24,548 nt of DNA from Planctomycetota bacterium (GTDB lineage: Bacteria; Planctomycetota; SZUA-567; H5-PLA8): NCBI GenBank assembly GCA_038227875.1, contig JBBRPR010000092.1, forward strand, positions 1-24,548. The letters are read 5' to 3'. Positions within the stretch are counted from its first letter, which is position 1. Every line of letters starts with the position of its first letter. Shown here in pieces: positions 1 through 24,548 of this stretch. The position numbers and the translations under genes are program-made. The notes under the pieces are model-generated. The model was not told the origin of the DNA, did no database searches, and saw only the letters and a program-made list of their open reading frames with translations.

Positions 1-1112
1 TCAGACCACGAAAACGTATCGGTATTGAAAGTGAATTGTGTATCTGTCCAAATGACCAATATGAGATTCTTTGCATTCGATGGCATCGTAAAAGTTCCGG
101 CGAACAACTGAAACGTCGTCGTCACTGCGCACGAAACGCTATTTGTTCCGATTGTTCCCTGCGCGCCCGTGGGAATCGAAGCCGGGCTTCCGATGTTCGA
201 AAGATTCGTGCCCCACGTCGGTTCCGTGCTTCCGCTTCCCCACGCGGACGGAACAAGCGTCGGCATAACATCAATCGTTCCGGTTGAAGACAGGATTGCC
301 ATGCGCAAAGTTTTTGAAGACGATGCGCGGAGTTTAATTTGAAAAGTCATCTTGCGACCGGCAAGCGGAAGCGTGTTATTCGCTTCGATTACTTGGAATA
401 TTGCCTGTTTTCCGGTCGTAGTCTTTTTCGCAAGTGTGCCGTAGTAGCGCGCGCTCAACCCGGTTTGAAGCGAAGTACTTGTGTCCGTTCGCGAAAAAAG
501 CGTGTTTGAATTTTCGGACGCGGCTTTCCATCGGTCCGTGGCGTATACGTCAGCGCCTAATCCGGTTCCGATGTTTGCGCCGCCCGTGTTGCGTTGATCG
601 ACGGCGCACGCGCCGTTGATGATCAAATTATTTACCGGGCGTGCCTTAGACTCATGATCGCTCAAAAGCAACTGGCGAAAAAGAGGCGATCCGGCCGCGC
701 CATCCGGCGATGCGTAGACGAGGTTTGGCGACGCTGCGGGAAAACTGTAAAGCTGTTTCATGTTCCCATTGGTGTCGAGAACGTAAAAGCCTTCATCTTC
801 GTAGACGAGCGTATCCCCGGCATTCAGCGTGACGGTGTAGATGACGTATGAAGTCGCGCTCTTTTTCACTCGGACCTTAACCGTGTTTGTCGCGGCTCCG
901 TCGATGTTAGCCATGTACATCGTCTTGATGCAGAATTGCCCGGTTCCCGATCCGGTTAAAAGCGTGGTAGTGGTTGCGCTCGTGATCGCCGCAACGGCCA
1001 GCTTGGGCGTGTCGGTTTGCGTGTCGACGTAATTTATCGAAGAGTGGATATTCGCCGTCGACGATGTAACCAGTTCTAAAATGTCGCCACCAGCGCCGTC
1101 TAGATTAATCAT
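1..1112 (-). CDS. Tail fibre/receptor-binding-type virion protein, 3' truncated by the window edge (>370 aa)
   Basis: Absent from the ORF track because it has no stop in the window. Manual translation from ATG at 1112 (ATGA overlap with the upstream stop, GAGGA RBS) gives [19 protein letters not shown]...[15 protein letters not shown]...DRWKA...LVIWTDTQ, open to position 1. The NLIING..V.QR/DRW motif is typical of phage fibre carbohydrate-binding-like domains. Confidence 0.8.
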
Positions 1113-2323
1113 ATTCCAAAAATCCTCTGCCACCGCTTCCCGCCGCCAGCCCCTGTTGCGCCGGTCACACCGGTCGCACCCACAGGCCCCGTCGCTCCAA
1201 CGGGTCCGGTTACTCCCGCTGGCCCCGTTGCGCCTGCAGGCCCAGCAACGCCGGTCGCGCCCGTTACGCCGACGGGTCCGGTTGCTCCCGCTGGCCCCGT
1301 TGCGCCCGCAGGACCCGCCACGCCGGTCGCTCCAACTGGCCCCGCCGCGCCGCTAGGCCCTGTCGCGCCCGCCGGGCCGGTCGCGCCCGTTGGCCCAACC
1401 ACGCCAGTCACGCCGATCGGTCCAGTTGCTCCCGCTGGTCCCGTTGCACCAGCCGGGCCAGTGACTCCCGTCGATCCGATTCCGCCAGTGACGCCTGTTG
1501 CGCCGATTGGACCCGTAGCGCCCGCTGGCCCGGTCGCGCCAATGGGTCCAGTAGATCCAGCGCCGCTCGGTCCAGGAGCGCCACCGCCGCCGCCCAGTCC
1601 GGTATGCTTTACCCACGGACCAGACGCGCCGACGTTGTAGAGTCCGTTTTGCGTAGGATCAGTCTGCGCGGTCAGGCCGACTACCATCCCCGCCGTGAGG
1701 GTGACAGAGCCTTCGGTAGTGACGCTGCCGTCGATGGCGACGTTGCTCGTAAAGCAGACGTCGATCTCCTCGAACGTGTTCTGACCGCCGCCGCCAGCGC
1801 TGGGAATACTGACCAGGGCGCGATGAATGTCGGTACCTGTATATGCGTCTTCATTGACGATCTGCCCACCGGCCGCACCGGTAGTCATGTACGTTTGCCC
1901 GGCAACAATGCCGACAACGTTTGATGTGTCGCCCCCGCTGCGCTTGATAAAAACAGGTGTGACACCAACGATCATCGCCTTGCCACATTCACCAGATTTC
2001 ACGGGCTCCTGTAGCACTGCGAATTTGGCTTCATAGCCAGCAACGGGAGTGATAGCCGCGTGAATGTAACTACGGTGATCTTCGCCGTCGCTGGGATCTG
2101 TCAGCAGCGCGTCCACGCCGACCGCCGAGAAAACATCGAGATCGGCACCGGTGTCATTGCGGACGATGATGATGCCAGCGCGCGCGGCCGCGACGGCCTC
2201 GCCAGAGCTAGCGCCGCCCGCCTGCCGAGACCTTTCGGTCTGCGCAGCATCAATCATCGAATTCACAGTCGACGGTTTCAGCTTGAACTTCTGAAACGAT
2301 GCGACCTTAATTCCGCCTTGCAT
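1109..2323 (-). CDS. Tail-tip/fibre protein with C-terminal collagen-like (Gly-X-Y) domain
   Basis: 404 aa; N-terminal tail-tip-like domain, a common phage fibre module ([24 protein letters not shown]), then about 46 uninterrupted G-X-Y triplets. Confidence 0.85.
1145..1558 (-). repeat. Collagen-like coding repeat ([12 protein letters not shown] triplets)
   Basis: 9-nt periodicity; a near-identical 72-nt-period duplication is visible at about 1200 and 1272 (acgggtccggtt[a/g]ctcccgctggccccgttgcgcc). Confidence 0.95.
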
Positions 2324-2325
2324 GA

Positions 2326-3666
2326 CTACCTCGCGCTGAATGAAAATTTCGTCGACGGCGGATTGAACGTGCCGATGGTCAGCACGGACATGTCAGCAGT
2401 AAGCGTCGCGGTTCCACCCGACTGCCAATTCATTGTGGTTACCGTTCGACCGCGCGACGATCCGGTGAAGTCGACAGTTCCTCCGTACAAATTCATCGTC
2501 GTGATTGTGCCGGTCGAATTCGACTTGAGCGCGCCCGCATAGAGATTGAGCGTGGTAATTGCAAACGCGCCTTCAACCTGCAGCGTGCCCGCTTTGACAT
2601 TGCAAGTGGTCACTGTCGCGCCCGCCTGCAGTTTGTTTGTGCCTGAGTATTGTTCCCACGTCGTCATCGTGGTGCCGAGTCCGGTCACAACTTTTGAACT
2701 GCCGGTGAGATCAGTGATGGCCATCTTGCGAAGCGTGGAGGTCTCGCCGTTCTGATCGATGGCGACACCGAAGCCGCCTGGAGCGGAGCGGACGAAGCAA
2801 TCGAGCGACGCGCTATTGCATTTGATCCGGACCGCTGGCCGGCTGGACTCGGCCGCGCTGGAACTTGTGTTCTGAATTTCAACCGTGCCCGCCGACGTAC
2901 CGAGGTCGAGCATAATGCGCCGGGAGCCCGCGAGCGTGGTTCCTGCCGTCGAATTGTTTTCGCCGATAACGACAAGCTGCGAACTTTGCAGTCCGATCTG
3001 CAGATAAAGCGGCCGGTATTCCGTGTAGAGCGCATTACTCGTGTTGCCATCGGCCGACGTTGTGAACACGCTTCGGTTGAGTCCAAGCAAGCCGGTGAAG
3101 CTCTGCATGATTCGCAGCGAGTTGACCGTCACAGCGGATTGATTGAGCCCGTAGGAAATGTTCAGTGAGGAATCGTTGACGACGACGTCGTCACCATTCA
3201 CGGGCACCGCGCCTGTCGACCAATTCGCGGCCGTACTCCAGTCAGTCGGGCCAGCGGAAGCCGTATCTACACCACCCGCAGCGCCGAACGCACTCACGCT
3301 TCCCGATCCCGCTCCCGATTTCGAAATGACTGCGGTGAACGGGACGCCTGCTGTGAGCGACGTACCCGTGACCTTCGCGGCGCTGGGATTTGTCCAGGCG
3401 ACGGCCGTGAAATACGGATGCGTCGACGCGGTGCAGGCGGCCACAAGCGCAGCGGCCGTCGTATTGGCGTTCGTGATCCCAGTGACAGTCACTGCGACAC
3501 CGCCGATGGTCACAGTGAACGTATTGTTCGCGGGAGTGCCGTCGACGGAAGCAATCGCGGCCGTCGCGACCTGCGCAACGGCAGGCGCGTTGCCGATCCA
3601 GATCGGCGTTGCCGCCGCGACGTGGAGCGAGAAGACGAAAAGAAATGCCAGTGCAAGCTTTCGCAT
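2326..3666 (-). CDS. Signal-peptide-bearing beta-rich (beta-helix/adhesin-like) protein within the tail module
   Basis: 446 aa; [22 protein letters not shown]-terminus; [21 protein letters not shown] motif; C-terminal repeats ([27 protein letters not shown]). Confidence 0.75.
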
Positions 3667-3668
3667 TT

Positions 3669-4445
3669 TTAGGCTCCAATGCCGAGGGAGGAGAACGGAC
3701 CGTACTCGTAGATTTGCTCGACGTAGACGGCAGTCGGCTTCTTGATTTTAACTTTGGCCGTGGTGTCGACGGCGTTGTTGTAGAAAACCCAGAGATATTC
3801 CCAGCCCTTTTTCTCAATGCCAGAGATGCCGCCGATTTGGAGACTCACGGCGTTGGGCTGATAGCCAAATTTAAAATTTACTTCCCACAATCCGTCGTCG
3901 CGCTCTTGACCGGTGACTCCGTAAAACAAAACTTCACCGGCGCTGTAGCCTTGAAACGGATCGGAGTTCACGTGGCCCGTGAGCGCGTAGTAAGCGGGGA
4001 CATTGAGCTCCGCGTCCTCAAGAGCATGCGTTTCGGTCCAATTAAAAACGGGCACAACCTTATCGACGCCAGCGACATTGTCCCCATCAACCCCGATGGC
4101 TTGTCCGAGTTCGTCAGAATAGTTACCGTACTTCCCGACCGTGGCAATGGATTGAGTGATGTGCTGCGTGCCGCCCGTGGAATCGTACTGGACGACTGTT
4201 GTCGGCTTCGCGACGTAACGAACCGAACACCGCCAAGTGTTATGCGTGAGCTGCTCGACGACCTCCGCCGAGTGGTAGCGCATTTCATTAAACGTGTCAG
4301 GAGCGAACGCGATCACTGCGTTCAACGCGTCGGTTTCATCCGAGGCGTTGCGCGCGGTATAATCCAACGTCGCAACCGAACGCTCACTGATATTGTCAGT
4401 GTTCGTCTGCTTGCGGCTGTTGAGATTCTCAGTGATATTCGGCAC
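3669..4445 (-). CDS. Tail tip/hub protein (distal tail position)
   Basis: 258 aa, beta-rich, immediately after the tape measure gene; function assigned from position. Confidence 0.6.
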   Translation of the reverse strand: MPNITENLNSRKQTNTDNISERSVATLDYTARNASDETDALNAVIAFAPDTFNEMRYHSAEVVEQLTHNTWRCSVRYVAKPTTVVQYDSTGGTQHITQSIATVGKYGNYSDELGQAIGVDGDNVAGVDKVVPVFNWTETHALEDAELNVPAYYALTGHVNSDPFQGYSAGEVLFYGVTGQERDDGLWEVNFKFGYQPNAVSLQIGGISGIEKKGWEYLWVFYNNAVDTTAKVKIKKPTAVYVEQIYEYGPFSSLGIGA

Positions 4446-6173
4446 TTAAGGATTCCTCACGGCATCATTGCGTGGGTCCGTATTCTGCGCAGTCTTTTCA
4501 CACGACTTCGCGATGCGCTCGCCGATGTTCGGGCCGATCCCTAGCTGGCCCACGGCGCTAGAGTTGAACGTGCCAACAGACGAGCCCTTGATACCGGAAT
4601 CCAAAATACCGGGGACATCCTTCTTGTCGGGCGTGCCGAACGGTGTGGCCTTGGGCAGTTCCGGCGCTTTGATCGCGCCGACTGCCGTGCTGAGCGCGCC
4701 AGTAATTGAATTCCAGACGTTGTCACCGATTTTAGTCAGCGCGCCTTTCGCGCGGTCGGTGTCCAGGTGAACGCCTTTTGAGCCGTCCTGTGGATCTTTC
4801 TTAAAGAGATCGGCCATCTGCTTGTCGAGCGCTTTGTTTTTGCGCTCGCCGGTCAGAAGCGTGTTGTCGCGTGCGCTCGCGCGTTGATCGATTTCCTTGT
4901 TGCCCGTGTCGCGAAATCCCTGGAGCGCCTTGTTCGTGTTGTTGAGAAAACTCGTATCGATCTTCAGCGACTTCGGAGCGATGGAATTAAACGCTTCAAT
5001 GATCAACTGCAGCCCCTCCGTCAAATTTGAAATCATATAGGAAAAAGCGTTCGCGATTTTTGTGATGACATAGCTCCACGCGCCCCACCACGTCTGCGCA
5101 ACCCACGAAATGCCAGTGACGAGATCGTTGAATCCTTTTTCAATGAAAACCCAAAATGCACCGAGCCATGTCCCTAATCCGGTGCCATCCACTCGGATAG
5201 AATTAAAGAGTTCTCCGAATCCGGTTGCCGTCACACCTAGAGAATCGGTGACAGCAAGCGAAGCCATGCCAATCCCTATGACAACGGCCGTCAACAGGAT
5301 CGCGGGAGAGAGCGCCGCGTAGATCGCGCCGCCAACGGCAAGAAACGCTGTGCCGACGACACTGAGCGCCACACCGACTTTAAAAAGCCCCTGAACCAAT
5401 TCGGGATGAACGGCGATCCACTCCTGGAAGCCCTTGATCACCTGGACGATCTGTTCGATGAACGGTGTGAGGATCGGTGCCAACGCCGCGCCGATGGACA
5501 CCTGCAGCCCTTCGGCGGATTTAGATACGCGTTTGAACTCCGCGCCGAGCTTCGCCGCGGAGTCGATTGCTTTTTGATCCAGCGCGAGACCGAACTCGCG
5601 AGCGGAATTCGCCGCACGATTCAATCCGTCCGCGCCCTGCGAGAGCAGTGGCAATAGTTCAACGCCAGCGCGTCCGAGCAACCGCTGCGAGAGCTCCACC
5701 TGCTGACCTTTGTCTTTGACGGCCGCGAGCCGCTCAGCGACCAAGCCCAGCTGCTCTTCCGGAGAAAGCGCCTGGAGTTCTTTGAACGTCAGTCCGAGCG
5801 CCGTGAATGCTTCGGCGGACTCTTTGGTTTGATTGACGATATTGCGCTGCATTTCTTTTACGGCGTGCCCCAGCGCTTCCGCGCCCGCGCCGCCCGCGTA
5901 GAACAATCCAGCGACAGCCGAGCTCGACATGCCGGTCTGCGCCATGAACGCTTTGGTCTGCTTGCCCAGATCGGCAAAGGCGTGCGCACTGGCGACCAGC
6001 GGAGCCGTGATCGCCGCGCCAATTCCAGCCATCGTTCCGCCGATGGTTGTGATGGAACCAGCGAACGCCCGGAGAGAGGACTCGACACCCTTCATTGCGG
6101 CGTCGAATTCCTTGGTGACGGCGCCAATGACAACGTATGCGCCGCCTGCCTTCACGTCACCAGACTCAGCCAT
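4446..6173 (-). CDS. Tail tape measure protein
   Basis: 575 aa, Ala/Gly-rich helical; LSPEEQL...LLGRAGVELLPLL motif; central hydrophobic segments; follows the chaperone genes. Confidence 0.92.
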   Translation of the reverse strand: MAESGDVKAGGAYVVIGAVTKEFDAAMKGVESSLRAFAGSITTIGGTMAGIGAAITAPLVASAHAFADLGKQTKAFMAQTGMSSSAVAGLFYAGGAGAEALGHAVKEMQRNIVNQTKESAEAFTALGLTFKELQALSPEEQLGLVAERLAAVKDKGQQVELSQRLLGRAGVELLPLLSQGADGLNRAANSAREFGLALDQKAIDSAAKLGAEFKRVSKSAEGLQVSIGAALAPILTPFIEQIVQVIKGFQEWIAVHPELVQGLFKVGVALSVVGTAFLAVGGAIYAALSPAILLTAVVIGIGMASLAVTDSLGVTATGFGELFNSIRVDGTGLGTWLGAFWVFIEKGFNDLVTGISWVAQTWWGAWSYVITKIANAFSYMISNLTEGLQLIIEAFNSIAPKSLKIDTSFLNNTNKALQGFRDTGNKEIDQRASARDNTLLTGERKNKALDKQMADLFKKDPQDGSKGVHLDTDRAKGALTKIGDNVWNSITGALSTAVGAIKAPELPKATPFGTPDKKDVPGILDSGIKGSSVGTFNSSAVGQLGIGPNIGERIAKSCEKTAQNTDPRNDAVRNP

Positions 6174-6543
6174 ATCTCTCCCAGCCTCCGCGTTTCAAAA
6201 ACGCGTCATACCGCGCTTCGATTTCCGACTCCGTGAGTTCCTCACGTTCCCTTACACTCGGATTCAGCAATTCATCCTTGTCGACAACCGGCTTTTCGGA
6301 GTCAACCAACGGGTGAATGTCGGCCAGCCTGGTCTTCGCGAGCGCGGTACGAACGACGTATGCCGTCCAAACCGCACGATCCCACGCCATTCTTTCCCGC
6401 TCAGTCCGCCGCCACATCAATTCCCGCAGCGTGAACCGTTTGATGTTTTCCACACCGGCCAGCGCGGCGGTTTCGTGGACTAATTGCCACTCCCATTGCC
6501 GGGAGCGGGAACCGGAACTGGATTGCTTTTTTGCTGGCTCTGG
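6166..6543 (-). CDS. C-terminal (gpT-like) part of the tail assembly chaperone, expressed by -1 frameshift
   Basis: The frame of ORF 6166..6453 stays open back to the slippery site (PEPAKKQSSSGSRSRQWEWQLVHETAALAGVENIKRFTLREL...) and is the -1 frame of 6480..6851. Confidence 0.85.
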   Translation of the reverse strand, partial: PEPAKKQSSSGSRSRQWEWQLVHETAALAGVENIKRFTLRELMWRRTERERMAWDRAVWTAYVVRTALAKTRLADIHPLVDSEKPVVDKDELLNPSVREREELTESEIEARYDAFLKRGGWERYG

Positions 6544-6851
6544 AAAAAAAGCGCGATAGCCGGCCCGATGGCTTCGGCGATGGAGAGCATTTGAATGTCG
6601 CTGGTGAATGAATCCGCAAAATCGTCGAGCGCGACATTTCGAGCGCGCGACTCTTCACGACAGGAAAAGAACGCCAGCGCAATCAGATCGCCGACGCTCA
6701 AACTCTTTTCGAGATTCTGCAGCGTCTGTGGATCGAAAAACTTACGGCCGGTATGCGTCTCAAAACGCATGAGTGTTCCGCATGTGATCTTGGGATGCCA
6801 CTGACGGCCCTGCGCATCGCGAGCCGCAGGGGGTTGATTCGAATCGGACAT
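6480..6851 (-). CDS. Tail assembly chaperone (gpG-like)
   Basis: 123 aa between the tail tube and tape measure genes; GGAGGAG RBS; slippery site near the 3' end. Confidence 0.88.
   Translation of the reverse strand: MSDSNQPPAARDAQGRQWHPKITCGTLMRFETHTGRKFFDPQTLQNLEKSLSVGDLIALAFFSCREESRARNVALDDFADSFTSDIQMLSIAEAIGPAIALFFQSQQKSNPVPVPAPGNGSGN
6543..6549 (-). promoter_or_regulatory. Programmed -1 ribosomal frameshift heptamer T TTT TTC
   Basis: CTT TTT TTC (Leu-Phe-Phe) in the zero frame; X XXY YYZ pattern in the correct phase; the -1 frame is open to 6166. Confidence 0.85.
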
Positions 6852-6887
6852 TTAAGACTCCTCCATGCAGTTGCAGTTGGGTTTAGA

Positions 6888-7280
6888 TCAAACCACAACC
6901 AGCGCGCCGGTTCCCTTTGCGGTCAACGAGACCATCAACGCGCCGTCGAGCGGCTCTTTTTGCTCCAGCTTCGTAATGATCATGTTGCCGCTGAAACCCT
7001 TGCCGCTAGTGGCGGCATCGACAGCACTCCAGGCGAGGACCGTGCCGCCCATGAACGCGGTCTGCAAATCCGTATACGCAGTATCCGACGACAGCCACAG
7101 TTGCTCCCAACTCAGGTCATACTCCTTGAGCCCCTGCATGAATTCTTTCCACCCGGCTCCCGCGCGCGTGGAAATGTCGATCTCTTTTCCCTGCGAACTC
7201 ATGCTGAAGTCGCGACATTTGGCAACAGTCGTCGGGGAAGCGCCTTCGGTGAATTTGCAGCTATAGCCAGCGATACCCAT
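6888..7280 (-). CDS. Major tail tube protein (TP901-1-like family)
   Basis: 130 aa; EIDISTRAGAGWKEFMQGLKEY and FSGNMIITKLE...SLTAKGTGAL motifs. Confidence 0.9.
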   Translation of the reverse strand: MGIAGYSCKFTEGASPTTVAKCRDFSMSSQGKEIDISTRAGAGWKEFMQGLKEYDLSWEQLWLSSDTAYTDLQTAFMGGTVLAWSAVDAATSGKGFSGNMIITKLEQKEPLDGALMVSLTAKGTGALVVV

Positions 7281-7295
7281 GGCAAATCTCCTTTA

Positions 7296-7760
7296 TCAGG
7301 CACTCGCCGACGTACGAAGTACGCGGACATTAGTGCGGATGGTCCAACCCGGAAAACCCAAACCGTCGTTCGTGGCCATCGGCAGAGTGGCGCTGACACC
7401 CCACTGCTCTAAGTAGAGCGGCGCGAGCCACGTGCTGAGATCGGCGCGGTCGATCAGTTTCCAGAGCTTCAGCGCGAGATCGCGCACGGGCTTGCCTGAG
7501 AAATCCTTCTTGCCGAAAATCTGCGCGTCCGCGACGAACGTGCCGCCCGAGAATTGACGACAGCCAAAATCAGGCGCGCCCGACACGTCACCGACGACAA
7601 TGTAGGGCGTCGCCATATTGTCTGGGACAGTGTGCTCGTTAGAGAAAATCGCAGGCGCATTGCCCGTGCCGAAATCGAACTGCGAGAGTCCTGCTCGAAT
7701 ATCTATCGCGAGTTGCGCGGAACTCGTGGCGATCAATTTGTAAAGCGCCTGAGAGATCAC
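7296..7760 (-). CDS. Tail terminator/completion protein (DUF3168-like)
   Basis: 154 aa; ALYKLI...VPDNMATPYIVVGD motif; lies just before the tube gene. Confidence 0.78.
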   Translation of the reverse strand: MISQALYKLIATSSAQLAIDIRAGLSQFDFGTGNAPAIFSNEHTVPDNMATPYIVVGDVSGAPDFGCRQFSGGTFVADAQIFGKKDFSGKPVRDLALKLWKLIDRADLSTWLAPLYLEQWGVSATLPMATNDGLGFPGWTIRTNVRVLRTSASA

Positions 7761-8260
7761 GAGACAGCACCTCCCAGCGGAATGTTTTCAAAGACCTTGG
7801 CGAAGCGCGCGCGGCAGTTGTCCAGGGCGGGCCGCATAAACGGCCGCGCTGGAATGTGGACGCTGGAACCCACGGCCTTCCAGATGCCAAGATTCATCCC
7901 GAGCCACATTCGCATTTTCGCGGTCACGCGGATCAGCCCGCCGAATTCATGAATTCGGCCGTAAGGCGCGGTTGTGGCCGGGCCAACAACCCAGCTGCCG
8001 TCGGGCTGCCGAGCGGCTTGAATCGAGCCACGAAGATTTCCGGAGCGCAAATGCGGCGGCATGCCGGTTTCACTGGGCGTGTATTTGATTTCCCTCTTGC
8101 CGCTGGAGGTAACCGGAGTCGCGCCGCCTTTGGAAAGCAGGCGCTTGGCTTCAGCCTCGACCATGAGCGCGCACTTGCCGAGTCGCTCAGTGACGCCCTT
8201 TTTCAGGTGATCAGCGATTTCATCTGTGTTGAGGTAGACTCGCGCCTTCATGTCGATCAT
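7757..8260 (-). CDS. HK97 gp10-like / virion morphogenesis neck protein
   Basis: RSGNLRGSI, APYGRIHEFGG and IPARPFMRPAL motifs. Confidence 0.88.
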   Translation of the reverse strand: MIDMKARVYLNTDEIADHLKKGVTERLGKCALMVEAEAKRLLSKGGATPVTSSGKREIKYTPSETGMPPHLRSGNLRGSIQAARQPDGSWVVGPATTAPYGRIHEFGGLIRVTAKMRMWLGMNLGIWKAVGSSVHIPARPFMRPALDNCRARFAKVFENIPLGGAVS

Positions 8261-8267
8261 GAACTAG

Positions 8268-8277
8268 ATAGATACGC
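8268..8277 (-). promoter_or_regulatory. GCGTATCTAT motif copy 3 (putative late promoter element)
   Basis: Exact 10-mer in a 30-nt intergenic gap, 7 nt before the ATG at 8260; identical copies at 12607 and 17559. Confidence 0.7.
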
Positions 8278-8290
8278 ATGGGGCGGGGAG

Positions 8291-8596
8291 TTACGGCGAG
8301 ACCGGCCGATCAATGCGGGTGAGATTCACTTCGCGTTTGGTCGTGTCCAGGACGCGGTTGGCATCGATCACGCGATAGAAGGTTTCTGTCGAAGTGTCTT
8401 CGGGAATGATGCCGACGATATCATTGATCTTCACGTCCTCGTAAAGCTCAACGATCATCGTGATCTGCGTTTTGTTTGCTTCCAAGATGCCAAACAAAAC
8501 CGTCGCAGTGCCGAGCGTCTCGGAAAAGCCGCCGTCGCCGTCAGGCACGCGGGTCGGCCGGTAGCGGTTAAAGGGATAGGGAAGTGGCATCTTCAA
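8291..8596 (-). CDS. Head closure / head-tail adaptor (SPP1 gp16-like)
   Basis: About 100 aa; RPTRVPDGDGGFSET motif; follows the connector gene; the start may be ATG at 8590. Confidence 0.78.
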   Translation of the reverse strand: MKMPLPYPFNRYRPTRVPDGDGGFSETLGTATVLFGILEANKTQITMIVELYEDVKINDIVGIIPEDTSTETFYRVIDANRVLDTTKREVNLTRIDRPVSP

Positions 8597-9216
8597 GTCC
8601 TCGCTTTTGATTTCAAGGCGTAGGGCTGAATCATCTTAGCGATGTCGCTATCCACGAACGCGCCGAACTGGATTGACGCACCTTTCGCGCCGCTCGACAT
8701 CTCCGCGCCACGCGCGCGGTAGGCGCGAGTGACCAACGCCAGCGCGGCCTGCTTGAGCAGGGCCGGGGCCGTGGCATATCCGGCGGTGTAGTCGGCTCGG
8801 TAGCGTCCCATGCCGTCCATGAATCGCACCCAGTACGCCCAGCGGTTTTGCTGCATTGAAAGATCGTAGACCGTGGGCTGCAGCCACGGGACGCCGGTAC
8901 CAGGATCCGCGCGGACGATGCGCCCCTTGCCGATCAACGCCACCACAATGAGATCACCGGTAACGCGATCAATCACAGTGGGGTAGGTTTGGCCGGACTG
9001 CACCGTCAGAGCCGTCACAGGCCGACTAGAAGGGAAGAGGATGCCCATCCCGCCGTCGAGATCCTCTTCAACGGCCGAACTGCCGAATTTGATTCCTAAA
9101 TGGGTGGCGAGGAACTCTTCCGAGGCGTCGCACAGGATCTGGATTACGGCATCCTGCGCCGTGTGCCCTACCATTAAATAAGCCTTTGCCGTGGCCAGAT
9201 CGATGATTGTGCTCAT
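8593..9216 (-). CDS. Head-tail connector protein (HK97 gp6 / phiE125 gp8-like)
   Basis: IDLATAKAYL...QDAVIQILCDASEEFL and YTAGYATAPALLKQAALALV motifs. Confidence 0.9.
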   Translation of the reverse strand: MSTIIDLATAKAYLMVGHTAQDAVIQILCDASEEFLATHLGIKFGSSAVEEDLDGGMGILFPSSRPVTALTVQSGQTYPTVIDRVTGDLIVVALIGKGRIVRADPGTGVPWLQPTVYDLSMQQNRWAYWVRFMDGMGRYRADYTAGYATAPALLKQAALALVTRAYRARGAEMSSGAKGASIQFGAFVDSDIAKMIQPYALKSKART

Positions 9217-9332
9217 TTTAGCCCAATGCCTCCGTCTGACAGCCCTGCAACGTTGGATAGATCGCGCTGTGGGCGATTATCTCATTCAAAAGGCAAGAAC
9301 ATGGGGATTGACGTATCCGAGCGCTATAAACG

Positions 9333-9413
9333 GCGGGAATTCATCCTCGGGGCGGGCTGGGCGTAACTGTGGAGGAGGTCAGTCCGCTTCCAGCGCCCCG
9401 AGGCGATTCCCGC
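9333..9413 (-). other. Long imperfect RNA hairpin with ACCUCCUCCA loop, directly after the decoration gene stop
   Basis: Nested pairings GCGGGAAT/ATTCCCGC, CCTCGGGGCG/CGCCCCGAGG, CTGG/CCAG, GCG/CGC and GACTG/CAGTT. Confidence 0.75.
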
Positions 9414-9415
9414 GA

Positions 9416-10270
9416 TCAGTTGGTTTCGACCGTCATGGCGTAACAGAGAATGTCGTTCGCGGCCGTGCCCGATTGACCGCTTACCTTAATAGTAATGGCT
9501 CCCGTCTCGGTTTCTGCACCCGCTGCCGAGTAGTCCGTGATGTTGACGGTATCGTGTACCATCTTACCAAGCACCTGCTGCGTACTTGCGCCGGTGCGGA
9601 TCACGGTCAGTTCGGCGTGCCAGTTTTTGTTCGAATCGGTCAGTACCCCGGAGGTAATGACCTCCGAACCGAAGTAGAGCTTGATCGTCTTGTTATTTCC
9701 GGTTGTCGCGCAATGGCCCCACGCATGGATTTTCAGCACCTGGTTGGCGGAAGTGAGCGTGTTGGCGGGCAGTGCATACGTGAAAAGCACGTCTTCGCTG
9801 GTATCCGTGTTCGCCGCGCCGGTCGCGCTGGACTGTGCGCTGAGCACGCCATTGGATTTCCCGGTAAGCACGACGTCGCAGATATCCCCGTCGCTGGTCG
9901 TAGCGTTGAGCGCGATGCCCAGGCGTCGAGTAGCGGCAGTTGCAGTGATCTTGCCGACGGTATCGGGATAGACGTTCGCGCCCGCCGTGATCGCGCCGCT
10001 GGCCGTCAGGGAAAATACAGGCCGAAAGAGCAGCACGGTTACGCCGCCGCCGGATGCCGTGGTTTGCAGCGCACGCCCAATCGCTTCGTCGGCAGTGCTC
10101 GCCTGGGCTACCGAGTTCGCGCCGGAAACCTTGACCAGATTATTTGCCGTGATGGCACCGGACGCGGTGAAGCTCCGGCTATTTTCGGCGTCGCCAGCGA
10201 AGAGCGACGGAATAAAAACGAGCATGGCAGCGAGCAGTAGGCTCGCCAGAATGTTGTTTCGAGTCTTCAT
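9416..10270 (-). CDS. Capsid decoration/cement protein (DUF2190-like) with N-terminal signal peptide and C-terminal beta-sandwich domain
   Basis: Directly after the MCP; SFTASGAITANNLVKV...AIGRAL...LTASGAITAGANVY...LGIALNA...DGDICDVVL pattern; GGGAGG RBS. Confidence 0.8.
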   Translation of the reverse strand: MKTRNNILASLLLAAMLVFIPSLFAGDAENSRSFTASGAITANNLVKVSGANSVAQASTADEAIGRALQTTASGGGVTVLLFRPVFSLTASGAITAGANVYPDTVGKITATAATRRLGIALNATTSDGDICDVVLTGKSNGVLSAQSSATGAANTDTSEDVLFTYALPANTLTSANQVLKIHAWGHCATTGNNKTIKLYFGSEVITSGVLTDSNKNWHAELTVIRTGASTQQVLGKMVHDTVNITDYSAAGAETETGAITIKVSGQSGTAANDILCYAMTVETN

Positions 10271-10301
10271 TGGTACAACCTCCCGAGTGATTTTGGTTTT
10301 T

Positions 10302-10331
10302 AAAAAGCGAGGGGCGGCAATCGCCCCTCGC
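10302..10331 (-). terminator. Rho-independent terminator after the major capsid gene
   Basis: 10-bp perfect stem GCGAGGGGCG/CGCCCCTCGC with a 5-nt loop, followed by TTTTT on the minus strand. Confidence 0.85.
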
Positions 10332-10360
10332 GCGGATTCCAGTTTTGAACTATCAGAGAC

Positions 10361-11803
10361 TTAGGCAGCCAGCTGCGCGAACGCGCGGAGCTCAACCGGC
10401 TTGCCGCCGACCTGAATGAACATCACGTAGACCATCACGTTCTGTTCGATCTTTCGTTCGGCGCTGCGGGCCATGATGATTTCCTGCTCGACCGGCGCGA
10501 CGTACGACGCGAAGTTTCCGAACAGCACGTCACCCTGAACGCCCAGAGCCGGGAGACGCTGCGTCGGCACCACGGGGTAACCGAGGATCGTGCCGAGGTT
10601 CGCGCCCTGACCTGCACCGGAAGTCAGCGGCACAAACAGCGGGCGATTCTGGGTGTCCTTCTGGAGCTTCACGTCCTGCAGCGCCTTGTCCTGGATCGCA
10701 AACACCGCACCCGGCCGCAACTGCGGAGCGAGAGCGTGCTCCAGATTGACGAAGTCGTCGTACTTGACGTGCGCGCTCGTCGTGCGCGCAACCGTGTTCG
10801 CGAAGCCGATGATGCCGGTCGGCCGCGTGGTTCCGTTGCCGTTGATCACGGCGCGGTCGATCTTTCCCATCAGCGAGCGGCGGAACAAATTGTCGATCAG
10901 CGATTCGATGGGAATCGTCGAACGGTTGACCAGCTGGCGGGAGAGTTCGGTGCGCGTACCGAGTTCGAACGTCGGGATGGACTGCTGTTTGAACTTCGCT
11001 TCGGTGCCGTTGATTTCCGCACCTTCGGCGGTCCAGTACGACGCCGCGTAACCATCTTCGGCGAATTCATCTGCCGAATCTTCCGCACCCGGAGCCGCCT
11101 GCACCAATTGCGGCCAGAGGATCGTGCCGTAGCTGCACGGAACTTTGTAGCAGAGCGGCCAGAGCGCGGGCGCTTCGGACGGATACTGCAGGAGGTTCTT
11201 CATGAAGTCGGCCTGGAACAAATTGGCCTCTCCCGCCGATCCGCCAGACGACATCGGCAGCGCCTTGCCCGCGTAACCCGCGCGCGAACCGCCGTTCAGG
11301 AAGGATGAGTAGTCGGACTTTCCGCCGAAGAAAGCTTCGGGCAGAATCTGCATTGCGACGATCTTGGGAACCGCGACGGCACCTTCGATATTGCCTTCGC
11401 TTTCCATCTTCCAAGAGCCCTTCGGCGCGAGCAGATCGCGGGCGTTGCCGCCGAAGCTATCCAAGGTCTTACCCTTGAAGTAGTCGCTGAAAATAATGTA
11501 GTGATCTCGCGCTTCGTTGTCGTGATTGCGCGCCTGCGCGGGCGTCTTGGTGGCGAGCGTCCTTCCCTGCACCGTAACGAGATCGTCGATGCCGGAGAGT
11601 TGCTTGCGCCGGTTGGCGTGTTTCTTAGCCTCGTCCAAATCGGCGTTCAGCTTGTCGTACTCGGCGACCTTGCCGCGATATTCGGCGAGCGCATCGGTCT
11701 TGCCTTTTTCGTCGGTGGCCTTCTCGATCTTTTCCGACGCCGTTTCCATTTCGACTAACAGACCCTCCATCTTGCCCTTCAAGAGTTTGAGGTCGAGCTG
11801 CAT
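10361..11803 (-). CDS. Major capsid protein, HK97 family (480 aa, with coiled-coil delta/scaffold domain)
   Basis: Start reassigned to ATG 11803 (GGAG RBS; MQLDLKLLK...); WTAEGAEI, DRAVINGNGTTRPTGII, KDTQNRPLF, TILGYPVV and VLFGNF motifs. Confidence 0.95.
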   Translation of the reverse strand: MQLDLKLLKGKMEGLLVEMETASEKIEKATDEKGKTDALAEYRGKVAEYDKLNADLDEAKKHANRRKQLSGIDDLVTVQGRTLATKTPAQARNHDNEARDHYIIFSDYFKGKTLDSFGGNARDLLAPKGSWKMESEGNIEGAVAVPKIVAMQILPEAFFGGKSDYSSFLNGGSRAGYAGKALPMSSGGSAGEANLFQADFMKNLLQYPSEAPALWPLCYKVPCSYGTILWPQLVQAAPGAEDSADEFAEDGYAASYWTAEGAEINGTEAKFKQQSIPTFELGTRTELSRQLVNRSTIPIESLIDNLFRRSLMGKIDRAVINGNGTTRPTGIIGFANTVARTTSAHVKYDDFVNLEHALAPQLRPGAVFAIQDKALQDVKLQKDTQNRPLFVPLTSGAGQGANLGTILGYPVVPTQRLPALGVQGDVLFGNFASYVAPVEQEIIMARSAERKIEQNVMVYVMFIQVGGKPVELRAFAQLAA

Positions 11804-11834
11804 GGTTGAGTTCTCCAAAATTGGTTTCGAAAAT

Positions 11835-12563
11835 TTAGGCGTCGAGCAGAGAAATTTCTGCGCGGCGCAAAGCAATCTCCCGCTGAATGAGAGGCAATGC
11901 GGACGGCTGCAATGCGGGCGCGGCGGGCGTCTCAGTCTTTCCTGCGACGATGCCTGCGGCTTCGCTTTTGCCGGTGCTTTGCGCGGACTGTGCGGAGTCG
12001 ATTGTTGGTGAGTCTTCGGTCTTTGCGGCGAGTATGGCTGCCTGCGGATTGGCGGGGCGTACCGTGACGGTGACCTCGCAGAGCTCGCATTCCTGATGAA
12101 CAAGGACGTTGTCCGGCCCTTTCGGCATCGCCGAATTGGAGTAATCCCAGCGGACCGGTTTATATCCAACGCTCAAAAGGTTGACGTGCCCTTCGATCAC
12201 GAGCGTCCGGATTTCCTGCGCCAGTTCAACGCTGGAAAGTTCGGCATGAATCCAGAGACCAAAATCGTCTTCCTTGGCCTCTGTGATCGTACCGATACAG
12301 TCGAGCGCATCGCCGCCGTTGCAGAAATGCCGGACCATCAACTTCACCACGCCACGCGGAACGTTGATGCCAATCGAGCGCGTGAAACATCCACGCGTCA
12401 TGATTTCACCTTGCCCGTCGACGTTATTCCACACCGCCGCGTAGCCTTCGATCCAACCGCTCTTTCCACTGGCCGCGTCGTCAGTCTTGGCGCGGAGCCT
12501 GGATTCGGTGGGATGCATTACGCGGCGTGCGTGCCGGTCGACGCCGTTCCGTATTGGAGCCAT
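11835..12563 (-). CDS. Prohead maturation protease, HK97 family
   Basis: IEGYAAVWNNVD, EDDFGLWIHAEL, LSVGY and LCEVTVTVRPANPQA motifs; AGGAGG RBS. Confidence 0.95.
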   Translation of the reverse strand: MAPIRNGVDRHARRVMHPTESRLRAKTDDAASGKSGWIEGYAAVWNNVDGQGEIMTRGCFTRSIGINVPRGVVKLMVRHFCNGGDALDCIGTITEAKEDDFGLWIHAELSSVELAQEIRTLVIEGHVNLLSVGYKPVRWDYSNSAMPKGPDNVLVHQECELCEVTVTVRPANPQAAILAAKTEDSPTIDSAQSAQSTGKSEAAGIVAGKTETPAAPALQPSALPLIQREIALRRAEISLLDA

Positions 12564-12606
12564 ACAATGCCTCCTGACCGCTCACCTTGGGTCTTGATTC
12601 AATTAA

Positions 12607-12616
12607 ATAGATACGC
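12607..12616 (-). promoter_or_regulatory. GCGTATCTAT motif copy 2 (putative late promoter element)
   Basis: Exact 10-mer in the gap upstream of the protease and capsid genes. Confidence 0.7.
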
Positions 12617-12628
12617 AGCCAACGCCGA

Positions 12629-13465
12629 TCAGGCGCTTTCCTCGAAGATCGGCACGATGGTGCAGCGGCAATTGGGGTGCAGCGGCGGATGCAGGACGTC
12701 GAAGCCCTTCGCGCCGGCCGGGATCTTCAAATTGATTTCGTCGATGGAAAGTTTGTCGCCAGAGCTAAAGAACGGCTCGCCGGTCTCGATACGCTTGCCG
12801 TTCATTTCAGCGCAGAACGGGCAGCGCACGTCATCGTCTGCCGTGAGCCATTCGACGATGGTCACGCCGGCATCTTCATAACGCTGCAGCGCGCCTTCGT
12901 TGTAGCTCCAGATCGCGCCGGTGTGCGCGAGCATACTGGCACGCGCTTCGATCTGCGTCAGGCCCGCCTGGAGAATCTCCTTCGCAATGTCGCGCGGCGA
13001 CTGGCCATCTTCAGCGGCTGCTTTGAAAATGTTCTCCAGCCGTGTCGCGCTGGTTTGCGCGCCGCCCTCTGCCGTGGTCTTGATCCAACGATCAATGCGC
13101 GAGACGTCGGCCTTCGTGAAAAAGTTTTTGGCGTCGGCGACCGTCAACGAAGATTTCCCGCGGTACTGAGCATCGTCGGCATTTTTGCCGCGCGTGGCGT
13201 GGCCGACTTCCTGTTCGGCGAGTTCCCAGCCGTGCTTGACCATACCCTTGATCATCGAATTCTGAACGCGCGTGAAATCCTGCGACCAGTGTTTCTTCAT
13301 CGCGGCAGAAACAACGCGTGACGACGAATGCGCGTACTCGCGGACCTGTCGCTGCAGCGCGCCAAGAAACATCGAGCGCAGGCGCGCGTAGTTCTTGTCG
13401 GCGTAAGCCGCGCGCATCAATGCCGCCCGGACGCGGCGCGCTTTTATTTTCTCAGCGACAGACAT
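12629..13465 (-). CDS. Head morphogenesis protein (SPP1 gp7 / Mu gpF-like)
   Basis: EWLTADDDVRCPFCAEMNG and HPPLHPNCRCTIVP motifs. Confidence 0.93.
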   Translation of the reverse strand: MSVAEKIKARRVRAALMRAAYADKNYARLRSMFLGALQRQVREYAHSSSRVVSAAMKKHWSQDFTRVQNSMIKGMVKHGWELAEQEVGHATRGKNADDAQYRGKSSLTVADAKNFFTKADVSRIDRWIKTTAEGGAQTSATRLENIFKAAAEDGQSPRDIAKEILQAGLTQIEARASMLAHTGAIWSYNEGALQRYEDAGVTIVEWLTADDDVRCPFCAEMNGKRIETGEPFFSSGDKLSIDEINLKIPAGAKGFDVLHPPLHPNCRCTIVPIFEESA

Positions 13466-13468
13466 GGT

Positions 13469-14941
13469 TTATTGCTTCGCGTTGTCGGCCAGTTTTTTGA
13501 GCTGCTCTTCCGTCGCAATTTTTGTATTGCCAACCTTTTGAGGATCGTCGAGCTTCGGCTGATCTGGCTGCCCATCGTCTTTCGGCGGTTCGTCTTGAGC
13601 GTCGAGCGACGACGTATAGCCCATCGGCAGAAGAAATTGCGTACCGTCCGCCCCATCGATCGGTTTCAGTCCGGCGATCTCGCGCGCTTCGTTCTTGCTG
13701 GCGAGATTGTTCGTGTAGAGCTTCACCGCGCGTTCGATTTGTTTATCTTCGTCGTCGCGCAAACCGCGCACGTCGCTGGTGTCGTGATAGATCTTCAGTC
13801 GCGTATCGCCTTCGTCGCGCAACAATCCGCGCGTGAGACCGCCGTCCAGCATCTTCCAGCGACCAGCCATGGAGTGATAAAACGCCTTCATCGCGGCTTC
13901 GTAGTTTGAGTACGTACCGTTCTCCAAGCCACTACGCAACCCGACGATGATGGGCGGCACATCGAACGCGGAGCAGATGCGCGTTTCGGAAAGATTGGCG
14001 ACGCCGGGCCAGTCCAAATCTTTAAGTGGCGCCTGCGTCTCAATCGTCGCGCCTTCGCCGTCGAGAAACAGCGGCCGTCCGCGACGGCCCTTGCCAAGCC
14101 CGTCCAAAATAACAGCGCGGACTTCGTCCTTTTGATCCGGAGACCAGCCCTCTGGTTGCTTTAAAATCATTCCGGGAGTGCGTGCGTTGGCGAGCATTTC
14201 CACGATGTAATCCTGCCGCTCGGTGTCGGTATGGACCTCGCGGATCGCGGCCTGCAGCGGGCCGAGCCCAAGCGTGGGATTCGACGGGTCCACGTGGATC
14301 TGCCGGATCATGTCCTCGCGCAGGACGGGAAGCCAATCCTTGTTTGCGCCCTGGTACACGAGAAAGTGCGATAGCTTTCCGTTCGGATCGCGAGCTTCCC
14401 TCACCATCGACGTGGGCATCGGCCAGAGCTCGCCGATCTGGCCCACGCCGTTGCGCCACTTCCAGGCGTACGTGCGGCCGGTCAATTCGAGGTGCGAGAT
14501 GTAGTGCGTCAGAAATTCGCCGTAGGACATTTCGGGGTTGGGATCGGCGAGCAGTGAATTGAGATAATGGTTTTCCTGATCGACCCAGCCCTTCGGCGTG
14601 TCGCGCCCGATCCGCAGCGGCGCTTCCTGCGCCGTATTGCAGATTTTCCGAACGCATGAATAGACAATGATCGCTTTGCGATAAATGCTTTCCAACTCAG
14701 TCGAGTTTGCCTTGCCGAAAATTTCGTCGGCTCCGATCCACTGCGGATTGCCGTCGAGAATATCCCAGCCGCCGCTGGTACGGGGATCGTCGGCGAGAGA
14801 CTTGCCGCGCAGCGTGGCGGCGCGAAAGAGATCGAATGTGCGGTCGCTGCCGCCGACGAAAATCCGGGTCTTGCCTTCGACGCGGCGAAACTCAATGCTC
14901 GATGCATTTGGATTGAAAAACCGTTTCACTGTTTCGAACAT
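13469..14941 (-). CDS. Portal protein, HK97 family
   Basis: VYSCVRKI, LLADPNPEMS, LELTGRTY, ELWPM and ICSAFDVPPIIVG...TYSNYE motifs. Confidence 0.95.
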   Translation of the reverse strand: MFETVKRFFNPNASSIEFRRVEGKTRIFVGGSDRTFDLFRAATLRGKSLADDPRTSGGWDILDGNPQWIGADEIFGKANSTELESIYRKAIIVYSCVRKICNTAQEAPLRIGRDTPKGWVDQENHYLNSLLADPNPEMSYGEFLTHYISHLELTGRTYAWKWRNGVGQIGELWPMPTSMVREARDPNGKLSHFLVYQGANKDWLPVLREDMIRQIHVDPSNPTLGLGPLQAAIREVHTDTERQDYIVEMLANARTPGMILKQPEGWSPDQKDEVRAVILDGLGKGRRGRPLFLDGEGATIETQAPLKDLDWPGVANLSETRICSAFDVPPIIVGLRSGLENGTYSNYEAAMKAFYHSMAGRWKMLDGGLTRGLLRDEGDTRLKIYHDTSDVRGLRDDEDKQIERAVKLYTNNLASKNEAREIAGLKPIDGADGTQFLLPMGYTSSLDAQDEPPKDDGQPDQPKLDDPQKVGNTKIATEEQLKKLADNAKQ

Positions 14942-14950
14942 TGAACCTCC

Positions 14951-16426
14951 TTAGCGCGAGAGACCCATGCGGCGACCCGCGCTGTTGAGCTCTTCGGCAC
15001 CGATCACGAAACTGTCGACCTGGTCATCGTGCTTGCCTCGCGGAAAAGCCGAGACCTCGGCAAGCCACGCATCGTTCCACGCGCCGCGAACGAGAAAGAC
15101 ATTCTTGTTTTCGAACGCCGGCTCGACCAGCGAGGCGCGCGCGACCTTGTCGAGTTGAGGTGTGGAATTGCGGACGATGTACTTTCCGCGCAGGCGGTCT
15201 CGGATTCGAATGTACGTATCTTTGTAACCGGCGACGGTTTCTATTTTGACGGTGCAGCGCGGACCATCAGCGACCGCAGCCGCCTCGATTTGTTTGTCGC
15301 GTTCGGTCGCCGTCCACTGTCCGCGAATCACGTCGACGACGAAATAATTCATCCCGTCGTATGCGACCTTTGTTCCAACCGTGTAGTCGGGATCGTCCTT
15401 CACGCGCTCTTTTTCAGAGCTCGCTAAATCCCACGAGCGCACGTACCGCAGTTTGCGCGCGACAACCTTCGGATCGGACTCCTCGCCAACAAGGACAGTC
15501 ATCGTTTCCGGAATAGCGTCGATGATCTCAGCCAAATCACTGCGCAGGAATTGTCCAGTGCGCGGTTGTGGATTGCCCTGGTACAGCGACTGCCATGCAT
15601 ACGGGCCAACGATGGCTTTCTGTCCGCGATAATACTTGGCGTCGAAGCGCTCCGGGAAAAGAAACGTCCCGTCTTCGGCTTCGGCGGGGAAGTTGATGTG
15701 CTTGAACCGGGGAAACTCCGGATCCTTTTCCATCGCCTCAAAGATTCGGCCCACGAGGTCATCAGGATGCCATCGCGTGGCGACCACGATAACAGCGTGG
15801 CCTGGAGCGCCGCGCGTGATGATATCGCTACGAAAACTATCCCACGTGCTCTGGCGAATCGTTTCGCTTTCGGCCTCCGCGCGATTTTTGCAGTAGTCAT
15901 CAATGACGATGATGCTGCCGCCGCGCCCGGTCATTGCGCCGCCGATGCCGACGGCGACCATACCGCCACGATGGCCTTCGATCCTCCACGCGCCGATCTG
16001 GTTTCGGTCATCGCTCAGGCGCAGGCCGAATTTGCCTCCGGCTTCCGCAAAGCACTTGCGAACGTCATGCGCCAGATCGTGGGAGAGGTCCGCGCCGTAT
16101 GTCACCAAAATAACTTCATGGTCCGGATTGCGCGACATGTGCCAGGCGGGATAGCGGCGTGAACAAATGTCCGACTTGCCGTGGCGCGGCGGCATCGTGA
16201 CGATGATGTAATGGCGACCGCCCGCCTCCACGATTTCAGAGGCGTGCTGGAGCTCCGCGATCAATGCTTTGGTGTGTTTGCCAAACAGATAGTCGAGCGA
16301 TGGCGGATAGGTCCGAAAGAATTTATCAAAGCTGAGCGTACAGCGCTTGCCCTTCTCGGCATCGGCTGTCGCACGGTCGAACGTCTCGATCAGCGGATCG
16401 GATTTGGGTTTTGGTTTGCGCGCCAT
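14951..16426 (-). CDS. terL: Terminase large subunit
   Basis: Walker A MPPRHGKS, Walker B IIVIDD, TRWHPDDL, nuclease motifs SWDLA and HDDQVDS. Confidence 0.96.
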   Translation of the reverse strand: MARKPKPKSDPLIETFDRATADAEKGKRCTLSFDKFFRTYPPSLDYLFGKHTKALIAELQHASEIVEAGGRHYIIVTMPPRHGKSDICSRRYPAWHMSRNPDHEVILVTYGADLSHDLAHDVRKCFAEAGGKFGLRLSDDRNQIGAWRIEGHRGGMVAVGIGGAMTGRGGSIIVIDDYCKNRAEAESETIRQSTWDSFRSDIITRGAPGHAVIVVATRWHPDDLVGRIFEAMEKDPEFPRFKHINFPAEAEDGTFLFPERFDAKYYRGQKAIVGPYAWQSLYQGNPQPRTGQFLRSDLAEIIDAIPETMTVLVGEESDPKVVARKLRYVRSWDLASSEKERVKDDPDYTVGTKVAYDGMNYFVVDVIRGQWTATERDKQIEAAAVADGPRCTVKIETVAGYKDTYIRIRDRLRGKYIVRNSTPQLDKVARASLVEPAFENKNVFLVRGAWNDAWLAEVSAFPRGKHDDQVDSFVIGAEELNSAGRRMGLSR

Positions 16427-16429
16427 AAA

Positions 16430-17032
16430 TCAGCTTGCCGCTGCAACCGGCTCCAAGTCATTGGAAAGGGTCTCGTTTTCGCGGATGTAGCGCTCGCGTA
16501 CGCGCGCGCGCAAAACCTTCGCCTTCTCAGGCCCGAACAGCGCGAGCGTCTCTTCAACAAAGATCGTGATGAGTAGGGAAGCCTGCCTCGAATCGGCAAC
16601 CGCCGGGATGGTTTGAGAGCGGATCTTCTCTACGATTTTCGCCACGGCCTCGAAGGCGCGCACTGCAGAGCCCAAGTCCTTGTCGGGATTCTTGCGATGC
16701 TCTTCAAGCACCTGCTCGAAATGCTTGCTGCATTCGGCAAGCAGACGGTCGTAAGACCGCAGCTGGCCAGTCAACGTGCCTTCCTGCTGAGCCATCGAGC
16801 GCGCGCGTTCGGCGTCGAGAATCGCCTGCATCTGTTGCGTGCGCACTTGCTCGGTGAGCTCCGCTACCAGTTCGGTGAATTTTGTTTTTTGAAGCAAGCG
16901 GCGCAGCGTCGATTCGGCGATGCCGCGAAAAGATTCGTACTCCGACTGCAACGCCTTGACCGCCGCCGAGATATTCATCCCGGAGCGCGCCAGCTGGTAA
17001 GCAATAACGCGGACGTCGCTCTCGGTGTACAA
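16430..17032 (-). CDS. Probable terminase small subunit
   Basis: 200 aa; N-terminal HTH-like segment (NISAAVKAL...IAESTLRRLL), helical remainder; directly upstream of TerL; TTG start with AAGGAG RBS. Confidence 0.65.
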   Translation of the reverse strand: MYTESDVRVIAYQLARSGMNISAAVKALQSEYESFRGIAESTLRRLLQKTKFTELVAELTEQVRTQQMQAILDAERARSMAQQEGTLTGQLRSYDRLLAECSKHFEQVLEEHRKNPDKDLGSAVRAFEAVAKIVEKIRSQTIPAVADSRQASLLITIFVEETLALFGPEKAKVLRARVRERYIRENETLSNDLEPVAAAS

Positions 17033-17041
17033 TCTTGCTCC

Positions 17042-17515
17042 TTAGTGCATGAGGCCGTGAACTGCGGCAGTGACTCCGCCGCCGAGCGCCGCGCCTGCCG
17101 CAACAAGTCCACTCAGCTTGGCTAGACCAATTCCAGTTTCCTTTTCTTCCTGAGAGAGATCCTTGACGTCGGCTTCGATTTTCTGGAAGCGACGCTCCCC
17201 CTCGGCGAGGCGCTGACTCACTGCGGACAACTCCCGACCGTGCTCCTGCAGTGTTTCGTTTTGCCGTTCAATGTCATCTTTCACTTCGTGAATTTCTTCT
17301 TTGAGCTCCTTGCGCGACGCCTCCACCTGACGCGAGATGGTTTCCATTTTCGTGTCGATGTGGCGCTGGAGTTCGAGGGAGCTCTGAGCGACGTCGCGCT
17401 GAACCTTGGCGACGTCGCGCTGAACGGCGATGGAAAATTGGGTGGTAAGCTCTCGAATGAATTCCTGATCGTGCAGGGAGAGCTTCGACTTTTCCTGCGG
17501 ATCAGAGTCAGGCAT
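17042..17515 (-). CDS. Coiled-coil protein with C-terminal hydrophobic helix (holin/lysis-associated-like)
   Basis: Start reassigned to ATG 17515 (MPDSDPQEK); long heptad region; C-terminal LSGLVAAGAALGGGVTAAV. Confidence 0.6.
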   Translation of the reverse strand: MPDSDPQEKSKLSLHDQEFIRELTTQFSIAVQRDVAKVQRDVAQSSLELQRHIDTKMETISRQVEASRKELKEEIHEVKDDIERQNETLQEHGRELSAVSQRLAEGERRFQKIEADVKDLSQEEKETGIGLAKLSGLVAAGAALGGGVTAAVHGLMH

Positions 17516-17558
17516 GATGCGCACCCTCGGGATTTTCGGGCTAGATAAGATACCATTT

Positions 17559-17568
17559 ATAGATACGC
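17559..17568 (-). promoter_or_regulatory. GCGTATCTAT motif copy 1 (putative late promoter element)
   Basis: Exact 10-mer in the AT-rich gap at the boundary between the early/middle and late gene blocks. Confidence 0.7.
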
Positions 17569-17582
17569 CGGGTTTTATGGGA

Positions 17583-18111
17583 CTATGAACTTGCATCAGA
17601 ATAACAAGATGCCAACCACGATGAAAGCCCGAGGGGAATCTCCGCGCGCGCGGCGCGCTGCTTTGACGAAAATGATTCCTTCGGCCGGTATTGAACCGTA
17701 GGTAATAAGCCGGGAACGCCATCGCCCCAAAGATAGAACGGACCAAATTTCATCGTCGGGTTTCCCAGCCAGCGCCGCGCACCGCGAACGTTCTCCATAA
17801 CAAGCGGCGCTTTCAACTTCGCTGCAATCCAGCGACAGCGTTCAATCAGTGCCAGCGATGGAGGCGGTGGATTTCTCGCTCGTGTCCACGGCATATCATG
17901 GCGCGAAAATTCATCGCAGGGTGGAGAGGCACAAACAATTTTTACCCCCCCTTATTACAGTGGGATCGTACTGTAGTAGATCACAAACAATGAGCTCGCC
18001 GGGATAGCCGAGATCGACAACGTCGACGCCGATGCAGCGGAAGCCGAGCGGCAGGAATCCCTTCGTCCAGCCGCCCTTTCCGCAGCACAAATCGAGCATA
18101 ACCGGGCGCAC
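17583..18111 (-). pseudogene. Compact C5-cytosine DNA methyltransferase-like gene split by a frameshift in a G7 tract
   Basis: Motif I LDLCCGKGG in ORF 17911..18111; removing one G from G7 (17945-17951) gives IRGVKIVCASPPCDEFS (motif IV) fused to ORF 17583..17894, which has motif VI MENV. Confidence 0.85.
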
Positions 18112-18564
18112 TTACTCGCAGCCCTTTTCGTCGAATTTCGACGCAGGCACGTATCCATTGGGACAATAGAAACCCCATTGCCGGGATTTCGGTCCGGTGA
18201 TTACTAGCGTCCAGCACGGCCGTTTCGTGCCATCTGGATTGCTGCGTAACTCGACGCGATGTTGATAGTCGGCGCGATGGAATTCGATTGAGCCAGCGCG
18301 GCGCAGCCGTCCCTCCAGCCAGCCGCTCGCATAGTTCGGTGTCAGATCCAGGTACATACCCTTGAGCATCAGCGAAAGAAACCACCACGGATGATCGTGC
18401 GGCGCGCGATCATCGTCATCCCGCAGGAATTTGTGGATGAAGATCTTGAAGAAGCGATTCTGCGGGATCACGTACCAGCGCAGCATATACGGATTGGCTT
18501 CGCCGCCAATTCGTTCGTGCGGTTGACCAGAAATCAGAATTCGGAACCATTGCCAAATCGTCAT
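18112..18564 (-). CDS. Cupin-fold protein (phage cysteine-dioxygenase-like family)
   Basis: HKFLRDDDDRAPHDHPWWFLSLML, HRVEL and WTLVITGP..RQWGF motifs. Confidence 0.8.
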   Translation of the reverse strand: MTIWQWFRILISGQPHERIGGEANPYMLRWYVIPQNRFFKIFIHKFLRDDDDRAPHDHPWWFLSLMLKGMYLDLTPNYASGWLEGRLRRAGSIEFHRADYQHRVELRSNPDGTKRPCWTLVITGPKSRQWGFYCPNGYVPASKFDEKGCE

Positions 18565-18785
18565 GACTCATGCCCTCCGTTCTCTTTGAATTTCTGATTG
18601 AACAATTTGGCCCAGTCGATTGCTTTAGGATCAAGCGGGGGCGCTGGTTTCGGAATGCGCTTATCCCACGCCGTCATCGAAATGATGCTTTGGGAATGCG
18701 CGCAGATCTCGATTCGGTCAGGCTTACCGCGCGCGCTGATGATCCGCACCGTCGAGTTCTTTGTTCTGATTCGTTTGACGCGCAT
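18561..18785 (-). CDS. Hypothetical basic protein (74 aa)
   Basis: TGATG overlap with the upstream gene and ATGA overlap with the downstream gene. Confidence 0.6.
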   Translation of the reverse strand: MRVKRIRTKNSTVRIISARGKPDRIEICAHSQSIISMTAWDKRIPKPAPPLDPKAIDWAKLFNQKFKENGGHES

Positions 18786-19144
18786 CAGCAGCCCCCAATC
18801 GAATCGTTCTCCAGCATGCACGCTAACTCCGGATCACAGACGCTGTAGAATCCTTCGCGATCAGGAAACGTGTCCGCCGCGTCGACTAAAATCCGAACGC
18901 GCAGCCGTTCGGCTGCGTTGCTGATCAGATAGTTCGATGGCCACATGTCCGATGCGATCAGCAGCACATCCAGAACTTCCGAGCGATTGCATCCTCGCGC
19001 TCTGCGGCGGTCCGCGATCTCCACGAGTTCCCGCGTGAATTGCTTGTCACCGAACGCGTCATGAAACTTTCGCAGCGCCTGCCGGATAATTTCGATACCC
19101 GTCTCGCGCGCGTTTTCGAGTGCCTCCTCCAAAAAACAATTCAT
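18785..19144 (-). CDS. Hypothetical helical protein (119 aa), weak sigma region-4-like pattern
   Basis: Start reassigned to ATG 19144 (TAATG overlap with the sigma-2 gene); function inferred by eye only. Confidence 0.55.
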   Translation of the reverse strand: MNCFLEEALENARETGIEIIRQALRKFHDAFGDKQFTRELVEIADRRRARGCNRSEVLDVLLIASDMWPSNYLISNAAERLRVRILVDAADTFPDREGFYSVCDPELACMLENDSIGGC

Positions 19145-19488
19145 TAAGCGATCCTTTCCAAGTAGTCGATGAGGGGAAGACTTTCTGTCGTAGCTTCCGC
19201 GCTGCAGCGCATGTTCTTGCGCTGGAGATCGGCAAGCGCGCAGCACGCCGCGAAGTACGCGTAGTTCTGTAGCGGGAACTTTCCGCCGTGTTTAAACCGC
19301 GCCAGCCTGCGCACGGTGCCGAGCGTGACCTCTTGCTTAAAATCCTCCCACCCCATCTGTAGCGGCGGACGGCCGCGATGCCTGCGGATGATGGCGAGAT
19401 TCACAACGGGCTTGACCACGTCCGCGATTTCCGACTGCGTCGCGGCGCGGCGCAGCGGATCGCCGACGTCGAACAAATAACCATCCAT
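19144..19488 (-). CDS. Sigma-70 region-2-only protein (114 aa)
   Basis: KPVVNLAIIRR...WEDFKQEVTLGTVRRLARF...FPLQNYAYFAACCALADLQRK follows the region 2.1-2.4 pattern (EDLxQE..., F.TYA....AI.D.LRK); no region 4 HTH. Confidence 0.75.
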   Translation of the reverse strand: MDGYLFDVGDPLRRAATQSEIADVVKPVVNLAIIRRHRGRPPLQMGWEDFKQEVTLGTVRRLARFKHGGKFPLQNYAYFAACCALADLQRKNMRCSAEATTESLPLIDYLERIA

Positions 19489-19491
19489 GAT

Positions 19492-20112
19492 TTACATGCC
19501 CCAAAGCGTGCGCTGTTCGGACGCGACTTTCTGCGCGCCTTTAGCGGACCGCTGTTGCTTCAGCGGAGTCCATTCGGATTTGCGGTAGCCACCGGCGCGC
19601 GGCTCCTCCTGGATCAGCAGCCGATAGGCTTCGACCAGCGGAAGCGTTTCGACGGTGTAGTGCGTGGATTGTTCGCGGTAGCGCTCGAATTTCGGCGCGT
19701 TATGCATCATCCAATTGACCCACTGGTCGGGATTCTTTTTGGTCTTACTCAGGACGTCGCGCAGGCGCGCGTGGATCTTGGGCGGCTTGCCATTAAGCAT
19801 GTCGCGGAGCGCATTGAGCTCAAAGTCTCGGCAGGCCGTTAAGGTCGAGATTACGCGCCCGAGCACGCCAGACGCCCAGAGGTACGGCGATTCGATTTCG
19901 ACCGTCGTGTTCGGCCAGAAGTATTTCGGATCGCGGACTTCGCCCGGTCCAACGCAACCGCACGTCAAACACCAGCCGTCCGCGTCGCGCTCGGCGGGCC
20001 GGTGACAGTACACGCAGTTGGGCTGCAGCGCCGTGATCGTGCCATCGGCAACCATGCGCTTGAACTGCGCGTGGACGGCCTGCATCTGCCGCTTCCGCTG
20101 GAGTTCATTCAT
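19492..20112 (-). CDS. GemA (Mu gp16/DUF1018)-like protein with inserted zinc ribbon
   Basis: Start reassigned to ATG 20112 (GGAGG RBS, ATGA overlap); RKRQMQAVHAQFKRM and TLTACRDFELNALRDML motifs; CVYC-x11-CLTC. Confidence 0.5.
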   Translation of the reverse strand: MNELQRKRQMQAVHAQFKRMVADGTITALQPNCVYCHRPAERDADGWCLTCGCVGPGEVRDPKYFWPNTTVEIESPYLWASGVLGRVISTLTACRDFELNALRDMLNGKPPKIHARLRDVLSKTKKNPDQWVNWMMHNAPKFERYREQSTHYTVETLPLVEAYRLLIQEEPRAGGYRKSEWTPLKQQRSAKGAQKVASEQRTLWGM

Positions 20113-20477
20113 CGCTTTTCCTCCACTGTGGAGGGGGCGGGCGTAAGCGCGGTAGGCGCGGGCGGCAACCAGACTCCGCTGCCGTCCCACGGAAATTCGA
20201 GCACGAATTTACTAAGGTCAGACGGCTGACCGGGAGGGCCGAGAGAGCCCTGTATCATACCTTTAAAAAGCGCCGTCTCATCGGTGATCTTATTGCGTTC
20301 GCAATAGTGCCCGTCGTTCTCGAAAATCCATGCGTCAGCTCCATCAAGTCTGCCGATCACGCCATTCAAATCACCTATCTCATCAATAAATTTACTCAAA
20401 CGCTTGGGGTTCGAAATGATGATGAGGCGATAGAACCAGCGCGTATTTCCTCCGTGGTATTTCAACAGTTCCGACAT
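20109..20477 (-). CDS. Hypothetical protein (122 aa)
   Basis: ATG 20477 with strong GGAGGAGG RBS; ATGA overlap downstream. Confidence 0.7.
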   Translation of the reverse strand: MSELLKYHGGNTRWFYRLIIISNPKRLSKFIDEIGDLNGVIGRLDGADAWIFENDGHYCERNKITDETALFKGMIQGSLGPPGQPSDLSKFVLEFPWDGSGVWLPPAPTALTPAPSTVEEKR

Positions 20478-20502
20478 GAATTCCTCCTCCAATTTTGAAT
20501 GG

Positions 20503-20958
20503 TTAAGCTTGCTTCTTAGCCGTGACAATCCACGCGCCGACAGACTCGCCGCGTACAAACAGTTCAGGAATTTTTGCTTCAAATTCGCCGTTCAGTTGAG
20601 CCGCTACGCCAGAAAGAATCTCAGCACATACAGCGGCACACAGGACCTCGTTGGCATATTGCTTGGGGAACGCCTCGATCATTTCGCGGACGCGACGGCC
20701 GAGGGCGATATCCCGTTCCGACTGATTGATCGTCTCGCGATCCTCGTCACTGAGAATCGGAGTAGCGGGTTGACGTCCGAGCACAAAAGTGAGAAACGCA
20801 GCGACTGTGCGATGTTCCCATTTTGAAAGTTCGAACCAGCCCGCTCCGAGCGCAAGAATCGCTGATCGGGCTACTCCGGCGTCGCGAGCGAAATAGACTG
20901 AACGGATCAAATATCGACTACGCTTTTGGAGTTCGGCTAATGCCTGCGTCCTATCCAT
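20503..20958 (-). CDS. Hypothetical protein (151 aa)
   Basis: ATG 20958 with GGAG RBS, just after the upstream stop. Confidence 0.7.
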   Translation of the reverse strand: MDRTQALAELQKRSRYLIRSVYFARDAGVARSAILALGAGWFELSKWEHRTVAAFLTFVLGRQPATPILSDEDRETINQSERDIALGRRVREMIEAFPKQYANEVLCAAVCAEILSGVAAQLNGEFEAKIPELFVRGESVGAWIVTAKKQA

Positions 20959-20963
20959 CGTTT

Positions 20964-21203
20964 CTACACTCCAGTGTGTTTGTTGATCGCTTCGCGCAGC
21001 TGCAGTAGCTCCGCGTCCGTACAATCGATGATGTGGCTCACAGTTCGGCCGAGGATTTTGCGCGCGTACTGCTCGGTGGATTCAGTCGGCATCGCGCCGC
21101 TGAAAACGCGGCGGCGATGCAGTGCTTTGACCGAGATCGAGAGGTTCTGGTGTTTGAACTTGTCGATGGCATCGAGATCCTCCTGAGTGGGTTCAGCCTT
21201 CAC
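20964..21203 (-). CDS. Small GemA-like protein (79 aa)
   Basis: GTG start in a GTGA overlap with GGAGG RBS; EQYARKILGRTVSHIIDCTDAELLQLREAI motif. Confidence 0.5.
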   Translation of the reverse strand: MKAEPTQEDLDAIDKFKHQNLSISVKALHRRRVFSGAMPTESTEQYARKILGRTVSHIIDCTDAELLQLREAINKHTGV

Positions 21204-21640
21204 GCCGCTTCCTCCTGTTCTTCCTCGATTTCCTCTTCCGCGATGGCCTGACCCGGCGCGAGCACTTGGAGTTCGAGCTTGCCGGGAACGCCCGTGCTGC
21301 AGGCCGCGAGTTCCTTGTCGCTGGGCGTCGCGGCAAGCAGTTGATTGAGCTTTCGCGTTTCGGGTTTGCGCGGGCAGTAGAGGTCCAGCTGCGCGGGCCG
21401 GAGGAGCTTGGCAAGCAGTTTCACAACCCATTTGATGCCGGGCTTAGATACGAGTTGTGCCAGCGCGCCAGTGGCCGTGCGGAAGGCCGTGGCGTTACGG
21501 AACTGTAGTTCGTCTTTGATGTCGCCGCAGAGTTCGCGGTATTCGTTCGCGACGGGCCGGATCTGAATCAGCCGGTCGATTTTCTGCGCCAACTCCTGAT
21601 CGTTGAGCGGAGTGCGTTGCTTCTTGGGTCCCTTCGCCAT
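21200..21640 (-). CDS. Hypothetical protein, possibly a remote Mu Gam-like DNA end-binding protein
   Basis: ATG 21640 with AGGAG RBS; N-terminal helix followed by a short beta region (FRTATG); acidic tail; the Gam similarity is architectural only. Confidence 0.45.
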   Translation of the reverse strand: MAKGPKKQRTPLNDQELAQKIDRLIQIRPVANEYRELCGDIKDELQFRNATAFRTATGALAQLVSKPGIKWVVKLLAKLLRPAQLDLYCPRKPETRKLNQLLAATPSDKELAACSTGVPGKLELQVLAPGQAIAEEEIEEEQEEAA

Positions 21641-21668
21641 CTGAAGTGAATCTCCTGCGGTTGTGTTT

Positions 21669-21905
21669 TTAAGAAACCGAGCGCGACGCGCGGTTGAAAG
21701 TTCCAATCACCTGATTGATGCTCAGCTTCTGCTGCAGTCGCTCGTAAAAATTTACGGACGGCCGGACTTCTTCGGCGCAGATCTCGCGATGGTCCAGATC
21801 GCAGTCCTTGCACAGAACCATCGCGCAGCGCATGCAATGGATCAGCTGCGATGTCTCGACTGTTTCACGGCAGAGGTGGCACTCTTGCTTTATTTCCGGG
21901 CTCAT
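21669..21905 (-). CDS. Small double zinc-finger (B-box/AN1-like) protein
   Basis: C-x2-C-x11-C-x2-C-x4-C-x2-C-x3-H-x3-C; ATGA overlap. Confidence 0.7.
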   Translation of the reverse strand: MSPEIKQECHLCRETVETSQLIHCMRCAMVLCKDCDLDHREICAEEVRPSVNFYERLQQKLSINQVIGTFNRASRSVS

Positions 21906-22156
21906 TTGGTCGCTTGCGCTCCCGTTGCGGCCGCGTCCGGCGCGCGCACAGCGCGCGCGTCTTCCGTGAGATTGAAAAGCGTTTTGGTTTCGTCGTGTTC
22001 CATCAGCGCCTTCTTGAGTTCACCGGGAGTGTCTTCGCGGATTTCCGAGACGTGGCGGATGATCTTCGCGGCAGTCCCGATCAGTTCGACTTCGATACGA
22101 TTTTGCGAGTGCAGCTTGACGATCTTCACCGGTGCCCCGAGTTGATTGCGGATCAT
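21902..22156 (-). CDS. Hypothetical protein (84 aa)
   Basis: GGAGGAGG RBS; ATGA overlap downstream. Confidence 0.7.
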   Translation of the reverse strand: MIRNQLGAPVKIVKLHSQNRIEVELIGTAAKIIRHVSEIREDTPGELKKALMEHDETKTLFNLTEDARAVRAPDAAATGAQATK

Positions 22157-22212
22157 GCGTCCTCCTCCATTTCAAAAGTTCGATGGCGGCGCTTCAGCGC
22201 CGCGCTCAAAAT

Positions 22213-22725
22213 TCAGGCGACTGACGTTCCTTTCTTCTGGCTGTCGCGTGCGGCGGCGGCGGCAGCCGTGGCGACGGCGGCGCGCTGGCGTTGGGCGTCC
22301 AGTTCGGATGCGTGTTCGGTGCGCGCCGTAGCGGCTTCCTGTGGCGGTAGAACGCGGTCGAGCAGCTGGCTCACTGCGGATTCGTAGAGCGCTTTCTCTG
22401 CCCGGTTAAGTTCCTTCTTGCGACGGTGGTACGTCTCGCCGAAGGTCTCAACCACGCGCAGGAGTACTTCATTGTCCGGGCCGTTGACGATGTCGGATTT
22501 CTTTCCGTCGAGCAGCCATTCGGGCGTCGTGCGAAGGGCGTGCGCAACTTTGCCAATGGTCTCAATTGGACTGCGCTCGCCGGTTTCCCACGCCTGCACG
22601 CTCCGGACCTTTGCGCCGAGTTGCGCGGCTAAACAGGCGCGTGTGAGCATTAGCGTCTGGCGGGCAAGCATGATCCGTTTGCCGATCTCACGGCGCGCGG
22701 TTTTCTGTATCTCTCCACTGTCCAT
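22213..22725 (-). CDS. XRE-family (HTH_3) transcriptional regulator with C-terminal coiled coil
   Basis: IGKRIMLARQ...LAAQLG...SVQAWETGERSP...KVAHALRTTPEWLLDG. Confidence 0.92.
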   Translation of the reverse strand: MDSGEIQKTARREIGKRIMLARQTLMLTRACLAAQLGAKVRSVQAWETGERSPIETIGKVAHALRTTPEWLLDGKKSDIVNGPDNEVLLRVVETFGETYHRRKKELNRAEKALYESAVSQLLDRVLPPQEAATARTEHASELDAQRQRAAVATAAAAAARDSQKKGTSVA

Positions 22726-22755
22726 CTACCGTTCCTCCCTCCCCCAACACTTCTG

Positions 22756-22866
22756 ACTGCATCCGCACATGCGGACCGCAGTAGGTCCGCTCTGCGCCCT
22801 TCAAACCGCAAGAGCCGGGAGGTCTCACTCCACCAACCCAGCTTGCTCAGTCGGGCGCAGAGCGGA
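22756..22866 (-). other. Structured intergenic RNA element (two adjacent hairpins) upstream of the XRE gene
   Basis: Perfect 14-bp inverted repeat 22786-22799/22853-22866 with nested inner pairings, plus a second hairpin at 22756-22782. Confidence 0.7.
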
Positions 22867-22870
22867 TAAA

Positions 22871-23530
22871 TCAGGCGAACTTCAGGGCCGGGCGTTCGAC
22901 GTCGTCGAGCAGCGTCGCTTCCTCTTCCTTCACCGGCTGGAATTTCATCGCGCTTTTGACGAAGCCGAACGACTTCGGGCCGTACTCGTAGGTCCGCCAT
23001 CGCGGCTTCAGTAATTCGTTTTCCTTCGGCCACACCGCGACGACGGTGCGCAGCTTGAAGTCGTAGGCGTGGACCTTCGTGATGACGACGATCAGGTGGA
23101 CGGGAATCTCCAGGCGGTAGGCGCAGTCGTCGGCCGCGCGGAAGGCCGTCTCCAGCCGCTCCGCAGGTACCGCGCCTGCGTGATCGAACGCGATACAAAC
23201 CGCGCGGCCTTTGCCGTGGCGCTTACTCAAAACGCTGATGAGATTCTTGAGGCCCTCTAGATACGAGTTGGCAGCGGTCCCGAAGCGCCGGGCTGATTCC
23301 TGCATGCCGGTGTAGAGCCCGCGCTTGGCCGTCTCGATCAGACAGAGCGCCGGCTTTGACGCGCTGGCCGTCTCGCCGGTAGAGAATCGCTCTTCGCTGC
23401 GGAGCGCCGTCGTCAGGCCCGCAAAGTTCGCGGACTGCATCACGACGTCCAGCTTCGCAGTTCCCGGCTCGCCGCCTTCGCGGCAGAGTTTGATCAACGC
23501 GCGCTGGCGTATGTCGAGTTCCATACTCAT
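22871..23530 (-). CDS. Degenerate AAA+ (MuB/ExeA/AAA_22-like) protein, probably catalytically inactive
   Basis: Walker A-like SANFAGLTTALR (Lys replaced by Leu), Walker B-like VCIAFDHAG (Glu replaced by His), sensor-1-like strand HLIVVIT at the expected spacing. Confidence 0.6.
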   Translation of the reverse strand: MSMELDIRQRALIKLCREGGEPGTAKLDVVMQSANFAGLTTALRSEERFSTGETASASKPALCLIETAKRGLYTGMQESARRFGTAANSYLEGLKNLISVLSKRHGKGRAVCIAFDHAGAVPAERLETAFRAADDCAYRLEIPVHLIVVITKVHAYDFKLRTVVAVWPKENELLKPRWRTYEYGPKSFGFVKSAMKFQPVKEEEATLLDDVERPALKFA

Positions 23531-24198
23531 TTGAAACTTCCTCCGTTCTTCCCCTTCACCATGATTGAAAAGCCGTTCGCGTCGGCCACAGGGCTGATCG
23601 CGTTGAAGAATTCTTTCCAGGCGGCGCGGTCCGCTTCGCCGATGGACCGTTGCACGCGCTCCGCGATTTCTTTCGCGCGCTCTTTTGCAGATTTCGTTTC
23701 GGGCGTGAACAACTCATCCATGCGCGGATGCTTCGGTGGATCGACGATGGGTGGTTTCATTTCGAGCGTGGGGAGTTCTTTCAGCGCGCACTTCAGCACG
23801 CCGCCCTTGCCGTAGTCCGGAGCTTCCACGCGCGTCTGCGCGCAGTGCTGCTTGAGCGCGCCGAGGTATTGCCGCGCGCATTGCTTCAGGTACTCCGGGC
23901 TGTAGCCAGTGGCCCGCGCCAGTTGATCGGAAACCCAACTGTGCGCGCGCGTATCTGTGCCGCCGCTGATCTTCTTGTCTTTGGAATTGATGATATTGAG
24001 TTGCGCTTCGACTTCGGCGGCGCGGCACGTCTCGATAATGTGCCGACCGATTTCGATGCCGACGCCATTCATCTGCGCGCGTAATTTCTGGCCCTGCTTA
24101 TAAAGCGGTGCGACGCGCTCGGCCAAATTTGTGATGGCCGAGCAGACTTCCTTTTCTGCCTTGGCTACCAGCGGTGCGGGTGTGTCCAATTCCTTCAT
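23527..24198 (-). CDS. DUF3102 / YhcG-N-like helical DNA-binding protein
   Basis: IEIGRHIIE...VSDQLARATGYSPEYLKQCARQY pattern; AAGGAGG RBS. Confidence 0.55.
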   Translation of the reverse strand: MKELDTPAPLVAKAEKEVCSAITNLAERVAPLYKQGQKLRAQMNGVGIEIGRHIIETCRAAEVEAQLNIINSKDKKISGGTDTRAHSWVSDQLARATGYSPEYLKQCARQYLGALKQHCAQTRVEAPDYGKGGVLKCALKELPTLEMKPPIVDPPKHPRMDELFTPETKSAKERAKEIAERVQRSIGEADRAAWKEFFNAISPVADANGFSIMVKGKNGGSFK

Positions 24199-24303
24199 TC
24201 CGTGCCTCCTTTTTTTCGACCTCGTCTCCGAACTCTTCCTCTTCTTCGTCGATGTAGTTCCAGCTGTCCGGGTGTTTGGGATTCATCGGCCTCCCATCAA
24301 ACT

Positions 24304-24548
24304 TCACGCGAAATTTCCCAGCGCCGCTGACACTGGCTCGTTTGTCGTGCCCTGCTTGAGCGCGGCGGGCGCATGCACGCCCGACTCATGCCACGCGCGC
24401 AAACGGCGCTGTTTGTCCGTCTGCGGTTTGGCGACTGGGTGCTCGCTGATCTTGGGCCGGTCGTTTTCAAACCCGAGGAAGCTCTTAGAAACCTTGAGCG
24501 CCTCGATCTGGTGATACTGGGGCTGGCCGTTGGTCTGTTCGATGATCA
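24304..24548 (-). CDS. C-terminal 80 aa of a gene starting beyond the window (function unknown)
   Basis: Manual translation IIEQTNGQPQYHQIEALKVSKSFLGFEND...SAALGNFA*, open from the window edge. Confidence 0.65.
   Translation of the reverse strand, partial: IIEQTNGQPQYHQIEALKVSKSFLGFENDRPKISEHPVAKPQTDKQRRLRAWHESGVHAPAALKQGTTNEPVSAALGNFA

Follow-up and report, generated by a model that had tools for sequence, protein, structure and literature searches.

A tail-module protein with a predicted Sec signal peptide in a siphovirus-type phage, probably of Planctomycetota

The late operon around gene 2326..3666

The whole stretch of DNA analysed here, the window, is 24,548 nucleotides long. The gene under study, 2326..3666, is real and belongs to the late genes of an uncultured phage of siphovirus type; terminase, portal, S78 protease, HK97-type capsid, cement-type protein, connectors, tail tube, tape measure and Dit-like protein precede it, in this order, and a collagen-like fibre follows. 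The host phylum is probably Planctomycetota; relatives of a neighbouring gene occur in cultured Planctomycetota. The gene and its surroundings comprise the following features.

2326..3666, minus strand: the gene under study, 446 aa plus stop, encoding the precursor of a signal-peptide-bearing distal-tail-module protein
3674..3677, minus strand: its ribosome-binding site GGAG, 7 nt before the ATG and within the 3' end of the upstream gene
3669..4445, minus strand: upstream neighbour, Dit-like (distal tail protein), 258 aa, immediately following the tape measure gene, assigned by position and weak fold resemblance
1109..2323, minus strand: downstream neighbour, collagen-like tail fibre, 404 aa (Pfam Collagen 7.1e-16; PHROGs tail fiber families 1.6e-25)
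9416..10270, minus strand: cement-type protein of the same operon, with signal peptide, Phage_cement_2 and a C-terminal domain
10196..10270, minus strand: signal peptide of the cement-type protein, about codons 1-25

The best PDB matches of the Dit-like neighbour are the TP901-1 baseplate (4v96), the NF5 baseplate and SPP1 Dit (2x8k), at E values of 0.012-0.03 and none at or below 0.001. A second fibre gene, 3..1133, lies downstream; the contig ends within a fibre gene, with the genes past that point outside view.

Translation of the open reading frame reproduced both the extent and the 25-residue N-terminal sequence given in the original prediction, and the coordinates of stops and starts bear out its packing by 2 nt against both neighbours: the upstream gene ends with TAA at 3671..3669, 2 nt before the ATG at 3666..3664, and the TAG of our gene is followed after 2 nt by the ATG of the next gene at 2323. 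The next in-frame ATG, GTG or TTG is codon 52, inside the conserved domain, so that the signal peptide must be translated; a mis-called start was rejected on this ground and because a good GGAG precedes the ATG. In the scan of 1..10500, no sigma-70-like promoter or terminator-like site adjoined the gene, as had been claimed; the single promoter-like site in this range is at 9242..9215, and the sole strong hairpin at 10331..10307. GC and GC3 (59.7 and 70.0) match the GC of the window (58.4) and the GC3 of the neighbours (67-72). Co-orientation within the tail operon, hundreds of viral homologues and this composition uphold the earlier view that the gene is not an inserted moron. A search with the family profile returned the gene as the sole match in the window (E 1.4e-172) and thus no second copy without a signal peptide.

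Signal peptide, fold and family of the encoded protein

The protein itself is divided as follows.

3613..3666, minus strand: predicted Sec-type signal peptide, codons 1-18, with a predicted signal peptidase I site V16-A17-A18 before A19
3262..3612, minus strand: N-terminal alpha/beta domain, residues 19-135, with a conserved N-terminal strand (W23, G25, A27, Q32)
3184..3240, minus strand: motif at the start of the beta-rich body, residues 143-161
2329..3246, minus strand: beta-rich, repeat-like (solenoid-like) body, residues 141-446 (DSSP), pLDDT mostly above 95

Signal peptides were judged by sequence rules (charge of the n-region, uncharged run, residues -3 and -1) rather than by a dedicated predictor. 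By these rules the claimed signal peptide with an AxA-type site stands: an n-region MRK of net charge +2, a hydrophobic core with a run of 11 uncharged residues and a Kyte-Doolittle 11-residue maximum of 2.78, and small residues at -3 and -1 of the predicted cleavage site V-A-A before A19, with an alternative predicted cleavage between A19 and T20. Neither a lipoprotein signal (no Cys at +1 and none in residues 1-77) nor a Tat signal (an R-K pair in the n-region, not twin arginine) was found. Residues 1-20 have low pLDDT in the AlphaFold model, where they form an unstructured, detached stretch. Among the roughly 40 minus-strand open reading frames of the window, just two have a signal-peptide-like N terminus. 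We infer that the protein is made late together with the tail proteins, leaves the cytoplasm through Sec and is then cut by signal peptidase I, and consider its export and cleavage likely; on the evidence of sequence, this phage probably exports a protein of tail type from the cytoplasm, the usual site of tail building.

What kind of protein would be exported? The mature part is rich in Thr, Ser and Gly, as originally noted (T 15.4%, S 11.0%, G 10.7%), and also in Ala (12.9%). In the AlphaFold model (pLDDT 94.5), an alpha/beta domain at the N terminus is followed by a long body rich in beta structure. In Foldseek comparisons the N-terminal domain resembles protruding domains of phage sheath proteins, FliD and flagellin D2/D3 (E 0.02-0.3 over about 100 columns), and a copy of it lies inside a 762-aa tail protein of locus L002 (E 1e-8); as judged from the model, this type of domain occurs on exposed surfaces of phage tails and flagella. 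The WS..ANWS.G.VP..GDDV motif that had been pointed out is located at residues 143-161, where W143, N148, W149, P155 and D159 are invariant or nearly so in 119 aligned relatives, and the pattern W-x4-NW-x5-P-x3-D recurs in 171 of the 265 collected family proteins. With respect to phage tailspikes and depolymerases, that is, trimeric parallel beta-helices with a glycan-cleaving site, the PDB comparison gave no significant match; conserved charged residues of the family are D159, E216, R218, R250 and E308. The likeness to beta-helical adhesin passengers is borne out in part: beyond residue 160 the model is made up largely of beta structure with a repeat-like arrangement, but matches to beta-helices were weak (GH87, TMq 0.31, probability 0.20; FHA secretion domain, probability 0.05). 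No autotransporter translocator barrel was found; the protein ends in the beta-rich body, and the sole Pfam hit at E <= 0.1 is a sub-threshold Amnionless match. The best structural match over the whole protein is an unnamed viral protein, A0A516LPB8 (E 1e-16, TMq 0.60). Foldseek searches of the PDB with the model gave no match at E <= 0.001, and PDB and BFVD searches with it revealed no Tal/gp27-like fold. The label 'adhesin-type' is putative and draws on gene position, the surface-type N-terminal domain and the more variable C-terminal part, with a mean pairwise identity of 0.61 in the N-terminal domain versus 0.46 in the beta part.

Sequence searches place the protein among distal-tail-module proteins of tailed phages, in a very large family that has no name. 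Among 8000 candidates scored, 679 matched; the best 120 matches have E values of 1e-216 to 1e-84 across 93-100% of the length, and 2492 clusters (50% identity) were found at E <= 0.001. The nearest ESM Atlas clusters are 91-100% viruses, and all matches returned were unnamed viral clusters. The family is defined by alignment A1; the protein shares full-length similarity with it, including HPYF, and contains the N-terminal signature Y/I-W-x-G-x-A-x-x-x-Q. At loci L001 and L002 the family gene occupies the far end of the tail module, not the place directly after the Dit-like gene. Pfam, PHROGs and NCBIfam assigned no family to the protein, the sole hit again being Amnionless (E 0.031); an Amnionless domain was rejected, as the hit is below the cut-off and does not recur in 36 relatives, and is a shared short motif at best. 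The 36 relatives likewise gave no named family, residues 136-446 no usable match to named relatives, and profile searches of PDB sequences with alignments A1 and A2 no matches at E <= 10. Against 50,697 deposited phage genomes, tblastn found no match for the protein, for its signal-peptide-free relative P0015 or for the Dit-like protein. The scan of contigs of species-representative genomes returned just two loci, so the family is rare in such genomes. No description of it was found in a literature search that had subscription journals and bioRxiv supplements outside its range. With thousands of clusters, a high-confidence model and no annotation, the family deserves a name.

The signal peptide is an exception within this family. 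Taking a Kyte-Doolittle 11-residue maximum of at least 2.3 within the first 35 residues as the criterion, 8 of 265 collected proteins have a hydrophobic extension (6/120 in one set of relatives, 3/150 in another); it is absent from the other 257 (~97%), which begin M-[A/G/S]-T-x-Y-W-x-G. All eight bearers have an n-region charge of +1 or +2, an uncharged run of 11-14 residues and a [V/A/C]-x-A that lines up with Met1 of the homologues lacking a signal peptide: in P0001-5, P0056, P0163 and P0225, the -1 Ala aligns with Met1 of the nearest signal-peptide-free relatives and -3 is V, A or C, and in our protein it is A18 that aligns with this methionine. A FastTree tree of 156 rows requires four changes of signal-peptide state, well-supported branches force at least four, and none of 500 label shuffles gave as few changes as observed. 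The sequences thus indicate that the signal peptide was gained or lost at least four times, and that a family ancestrally without one had an 18-residue Sec-type signal peptide placed in front in the lineage of our protein. In four of four lineages the [V/A/C]-x-A ends at the relatives' Met1, so that cleavage would recreate the same N terminus; for our protein it would give A-T-P-I-W-I-G..., as in the relatives after methionine removal. The mature protein is 58% identical to its nearest signal-peptide-free relative and retains the invariant residues of the family, which suggests that the same fold and binding function are kept. In the neighbouring core Dit-like family, no signal-peptide-like extension was present among 120 members; the signal peptides are therefore a feature of peripheral-type proteins and not an artefact of gene calling.

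The second protein of the operon with a signal peptide is the cement-type head protein, so that the expected decoration gene with a signal peptide was indeed found at 9416..10270; its close relatives bear a signal peptide too. It matches PF09956 at 2.6e-6, with 28.2 bits against a cut-off of 24, and its C-terminal domain is common to proteins of ~200 aa, many with a signal-peptide-like N terminus. Two cement-type relatives are on contigs that appear, from equal lengths (33380 and 21819), to hold signal-peptide-bearing homologues of our protein as well; this co-occurrence comes from one clade and represents one evolutionary event.

Possible roles of the exported protein

We favour, with a probability of roughly 40%, a role directed at the envelope. 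After Sec export and cleavage the protein would fold and act outside the cytoplasm, within the periplasm or on the surface of the infected cell. It would be a free version of a tail protein of adhesin type and would not be built into the tail in the cytoplasm. Once exported it would bind, or possibly cut, the envelope structure recognised by its family, and by masking or removing attachment sites it could exclude superinfecting phages or spare progeny from being trapped on debris. The downstream fibres, 1109..2323 and 3..1133, would remain for host recognition by the virion; that other virion fibre candidates are encoded downstream (Pfam, PHROGs) speaks for this role. Those phage proteins that are known to have export signals act on the envelope, among them T5 Llp, Cor, lambda Lom and Bor, spanins and Sec- or SAR-type endolysins. 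Against an envelope role, the gene is closely packed within the structural operon and comes right after the Dit-like gene, a position at which other siphoviruses encode an essential tail-tip protein. With no signal-peptide-free second copy in the window, this copy must serve if the virion needs the family. It also counts against the envelope role that the cement-type head protein has a signal peptide yet keeps its capsid-cement domain.

In the rival reading, which follows the proposal of the original prediction, both proteins are accessory virion proteins that would be exported by Sec, processed and folded in the periplasm, and would bind to otherwise finished particles only once these come into contact with the contents of the periplasm, at or after lysis. 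Two virion-module proteins of one phage bear signal peptides, which fits attachment to the virion after export better than two independent envelope-directed exaptations; the signal peptide is kept in close relatives of both, and bearers of both appear to share the contigs of equal length. The cement domain PF09956 is retained above cut-off, our gene is translationally packed in the tail operon, and both proteins are of peripheral types, for which binding to an assembled particle is conceivable in principle. If docking on the particle must persist, one would also expect the ancestral N terminus to be regenerated exactly, as predicted in all four lineages, and Planctomycetota have an enlarged periplasm. 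However, ~97% of the family does without export, the co-occurrence of the two signal peptides goes back to a single event in one clade, and proteins that bind at lysis would have to do so in spite of being rapidly diluted. Cys is not enriched as oxidative folding would suggest: the median is 2 in bearers and non-bearers alike, and oxidative folding was rejected as a benefit of export. We know of no precedent for adding virion proteins by way of Sec in tailed phages. Addition to the virion outside the cytoplasm is plausible, though on balance we doubt it and slightly favour action on the envelope. A little more doubtful still is the wider proposal that particle completion takes place outside the cytoplasm in a lineage of tailed phages, probably with Planctomycetota as hosts: the tail accessory and the cement-type protein would be exported, cleaved to the very N terminus of their cytoplasmic relatives and bound to tails and heads only as the particles cross the periplasm at lysis. 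If this were true, the at least four independent changes of signal-peptide state in this one tail family would imply that accessory virion proteins move easily and recurrently in evolution between a cytoplasmic and a periplasmic route of assembly.

Export might also be inefficient or not take place at all, the protein being built into the tail in the cytoplasm with its hydrophobic helix active on membranes at infection, or being split into a virion-bound and an exported pool. The slot after the Dit-like gene is the usual place of tail-tip proteins, AlphaFold leaves residues 1-20 unstructured and detached, and some tail proteins, such as tape measure proteins and T5 pb2, are known to insert hydrophobic segments into host membranes. 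Yet a positively charged n-region, an uncharged core of 11-14 residues and [V/A/C]-x-A at the ancestral start recur in four independent lineages, a pattern that would not be needed in an uncleaved anchor; moreover, the distribution of charges predicts an N-in topology, that is, translocation of the body, and relatives free of a signal peptide have no hydrophobic N terminus, so the family does not need one. We regard this explanation as improbable. Far less credible again is a mis-called start, or the insertion of a host-derived gene for a secreted adhesin as a moron of the lambda lom kind. When a tail region encodes a secreted protein, it is usually a moron, and locus L001 has an opposite-strand signal-peptide gene within its tail module. 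Here, by contrast, strand, GC and GC3 are those of the neighbours, promoter and terminator of its own are lacking in the scanned range, hundreds of viral homologues lie in tail modules, and GGAG precedes an ATG with no alternative before codon 52; a moron or mis-called start is largely refuted.

Relation to known systems

The accepted view is that tailed phages assemble their particles wholly in the cytoplasm and that an export signal on a phage protein marks, as a rule, lysis or host conversion. In the present phage, an uncharacterised tail-module family is represented by a full-length member with a canonical export signal; at least three other lineages show the same change, and the cement-type head protein is a second bearer in this phage. 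If the envelope role holds, tail adhesin-type proteins would repeatedly become exported envelope factors, a simple route to superinfection exclusion; if addition to the virion holds, some virion proteins would join the particle after export.

T5 Llp, Cor of phi80 and N15, and lambda Lom and Bor act on the envelope of the infected cell itself. They share with our protein an N-terminal export signal and a gene in or next to those for tail and receptor-binding proteins. However, those proteins are small, belong to the lipoproteins or outer-membrane proteins, have no relation to virion proteins and often come with expression signals of their own, whereas ours is a 446-aa full-length homologue of tail-module proteins, with a predicted signal peptidase I site, no lipobox and a gene packed by 2 nt. 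Tal (gp27-like), which siphoviruses usually encode right after Dit, corresponds to our protein in gene position but not in fold, as no gp27/Tal-like fold was found in it. In filamentous phages, the coat proteins pIII and pVIII have Sec-type signal peptides and join the particle outside the cytoplasm, where assembly proceeds by membrane extrusion; the phage described here, in contrast, is tailed, has a terminase, a portal and an HK97-type capsid, and belongs to the phages whose particles are assembled in the cytoplasm.

The nearest phage parallel is provided by Porphyromonas gingivalis phages, which like ours are tailed and have predicted signal peptides on proteins of structural modules; in the accessible part of the report, such peptides are predicted on core proteins and the authors conclude that the general secretion system of the host is used (PMC10367356). 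The authors attribute those on capsid proteins to cleavage by the prohead protease, and the other cases described there are genes of unknown function (PMC10367356). Recurrent gain on a single tail family and a cleavage site in register with the ancestral start, as the sequences indicate for the family of our protein, are not reported for the Porphyromonas phages in the accessible text (PMC10367356). Beyond this paper, our literature search, with the same range as above, found no Sec-routed virion proteins in tailed phages. For an exported protein of tail-accessory type that works on the envelope, the accessible part of another report offers WceF of Pantoea stewartii, a tailspike-fold enzyme that acts on the cell's own polysaccharide and has a cleavable N-terminal export signal (PMC7949094), as is predicted for our protein. 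WceF, as described there, is bacterial, chromosomally encoded, exported by Tat and a proven trimeric right-handed beta-helix glycanase (PMC7949094), whereas our protein is the product of a phage gene with a predicted Sec-type signal, known from its sequence and model.

The target gene within the morphogenesis region

The window is a siphovirus-type phage morphogenesis region with every gene on the minus strand. It runs from the large terminase through portal, Mu F-like protein, S78 prohead protease and HK97-type capsid protein to a Phage_cement_2 protein, connector proteins, tail tube, two small genes and tape measure, and on to a 258-aa protein, the target, a 404-aa collagen-like fibre protein and a final fibre-like ORF truncated by the window end. 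A signal-peptide-like N-terminus occurs in only two of its ORFs, those of the target and of the cement-type protein:

2326..3666, minus strand: target ORF, 446 aa, ATG start
9416..10270, minus strand: cement-type protein

The TAA of the upstream gene (3669..4445, minus strand; the 258-aa protein) is followed by 2 bases and then the target ATG, itself preceded by GGAG at 7 nt, and 2 nt separate the target TAG from the ATG of the next gene. Neither a promoter-like nor a terminator-like site lies beside the target in a consensus scan, in agreement with the packing originally described; GC (59.7%) and GC3 (70.0%) are in line with the neighbours. The predicted signal peptide is likewise borne out at the sequence level: residues 1-18/19 combine an n-region of +2, 11 consecutive uncharged residues and small residues at -3/-1, with neither a twin arginine nor a lipobox cysteine in this N-terminus. 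Since the next in-frame ATG/GTG/TTG is codon 52, within the conserved domain, a later start cannot avoid the hydrophobic N-terminus; this and the viral family of the protein essentially exclude a start-codon artefact or a moron.

The 258-aa protein is called Dit-like because of its gene position and a weak fold resemblance: its model (pLDDT 87.9) has no PDB match at E <= 0.001, the closest resemblances being distal tail proteins (TP901-1 baseplate 4v96, NF5 baseplate and SPP1 Dit 2x8k; E 0.012-0.03). All six organism names among 120 listed relatives of this protein are Planctomycetota, a host phylum that we treat as a lead and not a result, since a second locus of the target family, binned as Gammaproteobacteria, points elsewhere. 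One relative of the Dit-like protein (P0336) has a cement-type N-terminus of ~60 residues (PF09956) fused ahead, a fusion that may be real or an assembly or frameshift artefact.

Other features of the region deserve mention. A strong terminator-like hairpin (10307..10331, minus strand; 10 pairs, 9 of them G-C, then a T run), the only strong one in 1..10500, sits in the interval from the stop codon of the capsid gene (10361) to the start of the cement-type gene (10270), where it may act as an attenuator for all genes downstream of the capsid gene. The longest capsid ORF (10361..12169, minus strand; 602 aa from a TTG start) shares more than 300 nt with the S78 protease gene (11835..12563, minus strand); it is rich in Arg, Pro and Ser over its first ~120 residues, the Pfam Phage_capsid match is limited to its C-terminal 240 residues, and the protein more likely starts at an internal Met (MQLDLKLLKG...). 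Collagen-like G-x-y repeats (GATGPxGATG...) take up ~150 residues at the C-terminal end of the 404-aa fibre protein (1109..2323, minus strand), whose gene shares 25 nt with the beginning of the fibre-like ORF that follows (3..1133).

A viral family with a mobile N-terminal domain

The AlphaFold model of the target, built with 119 aligned sequences (pLDDT 94.5, pTM 0.90), has a low-confidence stretch at residues 1-20, an alpha/beta domain at residues ~21-135 and, from ~residue 141 onward, a long run of short strands. The composition of the mature part (T 15.4%, A 12.9%, S 11.0%, G 10.7%) and the motif at residues 143-161 agree with the original prediction. Foldseek found no match to the model in the PDB at E <= 0.001; the N-domain shows a resemblance (~100 columns, E 0.02-0.3) to domains that protrude from phage sheath proteins, FliD and flagellin (D2/D3), and the beta part gives beta-helix matches, all weak. 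The proposed adhesin-passenger-like beta-helix is therefore a reasonable picture, but its fold class is not demonstrated. In BFVD, a viral protein with no name matches best (E 1e-16, TMq 0.60); two proteins from uncultured tailed phages, both uncharacterised, come next. The possibilities of an autotransporter and of a gp27-like tail-tip protein were rejected.

A word-indexed search yielded 679 matches at E <= 0.001 among 8000 scored candidates, mostly of 412-430 aa, and an exhaustive search of 50%-identity representatives yielded 2492 clusters at E <= 0.001, of which 316 reach E <= 1e-30. In the ESM Atlas, viruses account for 91-100% of the nearest clusters; given these large viral family matches, a host-derived or orphan origin was rejected. 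Pfam, PHROGs and NCBIfam hold no family for the target or for 36 relatives, and neither a PDB sequence search nor a search of 50,697 deposited phage genomes returned a match. Across 185,579 species-representative genomes, we found the family at two loci only: a prophage with integrase in a Phycisphaeraceae MAG (L001), at the far end of the tail module, and a 6.9-kb contig binned as Gammaproteobacteria (L002), after a 762-aa tail protein (4201..6489, plus strand). Residues 239-348 of the latter are a copy of the family N-terminal domain (BLASTP E 1e-8), so this domain moves as a module between tail proteins; the same 762-aa protein has repeated Ig-like segments at its C-terminus. Within the clade of signal-peptide bearers around the target (P0001-P0005), two forms of the N-domain (encoded at 3262..3612 in the target), one being TFxTYDxxTTxxITIGG, are exchanged, and N-domain identity (0.47-0.77) is lower than that of the beta part (0.68-0.93), which suggests, from sequence comparison, recombination of the module.

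The signal peptide as a rare, recurrent addition

Most of the family begins without any extension: 114 of the 120 best matches (of 679) start directly with M-[A/G/S]-T-x-Y-W-x-G, and six (the query, P0002-5 and P0056) carry a hydrophobic extension of 18-21 residues. Three extensions (P0005, P0163, P0225) occur among 150 listed representatives of the 2492 clusters, making eight bearers among 265 collected proteins, and none among 120 members of the Dit-like family. For a FastTree phylogeny we used 156 of the 265 proteins, namely all eight bearers, 18 from the word-indexed search and 130 full-length representatives (400-455 aa), omitting representatives outside this length range and the remaining 94 proteins of the word-indexed search; a fill filter dropped the extension columns. 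On this tree, the signal-peptide state needs 4 changes; well-supported branches require no fewer than 4, and a number this low was reached in 0 of 500 label shuffles. As the tree is unrooted and quick, these changes do not formally separate gains from losses; four gains are the simpler reading because ~97% of the family lacks the extension.

In all four lineages, BLASTP against relatives without a signal peptide places an Ala opposite the relatives' Met1, preceded by [V/A/C]-x. The resulting [V/A/C]-x-A is a predicted canonical signal peptidase I site, and a cut there would free A/G-T/D-... as the new N-terminus. Methionine is removed before small residues, so relatives without a signal peptide would end up with the same N-terminus as cleaved bearers. 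This recurring register argues for real cleavage over an uncleaved anchor.

The cement-type protein is tripartite: a signal-peptide-like N-terminus (MKTRNNILASLLLAAMLVFIPSLFA|G) precedes a Phage_cement_2 domain (28.2 bits, cut-off 24) and a C-terminal domain. All seven close matches to its N-terminal part (P0266-71, P0291) have a hydrophobic N-terminus, which the remote cement-type matches P0296, P0298 and P0300-303 lack. The C-terminal domain (~residues 140-284) recurs in many ~200-aa proteins, a large share of them with their own signal peptide (e.g. P0277, P0283); 18 of 38 such matches have a hydrophobic N-terminus by our threshold. This architecture suggests that a capsid-cement domain was fused to one from a family whose members are mostly secreted. 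Judged by equal size, signal-peptide-bearing homologues of both proteins seem to share two contigs (33380 and 21819 bases); both come from the clade of the window itself and so count as one evolutionary event.

Probable export and possible roles of the target

The sequence gives good support for Sec export of the target and its cleavage by signal peptidase I, which we consider probable (roughly 0.7). A membrane-active N-terminus that is not exported fits the cleavage-site pattern poorly and is improbable. As to function, we tentatively favour a role on the envelope of the infected cell, where the exported target, acting as an unattached copy of a tail adhesin-type protein, would mask or modify attachment sites. 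The export-signal phage proteins known to us act on the envelope; if signal-peptide gains survive repeatedly, tail assembly in the cytoplasm must be able to do without the family, and other downstream fibre genes remain for host recognition by the virion.

A serious though less probable rival is the original prediction, in which the target is added to virions after export. Three points speak for it: the second signal-peptide protein has kept its cement domain, the predicted cleavage restores the ancestral N-terminus exactly, and the gene is tightly placed within a structural operon. Against it, ~97% of the family dispenses with export, cysteine content gives no sign of oxidative folding, and the literature searched yielded no precedent; the nearest report (PMC10367356) ascribes capsid-protein signal peptides to protease cleavage.

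Signal-peptide genes in tail modules can be arranged differently. The L001 prophage carries, within its tail module, a 192-aa gene on the opposite strand (8421..8999, minus strand) with a signal peptide (MKTLIIAGLITLSPALALLA...). Such an arrangement is the classical one of a moron and contrasts with that of the target.

What the first reader, a model, noticed from the sequence alone, without database searches (positions are those of the whole stretch)
8268..17568. Exact 10-mer GCGTATCTAT in three late-region intergenic gaps: candidate -10-only phage late promoter
Seen: GCGTATCTAT (extended consensus GCGTATCTATnwA) occurs on the coding strand at 17559-17568 (before the membrane protein and TerS/TerL), 12607-12616 (before protease and capsid) and 8268-8277 (before the neck and tail genes). 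All three copies are in short non-coding gaps and head a functional module. By eye, no -35-like element is shared upstream. The core CGTATCTA also recurs on the same strand inside genes at 5522, 21445 and 23258, and a degenerate GCGATCTAT lies at about 9257. Known: T4 late promoters are a -10-only element read by the region-2-only sigma gp55. Inference: this is the late promoter, recognised by the region-2-only sigma at 19144..19488.
Basis: partly seen in the sequence, partly recalled or inferred. Interest (0 to 1): 0.85.

Follow-up and report, generated by a model that had tools for sequence, protein, structure and literature searches.

The report
Phage late promoter with minimal sigma
A nine-base DNA word that heads the virion-gene blocks of this uncultured phage is conserved in its distant relatives and always travels with a tiny phage protein shaped like only the promoter-melting part of a bacterial sigma factor, so it is most likely the phage's own late-gene switch.

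Summary
GCGTATCTAT occurs three times, exactly where reported, all on the coding (minus) strand and all in short non-coding gaps. The conserved core is the 9-mer CGTATCTAT: 3 copies against 0.01 expected.

The same word recurs on the coding strand of three distant relatives: 6 copies in G012:C67, 2 in G018 and 2 in viral contig L032. Their proteins are only about 40-60% identical to the window's. Nothing else around the sites is conserved, including any -35 element.

All four phages encode the 114-aa protein of 19144..19488. Its family matches sigma-70 region 2 / ECF sigma profiles, and its model superposes on sigma domain 2, T4 gp55 included. No member shows a region 4.

160 loci with a related terminase but no such gene show no enrichment or strand bias (16 forward, 16 reverse in 1.58 Mb). 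Two mosaic relatives share the early genes but carry a divergent sigma-2 gene and other head genes, and they lack the motif on that strand.

Best reading (about 0.6): a -10-only late promoter read by host core RNA polymerase plus this ECF-derived minimal sigma, working like T4 gp55 but not a member of its family. No transcript data exist, so the start sites, the timing and the protein-DNA pairing are inferred.

The parts
17559..17568 (-). Motif copy 1 (core CGTATCTAT 17559-17567). It lies 43 nt before the ATG of the coiled-coil membrane protein that heads the block coiled-coil protein / TerS-like / TerL / portal / MuF. A degenerate second copy (CTTATCTAG, 17541-17549) follows.
12607..12616 (-). 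Motif copy 2. It lies 13 nt after the MuF-like gene's stop and 43 nt before the prohead protease ATG, heading protease and capsid.
8268..8277 (-). Motif copy 3. It lies 7 nt before the ATG of the Neck1/tail-completion gene, heading the neck and tail genes. The transcript would be nearly leaderless if this is a -10 element.
9257..9265 (-). Degenerate copy GCGATCTAT (one base missing) in the 199-nt gap before the head-tail adaptor gene. Possibly a weak site; not significant on its own.
5522..5529 (-). 8-mer CGTATCTA (then A) inside the tape-measure gene. Status unknown.
21445..21452 (-). 8-mer CGTATCTA (then A) inside an early-region ORF. Status unknown.
23258..23265 (-). 8-mer CGTATCTA (then G) inside an early-region ORF. 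Status unknown.
19144..19488 (-). Gene for the 114-aa sigma domain-2-only protein (P0001): an ECF-like region 2, then a variable linker, then a conserved hydrophobic-acidic C-terminal tail (LPLID).
19492..20190 (-). Conserved neighbour just upstream of the sigma-2 gene (P0041, 206 aa from the internal ATG). It is present in all six relatives examined. Its function is unknown and it is not the specificity determinant.
17042..17515 (-). First gene after motif 1: a coiled-coil protein with a hydrophobic C-terminus, conserved right after the motif in G012, G018 and L032.
12629..17032 (-). TerS-like gene (16430-17032), TerL (14951-16426), portal (13469-14941) and MuF-like gene (12629-13465). This is the first late block.
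10361..12563 (-). Prohead protease (11835-12563) and major capsid protein (ends at 10361). This is the second late block.
10307..10331 (-). Strong intrinsic-terminator-like hairpin (10 pairs, 9 G-C, then TTTTT) just after the capsid gene.
7757..8260 (-). Neck1/tail-completion gene, first gene of the third block (neck, tail tube, tape measure and so on).

Best explanation
CGTATCTAT (last base T or C) is the late promoter of this siphovirus-like phage of a Planctomycetota host, and it consists of a -10-type element only.

Proposed mechanism. The phage gene at 19144..19488 makes a 114-aa protein that is just sigma domain 2, derived from an ECF-type sigma. This protein docks on the clamp helices of the host core RNA polymerase in place of the host sigma. 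It recognises and melts the 9-bp word on the non-template strand. Transcription then starts a few bases downstream, giving 5' leaders of roughly 0-55 nt.

Three such promoters in the window drive (1) the membrane coiled-coil protein, terminase, portal and MuF, (2) protease and capsid, and (3) the neck and tail genes.

Shown here: the motif is real, strand-specific, intergenic and conserved across relatives. The protein is a sigma-2-only domain. The two co-occur.

Inferred: binding to core polymerase, recognition of this word by this protein, the start sites, and late timing.
For: MOTIF
- The 9-mer occurs 3 times against 0.01 expected in the window and 4 times against 0.01 in L028 of G012.
- G012:C67 (32.5 kb) holds 6 of the 11 copies in its 6.9-Mb genome, all on the coding strand. 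Four of the six are intergenic.
- G018:C286 has CGTATCTAC at the end of its sigma-2 gene, and G018:C245 has CGTATCTAT before its protease gene. L032 has CGTATCTAC 137 nt after its sigma-2 gene and CGTATCCAC before its protease gene.
- Summed over these loci, CGTATCTA occurs 14 times on the coding strand and once on the other, in 76,111 bp.
- Proteins of these phages are only 41-61% identical to the window's, and only the nine motif columns carry more than 1 bit.
- Sites lie 6-60 nt before start codons.

CONTROLS
- 160 loci with a related TerL (1.58 Mb) have no sigma-2-like ORF at E<=1e-3. They carry 16 forward and 16 reverse copies, at most 2 per locus.

PROTEIN
- 17 of 32 family members hit Pfam Sigma70_r2, best E 3.5e-8.
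- 23 of 32 hit TIGR02937 sigma70-ECF. P0001 itself hits ShbA at E 1.2e-6.
- The family profile's 10 PDB hits at E<=10 are all sigma factors; the best is FliA at 3.9e-4.
- The AF2 model has pLDDT 89. The listed Foldseek hits are, with rare exceptions, sigma-factor chains (mostly domain 2).
- The VIA-align second look gives Z 7.2-8.8 at about 2 A over 66-80 residues for most rows. It includes sigma-E bound to -10 DNA (4lup) and T4 gp55 (7d7c_F: Z 7.5, rmsd 4.3 A, 94 aligned).
- No Sigma70_r4 hit in the 32 members or in 8 longer hits.

LINKAGE
- The sigma-2 gene is the last gene before the first motif in G012, G018 and L032.
- In G012 versus G006, six early genes are 45-68% identical, including the conserved neighbour at 57%. 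The sigma-2 proteins are only 34% identical over 64 aa, the head genes differ, and G006's 55 kb has no CGTATCTA at all.
- The window and G008 also share early genes (29-52% identical). G008 has a divergent sigma-2 gene, other head genes and no copy on that strand.
Against: - There are no transcript data. No RNA run holds this sequence, so no start site is shown.
- A single-sequence Pfam match of P0001 is weak (E 0.055, 13.7 bits, below the 24-bit cut-off). The assignment rests on the family and on the fold.
- VIA-align Z values of 7-9 for a small helical domain are in the range where only a common arrangement can be meant (note).
- Co-occurrence cannot separate the sigma-2 gene from other genes of the same late module.
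- The comparison rests on only four related phages (the two G018 contigs are counted as one phage, which is not shown), and kin are not independent.
- Two of the six G012 copies, and three 8-mer copies in the window, lie inside genes.
- At two sites the start codon is only 6-7 nt after the word, which requires leaderless or near-leaderless mRNAs.
- The more distant sigma-2 homologues in G006 and G008 have no recognisable motif of their own in my crude searches.
- How a sigma without domain 4 would be recruited is unexplained.
Confidence: 0.6

Rival explanations
1. The word is the binding site of another factor, either a phage-encoded activator from the same module or a host protein. That factor would recruit the host holoenzyme, as RinA/ArpU-type late activators or Mu C do. 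The sigma-2 protein would then do something else, for example displace or inhibit the host sigma.
For: Late activators encoded just upstream of terS that bind DNA before terS are well known (PMC3753634, passages read). Co-occurrence cannot separate genes that travel together with the late module. A conserved neighbour gene of unknown function sits next to the sigma-2 gene in all six relatives.
Against: The word is asymmetric, single and only 9 bp long, with no repeat or dyad. No host-type -35/-10 pair accompanies it. At two sites it lies 6-7 nt from the start codon, leaving no room for a separate core promoter downstream. The conserved neighbour is 57% identical between G012, which has six motifs, and G006, which has none, so it does not set the specificity. 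No DNA-binding domain was found in it.
Confidence: 0.15
2. The word acts during elongation or on the RNA. It could be a -10-like pause or loading site on the non-template strand, where the sigma-2 protein or another factor boards the polymerase to make it termination-resistant (as in sigma-dependent pausing for lambda Q, or ops/RfaH). Or it could be an RNA processing or binding signal.
For: The copies are strictly on the coding strand and are spread every 2.7-5.8 kb along one long co-directional gene array, including inside genes. A strong terminator-like hairpin sits inside the array after the capsid gene. Sigma domain 2 is what recognises -10-like pause signals (recalled knowledge; the entry titles 7n4e and 6p18 are such complexes).
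Against: 7 of the 9 exact copies in the window and G012 lie in the rare non-coding gaps directly before module heads. That placement fits initiation better than reloading. No conserved flanking sequence or structure exists for an RNA element, and there is no Rfam match. No upstream promoter for the whole array was identified that would make such sites sufficient.
Confidence: 0.12
3. The word serves replication, packaging or recombination: a DnaA-box-like site, a pac/cos site or a Chi-like site.
For: The variant CGTATCCAC in L032 resembles the DnaA box TTATCCACA (recalled consensus). Chi sites are also strand-specific 8-mers.
Against: Chi or DnaA boxes should be common in the host genome, yet the 9-mer occurs only 14 times in 9.3 Mb against 22 for the reversed control. 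Packaging sites occur once per genome. The sites are not clustered and sit before gene starts.
Confidence: 0.03
4. Chance recurrence of an AT-rich word in non-coding DNA of a GC-rich genome, with no function.
For: Non-coding gaps are more AT-rich than genes, which inflates AT-rich words there.
Against: 0 of 100-200 shuffles reach the observed counts. The exact word is kept in relatives whose gaps are otherwise unalignable. It shows a 14:1 strand bias.
Confidence: 0.02

Closest known systems
Bacteriophage T4 late transcription: gp55 plus the late promoters (TATAAATA, sequence recalled), with gp33 and the gp45 sliding clamp
   Same: A phage protein that corresponds to sigma domain 2 only. A promoter that is a single 8-9-bp -10-type word with no -35 element. 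Many copies heading virion genes. A short hydrophobic-acidic C-terminal segment after a variable linker; in gp55 this is the clamp-binding epitope (PMC2988020, passages read). The P0001 model aligns to gp55 in 7d7c_F at Z 7.5.
   Different: There is no sequence membership in the gp55 family: P0001 matches ECF-type sigma profiles, not gp55. The protein has 114 aa (gp55 about 185 aa, recalled). The phage is a small siphovirus-like, probably temperate phage of Planctomycetota, not a T4-like myovirus. The word is a GC-containing CGTATCTAT. No gp33-like or clamp gene was recognised. Clamp dependence is untested.
ECF (group 4) sigma factors, e.g. ShbA, SigE/SigH
   Same: Region 2 is alike in sequence and fold. 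The CGT at the start of the word recalls ECF -10 elements such as CGTA/CGTC (recalled).
   Different: ECF sigmas have domains 2 and 4 and need a -35 element. Here no region 4 is found in 0 of 32 members plus 0 of 8 longer hits, and no -35 is conserved.
Two-subunit (split) sigma factors: B. subtilis SigO-RsoA, Tn916 Sig7-Sig8, SPO1 gp33/gp34
   Same: A small separate protein carries the region-2 function on a mobile element or phage (bioRxiv 10.64898/2026.10.01.756105, passages read).
   Different: Those systems have a partner with region 4 and promoters with -35 and -10 parts. No region-4 protein was found among the window's 37 ORFs, and no -35 is conserved.
Ltr super-family of late activators (RinA, ArpU, LtrA-C) of Gram-positive temperate phages
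   Same: [quoted passage not shown] G012, G018 and L032 show the same layout.
   Different: Ltr proteins bind a repeat region before terS only, and LtrA resembles sigma region 4. Here the protein resembles region 2 and the single word recurs at several module heads. No sequence match to those families was seen.
Mycobacteriophage D29 gp53, a 'minimal sigma-factor mimic'
   Same: A compact phage protein with a sigma domain-2-like architecture that competes for the sigma site on polymerase (bioRxiv 10.64898/2026.10.05.756390, passages read).
   Different: gp53 has domain 2- and 3-like parts and no promoter motif is assigned to it yet. Here a cognate candidate motif exists.

Membership tests
Sigma-70 family, domain 2 (Pfam Sigma70_r2 / TIGR02937 ECF) | Sequence match to region 2 profiles | tested here: met
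   P0001 alone is below the cut-off (E 0.055, 13.7 of 24 bits) but hits NF007230 ShbA at 1.2e-6. 17 of 32 family members hit Sigma70_r2 (best 3.5e-8) and 23 of 32 hit TIGR02937 (best 2.9e-9). The family profile's 10 PDB hits at E<=10 are all sigma factors.
Sigma-70 family, domain 2 (Pfam Sigma70_r2 / TIGR02937 ECF) | Three-helix sigma-2 fold | tested here: met
   AF2 pLDDT 89, pTM 0.74. The listed Foldseek hits are, with rare exceptions, sigma-factor chains, mostly domain 2. VIA-align Z 7.2-8.8, about 2 A rmsd over 66-80 residues for most rows; Z in this range is moderate for helical proteins.
Sigma-70 family, domain 2 (Pfam Sigma70_r2 / TIGR02937 ECF) | Binds the beta-prime clamp helices of core RNA polymerase | not testable with these tools
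This needs a pull-down or a structure.
Canonical ECF sigma factor | Domain 4 (region 4) present, with a -35 element in the promoter | tested here: not met
   No Sigma70_r4 hit in 32 members at E<=0.1 or in 8 longer hits at E<=0.01. The proteins are 98-161 aa. No conserved -35 columns.
T4 gp55-type late system | Sequence homology to gp55 | tested here: not met
   Pfam at E<=10 gives only Sigma70_r2. PHROGs: 0 families for P0001, and 2 of 32 members hit a generic sigma PHROG. There is only fold-level similarity to 7d7c_F.
T4 gp55-type late system | Promoter is a single -10-type word without an upstream element, in many copies before late genes | tested here: met
   Met in silico only.
T4 gp55-type late system | [quoted passage not shown] | tested here: inconclusive
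   A tail of the form [LYFVW]-P-[LIVFM]-[LFIWM]-[DEA] after a variable linker is present in 14 of 32 members, including P0001 (LPLID); G012's protein ends YPLFD. Its resemblance to the clamp motif is recalled, not tested. The complex prediction with host DnaN could not be run.
T4 gp55-type late system | gp33-like co-activator that binds the beta flap | tested here: inconclusive
   The conserved neighbour P0041 has no Pfam or PDB sequence match. Its only fold matches are weak ones to the Red-beta C-terminal domain and NinB (Z 5.4-5.9).
Split sigma (SigO-RsoA / Sig7-Sig8) | A partner protein carrying region 4 | tested here: not met
   No Sigma70_r4 family among the window's 37 ORFs at E<=0.01. 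ORFs under 50 aa were not scanned, and a very divergent partner could be missed.
Ltr (RinA/ArpU/LtrA-C) late activators | Sequence membership in one of the Ltr families | tested here: not met
   No such Pfam or NCBIfam hit for P0001 or for the 32 members.
Ltr (RinA/ArpU/LtrA-C) late activators | [quoted passage not shown] | tested here: met
   This is the layout in G012, G018:C286 and L032. In the window about 1.6 kb of small ORFs intervene.

The most novel reading that the evidence does not exclude
An ECF sigma stripped down to domain 2 has independently become a T4-gp55-like late sigma in temperate siphoviruses of Planctomycetota. Its conserved C-terminal tail (hydrophobic-Pro-Leu-hydrophobic-acidic, after a variable linker) would tether it to the host beta sliding clamp. 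Late transcription from the 9-bp -10-only promoters would then be coupled to DNA replication, a mechanism so far tied to T4-like phages and, recently, Mu.
Probability: 0.15. Interest if true: 0.85.

Novelty: new variant of a known kind. Interest (0 to 1): 0.62.

Why it matters
[quoted passage not shown] Here the same logic appears in small, probably temperate phages of a phylum whose phages are little studied, and the protein plainly descends from ECF sigmas rather than from gp55.

If confirmed, it gives three things. First, a second, independent origin of a -10-only, single-domain sigma system. Second, a compact orthogonal part for synthetic biology: a 114-aa factor with a 9-bp promoter. Third, a simple way to annotate late operons in these phages.

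The protein family has no PHROG of its own; only 2 of 32 members hit any PHROG. Its 38 representative clusters in metagenomes carry no name that I saw.

Tried and rejected
- RNA evidence: no RNA holder listed for window:8000-17900. Only three DNA runs of one study hold it.
- Complex prediction (P0001 tail with a host DnaN dimer, alignments A7 and A1) was not available. Binding to the clamp or to polymerase is therefore untested.
- Direct searches for relatives found nothing with the portal protein in viral contigs or genome contigs, nothing with P0001 in the word-indexed protein search, and nothing with A5 in viral contigs. Known phages reach only about 33% identity to TerL.
- Motif discovery for the distant sigma-2 homologues gave no convincing shared word in G006. 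G008 instead has a dyad, GGTTGTCGAA...TTCGACAACC, at four places. So co-variation of protein and motif could not be shown.
- The conserved neighbour P0041 gave no answer: no Pfam or PDB sequence hits, no Foldseek match, weak VIA-align matches only, and an ESM Atlas score of 0.77 to an unnamed viral cluster.
- There are no Rfam families and no tRNAs in the window.
- The sigma-70-type promoter scan found 3 sites against 6.2 expected, none at the motif.
- Of the other copies of the 10-mer in the host genome, two lie inside ordinary genes. One (C54:15850) lies before an HTH_23 gene next to a resolvase; no link to this phage was found.
- Considered and rejected: a promoter for a phage-encoded RNA polymerase (no such gene, and the word is too short), and pac/cos, Chi and DnaA-box readings (see rivals).
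- Literature searches found no description of this protein family or motif. I searched only the held open-access library and read no supplements.

Full report
WHAT THE WINDOW IS. The window is a whole 24,548-bp contig (G000:C92) of a 9.3-Mb, 176-contig assembly, with 58% G+C. All recognisable genes lie on the minus strand. They form a siphovirus-like order:
- an early region with an XRE-type HTH protein (22213-22725);
- then the TerS-like gene, TerL, portal, MuF-like gene, prohead protease, major capsid, cement-like protein, head-tail adaptor, Neck1, tail tube, tape measure and collagen-like fibre genes.

Known phages reach only about 33% identity to its TerL. A relative's contig carries a record title naming a Planctomycetota MAG. 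A more distant relative of the sigma-like gene sits inside a 3.26-Mb contig of the same bacterial family, so the host assignment is reasonable.

- GCGTATCTAT is at 8268-8277, 12607-12616 and 17559-17568, all on the minus strand.
- The core 9-mer occurs 3 times against 0.01 expected. The 8-mer CGTATCTA occurs 7 times against 0.21, six of them on the coding strand.
- All three exact copies fall in the 3.8% of the window that my gene model leaves non-coding.
- They lie 43, 43 and 7 nt before the start codons of the coiled-coil membrane protein, the protease and the neck protein.
- The assembly as a whole has only 6 copies of the 10-mer and 14 of the 9-mer, fewer than the reversed control word. 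So this is not a host-wide signal.

COMPARATIVE EVIDENCE. Four sets of relatives were found through whole-genome and contig searches.
- G012:C67 (portal 51%, TerL 55% identical) has six CGTATCTAT copies, all on its coding strand, out of 11 in its 6.9-Mb genome. Four are intergenic: after the sigma-like gene, 6 nt before the protease ATG, and two before tail-region genes. Two lie inside genes, one of them 147 nt before the tail-tube gene.
- G018 has CGTATCTAC at the very end of its sigma-like gene (C286) and CGTATCTAT before its protease (C245).
- Viral contig L032 has CGTATCTAC 137 nt after its sigma-like gene and CGTATCCAC before its protease.
- Across these loci the 8-mer is found 14 times on the coding strand and once on the other, in 76 kb.
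- When the 12 sites are aligned, only the nine motif columns exceed 1 bit.
- As a control, 160 loci that encode a related TerL (30-50% identity, 1.58 Mb) contain no sigma-2-like ORF at E<=1e-3. They carry the 8-mer 16 times forward and 16 times reverse, never more than twice per locus.
- Leaving the window out, since the word was defined on it, 8 coding-strand copies in 51.6 kb stand against about 0.5 expected at the control rate. This is my arithmetic. The relatives are kin, so the figure overstates independence.

THE PROTEIN. P0001 (19144..19488, 114 aa) alone gives only a weak Pfam Sigma70_r2 hit (E 0.055). The exhaustive profile-free search found 38 representative clusters of mostly 100-170-aa proteins.
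- Of the 32 I aligned (leaving out two giant spurious hits and four proteins of 173-286 aa), 17 hit Sigma70_r2 (best 3.5e-8) and 23 hit the ECF sigma superfamily model.
- P0001 hits the ShbA model at 1.2e-6 over residues 19-102.
- The family profile's 10 PDB hits at E<=10 are all sigma factors.
- The AlphaFold model is confident (pLDDT 89). The listed Foldseek matches are, with rare exceptions, sigma-factor chains, mostly domain 2.
- The second-look alignment gives Z 7.2-8.8 at about 2 A for most rows. It includes sigma-E and sigma-A domain 2 bound to -10 DNA, and T4 gp55 in its open complex.
- No member, and none of the eight hits left out of the alignment (the two giant spurious ones among them), shows region 4. 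No region-4 protein is found among the window's 37 ORFs.

By sequence, however, it is an ECF derivative, not a gp55 homologue.

LINKAGE OF PROTEIN AND WORD.
- In G012, G018 and L032 the sigma-2 gene is the last gene before the first motif copy and the packaging genes. This layout recalls the RinA/ArpU late activators (PMC3753634). In the window about 1.6 kb of small ORFs intervene.
- Two mosaic comparisons are informative. G012 and G006 share six early genes at 45-68% identity, including the conserved neighbour of the sigma-2 gene at 57%. Their sigma-2 proteins are only 34% identical over 64 residues, their head genes differ, and the 55 kb fetched from G006 holds no CGTATCTA.
- The window and G008 likewise share early genes, but G008 has a divergent sigma-2 gene, other head genes and no copy on that strand.
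- The word therefore travels with the sigma-2 clade and its late module, not with the early genes and not with the conserved neighbour.

MECHANISM PROPOSED. Host core polymerase plus P0001 recognises CGTATCTAT as a -10-type element and starts a few bases downstream.
- Shown: the cis-element, its placement, the domain identity of the protein, and the co-occurrence.
- Inferred: core binding, DNA recognition by this protein, the start sites and the timing.
- If the word spans roughly -13 to -5, the protease gene of G012 and the neck gene of the window would be translated from leaderless or near-leaderless mRNAs.
- A strong terminator-like hairpin after the capsid gene would make a fresh promoter useful for the genes that follow. 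The degenerate GCGATCTAT at 9257 sits in the next gap.

A FURTHER PARALLEL WITH T4, UNTESTED. After a variable linker, P0001 ends in LPLIDYLERIA. A tail of the form hydrophobic-Pro-Leu-hydrophobic-acidic is present in 14 of the 32 members, and G012's protein ends YPLFD. T4 gp55 has just such a short hydrophobic-acidic C-terminal segment on a variable linker, and there it is the clamp-binding epitope (PMC2988020). The tail also recalls the bacterial clamp-binding motif QLxLF (recalled).

RIVALS. These are another DNA-binding factor, a pause/loading or RNA-level signal, a replication or packaging site, and chance. They are weighed in their own sections. The first two cannot be excluded without 5'-end mapping or biochemistry.

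RELATION TO EARLIER NOTES OF THIS SCAN. Other agents have reported small sigma-2/gp55-like proteins paired with candidate motifs in unrelated uncultured phages. I did not test those notes. They suggest the general design is more widespread than the literature implies, which tempers the novelty of the kind but not of this ECF-derived variant.

LIMITS.
- Only four related phages carry the word.
- The contigs of the other family representatives could not be fetched.
- Gene starts are from my own ORF model.
- Papers were read as search listings, abstracts and found passages only, and no supplements were consulted.

Noticed in passing
window 10307-10331 (-): Strong intrinsic-terminator-like hairpin (10 pairs, 9 G-C, then TTTTTAAAAA) directly after the major capsid gene. 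It probably boosts capsid mRNA relative to downstream genes.
   Followed up: partly
window 17583-18111 (-): Two adjacent small ORFs (17911-18111 and 17583-17894) carry what look like C5-cytosine methyltransferase motifs (DLCCGKGG, then ENV; motif names recalled). This may be a split or frameshifted methyltransferase gene between the sigma-2 gene and the first motif.
   Followed up: no
window 18785-19144 (-): A 119-aa ORF starts with an ATG that overlaps the stop codon of the sigma-2 gene (ATGA), which suggests translational coupling. It has no homologue in the relatives and no family match.
   Followed up: partly
window 19492-20190 (-): The conserved neighbour protein carries, only in this phage, a roughly 50-residue Cys-rich insertion (CxxC...CxxCxC). 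Part of its family ends in a conserved Q..LWG(M) tail. Function unknown; weak fold matches to the Red-beta C-terminal domain and NinB (Z 5.4-5.9).
   Followed up: partly
window 17541-17549 (-): A degenerate second copy (CTTATCTAG, within GGTATCTTATCTAG) lies 10 nt after motif copy 1, giving a partial tandem duplication at the first late promoter candidate.
   Followed up: no
L044-L046 (G008:C42), joined positions 8256, 9497, 9545, 20179: A different, dyad-symmetric element (GGTTGTCGAA-spacer-TTCGACAACC) recurs in the early region and just before the TerS-like gene of this mosaic relative. It is probably an operator of that phage's own regulator.
   Followed up: partly
G000:C54:15850-15859 (-) (L003, L050): One further intergenic copy of the 10-mer in the host assembly. 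It lies 18 nt before an HTH_23 gene next to a resolvase gene in a low-GC (about 50%) island. No link to this phage was found.
   Followed up: partly
window 20254-20281 (-): A weak sigma-70-like promoter match (ATGAGA-16-TATGAT) lies upstream of the neighbour and sigma-2 gene pair. It is a candidate for the promoter that expresses the sigma-2 gene, but the scan as a whole is below chance expectation.
   Followed up: no
G012:C67 (L029 2848-3297 region and upstream) and G018:C286: In G012 and G018 a small HTH-like protein is encoded between the conserved neighbour and the sigma-2 gene, and G006 has a similar one just after it. The window lacks it.
   Followed up: no

Follow-up and report, generated by a model that had tools for sequence, protein, structure and literature searches.

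Two outer proteins of an HK97-type tailed phage carry predicted bacterial secretion signals

A siphophage late region in the genome bin of a sediment bacterium

The window analysed here is a complete contig of 24,548 bases from the genome bin of a bacterium from sediment (9.34 Mb in 176 contigs). All recognisable genes of the window lie on the minus strand and together make up a siphophage-type late region. It opens with a gene in the small-terminase position, followed by those for the large terminase, portal, a Mu-F-like protein, an S78 prohead protease and an HK97-type major capsid protein (MCP). The gene studied here, further referred to as the target, comes after the MCP gene and precedes those for a gp6-like adaptor, neck and tail-completion proteins, the tail tube and the tape measure. 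Three tail-end proteins and a collagen-like fibre close the region. With its terminase, portal, prohead protease and tape measure, the phage is an HK97-type tailed phage.

The collagen-repeat fibre (1109..2323, minus strand; PF01391, E 7e-16) has Gly-X-Y repeats at about aa 245-395, and its gene is followed by another fibre-like ORF that is cut by the end of the contig. The terminase genes are immediately preceded by 17042..17746 (minus strand), whose product has a coiled coil and a hydrophobic segment at its C-terminus; its weak PHROG matches include an XhlA-type "hemolysin", and the protein may be lysis-related. The 150-aa product of 18112..18564 (minus strand) strongly matches PHROG 4786 "cysteine dioxygenase" (E 7.5e-51), an unexpected annotation for a phage protein of this size. 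Neither an Rfam nor a tRNA scan of the window gave a match.

The contig is assigned to its host by binning. Contig and bin agree in GC content (58.4% and 59.6%) and tetranucleotide profile (r = 0.975), which is weak support for the assignment because binning itself uses composition. The sequencing runs listed are three DNA runs of a single study, with none of RNA. Since the bin encodes Omp85, signal peptidase I and SecY, the host can be expected to have a periplasm and the export machinery. SecY gave two full-length matches in the bin (G000:C11:58180-59220 and C26:97247-98287, E ~1e-102 each), which may be paralogues or a sign of strain mixture (bin contamination is given as 3.99%).

A cement-lectin protein encoded next to the major capsid gene

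The target gene and its surroundings include the following features:

10361..11803, minus strand: HK97-type major capsid protein gene (PF05065, E 3.6e-40), directly upstream of the target gene
10307..10331, minus strand: terminator-like hairpin (10-bp stem with 9 G-C pairs, T5) between the capsid-gene stop codon and the target ribosome binding site
10279..10284, minus strand: Shine-Dalgarno site GGGAGG, 8 nt upstream of the target ATG
9416..10270, minus strand: target ORF, 284 aa, directly after the major capsid gene
10196..10270, minus strand: Sec/SPase-I-type leader, codons 1-25 (n-region MKTRNN, h-region I7 to I20, c-region PSLFA with Ala at -1)
9866..10180, minus strand: predicted capsid cement/decoration domain, aa 31-135 (PF09956; folded like decoration chains of Haloferax tailed virus 1, HFTV1, and like the base of phi29 gp8.5)
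9419..9859, minus strand: concanavalin-A-like lectin-type beta-sandwich, aa 138-284 (structure model and fold matches)
8593..9216, minus strand: gp6-like head-tail adaptor gene, the next gene downstream of the target, after a 199-nt gap

An earlier sequence-only reading of this DNA had described a gene right after the MCP whose product begins MKTRNNILASLLLAAMLVFIPSLFA-GDAENS and which is preceded by a strong GGGAGG ribosome binding site. The ORF and the gene order agree with this description, and the site is present at 10284..10279 (minus strand), 8 nt before the ATG. The same reading had allowed for a true start downstream of the hydrophobic stretch. The annotated start holds: the ribosome binding site stands at the first ATG, and the sole alternative in-frame ATG, GTG or TTG ahead of the domain is codon 16, which lies inside the hydrophobic core, has no Shine-Dalgarno site and does not provide a usable later start. 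We also considered an internal start giving a second, cytoplasmic isoform and rejected it, as Met16 is not conserved in the homologues.

The 199-nt gap after the target gene (9217..9415) holds no ORF. When the gene was checked for the layout of a prophage-expressed "moron", the hairpin was found upstream and none downstream. A sigma-70 consensus scan, whose consensus may not fit this host, located no promoter-like site ahead of the gene.

The cement domain proposed earlier is confirmed by a PF09956 (Phage_cement_2, DUF2190) match over aa 34-133, which scores 28.2 bits against a cut-off of 24 and covers profile positions 9-101 of 103. The homologues P0002 and P0005 likewise exceed the cut-off, and PHROG 673 spans aa 32-243 of the target. 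The AlphaFold model (33 sequences, mean pLDDT 89) consists of a low-confidence helix (aa 1-30), a beta domain (aa 31-135) and an all-beta sandwich (aa 141-283). The latter has a concanavalin-A-like fold and corresponds to the extra beta-sandwich of the sequence-only reading. A PDB search by sequence gave nothing meaningful, the best matches being aldolases at E 0.5.

Foldseek related the cement domain to the decoration chains of HFTV1 (8qsy, E 1.2e-5). VIA related it to the phi29 gp8.5 head-fibre base (6qyy, Z 9.6, rmsd 1.7 over 54 residues) and the capsid accessory chains of FCWL1 (9kmg/9kmh, Z about 8). VIA matched aa 138-284 to 2a5z (Z 10.4), peanut lectin (1ciw, Z 9.7) and, at Z 9.5, the CBM2 of the Lactobacillus phage J-1 Dit (5ly8) and ERGIC-53, Z scores of 8-10 being only moderately above the stated background of this tool. 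Among predicted viral structures (BFVD), the lectin-like domain matches the C-terminal domains of tailspikes and depolymerases (KP34, phi15).

At E <= 0.001, a profile search with the lectin-like C-terminal domain recovered 7,471 cluster representatives. The domain is usually located at the C-terminal end of proteins of 150-990 aa and is common on phage fibre-like and spike-like proteins. Glycan adhesion is its likely role. The target has three Cys residues; a conserved disulfide was considered and rejected, since they are not conserved as a pair among the homologues. The genome of the window contains a second copy of the lectin-like domain on another contig (G000:C58:18868-19299, that is L008:1414-1947). 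This 177-aa protein is leaderless, follows a capsid-like ORF and probably belongs to another prophage.

The Pfam and fold matches therefore describe the mature protein as a capsid cement domain bearing a lectin-like knob. The PF09956 match is modest, and the cement domain may bind the capsid. The target belongs to the PF09956 decoration family and stands out by a predicted export signal, conserved and unusual, and by its fusion to a lectin-like domain; it is a real and unusual form of a known kind of decoration protein.

The leader is conserved as a property

The sequence-only reading had also assigned a Sec-type signal peptide to the target. We revisited this call by a rule-based heuristic reading combined with conservation and found all the sequence hallmarks of such a peptide. 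Its 25 residues include two K/R but no D/E, the core is rich in Leu, Ile and Phe, Pro stands at -5 and Ala at -1, and the expected cut is closely followed by acidic residues. Position -3 is occupied by Leu in the window protein and by Ala or Val in four of the five homologues.

All five full-length homologues (P0002-P0006, 42-74% identical to the target) carry a leader. Over the 15 pairs formed by these six sequences, mean identity is 27.6% in the leader vs 59.9% in the mature part. All six leaders are free of acidic residues, their net charge is either +1 or +2, and Ala25 (-1) is an invariant column. The leader is thus conserved as a property while its sequence is free to vary, the pattern produced by selection for a signal peptide. 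The more distant cement proteins P0026 and P0042 are leader-bearing as well. Among the 34 candidate genes of the window, an N-terminal hydrophobic leader is found in two only: the target and 2326..3666. This rarity, and the presence of leaders in all five homologues despite their sequence drift, make the target leader more than a chance feature.

Other types of N-terminal signals do not fit the target. The n-region MKTRNN has no RR, as a Tat signal would, and the residue at +1 is Gly and not the Cys of a lipoprotein signal. The homologue P0006 has a Cys near the cleavage site, without a canonical lipobox. Signal-arrest-release (SAR) domains are weakly hydrophobic N-terminal segments rich in Gly, Ala and Ser; the core of the target leader, ILASLLLAAMLVFIPSLF, contains six Leu, two Ile, two Phe and no Gly. 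We consider it probable that the leader is a working export signal.

Leaders are rare among cement proteins

The expectation of the sequence-only reading that decoration proteins normally lack export signals holds in our sample from 401 genomes of the same phylum, where one of 30 and none of a further six carried a leader. The six were the cement proteins found by the family profile; all are leaderless and start a few residues before the domain. A PF09956 search matched 44 of these genomes; among the best 30 loci, 29 encode leaderless proteins and one (L068) a protein with a leader. The leaderless proteins start 5-15 residues before the domain, which is the site of the predicted mature N-terminus of the target. 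The latter lies 8 residues ahead of the FTASG motif, where the leaderless relatives begin.

The L068 protein (L068:1138-1911, minus strand, genome G209) is 257 aa long, starts with a hydrophobic leader and matches PHROG 122 (head decoration). Its gene comes directly after a capsid-like gene, and it is an independent case of a leader on a decoration protein. Over all searches, we found about eight leader-bearing cement proteins, a rare clade. A search restricted to the region of the cement domain returned 11 proteins only.

Of 183 proteins collected in the first searches, the rule-based scan marked 53 as carrying a leader, although a few of its calls are doubtful; another 21 were hydrophobic but fell short of the full pattern, and the other 109 were neither. 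In the cultured planctomycete Zavarzinella formosa DSM 19928, L001:7839-8456 (plus strand) codes for a 205-aa protein consisting of a leader and the lectin-like domain (54% identity). The gene belongs to a prophage head module in which portal, Mu-F, protease and capsid genes and a 146-aa ORF precede it and an adaptor gene lies beyond. The protein has a CxxxxC pair near its mature N-terminus, and Zavarzinella is outside the order (20 genomes) to which the genome of the window belongs. L017:3003-5438 and L018:2988-5438 (both plus strand) encode fibre-like proteins of 811 and 816 aa; their N-termini resemble signal peptides, and they share the lectin-like C-terminal domain. The eight ORFs of the latter locus, the fibre-like protein and its seven neighbours, gave one weak PHROG match.

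Wider searches returned the C-terminal domain at most. A tblastn search of INPHARED had one match, in a Microcystis phage and to the C-terminal domain only, and found no cultured phage with the leader-cement-lectin architecture. Scanning viral contigs with the family alignment gave 68 pattern matches and no relative among them, and the 24 loci of a metagenome contig scan were all C-terminal-domain matches or spurious, with the contigs of the close homologues P0002, P0003 and P0006 not among them. A literature search, mostly of sources outside subscription journals, found no description of Sec leaders on tailed-phage decoration proteins.

A second leader on a tailspike-like beta-helix protein

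The other leader-bearing protein of the window is encoded in the tail part of the late region:

2326..3666, minus strand: right-handed beta-helix protein (tailspike/pertactin-like), 446 aa, with a 19-residue leader at 3610..3666

Its leader begins with MRK, ends with AAA and is followed by TPIW. The ATG lies 2 nt past the stop codon of the preceding gene, with a GGAG site ahead, which indicates that the gene is embedded in the tail operon and translationally coupled within it. The structure model (pLDDT 92, pTM 0.88), which has no barrel domain, resembles the passengers of pertactin and of Vag8 (Z 17) as well as tailspikes of phages, among them phi29 gp12 (Z 14.8). Foldseek on its own returned nothing below E 0.017 for this model.

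The beta-helix protein has 679 homologues at E <= 0.001. Among the 120 listed, 114 are leaderless and start with MATxYWxG, and six have a leader exactly before this motif (the leader script flagged eight; two were internal segments and were discounted). Cleavage after AAA would therefore restore the usual N-terminus of the family. A midpoint-rooted FastTree phylogeny of the 120 listed sequences, built with the leader columns removed, placed five close leader-bearing sequences in an exclusive clade (support 0.995). The sixth, P0239, has leaderless sequences as its neighbours in the tree (supports 0.8 and 0.9). Beta-helix leaders were therefore gained at least twice.

Leaders of the two families appear to travel together. 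The beta-helix protein P0186 and the cement protein P0002 are each encoded on a contig of 33,380 bases, and P0187 and P0006 each on one of 21,819 bases, the equal sizes suggesting the same contig in both cases.

A possible route to the virion through the periplasm

Tailed-phage particles are taken to be built wholly in the cytoplasm. The two outer virus parts described here carry what look like ordinary bacterial secretion signals, which suggests that they leave the cytoplasm before joining the particle. The target would be made as a tripartite pre-protein in which a cleavable signal peptide of the Sec type (aa 1-25) is followed by a cement domain (about aa 31-135) and an outward-facing lectin-like domain (about aa 138-284). 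The leader would route the chain through SecYEG, and signal peptidase I would cut after Ala25. The mature protein, starting with GDAENS, would fold and wait in the periplasm of a diderm host and meet DNA-filled capsids only after the compartments have been joined by holin lesions or lysis. At that point, the cement domain would bind the expanded HK97-type shell and display the lectin domain. The tailspike-like product of 2326..3666 may take the same route. We speculate that such glycan-binding outer parts need an extracytoplasmic milieu for folding or must be barred from the cytoplasm.

We give this whole proposal, from Sec export and cleavage by signal peptidase I to periplasmic hold and late capsid attachment, a probability of roughly 0.45. 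The leader, its conservation and add-on nature, the domain folds and the gene order are observed, whereas export, the cleavage site and attachment to the virion after export are inferred. Provided that export takes place, the chance that the target protein still ends on capsids appears slightly better than even. Lambda gpD, P22 Dec, T4 Soc and Hoc and the P22 tailspike attach in vitro to particles that are already complete. As decoration proteins and tailspikes of these model phages behave in this way, late addition is physically possible, and we consider it a possible step here. We know of no tailed phage that adds exported parts to its virion. It also counts against the proposal that dilution at lysis would make attachment inefficient.

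More tentatively still, we suggest that some tailed phages send their outermost glycan-binding parts (decoration or lectin proteins and tailspikes) through Sec and complete assembly outside the cytoplasm at or after holin action. The trait may have arisen repeatedly by addition of signal peptides to cytoplasmic structural proteins. The beta-helix tree, the L068 protein and the leader protein of the Zavarzinella prophage support such repeated gains.

Alternative explanations

Both proteins could be exported without becoming virion parts. The cement-lectin protein, and the beta-helix protein with it, would then act in the envelope of a lysogen or a lysing cell, either binding or masking a surface glycan or receptor (in superinfection exclusion or in shielding progeny from debris) or aiding release, and the cement domain would be a leftover. 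Exported non-virion phage proteins such as lambda Bor and Lom and T5 Llp are well known. The terminator-like hairpin upstream and the 199-nt gap downstream set the target gene off as is often seen with morons, an insulated layout that also counts against the proposed route to the virion. The lectin-like domain often stands alone behind a leader (the 53 heuristic flags among 183 proteins, some doubtful and some possibly ordinary secreted proteins), and the eight ORFs of L018 gave a single weak PHROG match. Several observations point the other way. The sigma-70 scan, perhaps unsuited to the host, gave the target no promoter-like site of its own, and the beta-helix gene is part of the tail operon and coupled to it in translation. 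Surface display in a diderm needs more than Sec, and the beta-helix protein lacks a barrel domain. In each case the phage has no other copy of what is otherwise a standard virion family, and both predicted mature N-termini agree with the conserved N-termini of leaderless virion homologues. Together with the in vitro binding by the model-phage proteins, these two points make it more likely than not that the two proteins still join the particle. The operon-coupled tailspike-like gene and the matching N-termini thus indirectly favour a role as virion parts over repurposing as envelope proteins, and we consider the latter unlikely.

Less probable again is a leader that does not serve export and acts as a cytoplasmic membrane tether or an assembly-timing propeptide, either retained or cut by another protease. 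Capsid and scaffold proteins of Staphylococcus phage 80alpha have N-terminal leaders that are removed by a host protease, the phage studied here encodes an S78 prohead protease, cytoplasmic assembly is the rule for tailed phages, and the hydrophobic stretch of the target, with its 18 uncharged residues (I7 to F24), is rather long. Prohead proteases, however, work inside the shell, whereas decoration proteins bind outside. In both families, the arrangement of n-, h- and c-regions fits signal peptidase I, as do the helix-breaking Pro, the invariant Ala at -1 and the endings AAA, AFA, ALA and VLA, and the Leu/Ile/Phe-rich core without Gly is unlike the weakly hydrophobic SAR domains. An annotation artefact, with translation actually starting further downstream and the hydrophobic stretch either not translated or there by chance, has nothing in its favour beyond the general frequency of start-codon errors. 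We regard it as excluded: the strong ribosome binding site stands at the first ATG, no usable start exists from codon 16 to the domain, and leaders with conserved properties are present in all five homologues, which come from separate contigs.

If leader-bearing decoration and tailspike proteins do reach virions, the last step of assembly would take place outside the cytoplasm, and this assembly route would be new. The recognition of structural genes in metagenomes would change as well, since proteins with a leader are usually classed with the genes for host interaction or lysis. Such a route could also serve to display proteins that fold only in the periplasm on phage particles. If the proteins are not on virions, they would be a clear case of structural domains recruited to an envelope function.

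Comparison with known systems

The closest counterparts of the target are the PF09956 cement proteins, together with fold relatives from HFTV1 (8qsy), phi29 (gp8.5, 6qyy) and FCWL1 (9kmg/9kmh), which it resembles in Pfam match, fold and the position of its gene after the MCP gene. Unlike the PF09956 sample, in which 29 of 30 proteins are leaderless, the target has a 25-residue Sec-type leader and a fused lectin-like C-terminal domain. The latter shares its concanavalin-A-like, lectin-type sandwich with carbohydrate-binding modules displayed on virions, such as the CBM2 of the phage J-1 evolved Dit, the C-terminal domains of the KP34 and phi15 tailspikes and T4 Hoc, itself a virion-displayed module. 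Those proteins are leaderless and are synthesised and assembled in the cytoplasm, whereas in the target the module, with putative sugar binding, is fused to a cement domain behind a predicted export signal.

Tailed phages do export proteins through Sec, the examples being non-virion proteins: SAR endolysins, the spanins Rz/Rz1, T5 Llp and lambda Bor and Lom. They share with the target the use of the host Sec system, and some are encoded in late operons. However, none of them has a decoration or tailspike fold, and the target leader, with its strongly hydrophobic core and AXA-type end, is neither a SAR domain nor a lipobox.

The filamentous phage coat proteins pVIII and pIII have signal peptides and are assembled at the membrane. 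They resemble the proposed route as virion proteins which pass through Sec and signal peptidase before assembly. Filamentous phages, however, extrude without lysis, whereas the phage described here is of the HK97-type tailed kind, with a terminase, portal, prohead protease and tape measure.
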